Origin: Bacteroidota bacterium | GTDB taxonomy: Bacteria; Bacteroidota; Bacteroidia; NS11-12g; UBA9320 | Reading direction: 5' to 3' | Length of the DNA: 64,000 nucleotides | Assembly (NCBI GenBank): GCA_013359235.1 | Contig: JABWCE010000007.1 | Span: forward strand, 26,609 to 90,608 | Notes under the pieces: generated by a model | Databases searched by the model: none | The model's input: only the letters and a program-made list of their open reading frames with translations | Told to the model about the DNA's origin: nothing | Program-made: the position numbers and the translations under genes | Shown here: piece by piece, positions 1-64,000 of the stretch | Numbering within the stretch: the stretch's first letter is position 1 | How the letters are laid out: each line of letters starts with the position of its first letter

Positions 1-283
1 CAGTTTCCACATGGCAAAACAGCAGGAATAATAACATTTTTGCCTATCAAATTTTTATCTCCATCCACTACTGTTCCGCTTATTTCATGACCAAGAGTTA
101 AGGGAAGAGTTTTTTTGGTTTGTACTCCGTAATGCCAAAAGCTCAAATCTGTATGGCAAACACCGCATCCTGCAACTTTTACAAGCACTTCTCCATCTGC
201 CAATTTTGGAAAATCACAATTTGTTTTGACAAAGTCTTTGTCAGTTTCTATCATTTGCCACTGGTACATTTTATCTATGTGCA
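1..283 (-). CDS. Zn-dependent alcohol dehydrogenase (MDR family), N-terminal part; continues beyond window start
   Basis: Reverse-strand translation from the ATG at 283 reads MHIDKMYQWQ...CGVCHTDLSFWHYG...GHEISGTVVDGDK. It carries the catalytic-Zn GHExxG and CGxCHTD motifs. It sits 4 nt downstream of the previous minus-strand gene. Confidence 0.55.
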
Positions 284-287
284 TTAT

Positions 288-466
288 TTATTTTTTTATA
301 TCATAAAAACATCTGACAGGAGAATACAATTTCCCTTCTGCCATCAATTTTTTTAGAGTTTTATCTACTATTTTTTTATCAATACCTGTAAGTTCAGCTA
401 TTTCGCCTCCTTTAAGTGGTTTGGCAGATTTTGAAATCTGTTTTAATATTTGTTCTGATGCTTCCA
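288..466 (-). CDS. small hypothetical protein, possible winged-helix/HTH
   Basis: Start trimmed to MEASEQILKQ to avoid overlapping the thiolase. The sequence KGGEIAELTGIDKKIVDKTLKKLMAEGKL resembles an HTH recognition segment. It is embedded inside the operon. Confidence 0.3.
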
Positions 467-474
467 TATTTTTT

Positions 475-1737
475 TTATAAATTGATATTTTCAAATAATA
501 CAGCAGTACCCTGCCCACCTCCAATACAGGCAGAGGCTATTCCGTATCTTATATTTTTTCTTTTCATTTCTTTAGCCAGCGTTAATGATAATCTCAAGCC
601 ACTTGCAGCAAGTGGATGTCCTATGGCAATAGCTCCGCCGTTTACATTTAGTTTGTTTCTATCAAGTCCAAGTTCTATTTCGCAACCTATAACCTGCGAT
701 GAAAATGCTTCATTAATTTCAAATAATCCAATTTCGTCTATTTTTAAACCTGTGATTTCTAATAGATATTTTATAGCGGGCACGGGACCGAGTCCCATTA
801 CCTTTGGGTCTATGCCACTAGTAGCTGCAGCTACAACTTTTGCAATGGGATTAATATTTTTCGACTTTACAAAACTGCCAGAAGCTACAATGCCTGCCGC
901 GGCTCCATCTACTATTCCGCTGCAATTTCCGGCTGTTAAAACTCCCACTTCGGCAAAAACATTTGGTAATTTTGATAAAGATTCAAGATTAGTTTCACGT
1001 ATTTGTTCATCGCTGGTAAAATCTTTAACTCCACCCGATAATTTTACTTTTCTTGATTTTAAACCTTCAATTTCAAAAACTGTTGAATTTATTGGTGTTA
1101 TTTCTTCATTCAAAAAACCATTATTTTTAGCAGCAATAGCACGGTTAAACGATAGTAAAGCATATTCGTCACATTGATTACGAGTAATTTTATGTTTTAC
1201 AGCTACATTTTCGGCAGTAAACCCCATTGGATAGCCGGCGGCTGTATCGTCTAATGCTTCCCAAAGCATATCTTTAAATACAGGACGACCAAGCGGATAT
1301 CCCATTCTGTTTCCAAAACTTACTGTAGGAGCAAGTGACATACTTTCGGCTCCACAACACAGGGTTGCGTCTGCTTTGCCAAGTGTAATCTGTTCGGCAG
1401 AAGTTACAATGGTTTCAAAACCTGAGGCACAAATTCTCTGTACCATCAATGCAGGAATAGGCATTGGCAGCCCTGAAAATAGTGCTACATGACGTGGAAA
1501 AAAATATGCATCGCCTGATGATTGACCTATGTTTGCCATTACTGCCTGGTCAATATCAGAGGGTGAAATATTACTATTACTTATTGCAGCTTTGCTTGCA
1601 AAAATTCCAAGATCGGTTGGCGATACATTTGCAAGAGTGCCACAGTATTTGCCAAATGGCGTTCTTGCTCCATTTATAAAAAAAATGTCGTCAAATATTA
1701 TACCTATACCCTTATCTTTTGAGTGAAATGCTTTCAT
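475..1737 (-). CDS. acetyl-CoA C-acyltransferase (thiolase II family)
   Basis: 420 aa. N-terminal FINGARTPFGKY, CASG active-site region and C-terminal GGGQG motif. Full-length thiolase fold. Confidence 0.85.
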   Translation of the reverse strand: MKAFHSKDKGIGIIFDDIFFINGARTPFGKYCGTLANVSPTDLGIFASKAAISNSNISPSDIDQAVMANIGQSSGDAYFFPRHVALFSGLPMPIPALMVQRICASGFETIVTSAEQITLGKADATLCCGAESMSLAPTVSFGNRMGYPLGRPVFKDMLWEALDDTAAGYPMGFTAENVAVKHKITRNQCDEYALLSFNRAIAAKNNGFLNEEITPINSTVFEIEGLKSRKVKLSGGVKDFTSDEQIRETNLESLSKLPNVFAEVGVLTAGNCSGIVDGAAAGIVASGSFVKSKNINPIAKVVAAATSGIDPKVMGLGPVPAIKYLLEITGLKIDEIGLFEINEAFSSQVIGCEIELGLDRNKLNVNGGAIAIGHPLAASGLRLSLTLAKEMKRKNIRYGIASACIGGGQGTAVLFENINL

Positions 1738-1746
1738 TTATTTTTT

Positions 1747-3597
1747 TTAAACTAACTGTTTTGTTTTATTTTTTGATTCTTTAACAACTTCTGTATTTTT
1801 CCATGTTTGTTTTGCTATAATTGCAGCACCAAGCGAAACAACAAATTGAGGAAAATCAATTGTTTTAACTTCTCTATTAAATTTTTTAATTAAAATAGTA
1901 CTCATGTAAGGATGATGTGCAGCAACGCCTCCAATCATAAAAATAGGAATTCCGGGAACCAATCTCATTTTTGCAACTTTGTTTGCTATTGAAATGTAAA
2001 TACCTCTTGCAATATCTTGCATCGGCATTCCGTCAAATACCCAGTTCATAATTTCTGTTTTGGCAAAAACAGTACAAAAACTGTTTAATTCCTTGTCATA
2101 TTCTGAATGTGATGCAAGGTTGCTCATCTCTTCAATTTTTATTTCTGCTCTTTCTGAAATTTCTTCGAGAAAGGCACCGGTTCCGGCAGCACATTTATCA
2201 TTCATATAAAAGTTTGAAACTTGATTATCATTGTTACAATGAATTACTTTTATGTCTTCGCCACCTATATCTATAATATTTTTTTCTCCGTCATAAGAGT
2301 CTGAAACTCCTGCTGCTGCACAATTTATTTCGGTTTTTGTTATATCTGTTTCGGTAAAATGTTTTCTTCCGTATCCTGTAGCACAACTGTATTTTATATT
2401 GAATGATGAATAAATTGCCTTAATTACATTCTTCATTGCATTTCTGTCTTTATTCATGGTATGTACAATATATCTGAAAACAGGCTTTCCTTTCTCATTA
2501 ATAATTGTAAATTTGGTATATGACGAGCCCAGGTCCATTCCAAGAAAACAGTTTTGTTCTCTGTAGTATTGCAAAGGATGATTTTTTTCAACTAAACCTT
2601 TTAAAACGATTTTTTTGGTTAAAGAAGCATCAGCCCCCATGGGTCTATTCATTACGTTTTTATTAGTCATGGCTTTTATCATGTTTGTAAAAGCGAGGTT
2701 TAACGAAGTTTTTACATAATGCTTTTTGCCATATTCAACTATTTTACCATTGAAATAATCAATTTCGGTAGGACGGTTATTTATTAAATCTAAAGCTAAA
2801 GAAGGGAAATGCTCGCCTCCTTTTTTTAGGTATTGCATACACTTGCGGTAAAAATCGTCGGGAAAACGAATTTTTTCTTTTTCGGCAACTTCTATCCCTT
2901 CGTTTATTAATTGTTCAACGAGTTCAACAGTTTCGGGGTCAGACATTGCTTCGGCCATTGTAAGCCTGCCTACACCACAAAGTGGGCTAAGGGATGCGTT
3001 TAAAATTGTTTTTTCCCAAGTGCGTTTTAATATTTCAAACGAATTTATATTTTCTGTTTTAAAATCTACACTGTTTAATAAGTCTGCAAAAGTTTCGGAT
3101 TGTTTGCATCTGTTGTCATCAATAGAGCCTATATAGTTTGGTGGAGTAAAAAATGTAACTTTTACTGTATTAGGCGACATGAGGTTTCCGGCATAATTAA
3201 TAACCATTCTCAAGGTTTTTGATTCGCCAAAAACCGATGCTAAAATCTGTTCGGTATCTATTCCGTTTTGTGCAGCAATAACGGTCAATTTTTCGGAATT
3301 TAAAATTTCTGCTTCCTTTGCGGCGCCGAGTGTTTGGTATGATTTGAGGGCAAATATCAAATAATCAAGTCCCAAATTTCTCATTTCTGTAACAGAACTA
3401 TAAACATGTTCAAATCTGGTAATAGAAGCATATATATTTTCGAGTATTATTCCTTCGCTTATTACCTTTTTCAGTTTAAATTCGTCTTTATCACATAAAG
3501 CTACCTCGCAACCGGCCTCTTTTAACTTTACAGCCATTATCATACCCACAGGACCAATCCCCACTATTCCAACTTTTATTTTTTCTGATTTTTTCAT
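1747..3597 (-). CDS. fusion protein: ketopantoate-reductase-like (ApbA/PanE) NAD(P)-binding domain + BadF/BadG/BcrA/BcrD-type activase ATPase
   Basis: N-terminal ~310 aa begin KIKVGIVGIGPVGMIMAVKLKEAGCEV (Rossmann GxGxxG) with ApbA_C-like helical region. C-terminal ~300 aa carry MDLGSSYTKF...IGGEDIKVI...MNDKCAAGTGAFLE...IGGVAAH, the activase [4Fe-4S]-bridging Cys motif and ATPase motifs. Confidence 0.8.
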   Translation of the reverse strand: MKKSEKIKVGIVGIGPVGMIMAVKLKEAGCEVALCDKDEFKLKKVISEGIILENIYASITRFEHVYSSVTEMRNLGLDYLIFALKSYQTLGAAKEAEILNSEKLTVIAAQNGIDTEQILASVFGESKTLRMVINYAGNLMSPNTVKVTFFTPPNYIGSIDDNRCKQSETFADLLNSVDFKTENINSFEILKRTWEKTILNASLSPLCGVGRLTMAEAMSDPETVELVEQLINEGIEVAEKEKIRFPDDFYRKCMQYLKKGGEHFPSLALDLINNRPTEIDYFNGKIVEYGKKHYVKTSLNLAFTNMIKAMTNKNVMNRPMGADASLTKKIVLKGLVEKNHPLQYYREQNCFLGMDLGSSYTKFTIINEKGKPVFRYIVHTMNKDRNAMKNVIKAIYSSFNIKYSCATGYGRKHFTETDITKTEINCAAAGVSDSYDGEKNIIDIGGEDIKVIHCNNDNQVSNFYMNDKCAAGTGAFLEEISERAEIKIEEMSNLASHSEYDKELNSFCTVFAKTEIMNWVFDGMPMQDIARGIYISIANKVAKMRLVPGIPIFMIGGVAAHHPYMSTILIKKFNREVKTIDFPQFVVSLGAAIIAKQTWKNTEVVKESKNKTKQLV

Positions 3598-3604
3598 TTA
3601 ATTT

Positions 3605-4051
3605 TTATAAATTTTTTATAAAATAAACCTCATCATTTACTTCCTCGCCTCCGAATGATTTATTAAAAATTTCTTTATATTTTTCTATTTCAGATTCAAT
3701 ATTTTCATCAGTATCAATTATTGCAGCATTGACAATTTTATCATCATTGTTTTCAAAAAGCAAATTCACTTTTTTAATGCAACCGGTAAGGCATCTGCCG
3801 AGTTCGTCGAGATCACGAGGGCAAAAACAACCATCGTTTTCGTTTGGTGTTACAAGGTAATCGGGATTTTTGTAAAGGTTTTTGTCAGGAAAAATAAATG
3901 CAATATTTCGGCTATTACCATCTTTATTCAGCACAACGTATTTCACATAATGACAGGTATCTTTAATAAGTTTTTGAACTTCGTCATTAGCTAATTCTCT
4001 TCCGTCAGCAAGCCTGAAAATTTTGTTTTCTTTCAAATTATCAGATTCCAT
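3605..4051 (-). CDS. hypothetical small acidic protein with CxC-x10-C-x3-C motif
   Basis: 148-aa ORF tightly packed (7-nt gaps) between the HgdB-like gene and the activase fusion. Motif GCFCPRDLDELGRCLTGC. Confidence 0.5.
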   Translation of the reverse strand: MESDNLKENKIFRLADGRELANDEVQKLIKDTCHYVKYVVLNKDGNSRNIAFIFPDKNLYKNPDYLVTPNENDGCFCPRDLDELGRCLTGCIKKVNLLFENNDDKIVNAAIIDTDENIESEIEKYKEIFNKSFGGEEVNDEVYFIKNL

Positions 4052-4058
4052 GTTGTTA

Positions 4059-5282
4059 TTATTTATGTACTAAAACTTTATTACTTGTAATTTGCTCAAT
4101 AAAAGTTTCAATTTTGGTAATACTTTGCCCTTCTGAGTAAAATCTTAGGTCGCACAAATCGCCTTCAATTATCAAAGTGGGTATTCCTGTGCTTTCTGTT
4201 AATCTTTGTGGCAAGCCAAATCTGGAGTTTGAGTTGTTTGCACAGGTTTTTGCATCGTGAAATATTACTCCATCAATTTTAAAGGTTTTGCATAAATCAG
4301 TAAGTATATTTTGTTTTGCATTTTCGCTTCTGTTTATAAAAATTTCAGTATATGCTTTTGCTGATGACTCAAATGGATTTTCGGGGTCGAATGCATCAAA
4401 AACCCAACTGTTGCAATAAGTTGAAGCAACTACTGCTGCATTATTTTGTATAAACAAATCTGAAAGTGATCTTAATTTACCCCAGATTGGCATTCCGTCC
4501 CAGTACAAACGGCAACTTTCGCTTTCCAAAAATCCAATACCTTTTGCAACGTTTTCTTCCATTTCTTTTAGCAAAATTGTATAATAATCTTTTGCCTGTT
4601 GAGTTCCTCTTAAAACAACAATAGGACCCATGTGTATTGTAGCATCAAAAAAACTAATTGGCGAAGGTGTGTTAGTAGCAGTATAAAGTACTTTTTTCCA
4701 AAGGTCTGTAGCTTCTTTGCTCAATTTTAAAGTTTCTCTGAATTTATCAATATCAAATTTTTTTCCGCTTACTTCTTCGCAAACAGGTATCATTTTTCTG
4801 AATTGTGCAGCAACATCTTCTATTACTTCTTCTTTTATTTCGTCTAAGTGCCGTGGGGGGTAAATTCCAATAACCGGCACATTGAGTTCGCGACCAAAAT
4901 ATGTAAACCAATCTTGCACTTCTCTGCACTGGTTTGTGTTGTACACAATCAAATCAGGCTTTGGCGGACCTTCAAGACCGTAGTGTTCTTGCAGAGGTGT
5001 TTCTCCTTTAAGATATGAACCAATATCAGCAGTAAGATAAGAGCAAATATCGTTTGAATATCCAAACTTTGCTGATTCGGGAATAAGATCACCTGCTGTA
5101 CGTGTAGCACCGAGTAATGCTCCATGATTTTCGGGAAAATGTACTTCAAAGCCAAATGAACGCAAAAGTTCGGCTGGTCCTACACTTGTACACCATGCTA
5201 TTTTTTTATTTTTATTTTTCATACCGAGGAAATAATTTCCCATTATTTCCTTCATCACTTTTGTACTTTGTATTTTATACAT
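4059..5282 (-). CDS. 2-hydroxyacyl-CoA dehydratase / BcrB-BcrC family protein (HGD-D domain), lone subunit
   Basis: 407 aa. N-terminal KKIAWCTSVGPAELLRSFGFEVHFPENHGALLGA and the overall pattern are typical of the HgdB/YjiM/DCCP family. No paralogous partner gene is adjacent. Confidence 0.75.
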   Translation of the reverse strand: MYKIQSTKVMKEIMGNYFLGMKNKNKKIAWCTSVGPAELLRSFGFEVHFPENHGALLGATRTAGDLIPESAKFGYSNDICSYLTADIGSYLKGETPLQEHYGLEGPPKPDLIVYNTNQCREVQDWFTYFGRELNVPVIGIYPPRHLDEIKEEVIEDVAAQFRKMIPVCEEVSGKKFDIDKFRETLKLSKEATDLWKKVLYTATNTPSPISFFDATIHMGPIVVLRGTQQAKDYYTILLKEMEENVAKGIGFLESESCRLYWDGMPIWGKLRSLSDLFIQNNAAVVASTYCNSWVFDAFDPENPFESSAKAYTEIFINRSENAKQNILTDLCKTFKIDGVIFHDAKTCANNSNSRFGLPQRLTESTGIPTLIIEGDLCDLRFYSEGQSITKIETFIEQITSNKVLVHK

Positions 5283-5287
5283 TTCTT

Positions 5288-7414
5288 TTATAATTTAATT
5301 CTTGCATCTACAGCAACAGCCTTGTCGCTAAAAGCCATTACAGGATTTAAGTCCATTTCTTTTATCTGTGGAAAATCTGTAACGAGTTGAGAAATTCTTT
5401 GAATTATTTCTACTACACTTTTTTTATCAATTCCTAGCTGACCTCTCACTCCGTCTAATAATTTAGCTGATTTTATAGTTGAAAGCATTTCTTGAGCTTC
5501 GGTTTGAGTTACAGGACTGAGTTTAAAAACTACATCTTTCAGCACTTCTACATAAATTCCGCCCATTCCAAACATTATCAAATGCCCTGCATTACTTCCA
5601 GCCGAAACTCCAATTATAAGTTCTTTGCCACCCGGCATAAACTTCTGAACAAGGTATTTTAAATTAGTGCCACTAAAATTTTTATTAATGTTTTGTATTG
5701 CAGTTCTAAGTTCGTCTTTACATTTTATATTTATAACAACTCCGCCTTTATCGCTTTTGTGAACAATTTCGGGCGACTCGGCTTTTACTACAACAGGGTA
5801 TCCTATTTTTGATGATATTTGTTCTGCCTTTTCGTAACTGTCGGCTATTGCCCAGTTTGCAACAGCAATTTTGTACGCTTCTAATATTTTAAAAACATTT
5901 TCGGAAGAAAGAAACTTATCTTTTTCAGAATTTGAAAGAATATTAAAAACAGTACTTTTTTCAACATCATCAAAAACCATAGCCTCTCCAATTTCTCTGC
6001 TTTGTATTTTATGATATTTGTACAATGCCCCCAATGCTTTTGCAGCAGTAGTAGGAAAACTGTAGCATGGCACTCCACCATCTCTCATGATTTTTGCGGT
6101 ATGTTGATACCTTTCAAAACTCAAATTTGTCATAAAATTACAAATTATAGGTTTTTTCTTTTGTTTGCTTACTTCTACAATATTTCTAGCAACTTCGTCG
6201 GTATCAGTAAATGGTGCAGTTACAAAATTTATAAAAACGCTGTCAATATTTTCTTCGTCCATCAGTACATCCAAAGCACTTCTAAAATGAGCTCCACCAC
6301 CTGTTGCTACCACATCTATAGGGTTGCCTATTGTAGCTTCGGGTAATAGAGTGTTTTTTAAAATATTTACTGCTTTTTCGCTCAATGGAGGTATTTCAAG
6401 GCCTGCACTTACAAGTTCATCTGTAGCAATTACTGCAGGACCTCCGGTATTTGTAATTATTCCTACTCTATTACCTTTTGGAATTGGCTGAGTAGAAAAT
6501 GCCATAGCTGCCTGGCACATTTCTTCTTCATTTGTAAATGATAAAACACCGGTTTTTTCAAAAATCAATTCGGTTGAAATATCAACTCCGGCAAGCGAGC
6601 CAGTATGCGAAGCTGCAGCTTTTGCTCCGGCTTCGGTTCTGCCTGATTTCATAGCTAAAATTGGTTTTTTCTTAGCTACTATTTTAGCTGTTTCAAGAAA
6701 TTCTTTTGGATTGTGAAATCCTTCTGTATATAATATTATTGCTTTTGTACCTGTGTCTTGTCCATAATATTCTACCACATCTGATATAGAAATATCGCAG
6801 GCATTGCCATTTGAGGCATACATTCTCATCCCTATATCCAAATCGAAAAGACTCTGCATAATAAATGCTCCCACTCCACCGCTAAGGGCTACAATAGAAA
6901 TGGTTCCGGGCTTTGGAAATGTGAACGTAAAATCACAATAAGCATTGTAGTCAGGGTCGCAATTTATTATTCCCTGGCAATTGGGTCCGAAAATACGAAC
7001 TCCGTATTTTTTTGCATTTTCAAGAAAAGCATTTTGCAATGCTACTCCTTCATCGCCCATTTCGCTGAAACCTGCCGAATTTATTATTACCGATTTTATT
7101 CCTTTTTTTCCGCAATCTTCAATTATTTGTGGTACAAATTTGCTTGGTATTATTACATGTGCAAGGTCAATTTCATCGGGTACATCAAAAATTGATGGAT
7201 ATGCTTTGATACCTCTAATCTCCGGTTCTTTGGGATTTATAGGATAAATTTTGCCAGTATAATTGAAATGAATTAGATTTTTGGTGATGACATTACCAAT
7301 TGATAACTCTTTTGAAGAAGCACCAATGATAGCTATTGATTTGGGCTTAAAAAGAGTATCCAACTCGTGTTTAATAGACATTTGCTTACTTGCAATTGAA
7401 TTTTGAACTCCCAT
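5288..7414 (-). CDS. acyl-CoA synthetase (NDP/ADP-forming), fused alpha-beta type
   Basis: 708 aa. N-terminal CoA-binding Rossmann (SIAIIGASSKELSIGNV), succinyl-CoA-synthetase-like middle region, C-terminal ATP-grasp_5 (GYPVVVKAESPEIVHKSDKGGV). Confidence 0.8.
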   Translation of the reverse strand: MGVQNSIASKQMSIKHELDTLFKPKSIAIIGASSKELSIGNVITKNLIHFNYTGKIYPINPKEPEIRGIKAYPSIFDVPDEIDLAHVIIPSKFVPQIIEDCGKKGIKSVIINSAGFSEMGDEGVALQNAFLENAKKYGVRIFGPNCQGIINCDPDYNAYCDFTFTFPKPGTISIVALSGGVGAFIMQSLFDLDIGMRMYASNGNACDISISDVVEYYGQDTGTKAIILYTEGFHNPKEFLETAKIVAKKKPILAMKSGRTEAGAKAAASHTGSLAGVDISTELIFEKTGVLSFTNEEEMCQAAMAFSTQPIPKGNRVGIITNTGGPAVIATDELVSAGLEIPPLSEKAVNILKNTLLPEATIGNPIDVVATGGGAHFRSALDVLMDEENIDSVFINFVTAPFTDTDEVARNIVEVSKQKKKPIICNFMTNLSFERYQHTAKIMRDGGVPCYSFPTTAAKALGALYKYHKIQSREIGEAMVFDDVEKSTVFNILSNSEKDKFLSSENVFKILEAYKIAVANWAIADSYEKAEQISSKIGYPVVVKAESPEIVHKSDKGGVVINIKCKDELRTAIQNINKNFSGTNLKYLVQKFMPGGKELIIGVSAGSNAGHLIMFGMGGIYVEVLKDVVFKLSPVTQTEAQEMLSTIKSAKLLDGVRGQLGIDKKSVVEIIQRISQLVTDFPQIKEMDLNPVMAFSDKAVAVDARIKL

Positions 7415-7433
7415 TATTTTTTATGTAAAGCTA

Positions 7434-8270
7434 TCAGGCTACAACTGCCTGTTTTTCTTTAAGTTTTATATGTCTGAAACCGCCCCATAATGCAGCACCA
7501 ATTGCACCTGCATAAATTGCATCAGGATGAGAATGTATTTGATATGATTTTCCCATCTCTTCAAGTTGCTCTTCAAGAGCTTGTATCATACCTTTATTTA
7601 AAGCCATTCCACCTGTAACAACAATGGGCGATTCGGCTTTTAGCGAACTTAAAAGTTTTAGTATTCTGTTGGCAATTGAGATATGAATTCCTTTTATAAT
7701 ATCGGGAGTTGAAATTCCTCTCGAAACCATATTTATAACATCAGTTTCGGCAAGAACAGCACATATTCCTGAAGAAATTTCGGGATTTTGTGATTGCATT
7801 GATACATCGCCAACTTCTTCAATTGAAAGTCCTAAATATCTTGAAATATTTTCAACAAACTGCCCCGATCCCGAAGCACATTGTCCAGTCATTTTGTAAT
7901 CGTAAACTCTTGCATCTTCAGATATTTTTATTGCTCTTACATAAAGTGCTCCCATATCTACCACGGTAATTGCATTGGGGTATAGAAAATGGGCGCCTTT
8001 TGCATGAGTAGTCATTCCATAAAAATGTCCTCTTTTTCTTTTTACCAAATCACCCTCGCCTGTTGAAGCAAAGTAGGCAATATCTTCGTATTTGAGGTTG
8101 TGTTTTGATAGCATTTTCTGAGTCATTTCTTCTGCAACCTGCGATGGATCGCGTTTTCTTATCTTTTCGGTGTGTTTGTCTATAAGTTTGGGATTATCAG
8201 AATAATCAACAAGTACTAATTTTATGAAATTAGACCCAACATCAATCCCCATTGTATAAAAATTTTCCAT
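7434..8270 (-). CDS. BadF/BadG/BcrA/BcrD-family ATPase, short form (BcrD/activase-like)
   Basis: 278 aa. MGIDVGSNFIKLVLVD, MTGQCASGSGQFVE Cys motif and GGMALN. Lacks the insertion seen in the upstream paralog. Confidence 0.8.
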   Translation of the reverse strand: MENFYTMGIDVGSNFIKLVLVDYSDNPKLIDKHTEKIRKRDPSQVAEEMTQKMLSKHNLKYEDIAYFASTGEGDLVKRKRGHFYGMTTHAKGAHFLYPNAITVVDMGALYVRAIKISEDARVYDYKMTGQCASGSGQFVENISRYLGLSIEEVGDVSMQSQNPEISSGICAVLAETDVINMVSRGISTPDIIKGIHISIANRILKLLSSLKAESPIVVTGGMALNKGMIQALEEQLEEMGKSYQIHSHPDAIYAGAIGAALWGGFRHIKLKEKQAVVA

Positions 8271-8287
8271 ATCTATTATTTATTAAT

Positions 8288-9712
8288 CTATTGAATTGCT
8301 TCTTGTGTTTTTTTATTTGAAGGAAGGTCGGCACTAATGTTTCTTCTGGCAAACATTGCTCCTCCCAAAGCGCCCATAAATATTGAATCAGTATGAATAT
8401 TTATTGTTATATCATTGCCGTAATTGTCTCTTACAAGCTGGGTAAGATATTTGATAACAGCAGGATTTCTGGCAACTCCTCCGGTAAATGTAAACTCGTT
8501 GAAAACACCACCCGAACGTGCTATAAGCGACATTGCACGCATAATAATTGCTTTGTGCAAGCCACCGAGTATATCTTCACGTTTTTCGCCAAGGTTTGTA
8601 AGTTCTCTAAGTTCTGCACCTGCAAAAACTGTACATGTTGAGCAAATATTTACTTCCTTTTGAGCTTCCATTGCCATTGGTCCAAGTTCGTTTAACGAAA
8701 TACTCATCTCGTCGGCAATATACCCAAGGTATCTGCCACATCCAGCAGCACAGCGGTCGTTCATTTGAAATGATGTTACAAGTCCATATTTATCAACCTG
8801 TATTGCTTTTGTATCTTGCCCGCCAATGTCGAGTACTGTTCTTGTGTCAGGAAAAACAGCATGTGCCCCAAATGCATGGCACAATATTTCGGAACGAATA
8901 CATTCTTGAGGGAAGGGCAATAATGCTCTGCCATAGCCTGTACCGGTCATATTTTCGATATGAAATTCGAGATCGGCAATGTCGTCAATATGAGAACGAA
9001 GTGTTTCTGAAACCTGGTCAAAATTTCCTTTCAGCAAATTCATTTCTGCATCAAAGTTTATACTTTCGTTTTCGGCTACTGTATCGGGCAAGTTTTTGTA
9101 TTTTTCTTTAAGCTCAACCATAGCTTTGTGTACCAGTTCTTTGAAATCGAATTTAATTCTTTCGTTTTCGGCCGGAGAAATACTTTTGTCCCAAACGGTC
9201 ATTAGTGGCTCGAAAAGTGCCATTTCTAATTTGTTTACTTCTTCGTTGTATTTTTCTGATACAATATCTCTGAAAAACTGATTTTTTTCACCCAGATTGT
9301 TGTACAAATAATCGTGCTTTATTTTTGGTTTAAAGGCTTTGCGAATGTTTCTTAAATGACCTAGAATTTCATTTTTTTGTTCATCGTTTTTAAAAAAATT
9401 GTTGCAAGTTTTTACTAGTTCATCGCCCAATTTATCTAGTTTTATTTTAAATTGTTCGTATTGAAATACACTTTCGAGGTCTGAAATGTATTTTTTGTAT
9501 TCGGGTTTCGAAATTATTTCTTTTTCAAGGTTTTTTTTAAGAATTGAAAATCTAGCATTGTATGTAGCTTCATCTCTTGCTATATCGGCTGCTACAGAAT
9601 AATTTGCACGGGTGTTTGTAATACCTCTACCTATTATTTCGTCTTGCTCGTTGATAATTACAGCTTTTGAAGTTGTGGAGCCGAGGTCAACTCCAAGATA
9701 ATATTTGCTCAT
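8288..9712 (-). CDS. BadF/BadG/BcrA/BcrD-family ATPase, long form with ~190-aa helical insertion (BcrA/BadF-like)
   Basis: 474 aa. YYLGVDLGSTTSKAVII, then a long charged insertion, then IGGQDTKAIQV, MNDRCAAGCGRYLG and TGGVARN. The size and insertion position match the large ATPase subunit of class-I benzoyl-CoA reductases. Confidence 0.75.
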   Translation of the reverse strand: MSKYYLGVDLGSTTSKAVIINEQDEIIGRGITNTRANYSVAADIARDEATYNARFSILKKNLEKEIISKPEYKKYISDLESVFQYEQFKIKLDKLGDELVKTCNNFFKNDEQKNEILGHLRNIRKAFKPKIKHDYLYNNLGEKNQFFRDIVSEKYNEEVNKLEMALFEPLMTVWDKSISPAENERIKFDFKELVHKAMVELKEKYKNLPDTVAENESINFDAEMNLLKGNFDQVSETLRSHIDDIADLEFHIENMTGTGYGRALLPFPQECIRSEILCHAFGAHAVFPDTRTVLDIGGQDTKAIQVDKYGLVTSFQMNDRCAAGCGRYLGYIADEMSISLNELGPMAMEAQKEVNICSTCTVFAGAELRELTNLGEKREDILGGLHKAIIMRAMSLIARSGGVFNEFTFTGGVARNPAVIKYLTQLVRDNYGNDITINIHTDSIFMGALGGAMFARRNISADLPSNKKTQEAIQ

Positions 9713-9725
9713 TTTATTATTTTTT

Positions 9726-11027
9726 TTAAACTGTTACTGATTCTTGTGATAAAATTATTTTACGTTGCTCAAGCATTTGAAAATACGATTCAAGTCTGTT
9801 TTTAATATTTGCATACGAAAAATACCTTGGGTCAACAAGGTCGCTTTCAATAAAACCAACCGGAACGCCAGTGCGTTGTTCTATTTCACGCATTATCATA
9901 AGTTGCCCTGCAGAAAATGAATTGCATGATTTAATTGAGTTAATCAAAAATCCGTCAGCTTGATATTCTTTTACATATTTTTCTATGAGATCAACCCTTT
10001 GTGGAAGGTTTAGATTGGTATAACAACCCATACAATATGTAGCAAGGCTTTCGAGTGGCTCTTCGGGGTTTTGGCGATATCCTAAATCATAAACACCGCC
10101 TACTTTTGTATAAGTAGATGCTACAATTACAGCACCCATATCATAAAATATTTTCCAAAATTCGCGGAAGTTTGTCCAGTTGGGAGGTCCTTCTACTACA
10201 AGACGGAAGCGTTCTTTTTGCATTTCGCCTTCTGGGGTTACCGGAAGTAATTTTTTTTCAGCTCTGTCTTTTATTTCGTGATAAAGTTCTTTGTAATATT
10301 CAAGACATTCGTCTGACCCTCTAAAGGCGGTATTTATAGGACCCATGTAATAAACTCCGGCAAAATACGCATCAATTGGCGATGGTTTGATTTTGGCAAG
10401 TTGCAATACTTTTACCCAGTAATCTTCTGATTGAACCGAGTTGCTCAATAGTTTGCTTAATCTGGCAGAATCAAATTTTTTACCTGATACTTTTTCAAAT
10501 TTTGGCAAAACTTCTTCTTTTAGTTGTTTCACCATATAATCAATTTGTTCTTTTGTTATTTTGCCATCTTCCTGATATGGTGTGTGCAACATTGCTATTT
10601 CGGCATTTGGATAAAGTCTGTTGAGATTTTCAAACCATTTTAGAAATGTAAAACATCCTGTATAGCTCAAAAGTAGCAAATCTGGCTCGGGAAGTTTTTC
10701 TCCTGTAGGACCTATATTTCCGTTTAACATCATTCCTATATCGCATTTCACATAAGTACATACATCTTCTGAATGACCCATTTTTTCGGCATCTTTTATA
10801 TACCCGCCCGATTTTTTTCTCATACCCGATTGTAAAGCGTTAATCTCGGGATATACCGGAAGCATATCGAATGACAAAATGAGTTCTATCAAGTTGCCGG
10901 GGACAAACGTATAACAAACTTTTTTGCCTGTTTCTTTTGCTTTGCTAAGGTCATTAAATTGTTTAGCGAGCATTTCTTTTTGAATAATCATGCTCTTTTC
11001 TTTTACTGCATCTTTTGGATTTGCCAT
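9726..11027 (-). CDS. HgdA/HgdB-BcrB/BcrC family subunit (BcrB-like, 433 aa)
   Basis: HGD-D-type sequence (KKVCYTFVPGNLIELILSFDMLPVYPE, conserved Cys). Paralogous to the next gene. Confidence 0.7.
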   Translation of the reverse strand: MANPKDAVKEKSMIIQKEMLAKQFNDLSKAKETGKKVCYTFVPGNLIELILSFDMLPVYPEINALQSGMRKKSGGYIKDAEKMGHSEDVCTYVKCDIGMMLNGNIGPTGEKLPEPDLLLLSYTGCFTFLKWFENLNRLYPNAEIAMLHTPYQEDGKITKEQIDYMVKQLKEEVLPKFEKVSGKKFDSARLSKLLSNSVQSEDYWVKVLQLAKIKPSPIDAYFAGVYYMGPINTAFRGSDECLEYYKELYHEIKDRAEKKLLPVTPEGEMQKERFRLVVEGPPNWTNFREFWKIFYDMGAVIVASTYTKVGGVYDLGYRQNPEEPLESLATYCMGCYTNLNLPQRVDLIEKYVKEYQADGFLINSIKSCNSFSAGQLMIMREIEQRTGVPVGFIESDLVDPRYFSYANIKNRLESYFQMLEQRKIILSQESVTV

Positions 11028-11076
11028 ATTCTTTAATCTTTTAAAATTTCTACTGCTTTTTCAAATTTATGTTTTT

Positions 11077-12240
11077 TTATGCCCAAAGTTTTATCGAGTC
11101 TGAAAATGTTCCGGCTTGTTCTTTTATTACTTTAAACTGCCCTGTATTTTCGTGATATTGGAAGTTTATATGCGGAACACCTGCCGCATCACATTCTTTT
11201 TGCATTTCGGGGCGGTCTAACAGAGCTGGGTCGCAAAAACTTGCAGCCGAAAATATAACACCATCAGCTTCTCTTCTTTTTACAAGTTCTACAAGTCTTT
11301 TACCTTTTGGATTTCCTACATCGTAATAGCACGAAGCAAAAGTACTTTGGTTGAGATATGCTTTTGTGATAGCTTCGAGGGGGTCGTTGGTATCTTCTTC
11401 AATATCTCCTTGTATCCATCGTGAGCCAAGCATAAAATCGTCGTCAACAATGTAGCATCCAGCCATTTCTATTGATTTTATTAATCCCACTGGCGGTTGT
11501 TCGCAAAACGAGCCTGAAACCACAACTCTAATATTATCCATTGCCTCGCCTCTTTCATTTCTTATTACATTTAATATTTTCTGAAGCATTTCATTGTGTT
11601 CTTCTACTGTAATGCAAATACCGGCTCTAAGAATATGATATGTTTCTACTGCCGAAAGCCTCCAAGGATATTTTTGCCTTATGTCGTAAATCTCTTCTAT
11701 TAACCTTCTGTTTATATTGTAAAGTTTTATTGCTTTATTAAGACCGTCAACACTTGCTTTTACACCATTTACATTGTAAATATCATCTATTACTTTTTCC
11801 ATTTCATGTTTGTAAAATGTACCTCCTATAAATGGGTCAAAGTTTTGTGCATAATCAAAATATCTTTGAAATTTACCTTTTTTTGACAACTTAAACATAC
11901 CTGATAGATTTCTTACGCAATCGCAAATTGCAGGAAATAAAAACCCATCAAAACCATTTAGATTATTATCCAAAGCCATTTCAATTATTCCACGAGGCAA
12001 ATGACAAATGTAAGATTGATAATATGCATCGCCTTTAATAATTTGTTTGCGGTCGCCTGTACCCATAATTCCCACAGCTATACCATTGGCTGCATGAATT
12101 ATTTCTCGAGGAACATATATTGGCAGATATCCAACAATTACTCTTTTTTCATCTTTGCTTTTCCATTGTTTTGCATGAGTAAATTCGAGGTCGAATGCTG
12201 TTTTTTCGCACCACGATAATATTTCTTCTAAACTATTCAT
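11077..12240 (-). CDS. HgdA/HgdB-BcrB/BcrC family subunit (BcrC-like, 387 aa)
   Basis: HGD-D-type sequence (VIVGYLPIYVPREIIHAANGIAVGIMG...ICDCVRNL). First gene of the operon. Confidence 0.7.
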   Translation of the reverse strand: MNSLEEILSWCEKTAFDLEFTHAKQWKSKDEKRVIVGYLPIYVPREIIHAANGIAVGIMGTGDRKQIIKGDAYYQSYICHLPRGIIEMALDNNLNGFDGFLFPAICDCVRNLSGMFKLSKKGKFQRYFDYAQNFDPFIGGTFYKHEMEKVIDDIYNVNGVKASVDGLNKAIKLYNINRRLIEEIYDIRQKYPWRLSAVETYHILRAGICITVEEHNEMLQKILNVIRNERGEAMDNIRVVVSGSFCEQPPVGLIKSIEMAGCYIVDDDFMLGSRWIQGDIEEDTNDPLEAITKAYLNQSTFASCYYDVGNPKGKRLVELVKRREADGVIFSAASFCDPALLDRPEMQKECDAAGVPHINFQYHENTGQFKVIKEQAGTFSDSIKLWA

Positions 12241-12281
12241 TTCTTTTTTAAAAAGTATTTATTTGATAATATAATGTGTGG

Positions 12282-12289
12282 CAAATTTA
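12282..12289 (-). promoter_or_regulatory. candidate Bacteroidota -7 element (TAAATTTG on minus strand) upstream of the bcrC-like gene
   Basis: Matches TAnnTTTG about 45 nt upstream of the ATG at 12240, in the 154-bp intergenic region after rsfS. Confidence 0.25.
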
Positions 12290-12394
12290 TTTTTGTTTAG
12301 TTTGCAATGTAATGATTAAAATCATGCTTAAACAGTTGAACTTTAATCAGCTTTAATTGTTTAAAAAGAAAAGGTTTCTGATTTTTAAGGTTTT

Positions 12395-12766
12395 TTACTC
12401 TACATCACTGTATTTAGTCATTTTGCCATCGTTCCACAATTCTTCAAGGTTATAATAAAATCTTTTTTCACGATTAAAAATATGAACAATTACATCGCTA
12501 TAATCTATTATAATCCATTCGGCATTCATAAATCCTTCGCGGCTAAAAGGTTTTAATCCAGTAGCTTTTCTCACTTCATCTTCAACAGAATCGGCAATTG
12601 CATCAATTTGCTTTGATGAATCAGCATGACATATTACAAAAAAATCGGCAATTGTAATTTTTAGTTTTCTCAGGTCAATTTTTACAATGCTTTTGGCTTT
12701 TTTTTCCTGCATCCCTTTTACTATGATGTCAGCCAGGTTGTTGCCTGATACGGCTTTTTTCAACAT
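12395..12766 (-). CDS. rsfS: ribosome silencing factor RsfS (Iojap family)
   Basis: 123 aa, with IVKGMQEKKAKSIVKIDL...ICHADSSKQIDAIADSVEDEV typical of RsfS. Confidence 0.85.
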   Translation of the reverse strand: MLKKAVSGNNLADIIVKGMQEKKAKSIVKIDLRKLKITIADFFVICHADSSKQIDAIADSVEDEVRKATGLKPFSREGFMNAEWIIIDYSDVIVHIFNREKRFYYNLEELWNDGKMTKYSDVE

Positions 12767-12817
12767 TCAGTATTTTTATATTTATTTTTGCTTCCGCAAA
12801 AATCGTAAAAATTTCAA

Positions 12818-13582
12818 ATGACACATTCTTTTTTTGAAAAAATAACTTTTTATTATTTTGATGAAACAGATTCTACAAACGATTTAGCAAATTTGCTTCT
12901 TAAACAAAACAAAGCAGAAAATGGCGATGTAATTGTTACAAAATTTCAAACCAAAGGAAAAGGACAATCGGGCAGCAATTGGTTTTCTGAAAGAGATAAA
13001 AGTGTTTTGATTTCGCTTATTTGCAAAGAAATAAATATAGATATTTCAATGCTCACAACAATAAATATGCTTGTTTCGCTAGCCTTATCAAAAACAATAA
13101 AAATTTATCTGCAAAATGAAAATATTAAAATAAAGTGGCCAAATGATATTTATGTAAACAATAAAAAAATTTCGGGTATTTTGATTGAAAGTAATATAAT
13201 TGGTGATACATTAAAAAATATAATAATAGGGATTGGGATAAATGTGAACCAAGATAATTTTCCCGACTTATTGCCCCTTGCCTGTTCTTTTTATACAATT
13301 TCTAACAAAAAGTTTGACACTAATGAAATAACAGGTGTTTTAATTGACAATTTGAACAAGCAACTTGCAGAAATTAAATATTTTGACTTAGAAAAAATTA
13401 AAAGCGAATACGAGTCACAATTATACGGCAAAGATGAGAGTAAGCAGTTTATTAGTAATGGCAAATCATTCGAAGGTACAATAAAAGGAATAAATAAAAA
13501 TGGGCAATTAGAAGTATTAGTAAATAATAATTTAGAAATTTTTAACAATAAAGAAATAGAATTTGTACGGAGCAGTAATTGA
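12818..13582 (+). CDS. birA: biotin--[acetyl-CoA-carboxylase] ligase
   Basis: 254 aa. GKGQSGSNWFS and KWPNDIYVNNKKISGIL motifs of BPL/LPL catalytic domain. Confidence 0.8.
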   Translation: MTHSFFEKITFYYFDETDSTNDLANLLLKQNKAENGDVIVTKFQTKGKGQSGSNWFSERDKSVLISLICKEINIDISMLTTINMLVSLALSKTIKIYLQNENIKIKWPNDIYVNNKKISGILIESNIIGDTLKNIIIGIGINVNQDNFPDLLPLACSFYTISNKKFDTNEITGVLIDNLNKQLAEIKYFDLEKIKSEYESQLYGKDESKQFISNGKSFEGTIKGINKNGQLEVLVNNNLEIFNNKEIEFVRSSN

Positions 13583-14279
13583 CATAGGGAACACACGCAT
13601 AAAAGCGGCAATTTTTGAAAATGATATTTTAAAAAAGAAATTTGATTTTGAAAATTTTAACGACCTTATATTATTCGTCAAACAATTTACAGTAGATATA
13701 CCTGTAATAATTTCGGATGTAACAAGCAGCGATATTAATTCGTTAAATGCTTATATCAAAAAACTTATAATTTTGGATTGTAAAACTCCTATACCCATAA
13801 AAAATAATTATAAAACTCCTGATACTCTCGGTTACGACAGACTTGCTGCAGCAATTGGAGCTTCAGCAAAATATAAAAATGAAAACGTACTTGTGATAGA
13901 TATGGGAACTTGCATAAAATACGATTTTATAAATGAAAAACTTGAATACTACGGGGGTAGCATTTCTCCGGGTCTTGAAATAAAATTTCAAGCACTTAAC
14001 CACTTTACACAAAAACTACCACTTGAAAATAAAAACTATGAATTTTCGCTAATTGGAACTACAACTTCCGAAGCAATTGTAAACGGTGTAATGAATGGAA
14101 CTCTTGCCGAAATAAATGGTATTATACAAGAATATAAAATTACATACCCAAACATAAAAGTTGTAATAACCGGAGGTGATATGTTGTATTTTGCAGATAA
14201 AATTAAAGGAGTGATATTTGCAGACCCCGATTTGGTATTCAAAGGGCTTTACGAAGTATTAAAATATAATGTTAAATAA
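13563..14279 (+). CDS. coaX: type III pantothenate kinase
   Basis: VIDIGNTRIKAAIFEND N-terminus, GYDRLAAAIGA and ITGGD motifs. Overlaps the end of birA. Confidence 0.85.
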   Translation: MYGAVIDIGNTRIKAAIFENDILKKKFDFENFNDLILFVKQFTVDIPVIISDVTSSDINSLNAYIKKLIILDCKTPIPIKNNYKTPDTLGYDRLAAAIGASAKYKNENVLVIDMGTCIKYDFINEKLEYYGGSISPGLEIKFQALNHFTQKLPLENKNYEFSLIGTTTSEAIVNGVMNGTLAEINGIIQEYKITYPNIKVVITGGDMLYFADKIKGVIFADPDLVFKGLYEVLKYNVK

Positions 14280-15600
14280 AACAGCAATTATCCTGCTACT
14301 GGCAGAAATTTTATGGACAACCAAAGCACATAGCCAGCAAAACACCCGTTCGCCGTATTCGCTTTTTGGAGTTGGTATATTGCACAGCGAAAGTTTTGCC
14401 GATATTTCGGCATTGGGCAGAAACAATACATCTTACCGTTTTCAAAGTAATTATTCGTTAAAAAACCCTGCATCACTTTCGGCTTTGAACGTTTCTGTAT
14501 TTAATGTTTCTCCATTTTTTGAACTTGGAAATTATAAAACCGGCACACAAACTAATGATTTTTCTAATGCAGGTTTCAACTATATATCGCTTGCTGCACC
14601 TATTAAAAAATACAAAAGCGGTATAGCATTTTCGTTGCTTCCATTTTCTGACATAGGCTACAACATTTACAACACAAAAGATTCGGGAGGTGTGAGCATA
14701 CGAAATGAATACCAAGGCAGAGGGGGTCTTTCAAGATTTAATATAGGAGCAGGTACTCAAATTTTTAAATATTTAAGTGCCGGAATAAGCTATTCTTATA
14801 TTTTTGGGCAAGTGGACGAAACTCAAAAGCGAAGATACCCCGGGAATAGAGTTTTGACAAGTGTGTCTGACAACAACAACCTATATTTGAGAGGCAGCAG
14901 GCTCGATTTAGGGTTACAGTTCCATATTTTATCAGATTCTGGATTAAATCATATTTTGGGTTTAAATTTTACAAGCAATGCAAAACTAAAAGGCGAACAA
15001 AATAGATTAATATATACATTTACAGAGTTGTACAGTGGTAGTGAAACTATTTGGGATACTATTTTATTCGATAAAGAAAAATCAGCTAATATCACTTTAC
15101 CACAAAACATTAATGTTTCTTATACAATAGGGAAAAGCGAAAAATGGCAAGCAAATGCAGCAATAAGTAAAAATATGTGGAGCAATTTTAATAGTATAAC
15201 AGACCACAAAAACAGCTTTATAAACGAGAATCAAATATCTTTTGGTTTTTTTATTTGCCCTAAACCCATATTCGACAAATCAATTAAAAACGATAAGGTG
15301 AAAAACTATTTAAAAAGCATTAGGTATAGTGCCGGATATTATCAGAGTTCGGGTTTTGTAAAAATTAATGATAAAAATATTGTAGAAAATTCAATTAGTT
15401 TTGGTATTGGTTTACCATTTACACAAATACATAAGCACGTTGACGGTACAAGAATTATAAGTACTTCCCGAATATTTTTAACTGCCGAATACATTTCAAG
15501 AGGCACAACTCAAAATAATCTGATAAAAGAAAATTTTTTTAGACTAACTTTAGGCTTAAATCTTGCCGATAAATGGTTTAACAAAAGGCTTTACAATTGA
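14269..15600 (+). CDS. putative outer-membrane beta-barrel protein (signal peptide, conserved between coaX and lptC)
   Basis: 443 aa with N-terminal signal peptide and Ser/Tyr/Gly/Asn-rich alternating pattern typical of OM barrels. Confidence 0.5.
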   Translation: MLNKTAIILLLAEILWTTKAHSQQNTRSPYSLFGVGILHSESFADISALGRNNTSYRFQSNYSLKNPASLSALNVSVFNVSPFFELGNYKTGTQTNDFSNAGFNYISLAAPIKKYKSGIAFSLLPFSDIGYNIYNTKDSGGVSIRNEYQGRGGLSRFNIGAGTQIFKYLSAGISYSYIFGQVDETQKRRYPGNRVLTSVSDNNNLYLRGSRLDLGLQFHILSDSGLNHILGLNFTSNAKLKGEQNRLIYTFTELYSGSETIWDTILFDKEKSANITLPQNINVSYTIGKSEKWQANAAISKNMWSNFNSITDHKNSFINENQISFGFFICPKPIFDKSIKNDKVKNYLKSIRYSAGYYQSSGFVKINDKNIVENSISFGIGLPFTQIHKHVDGTRIISTSRIFLTAEYISRGTTQNNLIKENFFRLTLGLNLADKWFNKRLYN

Positions 15601-16151
15601 TGATTTTGATAAAGTATTATAAACTTCTTATTTTTTTCATAGCATTTGGAGCTATTGTAGCTTGTGCTCCTGATAAAGAAAAACTTAAAAAAGTAAGAAA
15701 AATCAAAACTGAAATAGGTGTTGAAAAAGCAACCGAAGTAACTATTAATTATACTGATTCGGGCAATTTGAGGGCAAAAATTTACTCACCATTAATAGAG
15801 CATTATCAGCAAAAAGCCGAACCTTACTCAGAAATGAAAAAGGGTGTAAAAGGTTTTTTTTATAACAATTACGGCAAAATTGAAAGTTCGCTTACAGCCG
15901 AATACGCCATAAGCTACGAAACACGTAGAATTGTGGTTGTAAAAAACAATGTGAAAGTACTGAATATGCGTGGCGAAGAGTTGGAAACCGAAAAACTTAT
16001 ATGGGACCAACAAAAAGAAAAGATTTATACAGATAAATTCGTAAAAATAAAAACACCCGATGAAATATTATACGGCAATGGTCTTGAATCAAACCAAAGT
16101 TTTACCCGATATAGAATTAATAAACTAAGAGGAAGAATAACAGTAAAATAA
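15597..16151 (+). CDS. lptC: LptC-like periplasmic LPS export protein
   Basis: 184 aa, N-terminal TM/lipobox, beta-jellyroll-like repeats. Position after coaX is typical for Bacteroidota. Confidence 0.5.
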   Translation: MMILIKYYKLLIFFIAFGAIVACAPDKEKLKKVRKIKTEIGVEKATEVTINYTDSGNLRAKIYSPLIEHYQQKAEPYSEMKKGVKGFFYNNYGKIESSLTAEYAISYETRRIVVVKNNVKVLNMRGEELETEKLIWDQQKEKIYTDKFVKIKTPDEILYGNGLESNQSFTRYRINKLRGRITVK

Positions 16152-16155
16152 GGAT

Positions 16156-16353
16156 ATGAGAAGATTTATAGAGATTATGTGGCTTGCAATTGCAGCGGTG
16201 TCTGTTGTTGAAATTATAATTGCCTACAAACAACAAGGAGCATCAAGCCGTAATTTACAAATGTTTGGTGTAGTATTAGTTGTAGCATTGTTTATGTATT
16301 TTCTAAGAAAAAGGCAGCGAAAAAATATTGACTCAAATAATAGTGGGAAATAA
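16156..16353 (+). CDS. small two-TM membrane protein (hypothetical)
   Basis: 65-aa ORF with hydrophobic segment and basic tail, 5 nt after the lptC-like gene. Confidence 0.25.
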   Translation: MRRFIEIMWLAIAAVSVVEIIIAYKQQGASSRNLQMFGVVLVVALFMYFLRKRQRKNIDSNNSGK

Positions 16354-16444
16354 CTTGTTTTTCTTCATTCTTTAAACAATGCTTACTTTGTACAACTCCT
16401 AAAAAAACAAAATAATTAAAATAATTTTGGGTTTAATAAATTTT

Positions 16445-18280
16445 TTACAATTTCTCTGGCAGTGTGTATTTTCTTCCTTTATTTGCTTTTTTCAAATAAA
16501 TAAGTAAAGGTTCAAAATACTCAAGCATTGGTTTGGCACTCATTTCAGAACCTAAATGGTTTTTAAGATGTTGTCTCCAATCAACACTGGCACCTGGATA
16601 CATAAGATCTTTAAGAAACTTTCCTGTTTCTTTGCTTCCCCAGTAGTTGGTATTATGAGGGTCTTGTTTTAAAATTTGCTTAGAAATATGGTCATGAAAC
16701 TGGAATAAAAGTACATTGCTCATTGAGTAATCGTAATACTGTGCTGCATCATCGTTTATATGTGTTTTTGTGGCAGCATCGCAATATTCTTCACCTCTAT
16801 CTGTTGGAGGAATAATTCCCTGATATTTTTTAACATAATTCCACCATGTTTTGTTAAACTCATTTATAGTAATATTTTTTGAGTACAAATCATGTTCAAA
16901 TGCAGTCATAACTCCTGCACCCCAAGGAATATGAACAATAAAATCAAGCGATTCTTTAAGTAAGTTAATTGTATCGTTAGAGGTTTCGTCTTTCCCAATT
17001 AATCCAAAATTTTGTAAAAAAGGTTTTTGCAAAGCTGCAAGTCCAATCAAACTACCCATTGCCTCGTGATAAGCTCTATTTGCTCCACTTCTCAAAATCA
17101 AAGGGACATCATTGTTTGAATAGCTAATGTAATAATAAATATGCCCCAACTCATGTAAAACCGTACCCCACCACTCGGTATTAGGCTCAACACTCATAAG
17201 GCTTCTCACGTCTAAATTATTATCAATATGCCACGCACTTGCATGGTTGTTTTTTTTATACTTAACTTCGGGAGGTAAAGGATACAAACTTGATTTTTCG
17301 TAAAAAGATTTAGGTAGTTCAGAAAAACCGAGGCTTTTGTAAAATTCTTCACCTTGCTTTACTATCCATTCGGCATTTTTTGTTTTAAGTTTTTCGTCAA
17401 GATTAATTCCTGATGAATTCACCATGGCTGTCCAATCTTGTCCCCATCTGTTTGGTAGCCAATGAGCCGGAATGTAATCGGGTACATCTTGCTTGTATCT
17501 TGCAGCAAGTTCGTAACGTGCCCAAGTATGTAATTCTCGGTAAAGTGGCCATACATCATTAATCATCTGACTACAACTCTGCATAATTTCGTCTGATGTC
17601 ATGCCGTATTCAGAAGCCTGATAATCAAAAAAATCTTTATAGCCGAGAGCCTGAACTGATTTATTTCTTAAATTTCTTAAATTCTCAAGTCCGTTTTTCA
17701 ATGTTTTTCCAACTTCTTTGCTTGTACTCCATACTTTTAGTCTTTCTTCAAGTTTATTTGATTTTCTTAAAATATCGTCAATATTGTTTGTAGTTACCTC
17801 TTTGTTGTCAATCAAATATTTATATCCATATAATAACCCTATTTGATTTGTTTCTGCTTTAATTTTTTGCTTTACTATATCGCTTACAGTTTCAGGATTG
17901 GCACCTGCCATAAAAAGAATTGTTTCAAGTTGTTTTACTTGTAAGGGTGATAATTTATCCTTTGTTTTCAGGTATTTTCGGGCTTTTTCAATATTAATTT
18001 TGCTACCTGTAAATTGTGCAAATTTTTCGGCTGCATCGCTTGCTTGTTTTGATGTAATAGAATCTCCTTCAATAATCATTGTGTTTAGTTTCCATTGAGC
18101 TTCATTGTTTACAGTAAGCAATTTTTGAAATTCAATATTGTACGAATCAAGATATTTTTGAACTTCGTTTTGAAGTTCCTTATTTTCATTGGTTTTATTA
18201 CAATTCATATTTGTCATCAAAATTATTGCTATCATAAAAAACAAAATTTTTAAATTTATTTTTTTTAAATTCTCTTTCAT
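16445..18280 (-). CDS. M2-family peptidyl-dipeptidase (angiotensin-converting-enzyme-like), secreted
   Basis: 611 aa with signal peptide. Zinc site VLHELGHIYYY (ACE HEMGH-type) plus a downstream Glu ligand. Size matches a single ACE domain. Confidence 0.75.
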   Translation of the reverse strand: MKENLKKINLKILFFMIAIILMTNMNCNKTNENKELQNEVQKYLDSYNIEFQKLLTVNNEAQWKLNTMIIEGDSITSKQASDAAEKFAQFTGSKINIEKARKYLKTKDKLSPLQVKQLETILFMAGANPETVSDIVKQKIKAETNQIGLLYGYKYLIDNKEVTTNNIDDILRKSNKLEERLKVWSTSKEVGKTLKNGLENLRNLRNKSVQALGYKDFFDYQASEYGMTSDEIMQSCSQMINDVWPLYRELHTWARYELAARYKQDVPDYIPAHWLPNRWGQDWTAMVNSSGINLDEKLKTKNAEWIVKQGEEFYKSLGFSELPKSFYEKSSLYPLPPEVKYKKNNHASAWHIDNNLDVRSLMSVEPNTEWWGTVLHELGHIYYYISYSNNDVPLILRSGANRAYHEAMGSLIGLAALQKPFLQNFGLIGKDETSNDTINLLKESLDFIVHIPWGAGVMTAFEHDLYSKNITINEFNKTWWNYVKKYQGIIPPTDRGEEYCDAATKTHINDDAAQYYDYSMSNVLLFQFHDHISKQILKQDPHNTNYWGSKETGKFLKDLMYPGASVDWRQHLKNHLGSEMSAKPMLEYFEPLLIYLKKANKGRKYTLPEKL

Positions 18281-18324
18281 AATGCCTGCAAATTAGCAAA
18301 AAAATAAAAATGGTAAAAAAAAAT

Positions 18325-18360
18325 CTCCGTTGGTAACAACCAACGGAGATTTATAATAAA
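18325..18360 (-). terminator. Rho-independent terminator after the susC-susD pair
   Basis: 11-bp perfect stem ATCTCCGTTGG / CCAACGGAGAT with 6-nt loop, followed on the minus strand by a run of 9 T. Confidence 0.6.
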
Positions 18361-18374
18361 TGAAAACAACAAAA

Positions 18375-19787
18375 CTAATTTGAATCCCACCAAACAGGAA
18401 CTGACATATCAGAAACTATTGTGGCGTTAGGATTGTACTGTCTTTCTTCTAAAATATTTGGCAGCCTGCGAGGTATTTCGGTAGTTGCACCTGTAGCTTT
18501 GGTTAATGTAGGAAAACCGGTACGTCTCCAATCATTATACACTTCTATTTGAGTAAACAATGCAATATACTTTTGATTCATTATTTTCTCTAAAGTAATA
18601 GTTGAAGCATCTTCAGAAGCATTTGCTGTAATGTAAGCTGCATCCGGTGCACTTCCGGTTACTTTAGTAATGTGTTCAATTACTGCATCATTATATGCTT
18701 TAGCAGCACCGGCTTTGTCTGTCCCGAGTTTTGCTTCGGCTTCCAAAAACTTGGCTTCAACATAAGTAATAAGTGGCAATGATGCATCGGGTGAAGCATA
18801 ATAATTTCCAATTGTAGATACTTTGCTTGCATAAGCTATCATTTCAGCTTCGCCAGCAGGGGTTCCCAAATAAGCGGTAGTATCACTCAAAGCACAATAC
18901 GAAGGCAAACGAGGGTCATTTATTGCATTCATCATATTTACAAGTTTTGCACCCATTCTTATATAACCTTCTCTTTCAACTTTACAGAATGCATACCATT
19001 GGTTGTATTCGTTTGCATTTGTACCGAAAATCATGTTGCAATCATCATCACTACCAGCCAACCCGGCAGTATATGCTGCAGTAAGGGCATCAAGTGTTTT
19101 TTGTGCTGCAGTAGAACTTTTTTTGCTGATTCTCATTTCATATCTGGCTTTAAGCATCCATGCTGTTCTTATCCACTTATCTTTGTCGCCTCCGAAAATA
19201 TAATCGTCAGCACCTGGCAATAAGATGTTTTTGCTATCGTCTTGTCCCAAATCTGCAATTGCTTCTGTAAGTAATGTTTGAATTGCTTTTATTACATCTT
19301 CTTGTTTGTCATATACAGGCTTTCTTGATGCCTCGGTATATTCTTCACCTTTTAAAGCTTGACTGTACGGTACATCACCCCAAAGATCGGTAGCAGCACC
19401 AATCATTAAAGCTCTCAATACTTTTGCAATTCCGTTATAGCGTGGGTTGGCAGCACCGGCAGTTTCCATTAATTTTTTTGTATTAATTAAACCACTTGAA
19501 TACAAATTTTGCCATTCATTGTCATAATCACCTTCTACCATACCATATTTTTCATAAATAAAAGCTTGGTCGGTATTTCCAGAGCTTTGTTGAGTAAAGA
19601 TAGATGCAGTTCTTGACAAGTTTCCGCCATAAGCTGCAAAAACAGCTAATTCGCAATTTGATAATAATAATGCAGCAGTAACTGAGCCTGGAGAGTTTGG
19701 AGAAATTTTATCTCCGTCTGTAAATTTTTTACATCCTTGTGAAATTACAAGTAATGATATTGCTATTGTTATAAATAATTTTTTCAT
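18375..19787 (-). CDS. susD: SusD/RagB-family nutrient-binding outer-membrane lipoprotein
   Basis: 470 aa, lipoprotein signal (…VISQGC), immediately downstream of the SusC gene. TPR-like SusD composition. Confidence 0.8.
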   Translation of the reverse strand: MKKLFITIAISLLVISQGCKKFTDGDKISPNSPGSVTAALLLSNCELAVFAAYGGNLSRTASIFTQQSSGNTDQAFIYEKYGMVEGDYDNEWQNLYSSGLINTKKLMETAGAANPRYNGIAKVLRALMIGAATDLWGDVPYSQALKGEEYTEASRKPVYDKQEDVIKAIQTLLTEAIADLGQDDSKNILLPGADDYIFGGDKDKWIRTAWMLKARYEMRISKKSSTAAQKTLDALTAAYTAGLAGSDDDCNMIFGTNANEYNQWYAFCKVEREGYIRMGAKLVNMMNAINDPRLPSYCALSDTTAYLGTPAGEAEMIAYASKVSTIGNYYASPDASLPLITYVEAKFLEAEAKLGTDKAGAAKAYNDAVIEHITKVTGSAPDAAYITANASEDASTITLEKIMNQKYIALFTQIEVYNDWRRTGFPTLTKATGATTEIPRRLPNILEERQYNPNATIVSDMSVPVWWDSN

Positions 19788-19807
19788 GATTATATCCTCC
19801 TATCTAA

Positions 19808-22800
19808 TTAAAAGTTTGCTTTAAGACTAAAAATCCATGATTTCAAACCGGGGTTATTAAAGTAATCAAAACCACCGATATTAGAACCTGCACCGGTTAA
19901 ACTTGTTTCAGGATCAACACCTTTATATTCTGTTTTCAACCATACGTTTTTGCCTACAATTCCTAAATCAATTGACTTTACATATTTTTCAATTTGCTTA
20001 ATTTTAATATTATAAGAAATTCCAAGTTCTCTTAGCCTCACCCATGAAGCATCTTGCATTGCATTTTCTGATGCATAAGAACCTCCATCACCCTGATATG
20101 TTTGCCAATATGAAGAAGCAGAAACTGGAATATCATTAGTTGTGCCATCGCTTTGTTTTACACCTTCAATAATGTAGTATCTGTTTCTGTCGGCAGATTC
20201 ATCTGTTCTACCCATTCTGTTTAAACGGGCGTAAGTTCCATTCCAAATTTCACCACCTTGTCTAATATCAAACAGACCTGTTAAACGAACTCCTTTAAAA
20301 TTGAATGAGTTTCTAATACCCATCATCCAGTCGGGATAAGGGTTTCCTAAGTTACCTTTTTGCGGGTCAACTGCTGGTAGTCCGTTTGTCTTAATTAATA
20401 ATTGTCCCTGGTCGTTTCTCAACCATTTTGAGCCATATATTACGCCAAATGGTTCACCAACTATTGCATAAGCTGAATTAGAAGTAAATGCTGCTTCGGG
20501 CGATAATTCTTCAACACCATTTCCAAGTTTCAATACCTTGTTATTGTTTTTATTGAAGTTTAATGATATATCCCAGCTAAAGTTTTTATCTTTATATGGA
20601 GTTCCCGAAGCAATTATTTCAATTCCTTTATTTTCCATTTCGCCAGAATTAGTGTACAATGCTCTAAAACCTGATGATGGAGCTACCGGAATTGATAGAA
20701 TTATATTTTTTGATTTTTGATTATACCAAGTAAAGTCAAATCTCAATTTTGAATCAAAAAATCTTAAATCTAAACCTATTTCGGTTGATGATGTCGTTTC
20801 AGGTTTAATATTTGGGTCATTTAATGTATTGCTTATTCCAAATCCATTTTGTGAAAGGTATGGAAATCCTAAGCCTGAGGTGAAACCATCAGTAAATGTT
20901 GGTTTTGCATAATAATTTTGTGTGCGGTAAGGTGAAGGACCTTTTCCTGCCTGTGCATAGGCTAAACGAACTTTACCAAATGTAAACCATTTTTGTTTTA
21001 CAAAGTCTGTAAATAAAAATGCAAGTGATGTAGATGGATAGAATATGGTTTTTGAGAATGATGACCATCTGTCTTGACGACCGGTAACATTTAAAAACAA
21101 ATAATCTTTAAAACTCAAATTCAAATCGCCAAAAACTCCTGTCTTCTTAAGAACAGCATAAGATCCATTAGCATAAAGATTTGAAGCGTTTGATAGATTA
21201 TAATAATTTGGGATTGTAAGGTCTCTACCTCTCAAAAACTGGTCTTCAGATTTTTCGTATTGTACATTGCTGCCTATTGCCAAACTTCCAACTATATCAT
21301 CGGTCAAACTTCTTTTGAAAGTTGCAATAACGTCCTGATATACATATCTGTATGTCTGAATATTTTGATTAATTTCTCCTCCCGGAGCATTATCTGGTTG
21401 GTTTGAACCTATTGAGAATATAGAAACACGTTTATCAGTATAAACATCAGTACCCAAGCGGTAGTTCAAATCCATGAATGAGAATGGAGATGCTTTAAAA
21501 TTAATATTTCCATACATACGATTTACATCTGTAGTGTATGGGTTATTTCTTACACTCCAGTGTGGATTGTCATATAACGGATACCATAAACGTTGTGATC
21601 CATCAACATTTGTCCAACCGTTGGGACCTGTGCTTGTTGGGTCATCTAACCTGTAATCTGTAGGAGTTCTAGTAAGCCCAAGCATTACACCCGCAAGGTT
21701 ACTTCCGTTTTGCACCAATGTACCGCCTGAATTTATATAACTAAATGATGTTCCGAAAGAGAATTTATCGCTTATTTTATGGTCAGCATTTACAGTAATT
21801 GTATTGCGTTTATATTCAGAGTTTGGAATAATACCATCTTGTTTAAGATTAGCAAAAGACAAACGCAATGAAGATTTTTCGTTGAATGCATTAAGTGTAA
21901 TACTATTGCTGAAAACTTCGCCGCGTTTAAAAAACTCTTCTAAATTGTCATAAGCTTTATCAGAAGCAATTGCAGGTCCCCAACTGTTAGGAGTAGAAGC
22001 ACTGAATTTTCCAACTTCTACAACAGAATCAAGTTTTCCGGTAAGTTTGCTTTTTAATAAAGCACCTCCACCATTTCCTTGTCCGTATTTAGTTTGAAGT
22101 TCGGGAAGTTTATTCACTTTCTGCAATTCAATACTTGTAGAATATACTACACCAAAGCCCCTGCCTTTGCCTTTAACTCTTGCTTTTTTGGTAGTGATAA
22201 TAATAGCACCACTTGCAGCCTGTGCACCGTACAATGCAGCAGCAGCAGGACCTTTCAATATATTAATAGATTCGATATCGTCAGGATTTATGTCAATACC
22301 TCTGTTTGAGTTATTAACTCCCTGAAGGTTCATATTAAAAGGATAATCACCGGCAACGGTATTTGACGTACTGTTGTCAATAGGTACACCATCAACTACT
22401 ATAAGTGGTTGATTGTTCCCTTCAAAAGTTACATTACCGCGTAAAAGAATTTTACTTGAAGCACCAGGTGTGCCGCTTGTACCTTGAACAAAAACTCCTG
22501 CTGCTTTGCCTGATAAGCCTTGAATGACATTTTGTTCGCCAGATTCTGCAACCTCTTTACCATCTACTTTTTGAGTTGAATAACCTAAAGATTTGGCTGA
22601 TTTTTCGAGTGCAACTGCAGTTACTACAACTTCATCCAATCCTTTTCCGTCATCCTCCAAACTAACGTCAATTGTAGAATTACTGCCTACGGCAATTTCA
22701 ACTGTTTTCATCGAAATGTAAGAAAAAATCAATACTGATCTTGATGACGGGACAGATACTGTATAATTTCCGTTAATGTCTGTTGAAGTACCAATTGTGG

Positions 22801-22948
22801 TACCTTTTACTACTACTGAAACACCCGGAATAGCTTCTTTTTCGGAAGCTGATGTTACTTTACCGGTAATTGTCCGGTTTTGTGCTACTGATGGAATTAC
22901 CCATCCTACGAGCAATAATCCTAAAAATAATATGTAATACTTTTTCAT
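19808..22948 (-). CDS. susC: SusC/RagA-family TonB-dependent outer-membrane transporter
   Basis: 1046 aa. Signal peptide, carboxypeptidase-regulatory-like N-domain, TonB box/plug, and C-terminal aromatic residue ending ...KANF. Confidence 0.9.
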   Translation of the reverse strand: MKKYYILFLGLLLVGWVIPSVAQNRTITGKVTSASEKEAIPGVSVVVKGTTIGTSTDINGNYTVSVPSSRSVLIFSYISMKTVEIAVGSNSTIDVSLEDDGKGLDEVVVTAVALEKSAKSLGYSTQKVDGKEVAESGEQNVIQGLSGKAAGVFVQGTSGTPGASSKILLRGNVTFEGNNQPLIVVDGVPIDNSTSNTVAGDYPFNMNLQGVNNSNRGIDINPDDIESINILKGPAAAALYGAQAASGAIIITTKKARVKGKGRGFGVVYSTSIELQKVNKLPELQTKYGQGNGGGALLKSKLTGKLDSVVEVGKFSASTPNSWGPAIASDKAYDNLEEFFKRGEVFSNSITLNAFNEKSSLRLSFANLKQDGIIPNSEYKRNTITVNADHKISDKFSFGTSFSYINSGGTLVQNGSNLAGVMLGLTRTPTDYRLDDPTSTGPNGWTNVDGSQRLWYPLYDNPHWSVRNNPYTTDVNRMYGNINFKASPFSFMDLNYRLGTDVYTDKRVSIFSIGSNQPDNAPGGEINQNIQTYRYVYQDVIATFKRSLTDDIVGSLAIGSNVQYEKSEDQFLRGRDLTIPNYYNLSNASNLYANGSYAVLKKTGVFGDLNLSFKDYLFLNVTGRQDRWSSFSKTIFYPSTSLAFLFTDFVKQKWFTFGKVRLAYAQAGKGPSPYRTQNYYAKPTFTDGFTSGLGFPYLSQNGFGISNTLNDPNIKPETTSSTEIGLDLRFFDSKLRFDFTWYNQKSKNIILSIPVAPSSGFRALYTNSGEMENKGIEIIASGTPYKDKNFSWDISLNFNKNNNKVLKLGNGVEELSPEAAFTSNSAYAIVGEPFGVIYGSKWLRNDQGQLLIKTNGLPAVDPQKGNLGNPYPDWMMGIRNSFNFKGVRLTGLFDIRQGGEIWNGTYARLNRMGRTDESADRNRYYIIEGVKQSDGTTNDIPVSASSYWQTYQGDGGSYASENAMQDASWVRLRELGISYNIKIKQIEKYVKSIDLGIVGKNVWLKTEYKGVDPETSLTGAGSNIGGFDYFNNPGLKSWIFSLKANF

Positions 22949-22996
22949 ATAAAAAATAAGTGTTAATTAGATAATTCAAATGTAGCAATATTTTGA

Positions 22997-23019
22997 AATT
23001 ACAACAACGTATTGTAATT
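22997..23019. promoter_or_regulatory. perfect 8-bp inverted repeat AATTACAA-N7-TTGTAATT in the divergent susC / DUF4290-murA promoter region
   Basis: Palindrome read directly from the sequence, about 50 bp upstream of the susC start. Candidate operator. Confidence 0.3.
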
Positions 23020-23109
23020 TTCTTTTAAAATTTTATTTAATCAATTGAAATTCAAATTGGATTTTTTTTATTTAAAACATTTTTAAATAAATTTTATAAA
23101 TTTGAAGCC

Positions 23110-23757
23110 ATGCAGGAACAATTAGAATATAATACACTAAGGCCTCAACTTTACCTAAGCGAGTATGGAAGATGTTTTCAGAAAATGGTAGATAAAATTA
23201 CTTTGACTGAAGATAAAGATCTACGTTCAAAACTTGCAATAAGCTTGATGAATGTAATGGTAAATCTTAATCCATCAATAAAAGAACTCGACAATTACCA
23301 ACAAAAATTATGGGATCAAATACATATAATTTCAGGCTTTAAACTAGATATTGACGGACCATTTCCCAAGCCTGAGCCGGAGTTTATAAACCAAAAACCC
23401 GAACAAATACCATATAATAATGTTAGAATAAAATTCAGATTTTATGGACGCAATCTCCAATATATGGTTGATAGAGCTACAAAAATTGAAAATGAAGATA
23501 TAAAGCAAAGTTTTATAAATATGATTGCATCATTTATGTCAAATTCATCGAGAAACTGGAATAATGAATACCTAACGCCTGATGTAATTGCCGAACATCT
23601 AAAAACACTATCAAAAGACAAGCTTCATTTGCAATCAGAAAATTTAAGTATTCATGTAGAAAAGGATTATAAAAAAATAAAAGCCTTTTATAAACAAAAT
23701 AAAAAATTTAAAAACAAAAACAACCGCAATCATAAAAATAATAAAGACAGGTTCTGA
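23110..23757 (+). CDS. DUF4290-like protein (conserved partner upstream of murA in Bacteroidota)
   Basis: 215 aa, basic C-terminal tail, 3 nt before murA. Confidence 0.5.
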   Translation: MQEQLEYNTLRPQLYLSEYGRCFQKMVDKITLTEDKDLRSKLAISLMNVMVNLNPSIKELDNYQQKLWDQIHIISGFKLDIDGPFPKPEPEFINQKPEQIPYNNVRIKFRFYGRNLQYMVDRATKIENEDIKQSFINMIASFMSNSSRNWNNEYLTPDVIAEHLKTLSKDKLHLQSENLSIHVEKDYKKIKAFYKQNKKFKNKNNRNHKNNKDRF

Positions 23758-23760
23758 AAA

Positions 23761-25071
23761 ATGGGCTCATTTAAAATAAACGGAGGAATAAAACTCAAGG
23801 GCGAACTTGTTCCGCAAGGGGCAAAAAATGAAGCATTGCAGGTGCTTTCGGCTGTTTTATTATCATCTGATGAAATAGAAATCCATAATATTCCCGAAAT
23901 TGCTGATGTAAATAAGTTAATTGAATTACTCAAAGATTTGGGTGTAAAAATTGAAAAACTTAAAACCAAAGGCTCATTGAGATTTAAGGCTGACGAAATT
24001 GATCTGAATTATTTAAACAGCAAAGAATTCAGAAAAAAAGGAGGTAGTCTTAGAGGGTCAATTATGATAATTGGTCCATTGCTCACACGGTTTGGAAAGG
24101 GTTATATACCAAGCCCTGGCGGTGATAAAATAGGAAGACGACGACTTGATACACATTTTACAGGTTTTGAAAAATTAGGGGCAAAATTTGAATTTTTAAA
24201 AGATGAAAATTTTTACAAAGTAAAATCTGGAAAATTAAAAGGAAATTACATTTTACTTGAAGAAGCATCTGTTACCGGAACTGCAAACTTAATAATGGCT
24301 GCTTGTTTGGCTGATGGAAAAACTACACTATATAATGCAGCATGTGAACCATACATTCAGCAACTTTGCAAAATGCTAAATAATATGGGTGCTAAAATAA
24401 GTGGAGTAGGTTCAAATCTTATAACTGTAGAAGGAGTAGAAAAACTAAACGGGTGCTCTCATACTCTTTTGCCTGATATGATTGAAATTGGTAGTTTTAT
24501 GGCTCTTGCTGCACTTACCGAATCTGAAATAACTATTAAGGGAGCAGGAGTTGAGCATCTTGGAATTATACCTTTAACTTTTGAAAAGTTAGGTATGAGT
24601 TTTTTGATAAAAGACGACAATATTTTTATTCCATCTCAAAAACACTACGAAATAGAATCGTTTATTGACGGAAGTATGCTCACAATTGCCGATGCACCAT
24701 GGCCCGGTCTTACACCTGATTTGTTAAGTGTTATACTTGTAATGGCAACTCAGGCAAAAGGAAATGTTCTCATACATCAAAAAATGTTTGAAAGCCGATT
24801 GTTTTTTGTAGATAATTTGATTGATATGGGAGCACAAATTATACTTTGCGACCCACATCGAGCTACAGTTATGGGATTAAATCGGCGTGTGCCGCTAAGA
24901 GGTATAAAAATGACATCGCCCGATATTAGAGCCGGTGTTTCATTATTAATTGCTGCTCTTTCGGCACAAGGCACAAGTATAATTAATAACATTGAGCAAA
25001 TTGATAGAGGATACCAAAATATTGAACATAGGCTTAATGCACTTGGGGCAGATATTGAGCGTATACAGTAG
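23761..25071 (+). CDS. murA: UDP-N-acetylglucosamine 1-carboxyvinyltransferase
   Basis: 436 aa. KINGGIKLKGELVPQGAKNEALQ N-terminus and EPSP-synthase-like fold motifs. Confidence 0.9.
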   Translation: MGSFKINGGIKLKGELVPQGAKNEALQVLSAVLLSSDEIEIHNIPEIADVNKLIELLKDLGVKIEKLKTKGSLRFKADEIDLNYLNSKEFRKKGGSLRGSIMIIGPLLTRFGKGYIPSPGGDKIGRRRLDTHFTGFEKLGAKFEFLKDENFYKVKSGKLKGNYILLEEASVTGTANLIMAACLADGKTTLYNAACEPYIQQLCKMLNNMGAKISGVGSNLITVEGVEKLNGCSHTLLPDMIEIGSFMALAALTESEITIKGAGVEHLGIIPLTFEKLGMSFLIKDDNIFIPSQKHYEIESFIDGSMLTIADAPWPGLTPDLLSVILVMATQAKGNVLIHQKMFESRLFFVDNLIDMGAQIILCDPHRATVMGLNRRVPLRGIKMTSPDIRAGVSLLIAALSAQGTSIINNIEQIDRGYQNIEHRLNALGADIERIQ

Positions 25072-25093
25072 CTTAAAACTTTTGGTTTAAAGA

Positions 25094-25645
25094 TTGCTAT
25101 ATATTTTTATTATGTTTAGAAAATTTTTATTTACAATATTTACATACTTATCTATTTTTCTGTTTTCGTCATTTACAACAAGTAAAAATCATATAAACAG
25201 AATAAAACCAGGCGATATAGCCCCTGAAATTGCTTTACCAAATATATCAAACCATGTTATTTCTTTGAGTTCACTCAAGGGAAATTATATAGTTCTCGAT
25301 TTTTGGGCATCGTGGTGTGCAGCATGTCGGAAAGAAAATCAAAACCTTGTGAGAGTATATAATAAATATAAAGACAAAAAGCTAATCAACTCAAAAACTA
25401 TAATTTTTTATTCAGTTTCGCTTGATACCGACCCCGAAATATGGCAAAAGGCTATTAAAAATGATAAACTCTCGTGGGAGTATCATGTGAGTAGTTTAAA
25501 AAAATGGAAATGCCCGGCAGCAGATTCTTATGGAATTTCAGCATTGCCAGCCGGATTTTTAATAGGTCCTGATGGCGTAATTATTACAGATGATATTCGC
25601 AGTTCTAATCTTGAAAGCGAACTTGAAAAAATACTTTTTAAATAA
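25094..25645 (+). CDS. TlpA-like thiol-disulfide oxidoreductase (thioredoxin fold)
   Basis: 183 aa with signal/TM, WASWCAACRKE (CxxC) motif. Confidence 0.7.
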   Translation: MLYIFIMFRKFLFTIFTYLSIFLFSSFTTSKNHINRIKPGDIAPEIALPNISNHVISLSSLKGNYIVLDFWASWCAACRKENQNLVRVYNKYKDKKLINSKTIIFYSVSLDTDPEIWQKAIKNDKLSWEYHVSSLKKWKCPAADSYGISALPAGFLIGPDGVIITDDIRSSNLESELEKILFK

Positions 25646-25733
25646 TAAAATCAATGGCAGCCAAATTGTCACCAAATTTTATTGGCAAAATTTTTGATAA
25701 GTTAGTATTTATTAATAATTTTTTATAAAACTG

Positions 25734-26288
25734 ATGAAAAATAAAAATCAGCACACAGAAGAAGAAATGTCTAAAGATACCGAAACACAAACAAACCCCG
25801 AAATAAATGAAAATACCATTAATAATGAAACACAAGCCAATGAAACTGAAAATCTGAAAAAAGAAATTGAAGATTTGAAAGATAAATATATTAGGCTTTA
25901 TAGCGAGTTTGAAAATTTCAGACGCAGAAATGCTAAAGAAAAAAATGATTTGATAAATAGTGCCGGGCAAGAAATATTAAAATCTCTTCTGCCAGTGATA
26001 GACGATATGGAAAGAGCCGAAAAATCAATAACAGAAACATCAGACCCCAAAGCTTCAGTAGATGGTTTTGTAATAATTTTACATAAATTTAAAAATATTT
26101 TGGAACAGCATGGCTTAAAAGATTACAACTCAATTGGTGAAAAATTTAACGATGAGTTACATGAAGCAATTACAAAAATTACTACTGACGACAAAAACAA
26201 TAAAGGAAAAATAGTTGACCAGATAGAAAAGGGTTATAAACTTAGAGATAAAGTGCTTAGGTACGCAAAAGTGATTGTTGGAGAATAA
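25734..26288 (+). CDS. grpE: nucleotide exchange factor GrpE
   Basis: 184 aa, coiled-coil N-terminal half, GrpE C-terminal region. Directly upstream of dnaJ. Confidence 0.85.
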
Positions 26289-26290
26289 TT

Positions 26291-27415
26291 ATGAGTAAAA
26301 AAAGAGATTATTACGAAATATTGGGAGTAGGCAAAAATGCCACAGAAGAAGAATTAAAAAAAGCTTATAGAAAACTTGCAATAAAATATCACCCCGATAA
26401 AAATCCGGGAAATAAAGAAGCTGAAGAACATTTTAAAGAAGCTGCCGAAGCTTACGAAGTACTAAGTAATTCGGAAAAGAGAAGTGCCTATGACAGATTT
26501 GGACACGATGGTGTGCGTGGTGCAGGCGGACAAGGTGGTTTTAGCAGTATGAATATGGAAGACATATTCAGCCAGTTTGGTGATATATTTGGCGATAATA
26601 ATCCTTTTGAAAGCTTTTTTGGAAGCGGTGGACGTACTCGTAACCGTGCACCACAAGGCACAAACATTAGAATAAAACTAAAACTTACTCTCGAAGAAAT
26701 TTGTAATGGAGTTGAAAAAAAGGTGAAATATTCAAAAAAAGTTGCAGCACAAGGTGTAAAATTCAATACATGCGATACATGCAAAGGCAGTGGAATGGTA
26801 AACAAAGTTACAAATACTTTTCTTGGACCTATGCAAACTTCGAGTACATGCCATACCTGTAATGGTCTTGGTCGCAAAATAGAAAACCGCCCTCCCGGAG
26901 CCGATAGTAATGGCTTGATTAACGAAGAAGTTACAACTTCAATTAAAATTCCGGCAGGTGTTCAACACGGTATGCAACTCTCTTTAAACGGACAAGGAAA
27001 TGAATCGCCAATGGGCGGAAACAGAGGAGATTTGATTGTATTAATAGAAGAAATTCTACACAATGATTTTAAAAGAGAAGGAAATAATTTGCTTTATGAC
27101 TTGTTTATTAGTTTTCCGATTGCGGCACTTGGTGGCGAAGTAGAAATTCCAACAATTGACAATAAAGTAAAGGTAAAAATTGAACAAGGTACACAAGCAG
27201 GTAAAATGCTAAGATTAAGAAATAAGGGGGTGCCCGATATTAATGGTTATGGACGTGGTGACCAATTGGTACAGATAAACATTTTTACCCCTAAAAAATT
27301 ATCTATAGAGGAAAAAGATATACTTAAAAAACTTGAACAATCAGAAAACTTTATTCCACCAGCAGAAAATAAAGAAAAAGGATTTTTTAGCAGGATGAAA
27401 GATTTATTTCAATAA
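26291..27415 (+). CDS. dnaJ: molecular chaperone DnaJ
   Basis: J-domain (HPDKN), G/F-rich region, four CxxCxGxG zinc-finger repeats, C-terminal domain. Confidence 0.9.
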
Positions 27416-27421
27416 ATTACT

Positions 27422-29503
27422 TTACAATTCTTCGGCTATTTGCAATGTTTCATAAAGATATACGTCTTTTCTGAGTGATTTATACCAATCGTTTGCACGG
27501 TCCATTTTTCCTTTATCTTTTTCCATTTCTTGCTTATCTTCGCTTAGTGTTGATATAGAAAACCCTTGTATTTCTTTAAACGAACTTTCAAGTTTTTTGC
27601 TTTGCTCTTTTTTCAATTTTTCTTCAGCCATATACGATTTTAAATTTAGAATTGTAAATTTTTTATCATCTTCTTTTTTAATCCTTTTAGCATTTTCTTC
27701 AATTAATTTAAATGTTTCATTTTCTTTTGTTCTAGCGGCTGATTTTGATTTTACTTTTGATAAATTATGATAGTATTTACTATAAGTTATGTATTTTGCT
27801 GGACTAATTTTATCCCAAATCATTGGAAAATCCTGTTCAGATTCACCTGTTTTTAGATATGTAAAATTATCAGGAAATTCAATATCTGACTCAACGCCTT
27901 TTAATTGAGTAGCTCCTCCATTTATTCTGTAAAATTTTTGAATAGTAATTTTTACCGAACCATAATCTGATGCTTCTTTAGTTCTTATTTTGTCGCTCAG
28001 GTCTATAAACCTTTGAACTGTACCTTTTCCAAATGTTTGGCGGCTTCCTACAATTATTGCACGTTTGTAATCCTGCATTGCTGCTGCAAGTATTTCGCTT
28101 GCCGAAGCACTAAATTCGTTTACCATTACTACAAGCGGACCGTCCCATTCTAAACTTGGGTCATAATCTTCGAGTACTTCTGGGTCTTCGCCACGTGTTT
28201 TCACTTGTACTATCGGACCGTTTTCTACAAACAAACCCGACATATAAACTACATCCTGCAATGAGCCTCCACCATTATTTCTCAAATCAAAAATAATGCT
28301 TGAGGCACCATTATTTTTAAGTTTTCTAATTTCGTTTCTCACATCTGTCCAACTTGTTCTTCCGCCTCCGCCATTGATATCTGTGTAGAATGATGGTAGA
28401 AAAATGTAGCCTACTTTTTTGTGGTCATTATCTTCAATTATTACTGATTTGGCAAATGTTTCATCCAAAATCACTACATCTCTTATAATTTTGATAACTT
28501 TAGTTGAACCATCAGGTTTTTTAACTGTAAGTCTTACTTCGGTACCTTTTGGACCACGAATCATTTTAATAGCATCGTCCATCGGCATATTTACAACATC
28601 AACTGGTTCTTTATTGCCTTGTGCTACTTTAAGTATTATATCGCCTTCTTTCAATTCTCCCTGCAAAGCCGAAGGGCTGCCAGGCACTATTCTTACAACT
28701 TTTATATAGCCATCTTTTTCTTGCAATGAAGCTCCAATACCTTCTAATCTTCCGGATATGCTAATATCAAAATTTTCTTTATCTGCCGGTGGAAAATAGT
28801 TTGTATGAGGATCAAATACAGAAGTTACAGCATTTATATAATAACTTTTTTTCTCATTTTCTTTTGTTTTTTTCCATCTCGCCACAAAATCTTCCTGTGT
28901 TTTCAAAACACTTTTTCTTGCTTGAAGTTCTAAGGTATCATATAACAAGATTTTAACCGATGTATCTTTATTTTGTTTAGCATTTTCTTGAGTTTCAAGA
29001 CTTAAAGCGAGTTTTGTCATCACATTGTATTTCAAAAATTTCGTTAATCTGTCTTTTAATTCAGTTTCATTTTTTGCAAAAGGTTGTTTGTCATCGTAAT
29101 TAAAAATTTCGTTTGAATTAAAATCCATCGGATTTGACAATATTTCTCTATACCATTTTTGATTTTGATTTATTCGGTTTTCATAAATTTCCATAGTTTT
29201 ATCATAAAATTCATAATCTCCGTTTTTTGCAAAATCATCAATTTTTGTTTTATAAATCGAAATTTTTTCTATATCTTCTTGTGTGAAAAATCTTTTGTTT
29301 GCATCTAAAACTGTAATAAATTCATCAAATACTTTTTTCGAAAAATCATCATCAATTTTTGGTGGATTATAATGATACATTTCAAGATTTTGCAAAATTG
29401 ATGGCAGTAGCGAACTCTTTACAGAGTCTTGATTTTTTATATAAAAACCTGTAAAAATCAGTGATACAGGTACAATAATTAACAAAAAATTTCTAATCTT
29501 CAT
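27422..29503 (-). CDS. carboxy-terminal processing protease (S41 family, tail-specific protease-like)
   Basis: 693 aa. PDZ region, S41 catalytic region (GASSIIFDLRNNGGG, SASASE). Confidence 0.8.
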   Translation of the reverse strand: MKIRNFLLIIVPVSLIFTGFYIKNQDSVKSSLLPSILQNLEMYHYNPPKIDDDFSKKVFDEFITVLDANKRFFTQEDIEKISIYKTKIDDFAKNGDYEFYDKTMEIYENRINQNQKWYREILSNPMDFNSNEIFNYDDKQPFAKNETELKDRLTKFLKYNVMTKLALSLETQENAKQNKDTSVKILLYDTLELQARKSVLKTQEDFVARWKKTKENEKKSYYINAVTSVFDPHTNYFPPADKENFDISISGRLEGIGASLQEKDGYIKVVRIVPGSPSALQGELKEGDIILKVAQGNKEPVDVVNMPMDDAIKMIRGPKGTEVRLTVKKPDGSTKVIKIIRDVVILDETFAKSVIIEDNDHKKVGYIFLPSFYTDINGGGGRTSWTDVRNEIRKLKNNGASSIIFDLRNNGGGSLQDVVYMSGLFVENGPIVQVKTRGEDPEVLEDYDPSLEWDGPLVVMVNEFSASASEILAAAMQDYKRAIIVGSRQTFGKGTVQRFIDLSDKIRTKEASDYGSVKITIQKFYRINGGATQLKGVESDIEFPDNFTYLKTGESEQDFPMIWDKISPAKYITYSKYYHNLSKVKSKSAARTKENETFKLIEENAKRIKKEDDKKFTILNLKSYMAEEKLKKEQSKKLESSFKEIQGFSISTLSEDKQEMEKDKGKMDRANDWYKSLRKDVYLYETLQIAEEL

Positions 29504-29594
29504 TTAATACAACTATACGATTTTTTTGATTGTTTTATTTTTTATAAATATTAAATTATAGTTTAATGCCTTTCAAAATACGATTAAATTAAAT

Positions 29595-31706
29595 TTAATT
29601 ATTTTCGGGCACAATTTCCTCTTTTTTAGGTTCTTCGTTTGTACTTTCCTCGGTTTTAATTTCTTCGGTTTTAGCCGAAGATTCCATATATTCCTGAAGT
29701 GTGGTTTTGGTTTCGAATGGTCTCTTGCCCAAAATTACCTCCAAATCATGTTGAAAGAGTATTTCTTTATCTAAAAGTTCATGAGCAAGTTTTTCAAGAT
29801 TATCTTTTTGTTTGGTAATCAAATCTTTTGTTCTGATGTATGATTCATTAATTAATTTTCTTACTTCTTCATCTATCATTTTAGCTGTTTCTTCAGAGTA
29901 TGGTTTTCCAAACATGCCAAATTCACCTGTTTCATCTCTAAACGAAACATGACCAACTCTTTCATTCATCCCGTAAAGAGTAATCATAGCGTACGCCATT
30001 TTTGTTACCTTTTCTAAATCATTTTGAGCTCCGGTAGATATTTTTCCAAAAAAAACTTCTTCGGCTGCTCTGCCGCCCAGTGTCATACACATCATATCAA
30101 TCAACTGGTCGGTTCGGTAAAGATATTGTTCTTTTGGCAAATACTGTGCATAACCCAAAGCAGCAATTCCACGAGGTACAATTGAAACTTTTACAAGAGG
30201 GTCGGCAAATTCGAGAAACCAACCTACAATTGCATGACCTGATTCATGGTATGCAACTATTTTTTTCTCATCGGGCGAAATAAGTTTATTTTTCTTTTCA
30301 AGTCCGCCAATTACTCTATCAATAGCTGCTTCAAAATCTTTCATACTTATTTCACTCTTATTATTTCGTGCTGCAATTAGGGCTGCTTCATTGCAAACAT
30401 TAGCAATTTCGGCTCCTGCAAAACCAGGAGTTTGTGATGAAAGTTTTTTGGGGTCAATATCTTTGCTGAGTTTTAGCCCTTTTAAATGAACTTTAAATAT
30501 TTCTTCTCTTCCTAATAAATCGGGTTTATCAATAGATATTTGTCTGTCAAATCTACCCGGACGAAGCAATGCTGAATCTAAAATATCGGGGCGGTTTGTA
30601 GCTGCAAGAATTATAACGCCTGAATCTGTTTGAAAGCCGTCCATTTCAGTAAGCAATTGGTTTAGGGTACTTTCGCGTTCGTCATTTCCTCCCTGAATTG
30701 CACTTTTTCCTCTTGCTCTTCCAACTGCGTCAATTTCATCAATAAATATAATACAAGGTGCTTTTTCTTTTGCTTGTCTGAACAAATCTCGTACACGGCT
30801 TGCTCCTACTCCAACAAACATTTCAACAAAATCTGAACCCGAAAGTGAAAAAAATGGGACATTGGCTTCGCCTGCTACTGCTTTTGCCATAAGTGTTTTA
30901 CCGGTACCAGGAGGTCCTATAAGCAATGCTCCTTTAGGTATTTTACCACCAAGCTCTGTGTATTTTTTAGGGTTTTTCAAAAAATCTACTATTTCCATCA
31001 CTTCTGTTTTTGCCTCTTCAAGTCCTGCTACATCTTTAAAAGTAATGTTCACTTTCGTATCTTTATCAAACAATTGAGCTTTGCTTCTTCCAATATTAAA
31101 AATCTGTCCACCACCACTACCGCCTCCACCAACTCTTCTCATCATTATAAACCAAAATAATCCGAATATTGAAAGCATGATTATCCAAGGCATAAATTCT
31201 TGCAGATAATTGCTTCTTATTTGAGGGTCAATACTCACTCTTTCATTGTCTGCAACATTTTCTTGTGCTTTTTCAACCAGTCGGCTAAAGGTTTCAAAGT
31301 CGCCAATATCTTCAAGAACATACGTTGGAGATTTTGAATCATTAAATACACTTCCATTATCAATATCTTTTTTATATTCAGTTTTTAGTTTTGCCGAATC
31401 GGTAAGAAAAATTTCTGCTTTTGCTCTGTTTATTACTATCAATCGGCTCACATCGCCTTTTGATAGCATTGTTTTAAGTTCTTTGGTTGTAATTGTTTTT
31501 GCAGAATTACCGGAATAATATGAAAAAAAAAGAAAAACGACTGCCAATATGCCATAAACCCAATAAAAGCTGAATTTGGGTGATGATGGTTTTTTGTTTT
31601 TATTAAATGGATTATTGTCGGGCTGATTGTTGTTATCGCTTGAATTTTGATTGCGTTTAAACACAATTTTGGGTTTGTGTTCTTTATTTTGCTGTGGATT
31701 TTCCAT
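29595..31706 (-). CDS. ftsH: ATP-dependent zinc metalloprotease FtsH
   Basis: 703 aa. Walker [18 protein letters not shown] zinc motif, N-terminal TM segments. Confidence 0.9.
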
Positions 31707-31825
31707 CTCTATTAAAATGTAACTTTATATAAAAACAATTGATATGCCAAAAGGATTACAAACATAATTTAAAAATTTATATTGATGTTCATTTATAGTA
31801 TTAATTATATTTGATTTTGTCAAAC

Positions 31826-31833
31826 TATCTTTG
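31826..31833 (+). promoter_or_regulatory. candidate -7 element TATCTTTG upstream of kbl
   Basis: TAnnTTTG match about 25 nt upstream of the ATG at 31859, with TTG motifs further upstream. Confidence 0.25.
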
Positions 31834-31858
31834 CCGAAAATAAAAAAATTTAAAAAAA

Positions 31859-33049
31859 ATGTATAATACTTTACAACCCGTATTACAAAAAGAACTTTTA
31901 GATATTGAAGAATCAGGTTTGTATAAACGTGAAAGGATAATTGCTTCGCCACAAGGGGCTGAAATTACTCTTGAAGACGGAAGAAGTGTTATTAACTTTT
32001 GTGCTAATAATTATCTTGGGCTTTCGTCACATCCAAAAGTGATAGATGCTGCAAAAAAAGCAATTGACACACATGGATACGGTATGAGTAGTGTGAGATT
32101 TATTTGTGGTACACAAAACATACACAAAACTTTAGAAAGAAAAATATCAGAATTTCTTGAAACCGAAGACACAATATTATATGCTGCCGCATTTGATGCT
32201 AATGGCGGTGTTTTTGAGCCTTTATTTGATGAAAGAGATGCTATAATCAGTGATGCCCTAAACCATGCTTCAATTATTGATGGTGTAAGACTTTGCAAAG
32301 CGCAGCGTTTTCGCTATATTAATGATGATATGCAGGACTTGGAAAAAAATTTAATTGAAACTCAAAATTTAAGACACCGTATAATTGTTACCGACGGGGT
32401 TTTTAGTATGGATGGAACTATAGCCAGATTAGATAAAATAGTAGAATTAGCCGAAAAATACAACGCACTAATAATGATAGATGAATGCCATGCAAGTGGT
32501 TTTATGGGTAAAACCGGACGAGGTACACATGAGTACAGAGGCGTGATGGGAAAAATTGATATTATTACAGGCACACTTGGCAAAGCTTTAGGTGGAGCAT
32601 CAGGTGGTTTTACAAGTGGGCGTAAAGAAATAATTGATATGCTCAGGCAGAGGTCACGTCCTTATCTTTTCAGCAACACGCTTGCACCTTCAATAGTTGG
32701 AGCTTCTATTGCTGTTTTTGATATGCTTAGCGAAACAACCGAACTTAGAGATAAACTTGAATTAAATACAATTTATTTCAGAGAGCAGATGACTAAAGCC
32801 GGATTTGATATAAAACCCGGTATTCATCCAATATGCCCAATTATGCTTTACGATGCGAAATTAGCTCAGATCTTTGCAGAAGAACTTTTGAATGAAGGAA
32901 TTTACGTTATAGGCTTCTATTACCCAGTAGTAGCAAATGGTATGGCTCGAATTAGGGTTCAAATTTCTGCAGCTCATGAACGTCATCACCTTGATAAAGC
33001 AATATCAGCTTTTAGCAAAATAGGCAAAAAACTTGAGGTTATTAAATAA
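31859..33049 (+). CDS. kbl: glycine C-acetyltransferase (2-amino-3-ketobutyrate CoA ligase)
   Basis: 396 aa PLP-dependent class-II aminotransferase. [10 protein letters not shown] and [10 protein letters not shown] motifs. Confidence 0.8.
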
Positions 33050-33060
33050 TTAAGGTTTTA

Positions 33061-33957
33061 ATGCAATTAAAAATTTGGCAAAAAGCCATAAGACTCAAAA
33101 CATTGCCCTTAGCATCAGGGGGTATAATGTTAGGGAGTTTTCTTGCCGCTTATGAATACTCTTTTTCAGTAAAAATTTTTATTTTTTCACTTTTAACGGC
33201 AGTATTCCTTCAAATACTTTCAAATCTATCAAACGATTATGGTGATTTTAAAAAAGGTACAGATAATACTGCTAATCGTACAGATAGGGCGTTGAGTTCT
33301 GGTCAAGTTACTGAAAAATCAATGAAAAATGCAATAATATTCATGTCAGTTGCCAGCTTTTTAACCGGCATTATATTGTTAGTTCTTTCATTCAAAAAAA
33401 TAGATTCAAATTTCATAATTTGGCTTACAATAGGTTTGACGGCAATTGTTGCTTCAATTAAATACACGGTTGGTAAAAACGCTTATGGTTACAAGGGCTG
33501 GGGAGATTTTTTTGTACTTGTTTTTTTTGGATATGTTTCGGTTGTAGGTTCTTATTATTTAATGAGCGGCAGGCTTCACTCATTGGTTTTATTACCTTCT
33601 ACTGCTTTTGGCTTATTGTGTGTTGCAGTTTTAAACATTAATAATTTGAGGGACATTGATAGTGATAAAATATCAGGGAAAAAAACTATAGCTGTAATTT
33701 TAGGTTATAAAAATGCTTTAATTTATCAATATTCTCTACTGTTTACTGCAATTTTAATTTTTATTTATTTCTCAAAAATTACTCAAACCGAGTTTGACTA
33801 TATTGTACCGCCAATTGCCGCAATTTTTTATTATTTTGCATTGAAAAAAATTTCAAAACCCACAGCCGCTACTAAAGATTACAACCAAGCATTGAAAAAC
33901 GTATCATTGATTAATTTAATATTAGTAATTGTTTTAGGTATTTTTTGGATTATGTAA
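33061..33957 (+). CDS. menA: 1,4-dihydroxy-2-naphthoate polyprenyltransferase
   Basis: 298 aa UbiA-family membrane prenyltransferase. RLKTLPLASGG start and NDYGDFKKG (Asp-rich) motif. Confidence 0.75.
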   Translation: MQLKIWQKAIRLKTLPLASGGIMLGSFLAAYEYSFSVKIFIFSLLTAVFLQILSNLSNDYGDFKKGTDNTANRTDRALSSGQVTEKSMKNAIIFMSVASFLTGIILLVLSFKKIDSNFIIWLTIGLTAIVASIKYTVGKNAYGYKGWGDFFVLVFFGYVSVVGSYYLMSGRLHSLVLLPSTAFGLLCVAVLNINNLRDIDSDKISGKKTIAVILGYKNALIYQYSLLFTAILIFIYFSKITQTEFDYIVPPIAAIFYYFALKKISKPTAATKDYNQALKNVSLINLILVIVLGIFWIM

Positions 33958-34979
33958 TGAAACTTCAATTTGCGGTTGAAAAACACACTTTAAAATTTAT
34001 TACTCCGACAAAAACCTCACGCAATACTTTTGACGAAAAACTGCACTGGATAATAAAAATTTGGGATGTTAAAAAACCTGAAATTGCAGGAATAGGAGAG
34101 GCAGCACCGTTGCAGTATTTAAGCCCTGAGTACAACCAAAACCTTGAAATAACATTAATTAAAAAACTCGATGAAATAGTATCTGGCAAAAGATTGGAAG
34201 ATATTGACTTTTGCAAACTTCCTTCTGTAAAATTTGCAATTGAAAGTGCTTTGATTGATTTAAAAAATGGAGGTAAGCAAATTTATTACAATTCGGCATT
34301 TTTAAAAGGAAAACCCATACCTATAAATGGCTTGGTTTGGATGAATACACCAAATGAAATGCTTAAAGAAGCAATTGAAAAAGCAAAATTGGGTTTTAAT
34401 TGTATTAAATTTAAAATTGGCAGCCATGATTTTGACGAAGAATGTAAGATGATTGAAACATTTAGAAAAAGTGAATGGGGAAAAAACTGTATTATAAGAC
34501 TGGACGCTAATGGTGCTTTTGAAAATGATGAAGCATTGAAAAAAATAAGTGAATTATCAAAATTTAAAATTGATTCAATTGAACAGCCTGTTAAACCGGG
34601 TCAATTTGATGTTTTAGAAAATATATGCCGAAATTCAAAAGTAAAAATTGCTCTTGATGAAGAATTAATAAATATTGATGATTTTGAAAATATTGACCAA
34701 TTTTTAAAATTGATAAGACCTCAAATTATCATAATAAAACCAACACTTTTGGGTGGAATTGCAGAAAGTGAAAAATGGATTGCAAAATCAAAAAAATACG
34801 AAATTGACTGGTGGGCAACGTCTGCATTAGAGTCAAACATTGGATTAAATATAATTTCGCAATGGGTTGGCAAATCTAAACCAGTATTACATCAGGGGCT
34901 TGGAACAGGTAAACTGTATAAAAATAATTTTGCAATTAAATCAAATATATCTAACGGTCAACTCTATTACCGAGTTTAA
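33945..34979 (+). CDS. menC: o-succinylbenzoate synthase (enolase superfamily)
   Basis: 344 aa. Enolase-superfamily capping and TIM barrel with KxK and Asp/Glu metal ligands (IRLDANGAF, LDEE). Adjacent to menA. Confidence 0.7.
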   Translation: MDYVMKLQFAVEKHTLKFITPTKTSRNTFDEKLHWIIKIWDVKKPEIAGIGEAAPLQYLSPEYNQNLEITLIKKLDEIVSGKRLEDIDFCKLPSVKFAIESALIDLKNGGKQIYYNSAFLKGKPIPINGLVWMNTPNEMLKEAIEKAKLGFNCIKFKIGSHDFDEECKMIETFRKSEWGKNCIIRLDANGAFENDEALKKISELSKFKIDSIEQPVKPGQFDVLENICRNSKVKIALDEELINIDDFENIDQFLKLIRPQIIIIKPTLLGGIAESEKWIAKSKKYEIDWWATSALESNIGLNIISQWVGKSKPVLHQGLGTGKLYKNNFAIKSNISNGQLYYRV

Positions 34980-35928
34980 ACCAGTTTTCGGGTTCATTTT
35001 CAATCTCAATTTTTATTGGAATATATGCAATACATATTTTAGAGTTTTTATAAAAATTACCAATTCTCATAAAATCTTTTTCAGTTGTCAAAATCATTGT
35101 ATCGCCTATTGAATTTAATTTCCTATTTATTTTTTCAATTTCAGAAATATTAAAATTATAATGATCGGCAAATTTGAAATGATGAATAATTTCAAAATTT
35201 TCTTTTTTTACAAAATCAATAAAAGGTTTGTGATTAGCAATACCTGTTACTAAAATCACTTTTTTTGTTAGTTTTCCATTAAAAATTATCGGGGTTCCAT
35301 ATTTGATGCTCGAAAATAAAATGTTTTTTTTTAGTACATCGTTCGGAATTTTCAAATTTATAATCTTTGGGCATTTAGTAATAATTATTACATCGGCCCT
35401 TTTATAACCAGACACAAATTCTCTAAGTGAACCACATGGCAATACACAATCATTCCAAAATGGTTTTGAATAATCTGTTAGTAATACATTCAAATCGCGT
35501 TTTACATACCTATGCTGAAAGGCATCATCAAGTAAAATTAATTCGGTATGCGGAAAATCATTTAAAATTTTTTCAATAGCTACAGTTCTTTTCTCACATA
35601 CTGCAACTATTATTTCGTTGTATTTTATCTTTATTTGCAGAGGTTCATCACCTGCATTTTCAGCAATATCTTCAACTTCAACATACCTAAAACCTTTGGT
35701 TTTTCTTCCATAACCACGACTAACAACCGCTATTTTTTTTTGTTTAATATATTTTTCGATTAAATATTCAATATGTGGTGTTTTTCCTGTTCCACCCAAT
35801 GATAAATTTCCAACACTGATTGTCTCTACATCGTATTTCTTTTGTTTTAAAATATTAAAATCAAATAATTTATTTCTTATAAAAGTTATAAGACCATAAA
35901 TAAAAGATAGCGGATATAATAATTTCAA
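34951..35928 (-). CDS. lpxK: tetraacyldisaccharide 4'-kinase
   Basis: 325 aa. VGNLSLGGTGKTP Walker A and VVSRGYGRK motif. Confidence 0.8.
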   Translation of the reverse strand: MKLLYPLSFIYGLITFIRNKLFDFNILKQKKYDVETISVGNLSLGGTGKTPHIEYLIEKYIKQKKIAVVSRGYGRKTKGFRYVEVEDIAENAGDEPLQIKIKYNEIIVAVCEKRTVAIEKILNDFPHTELILLDDAFQHRYVKRDLNVLLTDYSKPFWNDCVLPCGSLREFVSGYKRADVIIITKCPKIINLKIPNDVLKKNILFSSIKYGTPIIFNGKLTKKVILVTGIANHKPFIDFVKKENFEIIHHFKFADHYNFNISEIEKINRKLNSIGDTMILTTEKDFMRIGNFYKNSKICIAYIPIKIEIENEPENWFKLGNRVDR

Positions 35929-36024
35929 AATTTTTAATAAATAAATATTCGAATTAAACGAATTATTGCACTTGAAAAAATCACTGTCTATTAAAATATG
36001 CTTTTATGTACAAAAAAATGAATT

Positions 36025-36057
36025 AAAAAGCCCTTGCGAATGCAAGGGCTTTGTTTT
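36025..36057 (-). terminator. Rho-independent terminator after first DUF1573 gene (bidirectional hairpin)
   Basis: Stem AGCCCTTGC-GAAT-GCAAGGGCT (9 bp, GC-rich) flanked by an A-run on one side and a T-run on the other. Confidence 0.55.
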
Positions 36058-36091
36058 ACTGAAAAATTTATAATGCAATTCTAAAATCTTC

Positions 36092-36502
36092 TTAATTGCT
36101 TACTACTCCTTTTATTATTAAATATTCTGTTCCAGAAGCTCCATTGTGCTTAACAGTAATTGTTTTATTGAAAGTACCGGGTTTGTTTTTCGAATCAAAA
36201 ACCACTTTAATTTTTGAAGATTTCCCCGGTAAAAGAGGCTCTTTTGACCAATCAGGCGATGTACAACTGCAAGGTGTAATTACATCTGTAATAATAAGTG
36301 GTGCTTTGCCATTATTGGTGTATATAAATTCATACGTCGCTTTTGTTCCTTCTGTTATTTTTCCAAAATCATGAATTTTTTCGTTAAATTTTATATTTGA
36401 CTGTTCATCAGCGTATAAAGTTATTTTCTTCTTTCCACTTTGACTAAATGAACTTATTGAAATTAAAATTAAAACTAAAGATAAAATTTTTTGGCGAGTC
36501 AT
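36092..36502 (-). CDS. DUF1573-domain lipoprotein
   Basis: 136 aa, signal peptide, IHDFGKITEGTKATYEFIYTNNGKAPLIITDV...PCSCTSPDW typical of DUF1573. Confidence 0.7.
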   Translation of the reverse strand: MTRQKILSLVLILISISSFSQSGKKKITLYADEQSNIKFNEKIHDFGKITEGTKATYEFIYTNNGKAPLIITDVITPCSCTSPDWSKEPLLPGKSSKIKVVFDSKNKPGTFNKTITVKHNGASGTEYLIIKGVVSN

Positions 36503-36542
36503 TGCTTATAAATTTACAAAAATTATGCCATCTGTCTATAAA

Positions 36543-36577
36543 TTAAAAAAGCCGATTAGTAAACTACCAATCGGCTT
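36543..36577 (-). terminator. Rho-independent terminator after second DUF1573 gene
   Basis: Perfect 9-bp stem AAGCCGATT / AATCGGCTT with 11-nt loop, followed on the minus strand by TTTTTT. Confidence 0.6.
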
Positions 36578-36596
36578 AAATTTATAAAATATTTTA

Positions 36597-37088
36597 TTAA
36601 TTATTAGGTGTTACTACCGGTGTTTGAGGGGTAACAGGAGCTTGCTCAACAAAACCTTTAATAGTTAAAAATTCTGTATTTGATTCTGCAGGTCCATTAT
36701 ATTTTACAGTAATGGTTTTTGTAAAATTACCAGGACGACCCGAGCTATTGAAAGTAGCAGTTACTTTTCCTTTTTTACCTGGTGCAACTGGTTCTTTACT
36801 CCATTCAGGAGTTGTACATCCACAACTTGCCTGAACTGATTCAAGTAATAATGGAGCATTTCCTGTGTTTACAAATTCAAATGTAAAAGTTGCCTGTGTG
36901 CCTTCTGTAATATTCCCAAAATCGTGAATTATTTCGTTAAATTTAATTTTTGGCACTCCATCGGCTACAATTTCAATCTTTTTGTCATCTTCTTTTTGAG
37001 TAGCTTTCTTGCTTTTTTTACCTCTTTGAGCATCTGTTAATCCTACCAAACCGATACTTAATAATGCAATTAATACAATTTTTTTCAT
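36597..37088 (-). CDS. DUF1573-domain lipoprotein (paralog)
   Basis: 163 aa. IHDFGNITEGTQATFTFEFVNTGNAPLLLESVQASCGCTTPEW. Confidence 0.7.
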   Translation of the reverse strand: MKKIVLIALLSIGLVGLTDAQRGKKSKKATQKEDDKKIEIVADGVPKIKFNEIIHDFGNITEGTQATFTFEFVNTGNAPLLLESVQASCGCTTPEWSKEPVAPGKKGKVTATFNSSGRPGNFTKTITVKYNGPAESNTEFLTIKGFVEQAPVTPQTPVVTPNN

Positions 37089-37145
37089 TTTATTTATCTT
37101 TTATTTTTTTTACAAATTTATACAAATTAAATGCCAAAATACTAA

Positions 37146-37916
37146 TTAAAATTTTGGTTTTCTTTTTTCGTTAAATGCGTTAGTTCCTTCAATAAAATCT
37201 GATGTGCCGAATGAGTTTCCAAATTCTTTATTTTCTGTTTCGAATCCGCTTTGTGTACTTTCAAAATGTTTGTTTACACATTCAATAACTTTTGCAACTG
37301 CCGAAGGCGATTTTTCAGTTATTTTATTTATTAATTCTTTGCAATACTCCAATAAATTTTCAATGGGTACAATTTTAGTTATCAAACCATATTCGAGGGC
37401 TTGCTGAGCATTGATTATATCTGCCGTAATAAGCAATTCAAGTGCCCTACCCTTCCCAATAAGTTGTACAAGTCTTTGTGTTCCGCCATATCCGGGTGGC
37501 AATCCAAGATTTACCTCGGGTTGACCAAATTTTGCGTTTTCTGATGCAATTCTTATGTGGCACGACATTGCAAGTTCATTTCCACCACCAAGGCTAAATC
37601 CATTTACTGCAGCAATTGTCGGAATTTTTGAATTTTCTAAAGTATTCATTACCGAATGACCATCTATACTCATTTTTGTTCCTTGCTCATCATTAAAATC
37701 TTTGAATTCTGCAATATCAGCACCTGCGGCAAATGCTTTGTTTCCTTTTCCGGTTAAAATTATTCCTCTAATTTCCTTATTGTTTTGTACACTCAATACT
37801 GCATGTTTAATTTCTTGAAGTGTTTCTATGTTCAGTGCATTAAGTTTGTTTTCTCTGTTTATTGTGATTATAAAAGCATTATTTTCTTGTTTGGTTATGA
37901 TATTATTATATTTCAT
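37146..37916 (-). CDS. enoyl-CoA hydratase/isomerase (crotonase) family protein
   Basis: 256 aa. GKGNKAFAAGADI oxyanion region and GGGNELAMSCH. Confidence 0.8.
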   Translation of the reverse strand: MKYNNIITKQENNAFIITINRENKLNALNIETLQEIKHAVLSVQNNKEIRGIILTGKGNKAFAAGADIAEFKDFNDEQGTKMSIDGHSVMNTLENSKIPTIAAVNGFSLGGGNELAMSCHIRIASENAKFGQPEVNLGLPPGYGGTQRLVQLIGKGRALELLITADIINAQQALEYGLITKIVPIENLLEYCKELINKITEKSPSAVAKVIECVNKHFESTQSGFETENKEFGNSFGTSDFIEGTNAFNEKRKPKF

Positions 37917-37974
37917 TAATATTGAAAATAGATATGGAAAAAGTTCTAATTAATTTTTATTTTTTTTAAAATCT

Positions 37975-39195
37975 TCAATCTTGTCTGTTGTCATCTTTCT
38001 TGGGCGTAGGTGCTTTCTTTTTATCTTCAGAAATTTCAATTTCCGATGTTTTTTTAATGATTTTTTTAGCTGTATCTGATTTTTCAATAGGTGGAGAAGT
38101 TGGATTTGGTTTGCCGTTTTGCTTTGGAGCATTGGGTTTAACACCGTTTGGCGTTTTTTGTTTTATTTGAATTTTTGGCGGCTCTTTTTTCTGTATTTCA
38201 ATTCCTGATTTAAAAACCAATATTCCTTTAGTTTCAAATGAATCGGGTTGGTAATTTAAAGTGGCAAAAATCTTTGTATTGTCATTACTAAAAGCAACTC
38301 CTCTGGCATTTGTACCAATATTTTCAATCAATTTTATTATTTTTTGTTCATCAATATCCCAAACAATAATACTACCATCGTTACTACCTGATACAGCATA
38401 TTTACCGTTTAAAGAAATAGCTACTGATATAACTTTCCAATCATGACCTGTCAATGTTTTTTCAAGTTTGCGGGTTTCGGTGTTCCAAACTTTTACTGTT
38501 TTATCGCTTGATGCAGAAATTAATTTTTTGTTATCTCTACTCAGTGCAATGTAATTTACTTGATCAAGGTGTCCTTCGTAAGTACCAATTAGTTTACCGG
38601 TAATATCATATTTTTTTATAATATTGGTATTGTCAGAGCAATATATACTTCTTCTATCTCTACTTACTGCAATACATGATACAGGATTTGTGTTATTAAT
38701 TTTTTTATCTTTTGCTTTGTATATATCATAATAGCTTATTGTTCCATCATTACTGCCGGTAAATAATAATTTACCGGATGGGTCAATTACTATTGAATTT
38801 ACCGACATTCTATGAATAAAAATGGTTTTATCTTTTATGACAGAACCGAATGAATCAATCAAATAAGTAAATACTTTGCCATCAGTTCCTCCGGTTGCAA
38901 TTACTTTGGCATTTGGTGTTATGGAAATACAATTTACTGCCGAATAATGATCTAATAACGAGCTAATGGGAGTATAAAATGAATCATTAGTAAATAAATT
39001 TACCATTCCATCCCAAGATCCCGAAGCTATGATTTTTCCATTTTCTGAAACTGCCATACATTCCAAATCATCAGAATGTCCTTGTAATTTGAATAAAATT
39101 TCAGATTTAGGTTGTTGTGCAAAACCTACAATGGTAAAGTATGAAAATATTATAGCAAGTAAATGCTTCACAGGACAATTGAAAATGAATTTCAA
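37975..39195 (-). CDS. secreted WD40-repeat (beta-propeller) protein with Lys/Pro-rich C-terminal tail
   Basis: 406 aa, signal peptide, multiple GS/SGS-D-x-V/I-WD-like repeats, C-terminal 70 aa low-complexity K/P-rich. Confidence 0.7.
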   Translation of the reverse strand: MKFIFNCPVKHLLAIIFSYFTIVGFAQQPKSEILFKLQGHSDDLECMAVSENGKIIASGSWDGMVNLFTNDSFYTPISSLLDHYSAVNCISITPNAKVIATGGTDGKVFTYLIDSFGSVIKDKTIFIHRMSVNSIVIDPSGKLLFTGSNDGTISYYDIYKAKDKKINNTNPVSCIAVSRDRRSIYCSDNTNIIKKYDITGKLIGTYEGHLDQVNYIALSRDNKKLISASSDKTVKVWNTETRKLEKTLTGHDWKVISVAISLNGKYAVSGSNDGSIIVWDIDEQKIIKLIENIGTNARGVAFSNDNTKIFATLNYQPDSFETKGILVFKSGIEIQKKEPPKIQIKQKTPNGVKPNAPKQNGKPNPTSPPIEKSDTAKKIIKKTSEIEISEDKKKAPTPKKDDNRQD

Positions 39196-39247
39196 TTTTA
39201 TATTAATTCATTTTAATAAGCAAGTATGTTTAAAAAATAATTTTGTT

Positions 39248-39928
39248 TTAAACCAAGCCTTCATCGGCAAAACTAAAGTATTTATTATTTGCAATTATCA
39301 AATGGTCTATCAGTTTGATATCAATAATTACTCCTGATTCTTTAATTTTTTTGGTTATACTTTTATCAGATTCGCTTGGTTGCAAATTGCCTGATGGATG
39401 ATTGTGAGCTATTATTATACTGCAAGCATTTTCTTCTAAGGCTATTTTAAAAATTTTTCGTGTATCTACAACGGTACCGCTTATTCCGCCTTCGCTTATC
39501 TGACGACATGATATGAGTTTGTTTGCTCTATTGAGCAATAATATCCAAAATTCTTCATATTGGTTATCTGAAATCAAAGGTTCAAGTATTTCGAATGCTT
39601 GTTTGCTCGAATTTACTTTTTGTTTAATGGCTTCTTCTAACTTTCTTCTGCTTGCTAGTTCTATTGCTGCTATTACAGTAATTGCTTTTGCTACTCCAAT
39701 ACCTTTTATTTTTTTTATTTCGTTTACATTAAATCTTGCAAGCAAGTTCAGATCATTTTGAGCTAATTCAAGCAGTTCTCTGCCTAAATCAACTGCCGAT
39801 TTGGTCTTTGTACCTGTTGAGAGTAAAATTCCAATTAATTCGGCGTTGCTCAAACTGCTTTTACCTTTTAAAACAAGTTTTTCTCTTGGTTTTTCATCAT
39901 CAGCCCAATGTTTAATTGGTTTATTCAT
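39248..39928 (-). CDS. radC: RadC-family (JAB/MPN) protein
   Basis: 226 aa. HhH N-terminal region and HNHPSGNLQPSESD JAMM-like motif. Confidence 0.85.
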   Translation of the reverse strand: MNKPIKHWADDEKPREKLVLKGKSSLSNAELIGILLSTGTKTKSAVDLGRELLELAQNDLNLLARFNVNEIKKIKGIGVAKAITVIAAIELASRRKLEEAIKQKVNSSKQAFEILEPLISDNQYEEFWILLLNRANKLISCRQISEGGISGTVVDTRKIFKIALEENACSIIIAHNHPSGNLQPSESDKSITKKIKESGVIIDIKLIDHLIIANNKYFSFADEGLV

Positions 39929-39944
39929 ATTTTACACAACTTTA

Positions 39945-41594
39945 TTAATTGCTTTTTTTCTTTTCTTCAAAAAGTTTATTAAAAAACTCAAGTTTTTTGT
40001 TTGCTGAATCAAGTTCTTTTATTTTGGATACAAAATCTTTTGATTTATCAATTTCTTTATTCACATAATAATAATACGCTAGATATTCGTATGCTTCAAT
40101 TAAATCTTTTTTGTTTTTCTCAAGTGTTTCGGGCTTTGAAAGTATAAGTTCTACCATTTTTTCATAAAATGGTTTTGCAAGCCCAAGTTTTGTTTCGGGG
40201 TCTAGCATTGCATTTGATTTTGCTCTAAATTTTTGTGCATTGTAATTTTCGGAGTTTATATTGGTAACGGTTTTAAATGCACTATCAGCAAGCAAATATT
40301 GTTTTGATAGATAGTACGAAAGTCCTAAATAAATATAATCATTTACTGTAGGTTTCCCGGCAGCAATTTTTTTGTTCAAATACAAAATTGCTTCATTAAA
40401 TTTTTTTACTTTATAATATGCTAATGCTATATCGCTATATAAATCTGTATTGGTTGTATCTAATTGTACGGCTTTTAACAATTCTATCATTGCAAGTGAA
40501 TCTTTCATGTTTTTTGATAATAATTTACCTTTGGCAGAAAAATCGCTTGACAGAAATTTAAAGTCTTTAATTTCTGATGCCAACTGAAAAAATTTATTAA
40601 TTGCATACAAACCTTTTACATAGCCATCTGGTGGAAATTTGTCTCCAACTTCTGAGTAGCTGTATCCAAGAACTCTATATAAGTATAAACTCGAGCTGTC
40701 AGATTGTTGAATTTTTACAATTTCATTTATTGCATCTTCATAAAGTTTGTTTACCCAAAGTATTTGAGCAAATCGGTTTCTTGCTTCGGGATCATTATTT
40801 AGTGCTAAATATTTTTTATATTGCTCTAATGCCTGTTTGTTAAACCCTGCCATAAGATACAGTTCGCCCATTACAATATATGCCGGAGCAAAAGTTGAAT
40901 CAATTTTAATTGCTTCTTTATACCATTTAAGTGCTTCTGTTGGGTTTTTGGCTCTGTAATACAATTTACCTATTCTTAATATTGGTTTTGCAAGGTTTTT
41001 GTCTAACTCTGCTGCTTCGTTATACTTTTTTATTGGACCTGAACCATCCATTTGGTTTTCTTCTAATAATGCATCACCTATCAAAATATGTATTTCGGGA
41101 TTTTTTGGTTCAAGTTTTTGTGCTTTAGTCAACAATTCCTTAGCGTAAGGAAGATTTTTGTTTTTTGAGTTAATAAAATTTTCGGCAATTTTCATAAGAA
41201 TCAAAGCATTTTTGCTTTTGGTTTTTGCTAATGCTTTGTTAAAATATTTTTCGGCTTCGTTTTGGTAGTTTGTATTCCACAAAACTTTTCCAATTCCTAC
41301 ATAATTCAAAATGAAATTTGAGTCTGAAGAAATTCCTTTTTTGTACATCATGTCTGCCGAATCGTACATTGCTTGCTCAAAATATGTTTCTCCAAAATAG
41401 AAATAAACCTTAGCTTTATCGGGGTCGGTATTTACAAGTTTTCTGAATGATTCTTTTGCACTTTCATAACGTTCATTTTCTGCCATTCTTATTGTTTCGC
41501 TCAATGTTTGGCTTTGGGCAAAATATGACCAAAAAATTATAGATACTGTAATTGCTGATTTTATTATTGTTTTTATAGATTTCATTTTTTTCAT
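39945..41594 (-). CDS. tetratricopeptide-repeat protein (secreted)
   Basis: 549 aa with signal peptide and repeated A/Y/L TPR patterns. Conserved downstream partner of the tonB cluster. Confidence 0.7.
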   Translation of the reverse strand: MKKMKSIKTIIKSAITVSIIFWSYFAQSQTLSETIRMAENERYESAKESFRKLVNTDPDKAKVYFYFGETYFEQAMYDSADMMYKKGISSDSNFILNYVGIGKVLWNTNYQNEAEKYFNKALAKTKSKNALILMKIAENFINSKNKNLPYAKELLTKAQKLEPKNPEIHILIGDALLEENQMDGSGPIKKYNEAAELDKNLAKPILRIGKLYYRAKNPTEALKWYKEAIKIDSTFAPAYIVMGELYLMAGFNKQALEQYKKYLALNNDPEARNRFAQILWVNKLYEDAINEIVKIQQSDSSSLYLYRVLGYSYSEVGDKFPPDGYVKGLYAINKFFQLASEIKDFKFLSSDFSAKGKLLSKNMKDSLAMIELLKAVQLDTTNTDLYSDIALAYYKVKKFNEAILYLNKKIAAGKPTVNDYIYLGLSYYLSKQYLLADSAFKTVTNINSENYNAQKFRAKSNAMLDPETKLGLAKPFYEKMVELILSKPETLEKNKKDLIEAYEYLAYYYYVNKEIDKSKDFVSKIKELDSANKKLEFFNKLFEEKKKSN

Positions 41595-42520
41595 TCTACG
41601 TTTGCTTTTATATCTCTTACTTTTAAATATACTGGAACTAAACCTGCTTTTGTAAGTATTAGCTGTCCTTTGTCAATATTACAAATAAAGTTTACAAAGC
41701 CTGTACCAAGACCCATTCTTGTTTGACGATTTATCAAAAAAACTCTTCTTATAAATGGATAACTGTTATCGGCAATGTAATATTGATAAGGTTTGTAGTA
41801 TAATCCACTGCTTTTGTGCCCTATGCCCATCACATTTATTTTTTTTAAAAAAGCTTTTGAAATATTGCTGTAATCATCTGTTATCCAACCTGCGCTTACT
41901 ACTCCGATAGCATTTTTGTTTTTTGATACATATTCAATTACTTCTTTGTTACTGTTCACTCCAAAGCAGTTTTTCTGCAAGTCGGCTCCATTGAGCAACG
42001 AATCTTTTATGTAATGAAAATTTGCCGAATTGGGGTTGTCAAAAATTACAAGTATATCTTTATCGCTGCTCTTTCCTAATTCATTCCATTTTGTAATTTT
42101 TCCTATCAATATTTTTTTAAAATCTTCAACATCTAAAGTAGAATCTTTATTCTCTGTATTTGATATTATAGCTACTGCATCATAAGCAAATAGTGTAGTT
42201 TTGGGATAAATATTCTTGCTGTTGAACAATTCTATTTCATTTTTACTCAATTCGCGGTTTGAAACAATAACTTTACACGAATCATCAAGCAAAGATTTTA
42301 TAGCTTCTTTTTCGTTTTGCACCAATGTATTTATTTTAGCTTCAGGATTTGTATCTTCAAATACCCGTGTAAAGGTTTCAAACAAAAAAGTGTATGATTC
42401 GTCAATTGCAATAGTGGTTTTGCCCGAAGTCAAAGTATCTGTTGGCTCGTCAATTACTTTATTGTTGCAAGCGGTAAAAAAAATTAACAATGAAGCTAAA
42501 ATGCAAAATATTGATTTCAT
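41591..42520 (-). CDS. PstS/PBP-like substrate-binding lipoprotein
   Basis: 309 aa, lipoprotein signal (FFTAC), periplasmic-binding-protein type-II fold pattern. 4-nt overlap with the TPR gene. Confidence 0.6.
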   Translation of the reverse strand: MKSIFCILASLLIFFTACNNKVIDEPTDTLTSGKTTIAIDESYTFLFETFTRVFEDTNPEAKINTLVQNEKEAIKSLLDDSCKVIVSNRELSKNEIELFNSKNIYPKTTLFAYDAVAIISNTENKDSTLDVEDFKKILIGKITKWNELGKSSDKDILVIFDNPNSANFHYIKDSLLNGADLQKNCFGVNSNKEVIEYVSKNKNAIGVVSAGWITDDYSNISKAFLKKINVMGIGHKSSGLYYKPYQYYIADNSYPFIRRVFLINRQTRMGLGTGFVNFICNIDKGQLILTKAGLVPVYLKVRDIKANVE

Positions 42521-42524
42521 ATTT

Positions 42525-42728
42525 CTAAATTTTGTTTCTGAAATCTGATAAATAAATTTTAATAAGTTTTATTACTCCGTAAATACATAAAATTCCGCCA
42601 AAAAAATATTTATTTGAATTTGTTACTAAACCTCCTGTTTCAAATTTTTTAACAAAAACATATATCCCAATTGATATAAATATAAGTCCTAAAACTAATT
42701 GTAATATGGACTTAAGACCTAAATTCAT
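42525..42728 (-). CDS. small two-TM membrane protein (hypothetical)
   Basis: Start trimmed to MNLGLKS to avoid overlap with tonB. Two hydrophobic helices. Confidence 0.3.
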   Translation of the reverse strand: MNLGLKSILQLVLGLIFISIGIYVFVKKFETGGLVTNSNKYFFGGILCIYGVIKLIKIYLSDFRNKI

Positions 42729-42750
42729 TAATTGAAAACAAACAGAAATT

Positions 42751-43584
42751 TTAAAACAACCTAAATCTAATAGGTATATTGAAGTAAACCGGAACAGGTT
42801 GTCCATTTTGGCGCCCTGGTTTCCACTTTGGCATTTTTTTGATTACAGCAATTGCTGCTTCTTCGCATCCATAGCCTAATTTTTCTCTACTAAGAATAAC
42901 TATGTCTTTAATGTGTCCATCAGCAGTTACAGTAAATTTAAGATGTACTCTGCCTTCTATATTTGCATCTTTTGCTTGCTGCGGGTATTCAAGATTTTCG
43001 GCAATAAACCTCATCATTGCTGATTCGCCTCCTGGAAATTCGGGCATTTGCTCAACTGAAACAAAAGGCTCAACTTCTTTTGGCTGTTCAATCACTTGAT
43101 TACCATCTCCCACTTCGTCGGGTATTATTATATTGTCATCTCCTGTACCTTCTTGTGTTTTTTCACCGGCATTGGTTTCTACAAGTTTTTCTTGAGTAAC
43201 AACTTCTTCTACAATTGGTTCGTCAACAACTACTGGTGGAGTAAATTTAACCATTTCTTGTGCCGGAGGTGGAGGTGGAGGTGGTGGAGGCGGTGGTTCG
43301 GGTTCTGTTTTGTCAACAGGTGGTGGCTCTAAATCTACTTGAGTATCTACATTTTCAACTATTTCGGCTTTGGGTTTAAATACTGTTAACAGTTTTGGTA
43401 TTGAAAAACCTAATACAAAGGCTGCAATTGTAAAAATTAAAGCAAGCGTATATGATCTATTGTAACTTTTTCTTAGCTGATAAGCACCGTATTCTTTATT
43501 ACGGTCAGAAAATACAATTTCATTCCTATAATCAGATGTTACATTTGTCCAATTGTTGAAAAATTTGTCTATTACGCTTTCCAT
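42751..43584 (-). CDS. tonB: energy transducer TonB
   Basis: 277 aa. N-terminal TM anchor, Pro-rich spacer with a run of 12 Pro, C-terminal TonB_C domain. Confidence 0.8.
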   Translation of the reverse strand: MESVIDKFFNNWTNVTSDYRNEIVFSDRNKEYGAYQLRKSYNRSYTLALIFTIAAFVLGFSIPKLLTVFKPKAEIVENVDTQVDLEPPPVDKTEPEPPPPPPPPPPPAQEMVKFTPPVVVDEPIVEEVVTQEKLVETNAGEKTQEGTGDDNIIIPDEVGDGNQVIEQPKEVEPFVSVEQMPEFPGGESAMMRFIAENLEYPQQAKDANIEGRVHLKFTVTADGHIKDIVILSREKLGYGCEEAAIAVIKKMPKWKPGRQNGQPVPVYFNIPIRFRLF

Positions 43585-43593
43585 AACCTTATA

Positions 43594-44226
43594 TTACTTT
43601 ATTGTTTGTTTAAGTAAATTTAACTCTCCCATTGTAATATCAGTAACTGCATATTTACCGATATTACATATATTAAATTCGTCAATCAAATCTATTAAGT
43701 TCCTGTAAACTGCTTTGTCATCAGCTTTAACTACAAAAAATGGAGCTTCTTTTCTTGCTTTTGCATCTACTGCTAAATTTTTATAAGTTGTATCGTCTAT
43801 TTGTTTATTAATTTTTTTCTTTTTTAAATCTTTAATGGTTTTAATTACCAAATCGTTTTTATCTAATAAAAACTTATTCAAATCTTCGCCAAACTTAATT
43901 TCGCTAAGTGATGTTGCTGGTTTTCCGTTTTTGGGAACTTCCTTAAACTCGCCTTCATACCAAAAAACTCTATTTTCGGCTGTAAGAATAAATGTATAGC
44001 CATTTACTAAAGTAGTATTTTGCTTTGGGTCTTTTGGTGGAACAGGAAAGGTTATCTCCATCGTTTTTGGCTTGCTAAAAGTAGATGTGAGCACAAAAAA
44101 AGTAAGTAATAAAAAAGCAAGGTCAACCATAGGTGTCATATCTACTCTGGTACTTTGCTTTTTGGCTCTCAGCTTCCCTTTCTTACCATGCCCTGCGGCT
44201 CCTGCGTCTGTGTTTAATTCTGCCAT
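43594..44226 (-). CDS. exbD: biopolymer transport protein ExbD/TolR
   Basis: 210 aa. N-terminal basic stretch then VDMTPMVDLAFLLLTFFVLT TM helix. Confidence 0.8.
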   Translation of the reverse strand: MAELNTDAGAAGHGKKGKLRAKKQSTRVDMTPMVDLAFLLLTFFVLTSTFSKPKTMEITFPVPPKDPKQNTTLVNGYTFILTAENRVFWYEGEFKEVPKNGKPATSLSEIKFGEDLNKFLLDKNDLVIKTIKDLKKKKINKQIDDTTYKNLAVDAKARKEAPFFVVKADDKAVYRNLIDLIDEFNICNIGKYAVTDITMGELNLLKQTIK

Positions 44227-44238
44227 ATTTCTTTCAAA

Positions 44239-44898
44239 TTATTCTTCAGGACCTTTCTCAAAATTTGTCAACAGATTAAATCTATATATTTTTAAATCTG
44301 TAAAAGTTTTAATTACTTCTTTTACTACTATATAATTTGCATTACCATCAGCTTTTATCGCAAAACGCAGCGGTTCTACTGATAATTGCTTACCGGCTGC
44401 ATCGGCTGTTTCTTTAAGTTCTTTATATTTTGTTGCTCCTTCTATCCAACCATATTGTATCCAATCTTTAAGTTGATTATTCAACGAATCGTAAGGGATA
44501 CCGCTCGAAGGAAATTTTTCTCTCATTCCTGGTTCGGTATTGATGTATTTAGCCAAATTCTGCATTGTAACTCCAATACTCGACATTTTTCCAAATTCAT
44601 CAATTTCACTTTCCGAAAATTCAAATTTGTATTTTTTAGCCATTCTAATTAATACATTTTTCCTTACCTCATATCCTGTAACATTAAAATATACCTTTCC
44701 GTCATTACTTATGGTAATAAGTACCGAATTTTCGGGCATTAATTTTGATGATGTAGAACTTGGAGTAAGAACTTGTACAGGTTCAGGGTTGCGGAATGAT
44801 GCAGTTAAAATAAAAAAAGTTACAAGAAGGAATGCAAGGTCAACCATTGGAGTCATATCCAATGAGGGACTTGATCTTGGCATTTTTACTTTTGGCAT
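44239..44898 (-). CDS. exbD: biopolymer transport protein ExbD/TolR (second copy)
   Basis: 219 aa. LDMTPMVDLAFLLVTFFILT. Confidence 0.8.
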   Translation of the reverse strand: MPKVKMPRSSPSLDMTPMVDLAFLLVTFFILTASFRNPEPVQVLTPSSTSSKLMPENSVLITISNDGKVYFNVTGYEVRKNVLIRMAKKYKFEFSESEIDEFGKMSSIGVTMQNLAKYINTEPGMREKFPSSGIPYDSLNNQLKDWIQYGWIEGATKYKELKETADAAGKQLSVEPLRFAIKADGNANYIVVKEVIKTFTDLKIYRFNLLTNFEKGPEE

Positions 44899-44918
44899 AT
44901 TTTTATTTTTTTAAAAAA

Positions 44919-45713
44919 TTAACCTTGCGATTTTAAAGTTTGCATAATACTGAAACCGGCTTCATCCATGCTATATGTAAGAGCATCAATTTTTGTAGCA
45001 AAAACATTATAAAAAATAATTGCAAAAGTTGACGAAACTATACCTACGGCTGTGTTTACAAGTGCTTCAGATATACCAGTTGCAAGTGCTGCGGTATCTG
45101 GCTGTCCTGCTGTTGCAAGAGCAGCAAATGCTCTAATCATTCCAAATACAGTTCCAATAAGTCCTATAAGTGTTCCTATTGATGCGGCTGTAGATAAAAT
45201 TGGTAAGTTTTGACTTAGCATTGGTAATTCTAATGCAGTAGCTTCTTCAAGTTCCTTTTGTATTGCAGCTTCTTTTGCTTCTTTGTCCATCGAACTGTCA
45301 TTGTGAACATCTTTGTATCGCTGAAGTCCACATTTCATTACGTTTGCAAGTGAACCTTTTTGATTGTCACACTCATTAATTGCAGTATCAATTTGCCCTG
45401 AAGCAAGCATACCTTTGATTTTTTTTACAAAAAGGTCAATTGAACCTTTGCCTTTTGCCCGTTGAATTGTAATAAATCTTTCAATTCCAATTGTAATTAC
45501 AGTAATCAACAAAGCTAAAAGTATTGGTACAATAAACCCTCCTTTGTACATAATACCGAGAATATTTCCAGCTTTTGGATGTCCTTCTGCGTCAAAATTT
45601 GCTTTGTCACCCAATACTAAATAATAAATGAGATGACCGATAATTACGGCGAGTACTATTACCATTCCGGCAAAAAACCTGCTTAAATTTGATGTTAGTT
45701 TTTGATTAGCCAT
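44919..45713 (-). CDS. exbB: MotA/TolQ/ExbB proton-channel protein
   Basis: 264 aa, three TM helices, C-terminal GLIGTVFGMIRAF motif. Confidence 0.85.
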   Translation of the reverse strand: MANQKLTSNLSRFFAGMVIVLAVIIGHLIYYLVLGDKANFDAEGHPKAGNILGIMYKGGFIVPILLALLITVITIGIERFITIQRAKGKGSIDLFVKKIKGMLASGQIDTAINECDNQKGSLANVMKCGLQRYKDVHNDSSMDKEAKEAAIQKELEEATALELPMLSQNLPILSTAASIGTLIGLIGTVFGMIRAFAALATAGQPDTAALATGISEALVNTAVGIVSSTFAIIFYNVFATKIDALTYSMDEAGFSIMQTLKSQG

Positions 45714-45916
45714 ACTATATTTTTTTTTGTTTTTTTATATTTTTCGTTTAATAATCGGTTGGCAAAAATATAATTTATCTTCAATCATTCAATTAATTTA
45801 ACGTTTTTATTTATGTTTTTGTGATTAAAATAATTTTAAACTTCGCCTAAAAACCTCATTTTCAATTTCAATCTAATTACCAAAGGTATTAAAAAATTTG
45901 TATTCGGATAAAAAAA

Positions 45917-45939
45917 AATCTGCTGTCAGCAGATTTTTT
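45917..45939 (-). terminator. Rho-independent terminator after rpsT
   Basis: ATCTGCTG-TC-AGCAGAT hairpin flanked by an A-run upstream and T-run downstream; reads as a terminator on both strands. Confidence 0.6.
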
Positions 45940-45957
45940 AAAATGTTTTTTCAGCTC

Positions 45958-46212
45958 TTATCCTAATGAATTGACAAGTTTTGTCAATTTACTCTTCTGA
46001 TTTGATGCCTTATTTTTATGTATAACGTTTTTCTTTACAAGTTTATCGAGCATCGAAAATATTTTTGGAAGCATCGAAGCAGCATTTGTTTTGTCGCTTG
46101 TTTTGCGAATTGATTTTAACACTGTACGTACAGATTTGTGTTGATATCTGTTTCTAAGCCTTTTTGTGTTATTTGAGCGAATTCTTTTTATTGATGATTT
46201 ATGATTTGCCAT
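45958..46212 (-). CDS. rpsT: 30S ribosomal protein S20
   Basis: 84 aa. MANHKSSIKRIR...RNRYQHKS. Confidence 0.9.
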   Translation of the reverse strand: MANHKSSIKRIRSNNTKRLRNRYQHKSVRTVLKSIRKTSDKTNAASMLPKIFSMLDKLVKKNVIHKNKASNQKSKLTKLVNSLG

Positions 46213-46224
46213 TTTTTATTTTCA

Positions 46225-46232
46225 GGGTTGCA
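46225..46232 (-). promoter_or_regulatory. candidate -7 element TACTTTTG upstream of rpsT
   Basis: TAnnTTTG match on the minus strand about 20 nt upstream of the rpsT ATG. Confidence 0.3.
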
Positions 46233-46279
46233 AAAGTATAATTATAACATTTAATTTCCAAACAATTATTAAAAATAAA

Positions 46280-47260
46280 CTAAGTGCTGCAAGGGTCTTC
46301 TATTTCAAGACATACGAGTTTCCATGTTTCATTATGTTTTATGAAATAAAAACCGAGATTTCCATCGGTACTGTAAATAAAAGCAATAATTGTTTTTTCG
46401 AGTTCTTTTATCTCATTTATTTCATTCATTAGAGGTATTTCTTCTTCAGGGCTGAATTCTTTTAAATCTTCGATAGATTTTGAAATTTTATTAAAATTTT
46501 CTTCAATTCCACCATAACAGCCTCTTTTGTTGTATAAATCTGCCATATCGCAGTTTATCTCTGGTTTTTCTCCTTCAATAAACGAAAAATTTGATTTTTT
46601 AAATGATTCGAGTGCTATTTTCCAAGGGATTTCTTCGGCAAATTCTGATATATCATTTATTTTAACAACTGCAGTAATAAATCCGGGTTTTGATAAATAA
46701 AACAAATTAGTAGAATCAGAAATATATTCTTTTAAAGATTTTTCTCCATCTTTTTTTAATTTACTTATAAATTCTAATGCAAAATTGTTAAAATTTTGAG
46801 TTTTAAGATTTGTATTAATTTTGTTTTTTTCATTCTTTTCTTTTTCTATTTGTTTTTCAAAAATCTCTAACGAATCACCACCTATTACATTTCTAATTAA
46901 AATTTGATGAATTTCAACCTTTTTTATTAATTGTTCATACAGTTTTTTTAATTTTTGATTTTCTTCTGTAACAGACTGATTAAGGTTTTTTAACACAATA
47001 AGTTCATTGTTTAGGTCAATTACATATTGCTTGATATCCTTCATTTCGCTCGAAAGCCTTTTGATTTCTGAAAATGACAATGAATCTCTGAATTGCAGAT
47101 TGTTAATTTCACTTTTTTGAACTTTTAAAAGCATTTCTAAAGTATCTATTTTGCTTTTCAATTCTTTTTTCTTGGGACCAAATTGTGAAAAACCTAAATT
47201 TATAGAAAAAACAAATATTAATAATATTATAAAATTCATGTATTTCATATAATAACACAT
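46280..47260 (-). CDS. hypothetical secreted coiled-coil protein
   Basis: 326 aa, signal peptide, heptad-rich middle, Cys-containing C-terminal domain. Confidence 0.5.
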   Translation of the reverse strand: MCYYMKYMNFIILLIFVFSINLGFSQFGPKKKELKSKIDTLEMLLKVQKSEINNLQFRDSLSFSEIKRLSSEMKDIKQYVIDLNNELIVLKNLNQSVTEENQKLKKLYEQLIKKVEIHQILIRNVIGGDSLEIFEKQIEKEKNEKNKINTNLKTQNFNNFALEFISKLKKDGEKSLKEYISDSTNLFYLSKPGFITAVVKINDISEFAEEIPWKIALESFKKSNFSFIEGEKPEINCDMADLYNKRGCYGGIEENFNKISKSIEDLKEFSPEEEIPLMNEINEIKELEKTIIAFIYSTDGNLGFYFIKHNETWKLVCLEIEDPCST

Positions 47261-47303
47261 TATTCAATATTACAAAAATACATATATATCGGCTTAAAAT
47301 ATT

Positions 47304-47311
47304 TAGTTTTG
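47304..47311 (+). promoter_or_regulatory. candidate -7 element TAGTTTTG upstream of glyQS
   Basis: TAnnTTTG match 13 nt upstream of the ATG at 47325. Confidence 0.25.
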
Positions 47312-47324
47312 TGCCCTTTTAATA

Positions 47325-48860
47325 ATGAATTCAGAAGAAAAGTTTAAAAACATTATTTCACATTGCAAAGAATATGGATTTATTTTCCCTTCAAGCGAAA
47401 TTTACGATGGACTTGCAGCGGTTTACGATTATGGGCAAAATGGGGTTGAACTTAAAAATAATTTGAGAACTTATTGGTGGAAAAGCATGGTACAGTTTCA
47501 TCAAAATATTGTTGGTATTGATGCTTCGATTTTTATGCAACCTCGTGTGTGGAAAGCAAGTGGCCATGTTGATGGTTTTAACGACCCTATGATTGATAAC
47601 AAAGACAGTAAAAAAAGGTATAGAGCTGATGTGCTTATTGAAGAATTTATAGAAAAAATTAACTCAAAAATTGATAAAGAAGTTGAAAAAGCACGTTCAC
47701 GTTTTGGCGAAAAATTCGATTTTCAAACATTTGTGAATACAAATGAAAAAACACTGGGTTACAAAAGAGAAATTGCCAGAATTGAGGAAATTTTAAAAAA
47801 TTCATTAGAAAAAAGTGATTTTTCAAGCCTAAAAAATCTTATTGATGAACTTGGAATTGTATGCCCAATAAGCGGTTCGAAAAACTGGACCGAAGTACGC
47901 CAATACAACCTAATGTATAGTACTCAAATGAGTGCTACCGATGGTGAAACCGAACTTTACCTAAGACCCGAAACTGCTCAGGGAATTTTTGTAAACTTTC
48001 TTAATGTGCAAAAAACAGGCAGGATGAAAATTCCGTTTGGTATTGCTCAAACGGGCAAAGCATTCAGAAACGAAATTGTTGCCCGGCAGTTTATTATGAG
48101 AATGAAAGAATTTGAGCAAATGGAAATGCAATTTTTTGTAAAACCTGGTACTGAATTACAATGGTACGAATACTGGAAAAAATTGAGACTTAAATGGCAT
48201 CTGTCTATTGGCACAAATTCAAACAACCTTAAATATCACGATCATTTAAAATTAGCGCATTACGCAAATGCAGCAGTAGATATTGAGTACAACTTTCCAT
48301 TTGGTTTTAAAGAGGTAGAGGGCATACATAGTCGTACAGATTTTGATTTATCAAGGCATCAGGAATTTTCGGGTAAAAAAATTCAGTATTTTGATAACGA
48401 AACCAACAGCAATTACACCCCTTATGTAATAGAAACTTCAATAGGCTTAGACAGGTTATTTTTGATGCAACTTTGCGAAAACCTGGTAGATGAACAGCTT
48501 GAAAATGGCGAAACTCGTACAGTTTTTAAGGTAAATCCAATACTTGCTCCCTACAAAATTGCCATTTTGCCTTTAGTAAAAAAAGATGGTTTGCCTGAAT
48601 TTGCCGAAAAAATTTACAACGAATTGAAATTTGATTACAATTGTTTTTACGAAGAAAAAGACACTATTGGCAAGAGATATCGCAGGCAAGATGCTATCGG
48701 AACCCCATTTTGCATAACTATTGATTATGATAGCTTAAAAGACAATACCGTAACTTTGAGAAACCGCGACACTATGGTTCAAGACCGAATAAATGTAAAT
48801 GAAATAAACAAGTTTCTTTTTGAAGAAATAAACTGGAAAAAATTACTTATAAAATTATAA
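47325..48860 (+). CDS. glyQS: glycine--tRNA ligase (dimeric class II type)
   Basis: 511 aa. [29 protein letters not shown]-terminus and class-II motifs. Confidence 0.9.
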
Positions 48861-51800
48861 TGGATTTCAATGAGTTTGAAAAAAATTTGAAAACAGACTG
48901 GCTCAACAAAGTAAAAAAAACACTTGATGCAAATGAAAATATTGATTTTTTAAGCTATAAACCTTCGGCTGATGTACAAGTTCCTTCGTATTGCACAGTA
49001 GAAGATTGTTTTGATATAATATCAAATAAAAAAATTAAAAATTGTATAAATGCTGAAAAATATCAAACAAATATTTTTACAAATTCAGGTTTTGATAATT
49101 TTCCCATAAGCTTGCTTGAAGGAGTAGATGCTATTGATGTTATAAATTTCAATAAAGAAATTCCTGAAAATTTTTCTTTCAAAAATATTCATCTAAACAT
49201 TGAAAAACCAGAACTACATAAGGTAAAAAACATATTAAGCAAATGTAAAAAAGGCTCTGTTACTATTACAGGAATAAAAAGTGATGAAGAATATGTATAT
49301 GCTCATAAAACACTTTTAAATACCAATCCAGATGGATTTAAGATGTTTTGTATTGATTTAACACAAATTAAAACAGATGAAATAAAACAAATAGCAGATG
49401 AGGCAACAAACAAGCTTAAATTAATATTTGGTAAAATCATTAAAAATGAAACAGAGCTAATAAAATCAATATTTTTCAGGCATACACTTAATGATGACTT
49501 TTATTTAAATCTTTCATTAATTAGAGCAATAAAGCAGATTTGGTATAATTTTTTAGAAACCAATAAAATTAAAATTGTTGAACCATTTATAATTTCACAA
49601 ACCTGTAATTTAAGTGAAACAGTTAATGAAACAGAACAAAATCTTATAAGAATTACTACTATGGCATTGGCTTCAATTGCAGGTGGTACAAATGTATTTT
49701 CTGCAAGGGGTTTAAATTTTGAAAACAAGTTTAAACCTGAGTTTTATTTTAGGATGCAAAAAAATATTCAATTATTGCTATTAGAAGAAAGCTTCATTAA
49801 TAATGTAACCGATCCTGCAAGAGGAAGTTATTTTTATGAAATATTAACCTATAAACTTTCAAATATTGAAAAACTATATGAAACACGATACGAAAACAAT
49901 GAGTTCATCAAAACATTTTCTAATGATGATGTAAAAAATATTGGTTTAGAAAAATTTGGAGCCGGCACATCTCCATTTTTAAGAGGACCGTATCCAACTA
50001 TGTATTTACAAAAACCATGGACAGTAAGACAATATGCAGGATTTTCAACTGCCGAAGAATCAAATGCATTTTACAAGCGAAACTTAGCTGCAGGTCAGAT
50101 GGGTTTATCTGTAGCATTTGATTTAGCCACACACAGAGGATACGACAGCGACCATCCCCGTGTAAGTGGAGATGTAGGAATGGCAGGTGTTGCAATAGAC
50201 ACAGTTGAAGATATGAAAACTCTTTTTAACGAGATACCCCTTGAAAAAATGAGTGTAAGTATGACAATGAATGGTGCAGTAATTCCAATAATGGCTTTTT
50301 TTATTACAGCCGCTGAAGAACAAGGTGTATCACCCGAAAAACTTTCAGGAACCATACAAAATGACATACTTAAAGAATTTATGGTTCGCAATACATTTAT
50401 CTACCCACCACAGCCTTCAATGCGTATTATCGGTGATATTTTTAAATACACATCTGAAAAAATGCCAAAGTTCAACAGCATAAGTGTTAGCGGATATCAT
50501 ATTCACGAGGCTGGAGCATCTGCCGAAATAGAACTTGCCTACACTCTTGCCGACGGGCTTGAATATGTAAAAACCGGTATAGCATCAGGGTTAAAGATAG
50601 ATGAATTTGCTCCGCGTATTTCATTTTTTTGGGGTATTGGCATGAATTTTTTTCTTGAAATTGCTAAAATGCGTGCCGGCAGACTTTTATGGTCAAAATT
50701 GATAAAGCAATTTAACCCTAAAAACGAAAAATCTTTAGCTCTGCGTACTCATTGCCAAACATCCGGCTGGAGTCTTACAGAACACGACCCATATAACAAT
50801 ATAGCCCGCACATGTATTGAAGCAATGGCTGCTGTTTTTGGAGGTACACAAAGTTTGCACACTAATGCACTTGATGAAGCAATTGCTTTACCAACAGATT
50901 ACTCAGCCCGAATAGCCAGAAACACTCAACTTTACCTTGCAAAAAACACAAATATAACCAAGGCAATTGACCCATGGGGAGGCTCATATTACATTGAATT
51001 TTTGACAAACCAAATAGCACAAAAAGCATGGAAATTAATTGAAGAAATTGAATCGCTTGGAGGTATGGCAAAAGCTATAGAAACAGGTTTACCTAAATTG
51101 AAAATTGAAGAATCTGCAGCTAAAAAACAAGCTGGAATTGATAGCGGAGCCGAGATTATAGTAGGTGTAAATAAATATGTATTTTCAGAAAAATCAAGTT
51201 TCGAAATTTTGTCAATAGACAATAACCAAGTGAGAAACAAACAAATTGAAAAACTTACTAAATACAAAGCAAACCGCAACCAAGCTGAACTAAATACAGC
51301 ACTTGAAAATATTACTTTAGCAACACAAACAGGAAAAGGAAATCTACTCGAACTTGCTATTGATGCAGCAAAAAAGAAAGCTACATTGGGAGAAATTTCA
51401 TTAGCTTTGGAAAAAAGTTATGGCAGATATAGCCCAAAAATCAGAATGATAATGGGTGTATATAAAAATGAATCGCAAATGGAAGAAAACTATAATAATG
51501 CCGTAGAGCTTGCTGATAAATTTGCAAGAAAAGATGGCAGACGCCCCAGAATTATGATAGCAAAAATGGGACAAGACGGGCATGACCGCGGAGCAAAAGT
51601 AATTGCAACTGCTTTTGCAGATATAGGATTTGATGTGGATATTGGTCCATTGTTTCAAACACCTCACGAAGTAGCAAAACAAGCAGTAGAAAATGATGTA
51701 CATTGTCTTGGAATTTCAAGTCTTGCGGGGGGGCATAAAACTTTAATTCCCGAAGTAGTTGAAGAACTAAAAAAATTTGGAATGAATGATATAATAATTA

Positions 51801-51928
51801 TTGTAGGTGGTGTAATTCCTGAAAAAGATTACAAAGCACTTTACAAGGCTGGGGCACATTTTATTTTTGGACCAGGTACCAATATTTCAAAAGCAGCAAG
51901 CGATGTATTAATGAAGTTGCTTGAATGA
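48860..51928 (+). CDS. methylmalonyl-CoA mutase, single-chain form: N-terminal MutA-like (beta-subunit-like) domain fused to the full catalytic subunit with C-terminal B12-binding domain
   Basis: 1022 aa. Residues ~1-360 resemble a cofactor-less MutA TIM barrel ([29 protein letters not shown]). Then the canonical MutB ([37 protein letters not shown]). The C-terminal Rossmann carries the B12 motif QDGHDRG. The ATG overlaps the glyQS stop (TAATG). Confidence 0.8.
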
Positions 51929-51930
51929 AT

Positions 51931-52772
51931 TTATTTTAACATTTCATCAATCACTTCTTTTTCAAATTCGCGAAAAACTGGTTTTAAAAAACTTTCAGAA
52001 TCTGTACCGTAGTTTATAAACAAATTAAGAGTAAAATTCTTGTTAGGAAACCAGAATAAATCGGCTGTGTAGCCCAAGTCTCTACCTGAATGCCCTATTC
52101 CGTAATCGGCTCCGCGGTCATTAAATTTTTTCATAATTCCAAGTCCATAATTATTAATTTCGTCGGGCGGTCCATAGGTTTGCATCAATGCAAGAGATTT
52201 ATCAGACAACACGGTTTTGTTTATCAAAACTCCTTCAATAAATTTTTGTAAATCGTACACATTCGAAAATATGCCATTAAAGCCATTTCCGCTTCCAGGC
52301 AATATATTCGATACGTTTGACAATTGCTTTTTGTTGTACAAATCAAAATAACCTTGTGTTATAATTTCGGGCAAATCTTCGCGACCTTGATAATAGGTAT
52401 CATTCATTCCCAAAGGGTTTAATATTTTTTCTCTAAGCAACTGATGATGTGGCTTTCCACTGGCTTTTTCGATTATCATACTTATCAAAATTGTGTTTGT
52501 GTTTGAATAAACCGATGATTGAAAATACCCAATTTAAAATCATAATAAATAGTTGACTTATTTTTAGTTTTTATATTTTTTAATAACCCGGCCGAAAAGC
52601 CTAAATGATACTTTGAAGTGAACTAGTTTTTTACTCCGGTAAATGGTAAATAAGTTTGGTTATTAAAAATTGTAAATTGGCAAGATTCAAAGTTTTTGAT
52701 AATATTTTTTTGGGCTTGCGATTTGTTTACAAACAGTGAGATTATCAATAACAGCAATATTTTTCTATTCAT
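51931..52772 (-). pseudogene. disrupted serine hydrolase (beta-lactamase/PBP-like family) gene: signal-peptide fragment plus C-terminal fragment
   Basis: A 49-aa ORF (52623-52772) encodes only a signal peptide (MNRKILLLLIISLFVNKSQAQ...). A separate 185-aa ORF (51931-52488) encodes the C-terminal half of a class-C beta-lactamase-like fold (GHSGRDLGYTADLFWFP). The catalytic SxxK N-terminal half is absent. Confidence 0.5.
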
Positions 52773-52811
52773 TTTTTTATGCAAATAAACATGATAATAT
52801 TTAAAAAAAGT

Positions 52812-55274
52812 TTAACGCACAATTGTAATAGTGCCTTTGTTTGTTTTTAGAGAGCCATCACAACCCTTGTATTTTACAATCCAGATATAGGCATCAAGTT
52901 GGTCGTCGTTTTTGTTTGTTTCACCATTCCAAGGCTCGGGTGTAAAATCTGAATCGTAAATTTTTTCGCCCCAACGGTTAAAAATTTTCAAATTGTAATC
53001 AGAGTGAAGTACTGCATCCTTAAAGGGAAATACATCATTTAGCTCGTCACCATTGGGGGTAAAAGCATTTGGTACAAATATTTCATTGGGCAAACGGTTG
53101 GGATCGGTTTTTACAATTATTGAATCAGTATTTGTACAACCGGCTTCGTCTGTTACTGTGACGAAATATGTACCTTCTGTTTCAACTTTTATTGATTCAC
53201 TCGTTGCCCCGGTATTCCACAAATATGCTGTATATCCTTTGCCTGCTGATAATTTTATTGGCGACCTAACACATATTACAGTATCTTTTCCAATATTTAT
53301 TTTTGGAGAGATTGTCATAAAAAATTGTATTGTATCAGAATTACTACAACCAAAATTATCAGTAATTCGTGCCCAATGCTTTCCGGTATGTCGTATAAGT
53401 GTAGTACGGTTTGTTTCATTGTTACTCCATAAATAAGTGCAGGTTGTGCCAGTTCTTGGTGGACCGGCATCTAAAACTATATTTACCGAATCGCAAAAAT
53501 GCCTATCGTTGCCTAAATCAATATTTACTTTCGAATTATCAATTTTTACAGTATCAGATTTTGTACAATGTTTTAATCTTGTTGTAACCCAAAATTTACC
53601 TGGCTGCGAAGTACTTATCGCTCTTTCTGTTGAACCGTTATTCCACAAAAATTGTGTTCCTTCGGGCATATTTCCGGCATCAAATGTTATTGAAAAATCG
53701 TTACAAACAAATATATCATTTCCCAAGTTTGGTTGTATTCTGGCTATTGTCATCAAGGCTGTATCGTCTTTTGCACAAAAACTATTAAATAGTCTTACAG
53801 TATATTTTCCTTCTTTGGTTGCTGTTGTTCTTAGTATTGTATCTCCGGTACTCCACATTACTCTTGAATTTGGAGTTGCGTTTATTAGTTCAAGAGTTGT
53901 ATTTACATTTTCGCAAAACAAAGAGTCTTTTAATGGATTAAAATTTACAGGTTCATAACCTATTTTAATTGTATCTTTCAAAACACAAAGTCCATAAACA
54001 GCTTCAACCCAGTATGTGCCTGGTGTGCTAATATTTATAAATGTTGTATTTTCTCCTGTTGACCAATTAATTGTATTGTAATCGTTCCATGGAACAGAAA
54101 GTTGATTTTTGAATGGTACACAATAAGTATAATTTTTGCCTAAGTCAAAACCTTTTTTAATTCTAACTTTTACTTTGAAAGAATACTCATCAATACAAGC
54201 CGAATTCCATGCTTTGAGTTTTACAATATAATCGCCACCTTTTGAGAAAACATGTACAGGATTTTTCAAATTGCTTCTATTATTTGTAAAACCAGAAGAA
54301 GGATCTCCAAAATCCCATTCATAACCTTCTGCACCTATACTTTTATTCGAAAAAATTACTGTATCCGAGCAAGAGGTGAGTGGCTTGAAGTACGAAACTA
54401 CTACTGCTTTGCAATCTAATACATTAAACTGGTAGTCCCTTAATGTTTCGCCAATCAAAACACCATTTCTCCATTCTTTAACTTTTATTCCAATTACAAA
54501 CTGTCCTGTGATACTTGGTGTAACAGTAAGTTCGCCGGTTTCAGGGTCTATTGCAAGGCTTGGATTACCCCACATCGGGTTTTGTGTATTAAAACCACCG
54601 CTCCACCAAATTTTTGAATATGGTGGATCGGCAGGAGGTATGGGCTGTGGCATATCTTTATCTGCTCCCTGATATGGTTGATAAAGTTCGTAGCTCAAAG
54701 AATCTCCATCGGCATCTGTTGCCGAATGGTCAAAAACTAAAGGCAATTGGTTGCAGATATAGATAGGTGGAAATTTTTTAAAAATTGGGCTATTATCAGA
54801 GTTATAATCATTTCTATCCGGTATTTTTACCCAGTATGTTGAACCCGTACCGCCAGGATTTGTAATATTTTTAATAGTATTGTTTCGGCAGCATCGTTGA
54901 AATGCAATTATATAACCTCCTTTGCGTTTGGGTAACTCTGTTTCAAAAACATAGGTGTATTGGTCAACACAAACAGATTCTGTATTTACAATGCACTTGT
55001 ACGGTACCCCCGAAAGATGTACGGGTCCTGTTCTTTCTATTTCAATTCCTTTGATATAATCATTATTTGCTCCATCAAAAATCCCAAAATATGCTTTTTT
55101 ATCAGATTCTATTGCTTCGGGTCTTCCATTATAGCAATCAACATAAAGTTTCATGGTAATACGGTAAAGATCATTGCCAAGATGCTGGTAATATATATCA
55201 CCACCTACAATGTGTGAAGCACTTAGTTTTAAACCTACCAGAAGAAACAATGCTATAGTTAGAAATTTTCGCAC
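52812..55274 (-). CDS. T9SS type-B (gliding-motility-associated CTD) sorting-domain protein with Ig/PKD-like repeats
   Basis: 820 aa. Signal peptide, repeated beta-sandwich segments with paired Cys, C-terminal NAFTPNGDELND...KIFNRWGEKIY domain. Confidence 0.75.
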   Translation of the reverse strand: MRKFLTIALFLLVGLKLSASHIVGGDIYYQHLGNDLYRITMKLYVDCYNGRPEAIESDKKAYFGIFDGANNDYIKGIEIERTGPVHLSGVPYKCIVNTESVCVDQYTYVFETELPKRKGGYIIAFQRCCRNNTIKNITNPGGTGSTYWVKIPDRNDYNSDNSPIFKKFPPIYICNQLPLVFDHSATDADGDSLSYELYQPYQGADKDMPQPIPPADPPYSKIWWSGGFNTQNPMWGNPSLAIDPETGELTVTPSITGQFVIGIKVKEWRNGVLIGETLRDYQFNVLDCKAVVVSYFKPLTSCSDTVIFSNKSIGAEGYEWDFGDPSSGFTNNRSNLKNPVHVFSKGGDYIVKLKAWNSACIDEYSFKVKVRIKKGFDLGKNYTYCVPFKNQLSVPWNDYNTINWSTGENTTFINISTPGTYWVEAVYGLCVLKDTIKIGYEPVNFNPLKDSLFCENVNTTLELINATPNSRVMWSTGDTILRTTATKEGKYTVRLFNSFCAKDDTALMTIARIQPNLGNDIFVCNDFSITFDAGNMPEGTQFLWNNGSTERAISTSQPGKFWVTTRLKHCTKSDTVKIDNSKVNIDLGNDRHFCDSVNIVLDAGPPRTGTTCTYLWSNNETNRTTLIRHTGKHWARITDNFGCSNSDTIQFFMTISPKINIGKDTVICVRSPIKLSAGKGYTAYLWNTGATSESIKVETEGTYFVTVTDEAGCTNTDSIIVKTDPNRLPNEIFVPNAFTPNGDELNDVFPFKDAVLHSDYNLKIFNRWGEKIYDSDFTPEPWNGETNKNDDQLDAYIWIVKYKGCDGSLKTNKGTITIVR

Positions 55275-55418
55275 TTTTTATATATTGACGCAACTTTTAA
55301 TTAAAAAGTTATGTAAAAATAATTTGTTTTATTATTTTATCAAATTGTTTTTTTAAAAAACACTTTATTTGGTATTTTATTACAGCATAATTGAGAAATT
55401 TTACAATTTATAGACATG

Positions 55419-57839
55419 TTATTGCAAACCCATTTGTCTTGCTCTGTTTAAAAATTCATCAGCCTGAGGATTGCCCTGACGTTTCAATATTTCACCTATT
55501 GACTTGTATGGATATGGAAAATTAGGATTTAATTTAGTAGAATAATCATAGTATATAAGAGCAGAATCGGGGTAACTAAGTATTTCGTAAACTCTTCCAA
55601 TATTGTAATATAAAAAATAATTATTGCCTCCGTATTCAGCGGCACGCAATAGTTGCTTTTTGGCAGTGTAGGCATCGTTTTTTTCTAATGAAATTGTGCC
55701 CAATCCATCCCATGCACTACTCATGTTTTGCTTGTATTCTATAGCTTTTTTAAAATAATACTCGGCTGAATCTGTATTTTTTTTCTGTTGATATAAATAT
55801 CCTAAATATGTGAATGAATAATAGTTTTCGGGACACAGTTCTATTGATTTTTTTAATAATGGCACAGCTTCGTCAAATTTGTTTTGAATAAATTTTATAT
55901 ATCCCATTTCTCGGTAAGGTCCTTCGTTTAATGGGGCATATTTTGTTGCTTTTTTAAATAAAATAAGGGCGGTGTCAAGTTTGTTTTCGTGTTTTAGTTT
56001 AATAGCTTGATAGTAATCAAAATTCTGTCTTTTCACTACTATTGCTATTGGCACTCCGTCAACAGTAATTTTATGAATTGTACCTTTTAGCGGAAAATAT
56101 CCATTTGTTAATTGAACTTTGCTGAGAGTACGGGTTGTAAAAATTGCATAATCCCAATATTTTTCATCCCATTCAAAATCACGTGTCCATACAATTGTAA
56201 TGCTGTCGGTTTGTTTTTCGGCATAATAGCTCATACTATGGCTTTCATTATTGCTGGCTACAAAAATTCTCTTTTTAGTATTTTTTAGATTTTCATTTTC
56301 AAGGAGCCATTCTATTGCTGCTCTTGGACTTTGGCACCAATAATCGGTTTCGTAATTGCCATAAGCACCTTTTACACCACCTACTATTTCGTTGTAATAC
56401 AAATACTGGTATGGATGATTTTTTATCATCCATGCACCTGTTTTTCCTGCAAGTGCAATTATAATAATTACCGTAACCCATTTTAAATATCCTGATTTTA
56501 TTTTGTGAATTAATCTCTGCCAACCTATAGCAGCCATTACTACTATTGTTGGATAAACAAACAGTAAATGCCTCCAACTACTGTAAACTGCTGATTTTTT
56601 ATAAATAATATAAAAAACGGGAAATGCAGTAGCAAATAGCAAAATCAACACATGCCATAGTTTTATCTTTTTAAAATCAATTGACGATAAAATAAGAGCA
56701 AGTGCATATCCTGCAAGTACAAAAAGCGGTATAGTAATTAACATACTTTTTGGCTCGTAATACCATGGAAAATCTTTCATGTAATACTTTTTGCCCTCAA
56801 AAATTTCGTAAATATGAACCAAACTAAATTTTTCAAAGTTTTTCAACGCTTCAAATGGATGCTTAAATGGAGCTTGTAATGCTGCTGGCCAAAATATAAC
56901 ACCTACACCATAGCCAAGTGCAATTGGTTTAAATAGTTTTTTTATATATAGCCAAATATTTGAACTATTGAATGAATGATTTTTCTTGTAAACATTTATC
57001 AAAAACAAAATTGCTGAAAAGAGTAAAAGATAAGCAAAAACTATAAGACCACCTACTCTTATACTCATCAAAATCCCCATGCTTATTCCGAGTTTTATCC
57101 ATGTACCTCGAGTTGGGTCGGGCATTTCTTCAATAAATTTTATTATATAATAAAGAGAAACTACATAAAATGCCATAAAAGGTATGTCTTTCTGATTGTT
57201 CATACCATGCCCAAAAATTGTAGGTGTAAGAAGTATAAACAGAAAAGCTAAAACTGCTGTTTGCCAATTGCCTGCACGTTTAGCCAAAAGTCCTGTAAAC
57301 ATTAGCCCTATGCAAGTAAATAATGAAACTACTAAGTGGCGGGTTTCGTACAAGCCAAAAGGCGATAAAAATTTATATGCAAATGCACTGCTGAGGTTTA
57401 CAAAAGGACCGTAATTTACAAGATGTGGAATAAGAGCGGTTTTTACTTCATGTCCTTGCATTGTACCTTCCACATCAAGACAGCGCTTATCTTCGCCAAA
57501 GGAAGTAAAATATGCAAGTACTTCATTAAAATATCCAATGTCCTCAAATTCGTCCCAGGTTATTCCAAAGTCAAAACTTAGATATGGTATGAAAATAAAA
57601 GAACTAATTACTAAAATGGCAAAAATGAACCGATAAAATGGATGCTGCCCATTTGCCCAAGTTTTTTTAAACTCGTCCTGTTTTAATGCAGCTAATGGTT
57701 CGGTGAAAAAAAATGTACGCTTTTGTGTAAAAAAATCTTTAAATCTTTCTTTTAATGGTTTGCGTATTTCTTTGTTTTTGGGCTTTGCTTGTGCAGCAGC
57801 AGGCTTTATTTCAGGATTTCGATGTTTTTTTTTCGACAT
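55419..57839 (-). CDS. polytopic membrane protein with PMT/ArnT-like glycosyltransferase-type core fused to C-terminal TPR repeats
   Basis: 806 aa. Basic N-terminal tail, ~11 predicted TM helices with a DxxE/D-like loop region (FDFGITWDEFED), then ~200 aa of TPR (AEYYFKKAIE..., ALIYYDYSTKLNP). Confidence 0.6.
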   Translation of the reverse strand: MSKKKHRNPEIKPAAAQAKPKNKEIRKPLKERFKDFFTQKRTFFFTEPLAALKQDEFKKTWANGQHPFYRFIFAILVISSFIFIPYLSFDFGITWDEFEDIGYFNEVLAYFTSFGEDKRCLDVEGTMQGHEVKTALIPHLVNYGPFVNLSSAFAYKFLSPFGLYETRHLVVSLFTCIGLMFTGLLAKRAGNWQTAVLAFLFILLTPTIFGHGMNNQKDIPFMAFYVVSLYYIIKFIEEMPDPTRGTWIKLGISMGILMSIRVGGLIVFAYLLLFSAILFLINVYKKNHSFNSSNIWLYIKKLFKPIALGYGVGVIFWPAALQAPFKHPFEALKNFEKFSLVHIYEIFEGKKYYMKDFPWYYEPKSMLITIPLFVLAGYALALILSSIDFKKIKLWHVLILLFATAFPVFYIIYKKSAVYSSWRHLLFVYPTIVVMAAIGWQRLIHKIKSGYLKWVTVIIIIALAGKTGAWMIKNHPYQYLYYNEIVGGVKGAYGNYETDYWCQSPRAAIEWLLENENLKNTKKRIFVASNNESHSMSYYAEKQTDSITIVWTRDFEWDEKYWDYAIFTTRTLSKVQLTNGYFPLKGTIHKITVDGVPIAIVVKRQNFDYYQAIKLKHENKLDTALILFKKATKYAPLNEGPYREMGYIKFIQNKFDEAVPLLKKSIELCPENYYSFTYLGYLYQQKKNTDSAEYYFKKAIEYKQNMSSAWDGLGTISLEKNDAYTAKKQLLRAAEYGGNNYFLYYNIGRVYEILSYPDSALIYYDYSTKLNPNFPYPYKSIGEILKRQGNPQADEFLNRARQMGLQ

Positions 57840-57901
57840 TTTTTTTTCAAAAATAACTAAAAATTAAAAAATATAAATATTGTGATTGCATAGGAGTTTA
57901 A

Positions 57902-58468
57902 TCAATGCTTTTTCAAAGCATTTTTAAGTAGTTTCAAATATTTATCACTACTTATTTCATAAGCTCCAAATTGCTCGATATGACTGTTTAAATATTGGCT
58001 ATCCAATAATTTAAATTTATTTATTCTAAGAGTTTCTACCAAATATATCAATGCAATTTTTGATGCATTACTCACTTCAAAAAACATACTTTCGCCAAAA
58101 AATGCTTTATTTATTGCTATTCCATATAAACCACCTGCAAGTTTGCCGTTTTGCCATACTTCAAAACTGTGTGCAAAGCCCAGTTTATTCAGGTTGCAGT
58201 ATGTTTCTATAATTTCTTCCGATATCCAAGTTTCATCTCTTTCGGCACATTTTCTAATTACTTTTTCAAAATCTTTATTTTGATTTAATTCAAAAATATT
58301 TTTTTCATAAAGTTTTTTTAGATTTTTACTTACTTTAAAATTATGGTCAATGGGTATTATTGCCCTTCTATGAGGAAAATGCCAATAAATTTTATTACCT
58401 TCATCAGGGTGCGCCATAGGAAAATATCCTTGTGAATATGCAAGAATTATTTCTTGTGGGGATATCAT
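57902..58468 (-). CDS. aat: leucyl/phenylalanyl-tRNA--protein transferase
   Basis: 188 aa. ILAYSQGYFPM and SFEVWQNGKLAGGLYG motifs. Confidence 0.85.
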   Translation of the reverse strand: MISPQEIILAYSQGYFPMAHPDEGNKIYWHFPHRRAIIPIDHNFKVSKNLKKLYEKNIFELNQNKDFEKVIRKCAERDETWISEEIIETYCNLNKLGFAHSFEVWQNGKLAGGLYGIAINKAFFGESMFFEVSNASKIALIYLVETLRINKFKLLDSQYLNSHIEQFGAYEISSDKYLKLLKNALKKH

Positions 58469-58857
58469 TTATTTGATTTTTTATTCTTATTAATAATAGT
58501 TTGTGCACGAAATATTAATATTTTCTCAATTAATTTTACAGGTATGGGCTGCCCATCGGTAAATTGAATTGTGCCTTTTCCGCCTTTGTAATTTTTTAGC
58601 TCACTTTCAAATTCGTTTACAGTACGTGGTGCCGGGAAAATACTGATATGATTTTTAAAAGCTGCAAAATATATAAGAATTTTCCCATTAAGTTTAAATG
58701 CAGGCATTTTGAAACTTATAGTTTCTATTGCTTCAGGAAAATTTAATTTCACAAGGTTTCTGATTTCTATAAGTTTTAACTTTTTATCATTATCTATTCT
58801 TTTTAAATAGTCATTAATGCTTAAAATTTTATTTTCGTTCATTTTTTTTATGAACAT
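58465..58857 (-). CDS. DUF1801 (YdhG-like) domain protein
   Basis: 130 aa. ISFKMPAFKLNGKILIYFAAFKNHISIFP pattern. Confidence 0.6.
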   Translation of the reverse strand: MFIKKMNENKILSINDYLKRIDNDKKLKLIEIRNLVKLNFPEAIETISFKMPAFKLNGKILIYFAAFKNHISIFPAPRTVNEFESELKNYKGGKGTIQFTDGQPIPVKLIEKILIFRAQTIINKNKKSNK

Positions 58858-58875
58858 TTGAAAAATAAATATGTT

Positions 58876-60546
58876 TTAACCGTTCATGCTGTTTAAAAAC
58901 TCCATGTTGTCTTTTGTGCTTTCCATGTGTTTTAGCATTGTATTCATGCTTTCTTCGGGATTCATATCAGCCATATAGTTTCTTAAAATCCACATTTTTT
59001 GCAAAACGCCTTTGTCTAACAATAAATCTTCGCGGCGAGTACCTGATGAAATGATATCTATTGCCGGATATATGCGTTTGTTACTCAATTTGCGGTCTAA
59101 CTGCAATTCCATATTGCCGGTTCCTTTAAATTCTTCAAAAATAACTTCATCCATTTTTGAGCCGGTTTCGGTAAGAGCAGTGGCAATTATAGTTAAAGAA
59201 CCTCCAAATTCTATTTTACGAGCTGCACCAAAAAACCTCTTTGGTTTTTGCAAAGCATTTGCATCTACACCACCTGATAGAATTTTGCCTGAAGCAGGTT
59301 GAACAGTGTTATAAGCTCTTGCCAAACGTGTAATTGAATCGAGTAAAATCACTACATCGTGTCCGCATTCTGTAAGTCGTTTTGCTTTTTCGAGTACAAT
59401 ATTTGCAAGTTTTACATGTTTGTCAGCAGGTTCATCAAAGGTGCTTGCAACTACTTCGGCTTTCACGCTTCTTGCCATGTCTGTTACCTCTTCAGGGCGT
59501 TCATCAACTAATAGAATAATCATATAAACCTCAGGATGATTAGCAGCAATTGCATTAGCAAGCCCTTTTAACAATGTTGTTTTACCGGTTTTGGGTTGTG
59601 CAACAATTAAGCCTCTTTGCCCCTTTCCTATAGGCGAAATCATGTCAATAATTCTATTTGAAAAATGACGTGGATTATCGCACAAATTCAATTTTTCTTC
59701 AGGAAATAGCGGAGTTAAATGCTCAAATGAAACGCGGTCTCTAACCATTTCGGGGCTTTTTCCGTTTATTGTTTCAACTTTTATCAGAGCAAAGTATTTT
59801 TCACCTTCTTTGGGAGGTCTAATTGTACCTTTTACAGTATCGCCTGTACGTAGCCCGTGATGTTTTATTTGTGAGGGTGAAATATAAACATCATCAGGTG
59901 ATGGCATATAATTGTAATCAGACGAACGCAAAAATCCATATCCATCGGGTATAACTTCGAGTACGCCTTGTGTTGTTACATTGCCTTCTGTTTCAAGAAA
60001 GTTTATTAAAGCTTCGTCAAATAATTTTTGATTTTTCTGCTGTTCTTGTCTTGTATTTTCGTTTCGCTGGGGTTGCTGCACTTGTTCAGCAATTACTAAT
60101 TCTTTCTCTTCAGGTACTTCATTGGCTAAAGGCATTTCGAAAGTATCATTTATAATTGTTTCACTTTCGGTACTTGTTTCTTCTGTAATAAGCTCCGGAA
60201 GCGGTTCAGATTCTATTACTTTTTTATTTCTTTTGCGTTTTTTTTGTTCAGGATCAGTTGTTGTTTCTTCAATAATGGGTAATTCAATACTTGGCTCTTG
60301 AATTATTTCTTTTTCATTATCGTTTTTTTCTGTTTTTGCCTTAGTTTTTTTGGCTTTTGCAGGTTTTTTTTCTTCTAATGGCGGTTCTACAGTTTGGTTT
60401 GGACCAAAAAGAAATTTTTCTTGTTCAGATATGATGTAATTTATCAAATCGTCTTTAGAACTTTTTTTATCTTCTATGCCAAGTGCTGCAGCAATTTCGT
60501 TGAGTTCTGCAATTGACATAAGTTCGAGTGATTCACGCTTAAACAT
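58876..60546 (-). CDS. rho: transcription termination factor Rho with extended N-terminal insertion
   Basis: 556 aa. N-terminal SAP-like region, ~130-aa acidic/low-complexity insertion, OB-fold RNA-binding domain, and RecA-like domain with [15 protein letters not shown]. Confidence 0.9.
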
Positions 60547-60695
60547 GAAATATATAAATTAAAGAATTATTATTTGTTGTTTTAATACTAAACTAAAATT
60601 GGATTTGTCGAAATAAGGAATTTTTGATTTTTTCCTAAGACGCAGCAAATTTGAAATATTTTTTTTATTAAAACAAGAAAAAAAAATTTTGACTT

Positions 60696-60748
60696 AAGAT
60701 TACAAAACCCCAATTGTGCTTTTTTGGGTGAATTTAGCACAATTAGGG
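60696..60748 (-). terminator. hairpin terminator after trxA / in the rho leader region
   Basis: CCCCAATTGTGCT-N15-AGCACAATTAGGG stem (one mismatch), followed on the minus strand by GGGGTTTTGT. About 150 nt upstream of rho. Confidence 0.45.
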
Positions 60749-60770
60749 TTTATTATTTTTTAGAATATGA

Positions 60771-61070
60771 TTAAGAAAATTTAGAAATAATCATTTGTAA
60801 TTCACTTGAAGAAACTACTCCTGATTGCCTCCATTTTGCTTCACCATTTTTAAATAGAATAAGCGTAGGAACGCCTTGTATCTGATATGTTAAAGCTATT
60901 GAAGGGTTGCGGTCAACATCAATTTTTATAATTTTTGCTTTATCGCCAACTTTTCCCTTTAAATCTTCAAGTATGGGTTTCATTGTTTTGCAAGGTCCGC
61001 ACCATTCTGCATAAAAATCAACCAAAACAGGAATATTTTCATTAATAATTTGCGAAAAACTTGATTTCAT
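60771..61070 (-). CDS. trxA: thioredoxin
   Basis: 99 aa with WCGPC active site. Confidence 0.85.
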
Positions 61071-61076
61071 GACTAT

Positions 61077-61532
61077 CTAATTATTTAAAATTATACTATT
61101 GGCAATTTCAATATGAGGTATCAATGAAATTTTTGAATTTATTGAATTTGAAATTAAACAAGCTTTTTCTGATTTTTCAAGTATTCGGTTTGCTTTTTCA
61201 ATATCTTCGCTTTTTATAATAGTTAATTTTGGTTCTAAAATCACTTCAGACATTACAAATTTTCCATCAACTTGCTCAAGTTTTCCTTTTGAGTTGCATG
61301 AAAAACTTTCGAATTCAAGTTTTGAGTTTTCGGCTATGGCAAGAAATGTAGTCATATAACAACTGCTAACTGCTGCGGTAAACAAATGTTCGGGAGACCA
61401 AATTCCTTCTATTCCTTTGTTGAATTGAGGTGGTGTTGCTACTTCAATTTTTGTAATTAACTCAGGCGATTCTAACTCACCAATTCTGTCATTTTTCCAA
61501 TTAACGTTTACGTTATAATAATGTGGTTCCAT
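61077..61532 (-). CDS. OsmC/Ohr-family peroxiredoxin-like protein
   Basis: 151 aa with two conserved Cys regions (AAVSSCYM..., EKACLISN). Confidence 0.8.
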   Translation of the reverse strand: MEPHYYNVNVNWKNDRIGELESPELITKIEVATPPQFNKGIEGIWSPEHLFTAAVSSCYMTTFLAIAENSKLEFESFSCNSKGKLEQVDGKFVMSEVILEPKLTIIKSEDIEKANRILEKSEKACLISNSINSKISLIPHIEIANSIILNN

Positions 61533-61546
61533 TTTTTTATTTTATT

Positions 61547-61864
61547 TTATAATTTATTTTGAAGTTTATGCCATGCTCCTCCATTGTGTACTTGCAGAAA
61601 ACCTTTTGATTTTAAAATGCTTTTTGCAGACGCACTTCTCATACCCGATGCACAGCAAGTAATAATGGGTTGATTTTTGTCTTTTAATTTTGAAAGAAAA
61701 CCTGAAAGATTTTCAACAGGTATATTTACCGAATTTTTAATATGCCCTCCAGCAAATTCACCCTTTGATCTTACATCTAAAATTATCCCACCGTTGTTAA
61801 TCAATTCTTTGTAGTCTACTGCGGGTTTTGATAAACCAAAAATATCTAAAATTTTTCTTATCAT
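61547..61864 (-). CDS. single-domain rhodanese-like sulfurtransferase
   Basis: 105 aa. Active-site loop CCASGMRS. Confidence 0.75.
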   Translation of the reverse strand: MIRKILDIFGLSKPAVDYKELINNGGIILDVRSKGEFAGGHIKNSVNIPVENLSGFLSKLKDKNQPIITCCASGMRSASAKSILKSKGFLQVHNGGAWHKLQNKL

Positions 61865-61868
61865 TTTT

Positions 61869-62144
61869 TTAATTAATAAATCCTACAACATCAAGCCACG
61901 AACCGCCATTGTAACATTCAATTGAATGTTGCTGTACAATATCTGTAGCAATTTTGCTTCTTATACCCGAAGCACAACATAATATAACCGGACTGTTCAT
62001 TTCTTTAATTTCGTCAATTCTGTACGGAAGTTCGTTTAATGGTATATTTACCGACCCTTCAACGCATCCAACACAAAACTCGTTTGGAGTTCTTACATCA
62101 ACGATTTTTGCATTTTTGTTTTTAATTAAATTTTCTATGTTCAT
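61869..62144 (-). CDS. single-domain rhodanese-like sulfurtransferase (paralog)
   Basis: 91 aa. Active-site loop CCASGIRS. Confidence 0.75.
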   Translation of the reverse strand: MNIENLIKNKNAKIVDVRTPNEFCVGCVEGSVNIPLNELPYRIDEIKEMNSPVILCCASGIRSKIATDIVQQHSIECYNGGSWLDVVGFIN

Positions 62145-62157
62145 TATATTTTTTATT

Positions 62158-62343
62158 TTATTTTTTAAAAAAACTGAAAACTAATCCCCCCATAACTGCA
62201 CCGTAAATTGATGAAACTATAGGGTTTGATGTTATTGGACAAGTACCAGATGCACATCCAACAAATTTCCAGTAAAAAAAGCCCGAAATTGTTCCAACAA
62301 TAACACCTAAAGTAATAATAATAGTTTTACTTAAACTTTTCAT
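62158..62343 (-). CDS. small membrane protein with GCASGTCP motif
   Basis: 61 aa, two TM helices flanking a CxxxxC motif. Heads the rhodanese pair. Confidence 0.4.
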   Translation of the reverse strand: MKSLSKTIIITLGVIVGTISGFFYWKFVGCASGTCPITSNPIVSSIYGAVMGGLVFSFFKK

Positions 62344-62402
62344 TTCCTCAAATTTTATGATGCAAAATTAGAGCATGTATTTTGCTCAAATAGGAACAAT
62401 TG

Positions 62403-63014
62403 TTACAATTCGAAAGTTTTTTTAAGAATTTTTATTTTATTTCTTCCGGTTTCAATTATACCGAGTTTTTTTAGTTTTTTAAGCAATCTTGTAGCAGATT
62501 CACGTTGTATATTCAGTTCTCGTGCTATTTCTTCGTGACTTACATGTAAAACATCGTTTCTTGTTGCATTTGCCCTATGTAAAAGATATTTTAAAATTCT
62601 GTTGTCAAGATTGTTAAAAGCTATATCATCTATTACATTAAGCAATTTTTCAAATCTTTTTTGGTAAGAAAGACCAATGAAATCCCTCCATTCTGAAAAT
62701 TTCTGCCATTCTTCGTATTTGCTTACGGGTATTGCCCAAATCTGTGTATTTTCTTCGGCTATAGTTTTTACTTCGCTTGTACGATAATTTGAGCAACAAG
62801 TAAGCGATAAAGCACATGTTTCGCCAGGCATAATATGGTAAAGAAAAATTTCATTTCCATCATCGTCTTGTCTAACTACTCTTATGCACCCATTTTTAAC
62901 AATAGGAATAAATTTTATATATTGTCCAGGTTCAATAATGATGTGGTCTTCATCAAATTTTTTAATTTGAACACATTTTTCAAAATCCTGTTTGAGTTCG
63001 GGCGTATTAAACAA
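62403..63014 (-). CDS. Crp/Fnr-family transcriptional regulator
   Basis: 203 aa. cNMP-binding beta-roll, C-terminal HTH (SHEEIARELNIQRESATRLLKKL). Confidence 0.8.
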   Translation of the reverse strand: MFNTPELKQDFEKCVQIKKFDEDHIIIEPGQYIKFIPIVKNGCIRVVRQDDDGNEIFLYHIMPGETCALSLTCCSNYRTSEVKTIAEENTQIWAIPVSKYEEWQKFSEWRDFIGLSYQKRFEKLLNVIDDIAFNNLDNRILKYLLHRANATRNDVLHVSHEEIARELNIQRESATRLLKKLKKLGIIETGRNKIKILKKTFEL

Positions 63015-63035
63015 ATTATTTTATAAATTATTTTT

Positions 63036-63725
63036 TTAAATTACAAATTTATACCCTATGCCTTTTATAGTTGAAATATAACTTTCGCCTATTTTTTCTC
63101 TGATTTTTCGAATATGCACATCAATGGTTCTATCGCCAACAATTACTTCATCACCCCATACGGCTGCTAATATTTTATCTCTGTTAAAAATTATATTTGG
63201 TTTTGAAGCAAGCAGGTAAAGTAAATCAAATTCTTTTTTGGGTAAAAAAATTTTATCGCCCTTTACTGAAACAGAATAAGTACTTTTATCAATTTCAAAA
63301 TCGCTAATTTTAATAAGAGAAAGTTCATTTTCATTTGGTTTATTTCTTTTTAAAATTACTTTTAGCCTGCTTATTAAAGCTCTTGGTTTAATTGGTTTAT
63401 AAATGTAGTCTTCGGCTCCTGCATCAAATCCAGCAAGTTCTGAAAACTCTTCGGAACGAGCTGTAAGAAAAACTACTGATATTTTATCAAACTCCGGGTT
63501 TGATTTTATTTGCCTGCAAGCTTCTATTCCGTCTAATTGAGGCATCATTACATCCATAAGTATTAAATCGGGTTTAAAAATTTTTGCTTTTCTTATAGCT
63601 TCTATACCATTTTTTGCCGAGTCAACAATAAAACTCTCCTTTAATAGCAAGTATTTTATAAATTCAATAATATCATCCTCGTCATCTACAATTAAAATTT
63701 TATTTTTTAGTTCGGTTTCCGACAT
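63036..63725 (-). CDS. OmpR/PhoB-family response regulator
   Basis: 229 aa. Receiver domain (DDEDD, LILMDVMMP, K) and winged-helix output (YKFV end). Confidence 0.85.
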   Translation of the reverse strand: MSETELKNKILIVDDEDDIIEFIKYLLLKESFIVDSAKNGIEAIRKAKIFKPDLILMDVMMPQLDGIEACRQIKSNPEFDKISVVFLTARSEEFSELAGFDAGAEDYIYKPIKPRALISRLKVILKRNKPNENELSLIKISDFEIDKSTYSVSVKGDKIFLPKKEFDLLYLLASKPNIIFNRDKILAAVWGDEVIVGDRTIDVHIRKIREKIGESYISTIKGIGYKFVI

Positions 63726-63741
63726 TAAAGAAACATAAAAT

Positions 63742-64000
63742 TTATTTTAAAATTTCATCGAGTTTTGCTTCGAGGTCAGCACCTCTTAATCCTTTTGCAA
63801 TGACTCTGCCGTTTTTGTCAAGCAAAACTGTAAAGGGAATTGACGAAACTTGATAAATACGTGCTGCCATACTTTGCCACCCTTTTAGGTCGCTTACATG
63901 TATCCAAGTAAGTCCGTCATTTTGTACAGCAGCTTTCCATTTTTCGCTGTTTTCGTCAAGCGAAACTCCAAATATTTCAAACCCTTTGCTTTTGAATTTA
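63742..64000 (-). CDS. TlpA/ResA-like thiol-disulfide oxidoreductase, C-terminal part (continues beyond window end)
   Basis: Reverse translation ...FEIFGVSLDENSEKWKAAVQNDGLTWIHVSDLKGWQSMAARIYQVSSIPFTVLLDKNGRVIAKGLRG...EIL-stop is a typical TlpA-family C-terminus. No sensor kinase follows the response regulator. Confidence 0.5.
   Translation of the reverse strand, partial: KFKSKGFEIFGVSLDENSEKWKAAVQNDGLTWIHVSDLKGWQSMAARIYQVSSIPFTVLLDKNGRVIAKGLRGADLEAKLDEILK

Follow-up and report, generated by a model that had tools for sequence, protein, structure and literature searches.

An acyl-CoA synthetase of the ADP-forming type is the sole CoA-activating enzyme of a Bacteroidota benzoyl-CoA reductase operon and adjoins a single-subunit HgdA-like protein

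Anaerobes with a class I benzoyl-CoA reductase have very little energy to spare, and textbook schemes allow two ATP equivalents for activation by AMP-forming ligases. An operon of this pathway whose only candidate activator belongs to the ADP-forming type raises the question of which acid this enzyme handles and in which direction it runs; as an activator it would halve the activation cost, in line with a proposal made for the 3HP/4HB cycle of thaumarchaea. Such an operon lies in the window, by which we mean the whole stretch of DNA analysed here: 64,000 nt of a Bacteroidota bacterium (GTDB lineage Bacteria; Bacteroidota; Bacteroidia; NS11-12g; UBA9320), corresponding to positions 26,609-90,608 of the forward strand of contig JABWCE010000007.1 in assembly GCA_013359235.1. 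In this cluster a Thauera-type Bcr occurs together with an Hgd-like module and a fused NDP-forming acyl-CoA synthetase (ACD). Its genes in the window are as follows.

11077..12240, minus strand: bcrC-like, the first gene of the operon (TIGR02263, 457 > 421 cut-off)
9726..11027, minus strand: bcrB-like (TIGR02260, 681 > 487 cut-off)
8288..9712, minus strand: bcrA-like ATPase subunit (TIGR02259 is the best match, at 440 < 578 cut-off)
7434..8270, minus strand: bcrD-like ATPase subunit (TIGR02261, 321 > 313 cut-off)
5288..7414, minus strand: ACD, fused alpha-beta NDP-forming acyl-CoA synthetase, 708 aa (ORF, Pfam)
4059..5282, minus strand: HgdA-like, a single HGD-D family protein of 407 aa (PF06050, 220 bits)
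3605..4051, minus strand: p148, putative relic of the C-terminal domain of an AMP-forming ligase (BLASTP, tblastn, family alignment)
1747..3597, minus strand: ApbA/PanE-type NAD(P)H 2-oxoacid reductase fused to a dehydratase/BCR-type activase (Pfam, NCBIfam)
475..1737, minus strand: thiolase, acetyl-CoA C-acyltransferase (TIGR01930, 390 > 241 cut-off)
288..467, minus strand: HTH_11-like ORF of 59 aa within the operon (weak PF08279 match)
1..284, minus strand: 5' part of had, 6-hydroxycyclohex-1-ene-1-carbonyl-CoA dehydrogenase (the gene runs off the window)

The operon extends past the window start on the source contig (L006), where had is followed by Oah, Fdx/OFOR-delta, OFOR alpha/beta/gamma and a Dch-like gene, and comprises 16 genes (bcrCBAD, ACD, HgdA-like, p148, ApbA::activase, thiolase, Had, Oah, Fdx/OFOR and Dch). 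On this contig Had and Oah exceed their cut-offs (TIGR03201, 461 vs 339; TIGR03200, 586 vs 464), and the best match of Dch falls below its own (TIGR03189, 207 < 292). With BcrCBAD, Dch, Had and Oah together the operon belongs to the Thauera-type class I benzoyl-CoA pathway, BcrA and Dch being the sub-cut-off members. Only 19 nt separate the end of bcrD from the ACD start, and 5 nt separate the ACD stop from the start of the HgdA-like gene. A promoter/terminator scan of window positions 1-13000 gave promoter counts indistinguishable from those in shuffled sequence. The fused ORF at 1747..3597 has its reductase at aa 8-312 and its activase at aa 352-595 (PF02558, PF08546 and PF01869; TIGR00745 161, cut-off 141; TIGR00241 168, cut-off 125), and the closest solved structure to the activase part is HadI (4eht, 140 bits).

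The ACD ORF is uninterrupted and occupies exactly 5288..7414 on the minus strand from an ATG start; the NCBI start lies 11 codons downstream and gives a protein of 697 aa (P0001). The Pfam domains CoA_binding_2 (aa 25-150), Succ_CoA_lig (169-306), Ligase_CoA_2 (317-469) and ATP-grasp_5 (496-708) follow the fused alpha-then-beta order [1-2-5-4-3], all five subdomains are covered (PF13380, PF02629, PF13607, PF19045 and PF13549 span aa 23-708), and the protein aligns over its full length with 8wzu. The subdomains and key codons are located as follows.

6965..7342, minus strand: subdomain 1, CoA-binding, aa 25-150 (PF13380, 93 bits; PF02629, 49 bits)
6497..6910, minus strand: subdomain 2, Succ_CoA_lig, aa 169-306, bearing the swinging loop (PF13607, 139 bits)
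6008..6466, minus strand: subdomain 5, Ligase_CoA_2, aa 317-469 (PF19045, 29 bits)
5291..5929, minus strand: subdomains 3/4, ATP-grasp, aa 496-708 (PF13549, 230 bits)
6974..6976, minus strand: Gln147 codon (GPNCQG), first acyl-pocket signature residue (maps to L131 of Nmar_0206)
6605..6607, minus strand: His270 codon, phosphohistidine (His-alpha), motif AASHTGSLAG (translation, alignment)
5759..5761, minus strand: His552 codon, second catalytic histidine (His-beta), motif SPEIVHKSDKGGV (translation, alignment)

His270, which aligns with H256 of Nmar_0206 (PMC11494057), and His552 (EIVHKSD) are each invariant in 36/36 subfamily members. The domains, their order and both histidines bear out the sequence-only reading of a fused alpha-beta synthetase of the ADP-forming type: the window ACD is an intact fused alpha-beta NDP-forming acyl-CoA synthetase with both catalytic histidines present. 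Given these domains and intact catalytic residues, it should be catalytically competent.

We searched the surroundings of the ACD for other activating enzymes. Among ORFs of 100 aa or longer, the other 51 kb of the window yielded neither an AMP-binding ligase nor a CoA-transferase; none was found in the remaining operon genes on the source contig either, and tblastn with a related AMP-forming ligase (from locus L049) recovered only p148. A PROSITE PS00455 scan of the flanking ORFs was also empty, as may be expected of a ligase family that has Met in its P-loop and escapes this pattern. The claim that the ACD is the only CoA-activating gene of the Bcr and Hgd-like cluster thus holds, in the sense of the cluster plus the ~70 kb seen around it.

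The same reading had described the enzyme as the kind that archaea use for aryl acids, which the comparisons do not support: the closest solved structures are thaumarchaeal hydroxyacid ligases, and the protein falls into a bacterial subfamily of its own. The best match is the 4-hydroxybutyrate-CoA ligase Nmar_0206 of Nitrosopumilus maritimus (8WZU; 453 bits, 37.6% identity), and its companion, the 3-hydroxypropionate-CoA ligase Nmar_1309 (9Y43), is also among the closest relatives. Pyrococcus/Thermococcus ACS II/III and Archaeoglobus AF1938 are members of the ACD superfamily that accept aryl acids such as phenylacetate. ACS II/III are two-subunit enzymes that release aryl acids with a gain of ATP in peptide fermentation, whereas the window ACD is fused, and the one Pyrococcus alpha subunit with a PDB entry (2csu) reaches 358 bits against it, vs 453 for 8wzu. 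Nmar_0206 shares the single-chain [1-2-5-4-3] order, the swinging-loop histidine and the second histidine. It differs in being archaeal and aerobic and in serving a CO2-fixation cycle, whereas the window protein has a bacterial host and an aromatic-degradation operon, which is outside the 3HP/4HB-cycle context of NF045493. This family (4-hydroxybutyrate-CoA ligase, ADP-forming) is the best NCBIfam match of the ACD, at 565 bits vs a cut-off of 1300; all NCBIfam equivalog cut-offs are missed widely, including those of the acetate-specific models (TIGR02717, 488 < 567; NF045494, 503 < 1200). Acetate-forming ACDs (archaeal ACS I; Ca. Korarchaeum ACD1, 4XYL; Chloroflexus, Entamoeba, Giardia) share the superfamily, the phosphohistidine mechanism and the five subdomains with the window ACD, but they run toward acetate and ATP in central fermentation and have a different acyl pocket, whereas the window ACD sits in an aromatic-degradation/dehydratase operon.

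The acyl pocket carries a distinctive signature. Q147, G180, A370, T371 and T399 (A400 also counts as a signature residue) mark 36/36 ACDs linked to an HgdA-like gene, and the set is complete in 0/18 other ACDs. The ACD of locus L136 has Ser in place of Thr at position 371. Position 147 alone separates the two sets, being Q in 36/36 and L, I or S in 18/18. Its counterpart in Nmar_0206, L131, contacts the acyl group (PMC11494057), and the two pockets differ at L131, A164, G355 and S385 vs Q147, G180, A370 and A400 of the window protein. The window ACD has Q, G, A-T and T where the acetate-type pocket has L/M 147, A 180, G-D 370/371 and P 399. The signature is rare, occurring in 11 of the best 150 library representatives, among which the commonest pattern is L-F-A..G-D-P-Q. 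With this signature and with HgdA-like and activase genes adjoining it, the window ACD can be assigned by sequence to a separate, small bacterial subfamily tied to a single-subunit HgdA-like enzyme. Bacteroidota MAGs contain >120 orthologs with at least 68% identity. Such a short residue signature should predict a new ACD substrate specificity.

The closest solved structures to the HgdA-like protein are HadB alpha (3o3m_A, 178 bits) and MbdO (132 bits). Its gene directly follows the ACD gene in 15/15 Bacteroidota species-representative loci with downstream sequence (ACD identity at least 69%); a 16th locus, L013, ends at the ACD. Most of these loci have bcrCBAD upstream, and ApbA::activase, thiolase, Had, Oah and Dch downstream. 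Linkage of ACD, HgdA-like and activase genes was found in the window plus 35 other loci. Signature ACDs with 43-65% identity also adjoin HgdA-like and activase genes beyond Bacteroidota, namely in Fischerbacteria, in Aminicenantia and on unassigned contigs (GC 0.37-0.67), and Bcr is sometimes absent there. No Bcr gene occurs within 10 kb of the module at L019, L024, L094 and L135. The conserved partner of the ACD is thus the HgdA-like gene and not Bcr; the sequence-only reading, though right about the sole activator, had missed this, as it had the part of the operon beyond the window start. To our knowledge, every characterised 2-hydroxyacyl-CoA dehydratase has a beta-type partner, and a gene for one was found beside the HgdA-like gene at no locus, which leaves the chemistry of the HgdA-like protein uncertain.

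The oxidoreductases of the module are of two unrelated kinds, ApbA-type and YdiJ/GlcD-like FAD-FeS-CCG proteins (2-hydroxy/2-oxo-acid), and ApbA is absent from many non-Bacteroidota modules. At L094 and L111, genes of arylpyruvate metabolism come after the module (thiolase, ECH, 3HCDH, a PaaK-like ligase and IorA). The module, in which a single-subunit HgdA-like enzyme is combined with an activase, a ligase and a 2-hydroxyacid oxidoreductase, is uncharacterised and recurs widely in the benzoyl-CoA clusters of uncultured Bacteroidota, Chloroflexi, Aminicenantes, Fischerbacteria and others. No cultured host was found among the named matches, which were all MAGs. The HgdA-like protein and activase are unlikely to form a stand-alone benzoyl-CoA reductase, as the module co-occurs with class I Bcr and with AFOR/BamB-like genes.

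The position of the ACD is occupied by another enzyme in related clusters. Flavobacteriales MAGs (L049-51) and ~20 metagenome loci have no ACD and encode an AMP-binding ligase of 570-590 aa in its place. At L010 ligase and ACD stand side by side, and this ligase is degenerate: it is the only one of 20 in which the P-loop Ser of A3 is replaced by Phe, and it is without the A10 Lys segment. Remnants of ~180 aa occur at L014, L017, L020 and L038, and a remnant of ~150 aa, p148, in the window and 8 other loci. p148 matches aa 418-569 of a 581-aa ligase (L049:8254-9999) with 33% identity (BLASTP, E = 2e-29) and has five conserved cysteines (C33, C75, C77, C87 and C91). It gave no Pfam match, and its single-sequence structure prediction (mean pLDDT 61) gave no Foldseek match in the PDB with E < 0.2, a few ANL enzymes being among the non-significant matches. 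These comparisons identify p148 as the likely surviving Cys-rich C-terminal domain of the displaced ligase, now a separate gene. In a neighbour-joining tree of HgdA-like proteins, built without support values, the ACD-linked members nest within the AMP-ligase-linked ones. Slot equivalence, the degenerate ligase beside an ACD and the decaying remnants argue that in this Bacteroidota lineage the ACD has probably displaced a FadD-like AMP-forming ligase from the same slot. The displaced ligase is FadD/long-chain-like and not a recognised aryl- or hydroxyacid-CoA ligase; displaced and Group-2 ligases best match the fatty-acid-type subfamily PRK06187, and a benzoate-CoA ligase model is absent from their 25 best-scoring NCBIfam families. 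A series from intact ligase through degenerate ligase plus ACD to remnant, within one operon family, would be rare direct evidence of non-orthologous gene displacement driven by energetics.

This exchange has a parallel in thaumarchaea, where activation falls to an ADP-forming synthetase and not, as in related organisms, to AMP-forming enzymes, a change that saves one ATP equivalent (PMC11494057). The thaumarchaeal replacement was deduced by comparing phyla, whereas the window operon still holds remnants of the displaced ligase. Two unrelated groups of enzymes hold the equivalent slot in known pathways, differing from the ACD in fold and mechanism: the CoA-transferases HadA, FldA and GctAB of Clostridia beside dehydratase and activase, and the AMP-forming aryl-CoA ligases BclA, BadA, BzdA and BamY beside bcr. 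The costs also differ, with ADP + Pi for the ACD vs AMP + PPi for the aryl-CoA ligases or thioester recycling for the CoA-transferases. ADP-forming enzymes do not appear in a review of aryl-CoA ligases (PMC8388817), and our literature search turned up neither a published ADP-forming ligase from a benzoyl-CoA or 2-hydroxyacyl-CoA dehydratase cluster nor a paper that links ACDs with these dehydratases. The exchange is not universal. L135 keeps a family-III CoA-transferase (CoA_transf_3) with ApbA, the HgdA-like dehydratase and activase, a classical set, in addition to the ACD, and L136 has a signature ACD and an AMP-forming ligase together, so the ACD and other activating enzymes are not always interchangeable.

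Two roles had been proposed for the enzyme, substrate activation and conservation of ATP from the thiolase product. The displacement favours the first, as an AMP-forming ligase occupies the same slot and has left remnants, which ATP conservation does not explain. We give an even chance to the proposal that the ACD is the acid activator of the cluster, working in the ATP-consuming direction with the HgdA-like protein as its partner after displacement of the AMP-forming ligase. The ACD reaction is freely reversible, and its direction is read solely from the equivalence with AMP-forming ligases; we infer both this direction and the link to the substrate of the HgdA-like protein, and the identity of the acid is speculative. 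The substrate is most likely the acid on which the HgdA-like enzyme acts, perhaps an aryl-lactate that would enter benzoyl-CoA by beta-oxidation (for example, arylpyruvate to aryl-lactate to aryl-lactyl-CoA to cinnamoyl-CoA to benzoyl-CoA). Under this proposal the ApbA domain would make an (R)-2-hydroxy acid by reducing its 2-oxo counterpart, for which an arylpyruvate such as phenylpyruvate is the most plausible candidate, and the ACD would activate the product via phospho-His270 (acid + CoA + ATP to acyl-CoA + ADP + Pi). The HgdA-like protein and the ATP-dependent activase would dehydrate the 2-hydroxyacyl-CoA to the enoyl-CoA (cinnamoyl-CoA), which a hydratase, a dehydrogenase and the thiolase of the cluster would convert to benzoyl-CoA and acetyl-CoA, and BcrCBAD, Dch, Had and Oah would open the ring. 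Genes for enoyl-CoA hydratase and 3-hydroxyacyl-CoA dehydrogenase are not in the window's operon and are clustered only in relatives. The exchange of ligase for ACD would save one ATP equivalent per activated molecule in a pathway that already spends 2 ATP per ring at the class I benzoyl-CoA reductase. A 2026 paper puts forward the route from phenylpyruvate through cinnamoyl-CoA to benzoyl-CoA as a mere hypothesis. On a broader view, which we hold tentatively and at less than even probability, this unrecognised ACD subfamily and the single-subunit HgdA-like enzyme may provide a peripheral entry into the benzoyl-CoA pathway, as yet undescribed, in at least five phyla of uncultured anaerobes, with the ACD displacing the AMP-forming ligase in Bacteroidota and the Cys-rich domain of the ligase kept for a second function.

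The displacement argument for the activating direction would hold equally if the ACD were an ADP-forming aryl-carboxylate-CoA ligase that supplies BcrCBAD with benzoate or hydroxybenzoate, the HgdA-like protein acting later or on a substituted aryl-CoA, for instance as an ATP-driven dehydroxylase. The ACD directly follows bcrD, in an operon in which BcrB, BcrC, BcrD, Had and Oah all exceed equivalog cut-offs, and known benzoyl-CoA clusters (bzd, bad, bam) usually encode their own ligase. Group-1 clusters hold exactly one acid-activating gene, so that, were benzoate the growth substrate, its activator would have to be the ACD. Genes for Mo-hydroxylase or XdhC in the vicinity of some relatives also hint at hydroxybenzoyl-CoA metabolism. 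However, the constant neighbour of the ACD is the HgdA-like gene, also in the four modules that have no Bcr gene nearby, and the best families of the displaced and Group-2 ligases point to fatty acids and not to benzoate. An aryl-carboxylate ligase would also leave the ApbA or GlcD-type 2-hydroxyacid oxidoreductases without a role, and at L136 the additional AMP-forming ligase, near Dch/Had-like genes, could itself be the benzoate ligase. We regard the aryl-carboxylate ligase as unlikely, though a serious candidate.

Less probable still is an ACD that runs in the ATP-forming direction. It could harvest the acetyl-CoA that the operon thiolase yields, and most characterised ACDs conserve energy in fermenters. 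Alternatively, it could harvest a 2-hydroxyacyl-CoA from a reversed HgdA-like reaction: glutaconyl-CoA would give 2-hydroxyglutaryl-CoA, then 2-hydroxyglutarate + ATP, then 2-oxoglutarate, from which OFOR would produce reduced ferredoxin for Bcr. The Fdx and OFOR delta/alpha/beta/gamma genes in the operon of the window lineage suit this second form, the 2 electrons that Bcr needs could come from one 2-oxoglutarate per ring, and the YdiJ-like D-2-hydroxyacid dehydrogenase of Chloroflexi-type clusters and the thioesterase that adjoins the Fischerbacteria module fit a release of CoA. However, the slot is held in most sister clusters by an AMP-forming ligase, normally incapable of ATP harvest, which was replaced in situ. 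The pocket differs from those of generic acetate-type ACDs at 4-5 acyl-contacting positions, the acetate-type cut-offs are missed, and acetate formation would leave the cross-phylum linkage with the HgdA-like gene unexplained. As for the second form, only the window lineage and L055 have OFOR genes in the cluster, the cluster itself is without glutaryl-CoA dehydrogenase, and an NAD(P)H-dependent ApbA-type enzyme thermodynamically favours reduction of the 2-oxo acid. The confinement of OFOR to these two also led us to reject a role of the ACD as succinyl-CoA synthetase for the OFOR product, since such a role could not account for the conserved linkage. A non-catalytic or regulatory ACD-like protein, comparable to the N-terminal part of Pat/YfiQ protein acetyltransferases, is highly improbable: the Pat structures 9it0 and 9isq are among the PDB matches (~250 bits) and JGI labels several orthologs 'acetyltransferase', but there is no GNAT domain, the ATP-grasp ends the protein at aa 708, and the subfamily retains both catalytic histidines and the swinging-loop motif without exception.

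Two ORFs and one dehydrogenase of related modules deserve mention. A 372-aa ORF after the Fischerbacteria ACD was considered as a hidden beta subunit or ligase relic and rejected, having no similarity to BcrC or to the ligase; being hydrophobic, it is probably a membrane protein. A 125-aa ORF at L094, considered as a relative of p148, proved unrelated. YdiJ/GlcD-like dehydrogenases normally oxidise 2-hydroxy acids, and their presence in Chloroflexi-type clusters fits the reverse route, from enoyl-CoA through the 2-hydroxyacid to the 2-oxoacid, better than the proposed one.

The gene at 5288..7414 (minus strand) is an unbroken ORF of 708 aa, and NCBI labels this exact protein 'MAG: Bacteroidetes bacterium, acetate--CoA ligase family protein'. 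Its domain order (CoA_binding_2, Succ_CoA_lig, Ligase_CoA_2, ATP-grasp_5) identifies a fused alpha-then-beta NDP-forming acyl-CoA synthetase (ACD), the swinging loop carries its motif, AASH270TGSLAG, and the second histidine is present in EIVH552KSD. Domains and catalytic histidines together place the protein in the ACD superfamily, with ADP formation predicted from sequence. A Pat-type acetyltransferase was ruled out because there is no GNAT domain. The window comes from an uncultured Bacteroidota genome, has a GC content of about 0.33 and carries SusC/SusD, DUF4290, DUF1573 and T9SS-type genes. Within it, the ACD gene is the fifth of a tightly packed minus-strand operon.

Genes of the operon within the window
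11077-12240, minus strand, bcrC
9726-11027, minus strand, bcrB
8288-9712, minus strand, bcrA
7434-8270, minus strand, bcrD
5288..7414, minus strand, ACD
4059-5282, minus strand, HgdA-like protein, a single HGD-D family protein
3605-4051, minus strand, p148, a 148-aa ORF with no Pfam match
1747-3597, minus strand, ApbA/PanE-type NAD(P)H 2-oxoacid reductase fused to a dehydratase/BCR-type [4Fe-4S] ATPase activase
475-1737, minus strand, thiolase
288-467, minus strand, 59-aa HTH_11-like ORF between thiolase and had
1-284, minus strand, 5' part of had, a Zn-dependent dehydrogenase gene running off the window start

The operon is cut by the window start, and an identical contig from a public assembly (L006) shows the remainder (11454-17189): Had (TIGR03201, score 461 above a cut-off of 339), Oah (TIGR03200, 586 above 464), a 77-aa ferredoxin/OFOR-delta, OFOR alpha, beta and gamma and, as the last gene, a Dch-like hydratase. 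The OFOR set corresponds to a VorB-like four-subunit 2-oxoacid:ferredoxin oxidoreductase and, among the loci compared, is clustered in the window lineage and L055 only. BcrB, BcrC and BcrD surpass the Thauera-type equivalog cut-offs, which places the ACD in a genuine class I benzoyl-CoA pathway cluster to which an Hgd-like module has been added. Neither the operon nor any other part of the window was found to encode an AMP-binding ligase or CoA-transferase, so the sequence-only reading was right to name a fused alpha-beta NDP-forming synthetase as the only CoA-activating gene of the cluster, for both operon and window. The 59-aa HTH_11-like ORF, which is also kept in L009, L011 and L020, may serve the operon as a small regulator.

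The ACD was compared with characterised enzymes, and the best NCBIfam models all scored well under their cut-offs.

Scores of the ACD against the best NCBIfam models
4-hydroxybutyrate-CoA ligase, ADP-forming: score 565, cut-off 1300
Archaeoglobus acetate-CoA ligase: score 503, cut-off 1200
TIGR02717: score 488, cut-off 567
3-hydroxypropionate-CoA ligase: score 468, cut-off 1300

These missed cut-offs exclude the ACD from the acetate-, 4-hydroxybutyrate- and 3-hydroxypropionate-specific equivalogs, and it also falls outside the Pat family. The top solved structure was Nmar_0206 (8wzu; 453 bits, 37.6% identity over 670 columns), and the other leading ones were Nmar_1309, P. horikoshii 2csu, Ca. 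Korarchaeum ACD1, DddX and Pat. Neither set of matches gives a specific tie to archaeal aryl-CoA synthetases, a kinship that had been suggested from the sequence. In the way it is proposed to work, the ACD comes closest to the ADP-forming 3HP and 4HB synthetases of thaumarchaea, which carry out activation in place of AMP-forming enzymes and save ATP.

A scan of species-representative genomes yielded 40 loci, which we sorted by tblastn with the operon proteins. Sixteen of them, all Bacteroidota MAGs of lake, reservoir, groundwater or Tara origin, encode an ACD of at least 69% identity. The HgdA-like gene directly follows the ACD in all 15 loci that continue past it (the sixteenth, L013, ends at the ACD), and in most of these loci bcrCBAD precedes the ACD and p148, the ApbA::activase fusion, thiolase, Had, Oah and Dch follow. 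Two loci, L019 and L018, lack bcr upstream of the ACD, and a Ca. Fischerbacteria locus has a thioesterase, an activase, HgdA-like (57%), ACD (57%) and a membrane protein with no bcr. None of these neighbours accompany the ACDs of other phyla at 28-38% identity. Taken together, this shows that the constant partner of the ACD is the HgdA-like protein and not Bcr. In a metagenome scan, the HgdA-like family reached contigs with a GC content of 0.32-0.70, with Anaerolineae/Chloroflexi, Aminicenantia and Planctomycetota as named relatives. There, too, an activase and a ligase lie beside it. In some loci that ligase is an ACD (43-65% identity), in others a PRK06187-like AMP ligase, and the module often lies near Had, Oah or Dch-like genes, with class I Bcr-like or AFOR/BamB-like genes.

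Sister clusters were found by tracing HgdA-like homologs to their contigs. The Flavobacteriales MAGs L049-51 carry the same cluster, in the order bcrC, bcrB, bcrA, saccharopine-dehydrogenase-like, bcrD, ligase, HgdA-like, ApbA::activase, thiolase, Had, Oah, Dch and 3HCDH/ECH, where the gene in the ACD slot encodes not an ACD but a 581-aa AMP-binding ligase (PF00501 and PF23562; 8254-9999 in L049). Residues 418-569 of this ligase are homologous to p148 (33% identity, E = 2e-29). From tblastn of the ligase against all loci, and from alignments, we distinguished five states.

States of the ligase slot
State A, L049-51 and about 20 metagenome loci: ligase intact, ACD absent
State B, L010: 522-aa ligase followed directly by the ACD
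State C, L014, L017, L020 and L038: remnants of about 180 aa between bcrD and the ACD, with the same end point as the L010 protein
State D, the window and eight others: p148 of about 150 aa after HgdA-like, A10 segment deleted
State E, a few loci: ACD with no remnant

The L010 ligase (8354-9922) is the only one of 20 ligases to have lost the invariant serine of the A3 P-loop (YTFGTMGIPK), through a Ser-to-Phe change, and its C-terminus is truncated, removing the A10-lysine segment; it is probably a decaying pseudo-enzyme midway through displacement. In a neighbour-joining tree of HgdA-like proteins (n=98, no support values), ACD-linked sequences nest inside AMP-ligase-linked ones as one large and one small clade. 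Among the Group-1 loci, one class of HgdA-like loci, a sample seeded with HgdA-like, not with the ACD, has an AMP ligase in about 21 and an ACD in about 4. From the state series, the tree and these counts it follows that the ACD displaced an ancestral AMP-forming ligase on at least one occasion. Such ligases are normally irreversible toward the thioester, and all other cluster genes stayed in place upon the exchange, which suggests acid activation by the ACD, not ATP harvest; this analogy with the enzyme formerly in its slot is the strongest argument available. Of the two roles proposed from the sequence, the displacement speaks more for acid activation than for ATP harvest.

Sister clusters also differ in accessory genes. 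A saccharopine-dehydrogenase-like gene (about 380 aa) lies between bcrA and bcrD in L049 (6110-7252) and also in L010, L060, L066 and L079. Other additions, seen in L052 (1-787 and 13018-16840), L016 (8540-12501) and L049 (461-1893), are hydantoinase A/B genes (caprolactamase-like or acetophenone-carboxylase-like) as well as a molybdenum hydroxylase of 940 aa or maturation genes of the XdhC/MobA type, which hints at further aromatic substrates, e.g. hydroxybenzoyl-CoA or ketones.

The p148 family (window 3605-4051, minus strand; also L009-L023, L038 and L055) corresponds to the C-terminal domain of the AMP-forming ligase, encoded as a separate gene; it has lost the A10 lysine segment and retained five invariant cysteines (CHY, GCFCPR, ELGxCLxGC). 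It occupies two different gene positions, depending on the genome. After losing adenylation, it could have come to hold a metal or Fe-S site or to dock to the HgdA-like protein. The HgdA-like protein best matches the 2-hydroxyisocaproyl-CoA dehydratase alpha subunit (178 bits), followed by MbdO of 3-methylbenzoyl-CoA reductase (132 bits). To our knowledge, every 2-hydroxyacyl-CoA dehydratase characterised so far, like every class I BCR core, pairs two HGD-D paralogs in a heterodimer. No gene for a beta-type partner was found in about 130 related loci, so the chemistry of the HgdA-like protein may differ from that of classical dehydratases.

We compared ACD pockets using the acyl-contacting positions of Nmar_0206 and Korarchaeum ACD1 (L131, F146, A164, G355, S385; PMC11494057). 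All 36 HgdA-linked ACDs have Q147, F162, G180, A370, T371 and T399; among 18 unlinked ACDs, Q147 occurs in none and G180 in one. The signature (Q147, G180, A370, T371, T399) is present in the ACDs of L135 and L136, with S for T at position 371 in L136. A library of 1.84 billion proteins gave 9,385 matches at E <= 1e-30; of the 150 best representatives, only 11 have the signature, some of them only 34-40% identical. The Anaerolineae locus L137 has a split ACD without the signature, and an AMP ligase also adjoins the module there. A shared signature so rare elsewhere sets the window ACD within a discrete subfamily, for which a separate specificity, unlikely to be for acetate, is predicted.

Two unrelated types of 2-hydroxy/2-oxo-acid oxidoreductase accompany the HgdA-like module. 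The first, of the NAD(P)H-dependent ApbA/PanE type, is activase-fused in the window and a separate gene in L052, L135 and L136. In the Chloroflexi-type clusters L101, L103 and L137 its gene is replaced by that of a FAD_binding_4/FAD-oxidase_C/Fer4/CCG protein (860-894 aa) whose domain layout is that of the D-2-hydroxyglutarate dehydrogenase YdiJ. L135 combines an ACD with a classical dehydratase-pathway set (family-III CoA-transferase, ApbA, HgdA-like and activase). Together with the nearest relatives of the HgdA-like protein, this makes the most economical reading one in which a 2-oxo acid would be reduced to an (R)-2-hydroxy acid, converted by the ACD to 2-hydroxyacyl-CoA and then dehydrated to enoyl-CoA. 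In the benzoyl-CoA clusters the module occurs with a thiolase, many relatives add a bifunctional 3HCDH/ECH enzyme, and PaaK-like and IorA genes adjoin it in L094 and L111. From these surroundings, our best single guess for the acid is an aryl-lactate, which would give cinnamoyl-CoA and then benzoyl-CoA plus acetyl-CoA. Such a route would need a ligase and not a CoA-transferase, since the thioester would be carried forward rather than recycled. In the literature, the aryl-lactate/cinnamoyl-CoA route to benzoyl-CoA is only hypothesised (PMC13416013).

We give about an even chance to the ACD being an activating ligase that feeds the HgdA-like protein. That it is instead an aryl-carboxylate (benzoate or hydroxybenzoate) ligase directly serving Bcr, as one ligase per cluster next to bcrD would allow, seems rather unlikely, as this explains neither the Bcr-free modules nor the 2-hydroxyacid oxidoreductases. 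More doubtful still is an ATP-conserving direction (glutaconyl-CoA to 2-hydroxyglutaryl-CoA, to 2-hydroxyglutarate and ATP, to 2-oxoglutarate and, through OFOR, to reduced ferredoxin for Bcr), which the YdiJ-like enzyme would fit and which is attractive for the window operon with its Fdx and OFOR, but which, for the window lineage, is opposed by the AMP ligases found in this slot, the ApbA type of the reductase, the lack of a glutaryl-CoA dehydrogenase and the patchy occurrence of OFOR.

The enzyme class of the ACD is familiar, and in the literature searched we found no report of an ADP-forming ligase within a benzoyl-CoA or 2-hydroxyacyl-CoA dehydratase cluster. What makes the finding worth attention is the series of displacement states documented within one operon, the survival of a Cys-rich ligase domain as p148 and the wide spread of the HgdA-like module, all three of which are experimentally tractable.

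Elsewhere in the window, a Peptidase_M2 gene (angiotensin-converting-enzyme family; 16445-18280, minus strand; 328 bits) adjoins the SusC/SusD pair at 18375-22948; it is unusual for a peptidase to be paired with a transporter of the polysaccharide-utilisation type. A bacterial WD40 beta-propeller protein of 406 aa (37975-39195, minus strand) adjoins a crotonase-family gene (37146-37916).

Follow-up and report, generated by a model that had tools for sequence, protein, structure and literature searches.

A predicted class I benzoyl-CoA reductase operon of the bcrCBAD type, with additional enzymes, in a Bacteroidota genome

We analysed a 64,000-nt stretch of Bacteroidota DNA (the window; positions are counted from its first nucleotide), in which four minus-strand open reading frames encoding 387, 433, 474 and 278 aa follow one another with intergenic gaps of 13–49 bp. 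Pfam matches assigned HGD-D domains to the 387-aa (E = 2e-67) and 433-aa (E = 1e-64) proteins, and BcrAD_BadFG domains to the 474-aa (E = 1e-66) and 278-aa (E = 4e-60) ATPases; together with the open reading frame calls, they agree with the initial annotation, which had described a pair of HgdA/B-family paralogs and, after them, two BadF/BadG/BcrA/BcrD ATPases of unequal size. The block comprises the following features.

12282–12289, minus strand: TAAATTTG, possible Bacteroidota-type −7 promoter box (read from the sequence)
11077–12240, minus strand: bcrC-like gamma subunit, 387 aa, HGD-D (TIGR02263 match)
9726–11027, minus strand: bcrB-like, predicted catalytic beta subunit, 433 aa, HGD-D (TIGR02260 match)
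8288–9712, minus strand: bcrA-like large ATPase, 474 aa (full-length TIGR02259 match below its cut-off)
8966–9550, minus strand: charged insertion of ~195 aa in the large ATPase, residues 55–249 (alignment gap against MbdQ and HadI)
7434–8270, minus strand: bcrD-like small ATPase, 278 aa (TIGR02261 match)

The Bacteroides promoter consensus is TAnnTTTG. TAAATTTG fits this consensus and precedes the bcrC start by ~42 nt, and is a possible candidate for the −7 box of bcrC. The window also carries a SusC/SusD pair and a CHU_C type IX secretion signal, both fitting the Bacteroidota host proposed earlier; nothing points to Bacteroidales in particular, the order in which relatives had been expected.

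Scoring against NCBIfam models, with the curated equivalog thresholds as cut-offs, gave 680.8 bits for the bcrB-like protein on TIGR02260 (BcrB; cut-off 486.55), 456.7 bits for the bcrC-like protein on TIGR02263 (BcrC; cut-off 421.15) and 320.7 bits for the bcrD-like protein on TIGR02261 (BcrD; cut-off 312.85), all three passing. The bcrA-like protein remained under the cut-off of 578 on TIGR02259 (BcrA) at 439.8 bits; this model covers it at model positions 3–432 of 432, and is its best NCBIfam match by 267 bits. The HadB/HadC and BzdN/O/Q models reached 86–202 bits on the four proteins, far under their cut-offs. Among 50%-identity cluster representatives, the two nearest scored 815 and 630 bits on TIGR02260, the window protein 681 bits, and the rest 374 bits or less; the 486-bit cut-off thus sits in a clear score gap, because the representatives fall from 630 to 374 bits. 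Identity to a gammaproteobacterial cluster amounted to 48% for BcrC, 61% for BcrB and 52% for BcrD, with the bcrA-like protein 45% identical to gammaproteobacterial BcrA over residues 3–457. In a neighbour-joining tree, the Bacteroidota BcrB proteins formed one clade, sister to proteobacterial BcrB and not nested in Proteobacteria. The comparison of Bcr-type with Hgd/Had/Fld-type models, proposed with the initial annotation, came out on the Bcr side, the BcrB, BcrC and BcrD models being passed and the HadB and HadC models failed. Judged by sequence, the four genes very probably encode a class I benzoyl-CoA reductase of the Thauera/Rhodopseudomonas (Bcr/Bad) type.

We then considered the insertion in the large ATPase. 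The protein could be aligned to the 269-aa MbdQ at residues 3–54 and 250–464, and therefore contains ~195 additional residues, inserted behind the first phosphate loop (DLGST, residue 9). Lysine, arginine, aspartate and glutamate make up 36% of the insertion vs 21% of the rest of the large ATPase. Searched by itself, the insertion matched TIGR02259 at positions 30–212 (E = 7e-18), and it aligned motif by motif with proteobacterial BcrA (GRGITNxRxNY, EQF, FFRDI and DKSI), which bears out the proposed homology to the BcrA/BadF-type subunit. A single-sequence AlphaFold model placed helices over residues 48–255 of the large ATPase with a mean pLDDT of 38; of the "~190-aa charged helical insertion" originally described, size, place and charge hold, and the helical nature is weakly supported by this model. 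The small ATPase (278 aa) lacks the insertion, as described. BzdQ had been listed among the large, insertion-bearing subunits, which was incorrect: the bzdQ model has only 293 positions and matches just residues 231–455 of the large ATPase. By alignment, the insertion is a Bcr/Bad-type feature, without counterpart in BzdQ or MbdQ.

The residues predicted to bind iron–sulphur clusters were located in all four proteins, and the catalytic glutamate in the bcrB-like one, settling a check suggested at the outset. The predicted ligands of a bridging cluster are Cys321 and Cys360 in the large ATPase, and Cys131 and Cys170, its only cysteines, in the small ATPase. In the bcrC-like subunit, Cys79, Cys106 and Cys336 are the predicted [4Fe-4S] ligands; it keeps three of the six BzdN double-cubane cysteines, as do MbdN and HadC. 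Cys90, Cys125 and Cys368 of the bcrB-like subunit, also predicted ligands, align to BzdO Cys95, Cys128 and Cys380, and its Tyr92 aligns to BzdO Tyr97, the thioester-binding tyrosine. Its predicted catalytic residue is Glu61 (YPEIN), the conserved YPE motif having been located via MbdO and HadB alignments. The roles of the cluster cysteines, the catalytic glutamate and the thioester-binding tyrosine were taken from PMC11971306, and those of the ATPase cysteines also from HgdC/HadI alignments. BzdO His131 is replaced by phenylalanine in the bcrB-like subunit, as in MbdO, and the BZD-type active site is therefore not transferable residue for residue.

The subunit assembly, electron path and enzyme activity that we infer would run as follows. 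The ATPase would be a heterodimer of BcrA and BcrD, holding one bridging [4Fe-4S] cluster through two cysteines per subunit; ferredoxin would reduce this cluster, and ATP hydrolysis would push the electrons to a very low potential. They would then pass through the [4Fe-4S] cluster of BcrC to the aqua-[4Fe-4S] cluster of BcrB, where benzoyl-CoA would be converted to cyclohexa-1,5-diene-1-carbonyl-CoA, Glu61 donating the proton.

The block heads a tightly packed operon of ~17 genes that continues past the left edge of the window onto contig L081, to which the reverse-complemented window is identical over 11,737 nt (0 mismatches). The following features lie downstream of bcrD.

5288–7414, minus strand: ADP-forming (NDP-forming) acyl-CoA synthetase, 708 aa (CoA_binding, Succ_CoA_lig, ATP-grasp_5)
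4059–5282, minus strand: third HGD-D paralog, HadB-like alpha type, 407 aa (Pfam HGD-D)
3605–4051, minus strand: stand-alone Cys-rich C-terminal AMP-forming-ligase domain, 148 aa (alignment; motif CHY...GCFCPR...CLxGC)
1747–3597, minus strand: KPR-activase fusion, 616 aa (Pfam ApbA, ApbA_C, BcrAD_BadFG)
475–1737, minus strand: thiolase, 420 aa (Thiolase_N and Thiolase_C; TIGR01930, 390.5 bits)
288–467, minus strand: winged-helix (HTH_11-like) protein, 59 aa (gene call and weak Pfam match; L081 11271–11450)
1–284, minus strand: had, running off the window edge (full 352-aa protein on L081; TIGR03201)

The complete gene order is bcrCBAD, CoA ligase, HadB-like gene, Cys-rich protein, KPR-activase fusion, thiolase, HTH protein, had, oah, ferredoxin, 2-oxoacid:ferredoxin oxidoreductase (OFOR) and dch-like gene. 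On L081, Had (461.3 bits on TIGR03201, cut-off 338.65) and Oah (586.4 bits, cut-off 464.45) passed their thresholds, and the Dch-like hydratase had its best match to TIGR03189 under the cut-off (207.3 bits, cut-off 292.5); the contig also encodes a 77-aa 2x[4Fe-4S]-type ferredoxin, and the alpha, beta and gamma subunits of a four-subunit-type OFOR. Had, Oah and Dch were 48%, 60% and 36% identical, respectively, to the same gammaproteobacterial cluster, whose order is had-oah-dch-bcrCBAD-fdx. By sequence, the had, oah, dch-like, ferredoxin and OFOR genes beside bcrCBAD make up the Thauera pathway gene set. The thiolase, kept in related loci, is a candidate 3-oxopimelyl-CoA or benzoylacetyl-CoA thiolase. 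Given this gene content, the operon would therefore cover substrate activation, ring reduction, hydration, oxidation, hydrolysis to 3-hydroxypimelyl-CoA and ferredoxin re-reduction; neither a glutaryl-CoA dehydrogenase nor a clear 3-hydroxypimelyl-CoA dehydrogenase was seen in the operon.

Directly after bcrD stand four genes for which the bcrCBAD block offers no precedent in the proteobacterial clusters examined. The 708-aa acyl-CoA synthetase reached no NCBIfam equivalog and is presumably the pathway's CoA ligase; 37 of the 80 related loci have a 581-aa AMP-forming ligase in its slot. The HadB-like protein carries Cys80, Cys119 and Cys347 and the Glu in FPEN, with the ligand columns conserved; its best NCBIfam match is HadB (221 bits, under the cut-off of 750), and HadB also leads its PDB matches with 178 bits, MbdO reaching 132 bits. 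Its gene is present in 45 of the 51 related loci having enough downstream DNA, and absent from the proteobacterial clusters examined. The 148-aa Cys-rich protein has no Pfam or NCBIfam match; it can be aligned with the C-terminal end of the AMP-forming ligases (581 aa) from related loci, and five cysteines are conserved between them. The KPR-activase fusion joins an NAD(P) reductase of the ketopantoate reductase family (ApbA/PanE; residues 1–~315; TIGR00745, 160.8 bits) to a BcrAD/BadFG activase ATPase at residues ~350–595 with Cys469 and Cys508 (TIGR00241, 167.9 bits). All of its best 120 homologues are fused and all come from Bacteroidota; the two halves occur as separate adjacent genes in three loci.

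Measured against the parts of a 2-hydroxyacyl-CoA dehydratase system, the 1747–5282 module includes an alpha subunit with the cysteine triad, an activator and a KPR-type reductase, with a ligase beside them; no gene for a beta (HadC-like) subunit was found in the operon. It is conceivable, if on balance doubtful, that the Bacteroidota operon couples ring reduction to another, so far undescribed, radical enzyme that depends on ATP and is made of the HadB-like subunit and the reductase-fused activase. That the protein with the Cys-rich ligase domain accompanies this enzyme, along with the ADP-forming aryl/acyl-CoA synthetase of this lineage, is put forward just as tentatively. One reading of such an enzyme is a feeder branch in which a 2-oxoacid becomes a 2-hydroxyacid, then a 2-hydroxyacyl-CoA, an enoyl-CoA and finally benzoyl-CoA; phenylalanine or tyrosine, with aryl-lactates as intermediates, could be one such source. 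The substrates proposed for the ligase, HadB-like protein and OFOR are putative. If true, substrate activation would cost one ATP-to-ADP conversion instead of ATP-to-AMP, and ATP-dependent ring reduction would become affordable for fermentative or low-energy anaerobes. Class I benzoyl-CoA reductases are described as typical of facultative anaerobes with a good energy yield (PMC11971306), which we counted against the reading of the four genes as such an enzyme.

The block was found in 80 related loci, a search of relatives having been suggested with the initial annotation; all are from uncultured metagenome-assembled genomes (MAGs), nearly all labelled Bacteroidota, with BcrB identities of 78–89%. 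Relative to bcrB, bcrC was adjacent in 72/75, bcrA in 76/77 and bcrD in 56/64 of these loci. Many related loci also carry a divergent 4-hydroxybenzoyl-CoA-reductase-like molybdenum enzyme together with XdhC and MocA-like genes. We found no publication describing these benzoyl-CoA reductase genes in Bacteroidota, so the view that they are not a characterised trait of this phylum stands as far as the literature found goes; it has to be qualified, as PGAP names these proteins already and the NCBI and JGI pipelines give the product name "benzoyl-CoA reductase subunit B" to proteins of many Bacteroidota MAGs. The Bcr operon as such is a known enzyme type, already named in databases, for which we found no description in Bacteroidota. 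The new part is the Bacteroidota-specific insert of ADP- or AMP-forming CoA ligase, HadB-like protein, Cys-rich protein and KPR-activase fusion.

A dearomatising reductase of the same type could have a different aryl-CoA as its physiological substrate, with hydroxy-, methyl- and amino-benzoyl-CoA as candidates, or some other CoA ester of low potential. The separate sister clade, with BcrB and BcrA only 61% and 45% identical to the proteobacterial enzymes, the sub-cut-off BcrA score and the extra operon enzymes without an assigned role speak for this alternative, as do class I relatives with shifted specificities, e.g. 3-methylbenzoyl-CoA reductase (PDB 9g87). We nevertheless regard it as improbable, since Had and Oah pass the cut-offs for enzymes processing the unsubstituted dienoyl-CoA product, BcrB, BcrC and BcrD pass theirs, and the frequent neighbouring 4-hydroxybenzoyl-CoA-reductase-like enzyme would supply plain benzoyl-CoA. 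Far less probable still is that the genes were acquired recently or are decaying, and have no function in this host: bcrD is displaced and unrelated genes intervene between subunit genes in some related loci (L001, L007, L013 and L050), but all window ORFs are intact with conserved ligands, BcrB keeps 78–89% identity in 80 MAGs that differ in composition, the Bacteroidota proteins keep to their own clade, and the GC content of the block (0.35–0.36) equals that of its flanks. The last alternative is a dehydratase of 2-hydroxyacyl-CoA (Hgd/Had/Fld/Lcd type) whose activator would, unusually, be a heterodimer and not the homodimer of that family. The superfamily, with its HGD-D and BcrAD_BadFG domains, is shared, and among PDB matches HadB and HadC come second, but this alternative is scarcely credible given the HadB (NF052455, 202 vs 750 bits) and HadC (NF052456, 154 vs 700 bits) scores beside passing BcrB and BcrC models, two distinct ATPase genes of which one has the BcrA insertion, and an operon context of dearomatisation.

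We also compared the operon with known systems. HadBC/HadI and the Fld/Hgd systems resemble the 1747–5282 module in an alpha HGD-D protein with the cysteine triad, an activase, a KPR-type reductase and a CoA-activating enzyme; the module differs in having no beta subunit, an activase fused to the reductase, and a ligase instead of a CoA-transferase. BzdNOPQ of Aromatoleum (PDB 8s02) shares the superfamily and, with activity here predicted, the reaction, and the cysteine triad, Glu and Tyr are conserved; BzdN binds an [8Fe-9S] double cubane via six cysteines, whereas only three are present here. The BZD type was rejected on these 3/6 cysteines and on scores of 86, 106 and 141 bits for TIGR03190, TIGR03191 and TIGR03192 (cut-offs 454, 449 and 380).

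Among solved structures, the closest relative of all four subunits is the 3-methylbenzoyl-CoA reductase MbdONQP (PDB 9g87, 9gai; MbdO 194, MbdN 192 and MbdQ 213 bits), which has in common the three-Cys gamma subunit and the phenylalanine at the BzdO His131 position. The ~195-aa insertion occurs in neither MbdQ nor MbdP (273 aa), and the similarity is much below that to the Bcr-type models.

The closest likeness is to Thauera aromatica BcrCBAD and Rhodopseudomonas palustris BadDEFG. Compared with these, the host phylum is different, the BcrA insertion has ~25 extra residues, and the OFOR is a four-subunit enzyme (VorB-like alpha, beta, gamma and a small ferredoxin) vs the two-subunit KorAB. The had, oah and dch genes lie downstream of bcrCBAD here and upstream in proteobacterial loci, and the ligase, HadB-like protein, Cys-rich protein, KPR-activase fusion and thiolase that follow bcrD here have no equivalent in the proteobacterial loci examined. 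The subunit set and C-B-A-D order, likened to Thauera bcrCBAD from the start, recur in three proteobacterial loci (L085–L087) at similar sizes (C 389–391, B 437–438, A 445–451 and D 281–283 aa in proteobacterial bcrCBAD loci; 387, 433, 474 and 278 aa here). Shared with the Thauera and Rhodopseudomonas systems are this order, the homologous BcrA insertion, the three-Cys BcrC and the had, oah, dch, fdx and OFOR neighbours.

The initial annotation had placed a four-gene class I benzoyl-CoA-reductase-like (BCR) set on the window, and the four open reading frames lie at exactly the stated positions, all on the minus strand, with intergenic gaps of 13–49 bp; Pfam searches (E-values of 1e-60 to 1e-67) identify two HGD-D proteins followed by two BcrAD_BadFG ATPases:

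12240..11077, minus strand: bcrC-like, HGD-D, 387 aa
11027..9726, minus strand: bcrB-like, HGD-D, 433 aa
9712..8288, minus strand: bcrA-like (large ATPase), BcrAD_BadFG, 474 aa
8270..7434, minus strand: bcrD-like (small ATPase), BcrAD_BadFG, 278 aa

Two plus-strand open reading frames within bcrA (8393–8641 and 8635–9111) were set aside as spurious overlaps.

Subunits were assigned with NCBIfam equivalog models and their curated cut-offs. BcrB (TIGR02260, 680.8 bits versus a cut-off of 486.55), BcrC (TIGR02263, 456.7 versus 421.15) and BcrD (TIGR02261, 320.7 versus 312.85) passed, whereas BcrA scored below its cut-off (TIGR02259, 439.8 versus 578) with a full-length alignment (3–432 of 432 positions). 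The four proteins reached only 65–202 bits against HadB/HadC, bzd-type and double-cubane models, and a dehydratase reading of the four genes was rejected on these HMM scores and the gene context. Among 1.8 billion cluster representatives, searched exhaustively, only two close full-length ones turned up (61% and 59% identity; the next, 45%); since the 61%, 59% and 45% representatives score 815, 630 and 374 bits with TIGR02260, its cut-off lies in a real gap, with the 433-aa protein on the BcrB side.

We then located the predicted cluster ligands and active-site residues, with roles taken from the BzdNO crystal structure (PMC11971306) and positions in the 433-aa protein from HMMER alignments to BzdO, MbdO and HadB. 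C90, C125 and C368 of this protein correspond to the BzdO cluster cysteines C95, C128 and C380, E61 in a YPEIN motif would be the glutamate proposed as proton donor, and Y92 the predicted thioester-binding tyrosine (PMC11971306); at the position of BzdO His131, both this protein and MbdO have Phe. Of the six BzdN double-cubane cysteines, the 387-aa protein has only three, the same pattern as MbdN and HadC, which fits the BCR and MBR types and not the BZD type; a BZD-type reading of the four genes was rejected on this pattern. Both cluster cysteines are present in the large ATPase (C321 and C360) and in the small one (C131 and C170, its sole cysteines), giving two ligands in each ATPase and three in each HGD-D subunit.

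The large ATPase had been described as carrying a charged helical insertion of ~190 aa. It aligns to the 269-aa MbdQ of the solved structures in two pieces (residues 3–54 and 250–464), which places ~195 inserted residues after the first phosphate loop, and charged residues make up 36% of the insertion versus 21% of the remainder. Presence, place and charge therefore stand; the helical character is a prediction of a single-sequence AlphaFold model, which draws long helices but at a pLDDT of 38, too poor to serve as evidence. Searched alone, the insertion matched positions 30–212 of the BcrA model (TIGR02259, E 7e-18), and it aligned, with motifs in common, to the BcrA insertion of a gammaproteobacterial cluster, confirming its homology to BcrA. 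The 278-aa ATPase lacks it, as claimed; BzdQ had been wrongly listed among the large subunits that carry it.

Gaps of 3–49 bp throughout the window part indicate a single operon. The thiolase at the left end of the window has an identical copy on a 57-kb public contig (L081), the reverse complement of the window with 0 mismatches over 11,737 nt, and further genes on this contig show that the operon extends past the window. The continuation to the left of window position 1 occupies L081 11271–17189:

small HTH protein, first after the thiolase, 59 aa: weak HTH_11 match
Had, 352 aa: TIGR03201, 461 bits versus a cut-off of 339
Oah, 360 aa: TIGR03200, 586 bits versus a cut-off of 464
ferredoxin, 77 aa: weak OGOR delta-like match
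2-oxoacid:ferredoxin oxidoreductase alpha, beta and gamma, 360, 258 and 183 aa: VorB-like alpha subfamily, 529 bits
Dch-like crotonase, 257 aa: TIGR03189 as best match, 207 bits, below the cut-off of 292.5

The reductase genes are embedded in a complete benzoyl-CoA pathway operon. On its other side bcrC is preceded by rsfS, and TAAATTTG (12282–12289, minus strand), is a candidate Bacteroides-type -7 promoter box that matches the consensus TAnnTTTG and precedes the bcrC start codon by ~42 nt. Rfam and tRNA scans of the whole window gave no matches. HMM scores, residues, insertion and operon context together support the class I interpretation, and the four genes very probably encode a Bcr/Bad-type class I benzoyl-CoA reductase, whose activity and assembly we infer.

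The most novel element of the operon is a lineage-specific module, comprising the genes between bcrD and had in Bacteroidota operons, which are absent from the proteobacterial clusters examined. Of the loci in which the downstream DNA is long enough (51), 40–45 have it, and its gene set, with a thiolase also part of it, includes:

5288–7414, minus strand: ADP-forming synthetase, 708 aa
1747–5282, minus strand: HadB-like protein (407 aa) and KPR-activase fusion (616 aa; KPR, ketopantoate reductase), a pair conserved in Bacteroidota bcr operons
3605–4051, minus strand: 148-aa protein between these two, without a Pfam or NCBIfam match

The ADP-forming synthetase occurs in 17 loci in all (the window and 16 others), with a 581-aa AMP-forming ligase instead in 37 of 80; depending on the lineage, one or the other fills this operon slot, and a single locus carries both (L020 17818–21287). 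With an ADP-forming enzyme, activating the substrate would need half as much ATP. The 148-aa protein corresponds, as a free-standing unit, to the Cys-rich C-terminal domain found in the 581-aa ligase (e.g., L017 5892–7637), and both forms share five conserved cysteines (CHY...GCFCPR...CLxGC), suggesting a metal site or a redox role independent of adenylation. The 407-aa protein, a third HGD-D member, is nearer HadB (178 bits) than MbdO (132 bits) and has the Cys triad and Glu, without a beta partner gene. The 616-aa fusion, labelled only '2-dehydropantoate 2-reductase' in databases, consists of a reductase of the ketopantoate-reductase family and a third activase ATPase with both cluster cysteines; in three loci the two parts are encoded by separate, neighbouring genes. 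A search with it gave no such fusion outside Bacteroidota or away from bcr: each of the 120 best matches is fused and comes from Bacteroidota, and bcr operons were again the setting of the two homologs whose context was examined.

This parts list resembles a Had/Fld-type 2-hydroxyacyl-CoA dehydratase pathway, and one locus, from a MAG labelled Maribacter, has a class I/II aminotransferase gene between the fusion and the thiolase (L088 10382–11398), which hints at an amino-acid-derived 2-oxoacid substrate. A feeder route is plausible on both grounds, in which 2-oxoacids, possibly of aromatic amino acids, would be converted to enoyl-CoA and by thiolysis to benzoyl-CoA. It is equally possible that the reductase domain acts as the missing 3-hydroxypimelyl-CoA dehydrogenase, with 3-oxopimelyl-CoA as a possible substrate of the thiolase.

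Upstream of bcrC, many related loci have a divergently oriented gene set (L001 2773–8654, L013 1489–8599, L050 3281–8632 and others). It comprises a 4-hydroxybenzoyl-CoA-reductase-like Mo enzyme with a 932-aa fused alpha and gamma subunit (TIGR03194, 805 bits, short of the 995 cut-off) and a beta subunit that has a Cys-rich insert, together with XdhC, an SDR, and MocA-like and hemerythrin-like proteins; the window lacks this set at that position. Read by eye, some loci encode, near the operon, a CRP/FNR-type regulator whose N-terminus holds a Cys cluster, or else a pyruvate:ferredoxin oxidoreductase of 1191 aa (L074 6968–7681; L045 16941–20516; L009 1–1862); as judged from sequence, these would be consistent with an anaerobic lifestyle and anoxic regulation.

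The host is a member of Bacteroidota: the window encodes a type IX secretion signal (CHU_C) and a SusC/SusD pair, and an identical protein is deposited as 'MAG: Bacteroidetes bacterium'. Directly downstream of a SusC/SusD-like outer-membrane pair lies a gene for an M2 (angiotensin-converting-enzyme-like) peptidase (16445–22948, minus strand), a locus that may serve peptide rather than polysaccharide utilisation. Elsewhere (48860–51928, plus strand), a 1022-aa protein with two methylmalonyl-CoA mutase stretches and a C-terminal B12-binding domain appears to be a single-chain fusion of the two mutase subunits.

Scanning one genome per GTDB species gave 237 relatives, of which 80 loci were kept (BcrB identity 78–89%), all uncultured (79 MAGs and one enrichment-derived assembly) and from lakes, groundwater, peat and wastewater plants. 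bcrC adjoins bcrB in 72 of the 75 loci with room for it, bcrA is next in 76/77 and bcrD in 56/64. The same block is thus found in at least 80 species-level genomes, nearly all labelled Bacteroidota: most as Bacteroidota, Bacteroidia, Flavobacteriales, Chitinophagales, Saprospiraceae or Sphingobacteriales, and a few otherwise (e.g., Ignavibacteria, Bifidobacteriaceae, Competibacteraceae). In the literature searched, no paper describes an enzyme of this class from Bacteroidota; closest comes an account of bcrABCD in Krumholzibacteriota MAGs, of the same superphylum (PMC10936416). The initial annotation's view that this is not a characterised trait of the phylum holds for the literature, but the genes are widespread and already machine-annotated, source pipelines naming the protein 'benzoyl-CoA reductase subunit B'. 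The system is known so far from uncultured genomes only.

Bacteroidota are known mainly for polymer degradation, and to our knowledge work on ATP-dependent class I anaerobic ring reduction has centred almost entirely on facultatively anaerobic Proteobacteria. The breadth of the bcr block suggests that members of Bacteroidota can also mineralise benzoate/4-hydroxybenzoate-type aromatics without oxygen, which bears on how carbon from lignin- and humic-derived aromatics is turned over in engineered systems and anoxic freshwater. The lineage-specific module is a defined target in the search for further members of the BCR/HAD family of radical enzymes, and the operon provides enzymology with a distinct sister lineage of the Bcr type.

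A PDB sequence search listed no solved structure of the Bcr type among its matches, and tblastn of the BcrB-like protein against plasmids returned only distant HGD-D proteins (23–26% identity). A search with the 50%-cluster representative P0121 named the clade of the 61% representative from Gammaproteobacteria, Steroidobacteraceae, Xanthobacteraceae and Rhodoplanes MAGs. In a neighbour-joining tree (without bootstrap, limited sampling), Bacteroidota form one clade, sister to the proteobacterial sequences and not nested within them. In the proteobacterial loci examined, the genes follow the canonical kor / had-oah-dch-bcrCBAD-fdx order and the subunits measure 389–391 (C), 437–438 (B), 445–451 (A) and 281–283 aa (D), and the window proteins are 48% (BcrC), 61% (BcrB), 45% (BcrA) and 52% (BcrD) identical to those of one such cluster, with Had, Oah and Dch at 48%, 60% and 36% against the same cluster.

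Follow-up and report, generated by a model that had tools for sequence, protein, structure and literature searches.

A predicted single-chain methylmalonyl-CoA mutase with a barrel-only MutA-like domain fused in front of MutB in a Bacteroidota bacterium

The mutase locus and its glyQS neighbor

The window, that is the whole 64-kb stretch of DNA that was analyzed, carries on its forward strand a glycyl-tRNA synthetase gene followed by a long mutase ORF. The features discussed below are as follows, residue numbers referring to the 1022-aa product:

47325..48860, + strand: glycyl-tRNA synthetase, glyQS type, class II, 511 aa (Pfam tRNA-synt_2b plus HGTP_anticodon)
48858..48862, + strand: TAATG stop/start overlap (TAA 48858-48860, ATG 48860-48862, shared base 48860)
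48860..51928, + strand: ORF of the predicted fused beta-alpha methylmalonyl-CoA mutase, 1022 aa plus stop, read and translated directly
48860..49861, + strand: MutA-like TIM barrel, predicted to be catalytically dead and without a B12 domain of its own, residues 1-334 (NCBIfam, PDB, Foldseek and hhalign)
49343..49345, + strand: internal Met162 codon, the GenBank start (NUM31717.1, 861 aa, begins MFCIDLTQ)
49862..50014, + strand: junction, consisting of a short linker plus the MutB N-terminal arm, residues ~335-385 (alignment and AF2 model)
49901..51424, + strand: putative catalytic acyl-CoA mutase TIM barrel, residues 348-855 (Y392, Q500, R510, Y546-H547)
51536..51925, + strand: predicted cobalamin-binding Rossmann-like domain, C-terminal to the barrel, residues ~893-1022
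51575..51592, + strand: DxHxxG motif, D906-G-H908-D-R-G911, read from the sequence

The ORF lies exactly where the preliminary description of this DNA had placed it, and the Pfam and NCBIfam domain matches agree with its description as an in-frame, single-chain MutA-like/MutB mutase. The assignment of the upstream gene is complemented by a GlyRS_ins_1 match on an identical locus (L018). The glyQS-mutase synteny is kept in several related loci (L001, L020, L022, L024, and L025), with a junction that reads TAATG in L001 and L022 and ATGA in L024, and that consists of a spacer of 1-3 nt in L020 and L025. In L017, a more distant fused relative, the mutase adjoins dnaA, with no glyQS juxtaposition. 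Many same-strand neighbors in the 64-kb window also overlap or sit within 20 nt of each other. The 1-nt overlap had been taken to imply translational coupling between glyQS and the mutase; the overlap itself is present as described, but we rejected a special coupling of the two genes, since their juxtaposition is kept in the clade while the overlap is not, and tight spacing is usual in the window. In a compact genome, such an overlap is no more than the usual close spacing of genes, and coupling is possible but not implied. Rfam gave no match in the 64-kb window, including none to a cobalamin riboswitch.

Domain composition of the 1022-aa protein

The mutase ORF is matched by both PF01642 and PF02310, and Pfam places MM_CoA_mutase at residues 348-855 (E 2e-244) and B12-binding at residues 897-1012. 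With the MutB equivalog model NF006944, the protein reaches 1297 bits (cut-off 876), with residues 344-1021 aligned to model positions 38-715 of 721. The MutB part, which had been called complete, thus possesses both the barrel and the B12 domain but is more precisely nearly complete, as it starts at position ~38 of the model. It is about 60-65% identical to human MMUT, and its phmmer E value is 1e-295 with human MMUT and 3e-285 with MutB of P. shermanii. The segments RQY392AGF, TIQ500, R510 (510N), and SGY546H547 each line up with the corresponding motif in human MMUT and are invariant in the fused homologues. Active-site residues of this type tell methylmalonyl-CoA mutases (MCM) from isobutyryl-CoA mutases (ICM) and other mutases; we take Tyr392, Gln500, Arg510, and Tyr546-His547 to be the counterparts of P. 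shermanii Tyr89, Gln197, Arg207, and Tyr243-His244. The DxHxxG motif of the C-terminal domain is invariant in 56 fused homologues, and its role is presumably the one known from MCM, with P. shermanii His610 as the counterpart histidine; His908 is accordingly predicted to be the lower axial cobalt ligand, in the base-off/His-on mode. Judged by its sequence, the segment from residue ~345 to 1022 is a canonical MutB-type methylmalonyl-CoA mutase (EC 5.4.99.2).

The N-terminal domain is a more distant member of the same fold. A second, weaker Pfam MM_CoA_mutase match covers residues 199-334 (E 1e-19), and the best NCBIfam match of the domain is TIGR00642 mmCoA_mut_beta, with 61 bits, far under the cut-off of 617. 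This low score, together with the missing C-terminal domain of MutA, makes "beta subunit" a statement of homology rather than of full family membership. The best PDB sequence match is M. tuberculosis MutA (6oxc_B), and the sequence matches are confined to positions ~260-400 of MutA chains that are 616-637 aa long. The AF2 model of the domain (pLDDT 90) has 6oxc_B, 6oxd_B, and 1req_B as its top Foldseek matches (E 1e-11, TM 0.68-0.76), and hhalign aligns the domain with the MutB barrel at a probability of 99.8%. In the latter alignment, Tyr392 faces Lys67, Tyr546-His547 face Thr168-Gln169, and the segment of Gln500 and Arg510 faces a gap. Profile and fold comparison therefore agree with the similarity to MutA proposed in the preliminary description, and the cofactor and catalytic residues are absent.

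The domain ends at about residue 334, lacks both the linker and the C-terminal flavodoxin-like domain of MutA, and is directly followed by MutB sequence. It is a barrel of ~335 aa, rather than the ~360 aa estimated earlier, and does not amount to a whole MutA; the same short form is free-standing (338 aa) in the syntenic relative L024. A profile search of a 5.8-billion-protein database with this domain gave at least 10 matches (the word pre-filter being saturated), MutA-type proteins of 457 and 624-632 aa with a best E of 1e-73, a result that supports kinship with MutA and is no taxonomic census of fusions. The best matches in a 1.84-billion-protein representative library are free-standing barrel-only homologues of 338-380 aa, of which there are many; this search of 50%-cluster representatives returned no fused relatives, which probably sit under MutB-like cluster heads, and is unfit to count fusions. 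The strongly conserved residues of the domain are R222, G275-G276, R298, N302, E310, D318, G322, and Y324, and an N-terminus of the form MxFxEF..W..K.LKG is conserved in at least 55 fused homologues. From sequence and model together, residues 1-334 can be described as a barrel-only, catalytically dead MutA-like domain.

Continuity of the reading frame

The syntenic locus L024 shows what the unfused state looks like. It has the order glyQS, a 338-aa mutA, a TAA stop codon plus 2 nt and a change of frame, and a 705-aa mutB, and it shares with the present locus downstream genes of 820 and 805 aa. Its MutB is 75% identical to the MutB part of the fused protein and its MutA 35% identical to residues 1-334 over the full length. 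The stop codon falls at the position matching the junction of the fused protein, a zone whose length varies in the homologue alignment and where pLDDT dips to 65-80. As L024 is truly split, a single indel would interconvert the two states, and the fusion might be an artefact, separate mutA and mutB genes having been wrongly joined through a collapsed frameshift or the loss of a stop codon. However, the identical 1022-aa ORF is called on eight contigs that were assembled independently and from different runs (SRR14055729 and SRR29850213 among them), and it is thus not a collapsed frameshift. The GenBank contig of the metagenome-assembled genome has the same open frame, and NUM31717.1 is 100% identical over its 861 aa. 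Furthermore, at least 55 homologues at 50-75% identity are fused in frame, and the relative L025 has a continuous ORF of 1036 aa. An assembly or sequencing artefact is thereby effectively refuted.

The frame could also be genuine and its first 160-345 codons an untranslated, decaying remnant of mutA, with a product of 861 aa, or of MutB size, made from an internal start. GenBank indeed annotates 861 aa here and 704 aa in L025, and the N-terminal domain is AT-richer (25% GC versus 36% for the MutB part), and its conservation is much lower. Against decay, the N-terminal frame holds no stop codon in 345 codons, whereas about 33 are expected from composition-matched shuffles. In this DNA of 32.5% GC, the frame is thus open far beyond chance; the other two frames across the same region hold 31 and 54 stops. 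The extreme N-terminus and ~15 positions vary little or not at all among 56 homologues, the modeled domain has the mutase-barrel fold with high confidence, and the L024 orthologue, a free-standing protein, is equally long. Taken together, these properties make an untranslated remnant very improbable, and point to the 1022-aa chain as the product; its AF2 model as a single chain has a pLDDT of 86 and a pTM of 0.91.

We rejected Met162 as the start codon, as it would halve the N-terminal barrel: the first 161 residues are conserved, belong to a barrel that is modeled with confidence, and have their equivalent in the free-standing orthologue. The GenBank start is thus probably mis-called, and the truncated gene models (861 aa here, and 704 aa instead of 1036 aa in L025) need correction. 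Such truncation at internal methionines means that the fused architecture is under-reported.

Comparison with known mutases and proposed function

The closest likeness is to the MutA/MutB heterodimers of P. shermanii (PDB 1REQ) and M. tuberculosis (PDB 6OXC), whose alpha and beta chains rank first, in sequence and in fold, among the matches to the protein's two halves. They likewise combine a catalytic alpha subunit, with a TIM barrel, a His-on B12 domain, and the same residues, with an inactive homologous beta barrel. MutA of these enzymes totals about 600-640 aa and has, after the barrel, a linker and, at the C-terminus, a flavodoxin-like domain that binds no B12. The present protein differs from the heterodimers in being one polypeptide of beta-alpha order, with a beta part of ~335 aa against 616-638 aa, and this part, devoid of linker and flavodoxin-like domain, fails the TIGR00642 cut-off. 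Unlike classical MutA, it is fused in frame instead of being a separate polypeptide encoded beside mutB; the pair in L024, in the same neighborhood, retains a separate gene, parted from mutB by the stop codon and frame change. In the homodimeric MCM (human MMUT, E. coli Sbm/ScpA, and Sinorhizobium BhbA), the partner barrel belongs to another subunit that is itself active, whereas here it is predicted to be dead, truncated, and covalently attached.

IcmF, too, is an acyl-CoA mutase in one chain (about 1000-1100 aa) that has a mutase barrel and a B12 domain, arranged in the order B12 domain, MeaB-like GTPase, barrel. The present protein has, in contrast, a C-terminal B12 domain, no GTPase domain, and specificity residues of the MCM type (Tyr392 and Arg510). 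Pfam finds no MeaB, cobW, or GTPase domain in the 1022 aa, and the IcmF model NF045497 scores 300 bits against a cut-off of 1500 bits. We therefore rejected an IcmF-like fusion, as its domain order differs and a GTPase domain is lacking, in keeping with the distinction from IcmF drawn in the preliminary description.

These properties lead us to propose, with a probability of roughly 0.85, that the gene encodes an AdoCbl-dependent methylmalonyl-CoA mutase (EC 5.4.99.2) carrying both subunits in one chain, in the order beta-alpha. The substrate would enter the TIM barrel lined by Tyr392, Gln500, Arg510, and Tyr546-His547, His908 in the C-terminal Rossmann domain would hold AdoCbl in the base-off/His-on mode, and the predicted reaction is the interconversion of (R)-methylmalonyl-CoA and succinyl-CoA. 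The N-terminal domain would be a degenerate MutA barrel that has lost its catalytic residues and, in this lineage, never had a B12 domain of its own. It most likely serves only as a structural partner packed on the catalytic barrel, which is the role of MutA in the enzymes of Propionibacterium and Mycobacterium; from the high pTM and from homology, we infer that it packs like MutA. The architecture is a real but modest variant of a well-known enzyme; there is otherwise nothing unconventional about the chemistry, the family, or the pathway.

The N-terminal domain might do more than act as a scaffold. It might gate cofactor loading or repair where a MeaB-type G-protein chaperone is lacking, or bind a regulatory ligand. 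With a genuine MeaB (Pfam MeaB E 2e-70) as the query, tblastn finds nothing in the 64 kb at E<=10, and PF03308 matches none of the scanned window ORFs of at least 150 aa, as the earlier remark on the lack of an adjacent meaB would have it. The gene is also absent within 8-10 kb of every Bacteroidota mutase locus examined, fused or split, and lies directly downstream of mutB in loci of Polyangia, Vulcanimicrobiota, and Thermoanaerobaculia. This distribution, along with the conserved residue block from R222 to Y324, could favor an additional role. However, the block is common to all MutA and MutB barrels, so its conservation is probably structural, and meaB could sit elsewhere in the genome, outside the 64-kb window. 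Moreover, the split Bacteroidota loci also lack an adjacent meaB, and the absence is therefore not tied to the fusion, of which it had been listed as a feature; it is a trait of all Bacteroidota loci examined. We consider an additional role of the domain unlikely. The same low standing applies to the idea that the tethered beta barrel makes the protein a self-sufficient monomeric "heterodimer in one chain", able to load and retain adenosylcobalamin without a MeaB-type chaperone. Such a chaperone-free chain, if real, would explain the repeated fixation of the fusion in Bacteroidota, whose mutase loci never carry meaB. Genes for the epimerase, propionyl-CoA carboxylase, MeaB, and adenosyltransferase are all absent from the 64-kb window.

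The subunit arrangements of methylmalonyl-CoA mutase listed in the literature consulted are the homodimer, the heterodimer, and the heterotetramer (bioRxiv 10.1101/637140). The single-chain form would, if active, be a fourth. It would also provide a naturally minimal beta partner of ~335 aa, which could help define the purpose of the inactive subunit, and might offer pathway engineering a convenient mutase encoded by one gene.

Distribution and origin of the fusion

The fusion is not the rarity suggested at first: the same fusion was found in relatives, and fused proteins of 958-1248 aa make up at least 55 of the best 120 database matches. In a neighbor-joining tree of Bacteroidota MutB, fused and split forms interleave, the tree being rough and its "split" class including truncated annotations. 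A scan of genome contigs gave one fused species-representative genome (L001), with search patterns that were too specific to the query. We found no description of a MutA-MutB fusion in the open-access full-text literature, an absence that is no proof in itself. The fusion probably arose when a short mutA (~338 aa) and the mutB next to it lost the intervening stop codon and were brought into one frame by a small change; in close relatives, the two genes are still split within the same glyQS-mutA-mutB neighborhood. Split mutA/mutB genes are also present in Mariniflexile and Marixanthotalea (L004, L007, and L015), and the MutA of Flavobacteriaceae is longer, at about 462 aa.

The fused mutase gene and its junction with glyQS

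Direct reading of the DNA gives two adjoining genes on the forward strand:

47325..48860 (+), glyQS, glycyl-tRNA synthetase of 511 aa with a class-II tRNA synthetase core and an anticodon-binding domain (Pfam)
48860..51928 (+), fused methylmalonyl-CoA mutase (MCM), 1022 codons

The GlyRS insertion domain is also matched in the same glyQS ORF on the identical locus from another assembly (L018). At the junction, ATTATAATGGAT, the TAA occupies 48858-48860 and the ATG 48860-48862, which bears out the one-base overlap (TAATG) reported in the preliminary description. The translational coupling read from this overlap is plausible, as is co-transcription, but would not be unusual: many same-strand neighbours in the window overlap by 4-20 nt or sit at most 20 nt apart, and the junction varies among relatives. 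The glyQS-mutase order is kept in the window's clade (loci L001, L020, L022, L024, and L025), with TAATG in the window, L001, and L022, ATGA in L024, and a spacer of 1-3 nt in L020 and L025; in a distant fused relative, L017, the order is not kept and the mutase adjoins dnaA. The overlap is a reflection of compact gene packing.

The first 345 codons of the mutase ORF contain no stop, versus a mean of 33 (minimum 16) in composition-matched shuffles, in a window of 32.5% GC, so chance does not account for so long an open frame. The other two frames carry 31 and 54 stops over the same stretch. The exact 1022-aa sequence is called on eight contigs assembled independently from different sequencing runs, and a search for the same fusion in relatives found fused proteins of 958-1248 aa in at least 55 clusters among the best 120 database matches, which together make an assembly or sequencing artefact extremely improbable. 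An N-terminus of the form MxFxEF..W..K.LKG is common to the fused homologues, and it is very unlikely that the N-terminal region is an untranslated remnant. In GenBank the product of this gene is NUM31717.1 ("MAG: Bacteroidetes bacterium"), only 861 aa long because its start is placed at Met162 (49343), which would halve the N-terminal barrel. Similarly, a 704-aa "MutB" is annotated within the continuous 1036-aa ORF (873..3983) of L025 (GCA_046154525.1); public annotation thus tends to shorten these genes.

The catalytic and MutA-like parts

By sequence, the C-terminal two thirds of the protein are an ordinary, complete MCM catalytic subunit, with two Pfam domains:

aa 348-855, MM_CoA_mutase (E 2e-244)
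aa 897-1012, B12-binding

Against NF006944, the NCBIfam equivalog for methylmalonyl-CoA mutase, the protein reaches 1297 bits (cut-off 876) over model positions 38-715 of 721, and phmmer against the PDB retrieves human MMUT (E 1e-295) and P. shermanii MutB (about E 1e-285). The motifs RQY392AGF, TIQ500...510N (Arg510), SGY546H547, and GQD906GH908DRG911 are present and invariant across 56 homologues. Tyr392, Gln500, Arg510, and Tyr546-His547 correspond to P. shermanii Tyr89, Gln197, Arg207, and Tyr243-His244, and the last motif to the cobalt-ligand motif Asp608-x-His610-x-x-Gly. MCM is distinguished from isobutyryl-CoA mutase by Tyr89 and Arg207. The protein is not a fused isobutyryl-CoA mutase (IcmF): NF045497 gives 300 bits against a cut-off of 1500.

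The likeness of the N-terminal domain to MutA, also proposed earlier, is confirmed by sequence, profile, and fold. Residues 199-334 alone match the Pfam mutase model (E 1e-19); the best NCBIfam family is TIGR00642, the MutA small subunit (E 6e-17, far under the cut-off), and by sequence no PDB chain matches better than 6oxc_B, the MutA of M. tuberculosis. When a profile was made from 11 diverse N-domains, it brought up MutA-type proteins of 457 and 624-632 aa, the best at E 1e-73. Modelled alone from 56 aligned sequences, residues 1-334 form an alternating beta/alpha barrel with a pLDDT of 90. Among PDB structures, Foldseek ranks three beta chains highest for this barrel: 6oxc_B, 6oxd_B, and 1req_B (E 1e-11, query TM 0.68-0.76). 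Profile-profile alignment with the barrel of the MutB part covers 337 columns (probability 99.8%, E 6e-29) and places Lys67 opposite Tyr392 and Thr168-Gln169 opposite Tyr546-His547, while leaving a gap opposite the Gln500/Arg510 segment. With its catalytic positions replaced or gapped, the N-domain is thus a homologous mutase barrel that is catalytically dead, like MutA.

Origin of the fusion and comparison with known systems

The N-domain ends directly after its barrel, and the N-terminal arm of MutB comes at once. In L024 the mutase is encoded by two genes in the same neighbourhood as in the window, with glyQS upstream and an 820-aa PKD/CHU_C protein and an 805-aa TPR protein downstream. The first encodes a 338-aa MutA-like protein that aligns end to end with window residues 1-334 (35% identity), the second a 705-aa MutB that is 75% identical to the window's MutB part; they are separated by TAA plus two bases and differ in frame. 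The window protein is therefore an already shortened mutA joined end to end with mutB. The best N-domain matches in a representative library of 1.84 billion proteins are free-standing proteins of 338-380 aa, and in Flavobacteriaceae, Mariniflexile and Marixanthotalea among them, the two genes are separate (~462 and ~710 aa). A rough neighbor-joining tree was built from the MutB parts of the 120 matches, some of whose "short" entries are truncated annotations. In several clades, among them that of the window, it mixes fused with short forms, which suggests repeated fusion or fission.

The joining of subunits of a heteromeric enzyme into one chain is a common evolutionary event. Among known systems, the MutA/MutB heterodimers (1REQ, 6OXC) come closest, but the window protein is a single chain and its beta part is barrel-only: canonical MutA has 616-638 aa, whereas the N-domain lacks both the MutA linker and the C-terminal flavodoxin-like domain. 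Public databases contain fused sequences in abundance, which carry the generic label "methylmalonyl-CoA mutase"; full-text searches of an open-access library turned up no account of a beta-alpha MutA-MutB fusion, and a study of MCM cofactor selectivity names homodimers, heterodimers, and heterotetramers but no beta-alpha single chain (bioRxiv 10.1101/637140).

Proposed mechanism and genomic context

Heterodimeric MCMs need the inactive beta barrel as a structural partner of the catalytic barrel. Most likely (probability about 0.85), the fused protein would act as a conventional AdoCbl-dependent methylmalonyl-CoA/succinyl-CoA isomerase, with the inactive barrel supplied in cis as that partner. 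The protein is presumably active; packing of the N-domain against the catalytic barrel within one chain is predicted by a model with a pTM of 0.91, and the role of the N-domain is probably purely structural. An added function of this domain, such as chaperone-independent cofactor handling, is unlikely.

As stated in the preliminary description, no gene for the G-protein chaperone MeaB adjoins the mutase. Across the 64-kb window, tblastn with a verified MeaB (Pfam E 2e-70) gave no match at E<=10, and no scanned ORF matched the MeaB family. The same query, serving as a positive control, finds meaB directly downstream of mutB in loci from Polyangia, Vulcanimicrobiota, and Thermoanaerobaculia, and at none of the Bacteroidota loci examined, fused or split; the absence of meaB next to the mutase is thus a lineage trait and no consequence of the fusion. 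The window contains no epimerase, propionyl-CoA carboxylase, or cobalamin riboswitch.

Other features of the window

Convergent with the mutase and 3 nt past its stop, a 185-aa beta-lactamase-fold ORF (51931..52488, -), also called in L018, matches profile positions 153-312 of 329 only and may be a truncated gene or have a mis-called start. A 326-aa ORF (46280..47260, -) without a Pfam or NCBIfam match keeps its place between rpsT and glyQS in L018, L020, L022, and L024 (319-325 aa there).

Genes of acyl-CoA metabolism are densely clustered at 475..12240 (-) and, in this Bacteroidota MAG, resemble an ATP-dependent radical dehydratase/reductase system:

475..1737 (-), thiolase
1747..3597 (-), ApbA/ketopantoate-reductase-like domain fused to a BcrAD_BadFG ATPase
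4059..5282, 9726..11027, and 11077..12240 (-), three HGD-D paralogues (2-hydroxyacyl-CoA dehydratase / benzoyl-CoA reductase-like)
5288..7414 (-), ADP-forming acyl-CoA synthetase
7434..8270 and 8288..9712 (-), two further BcrAD_BadFG ATPases

A 611-aa protein (16445..18280, -) that matches Peptidase_M2, the family of angiotensin-converting enzyme, over the full length (E 2e-97) adjoins a SusC/SusD-like pair (18375..22948), and a 406-aa bacterial WD40 beta-propeller protein (37975..39195, -; WD40 E 2e-45) adjoins an enoyl-CoA hydratase (37146..37916). In the 556-aa Rho termination factor (58876..60546, -), residues 4-554 span a 413-position model, which implies an insertion of ~140 aa relative to the model.
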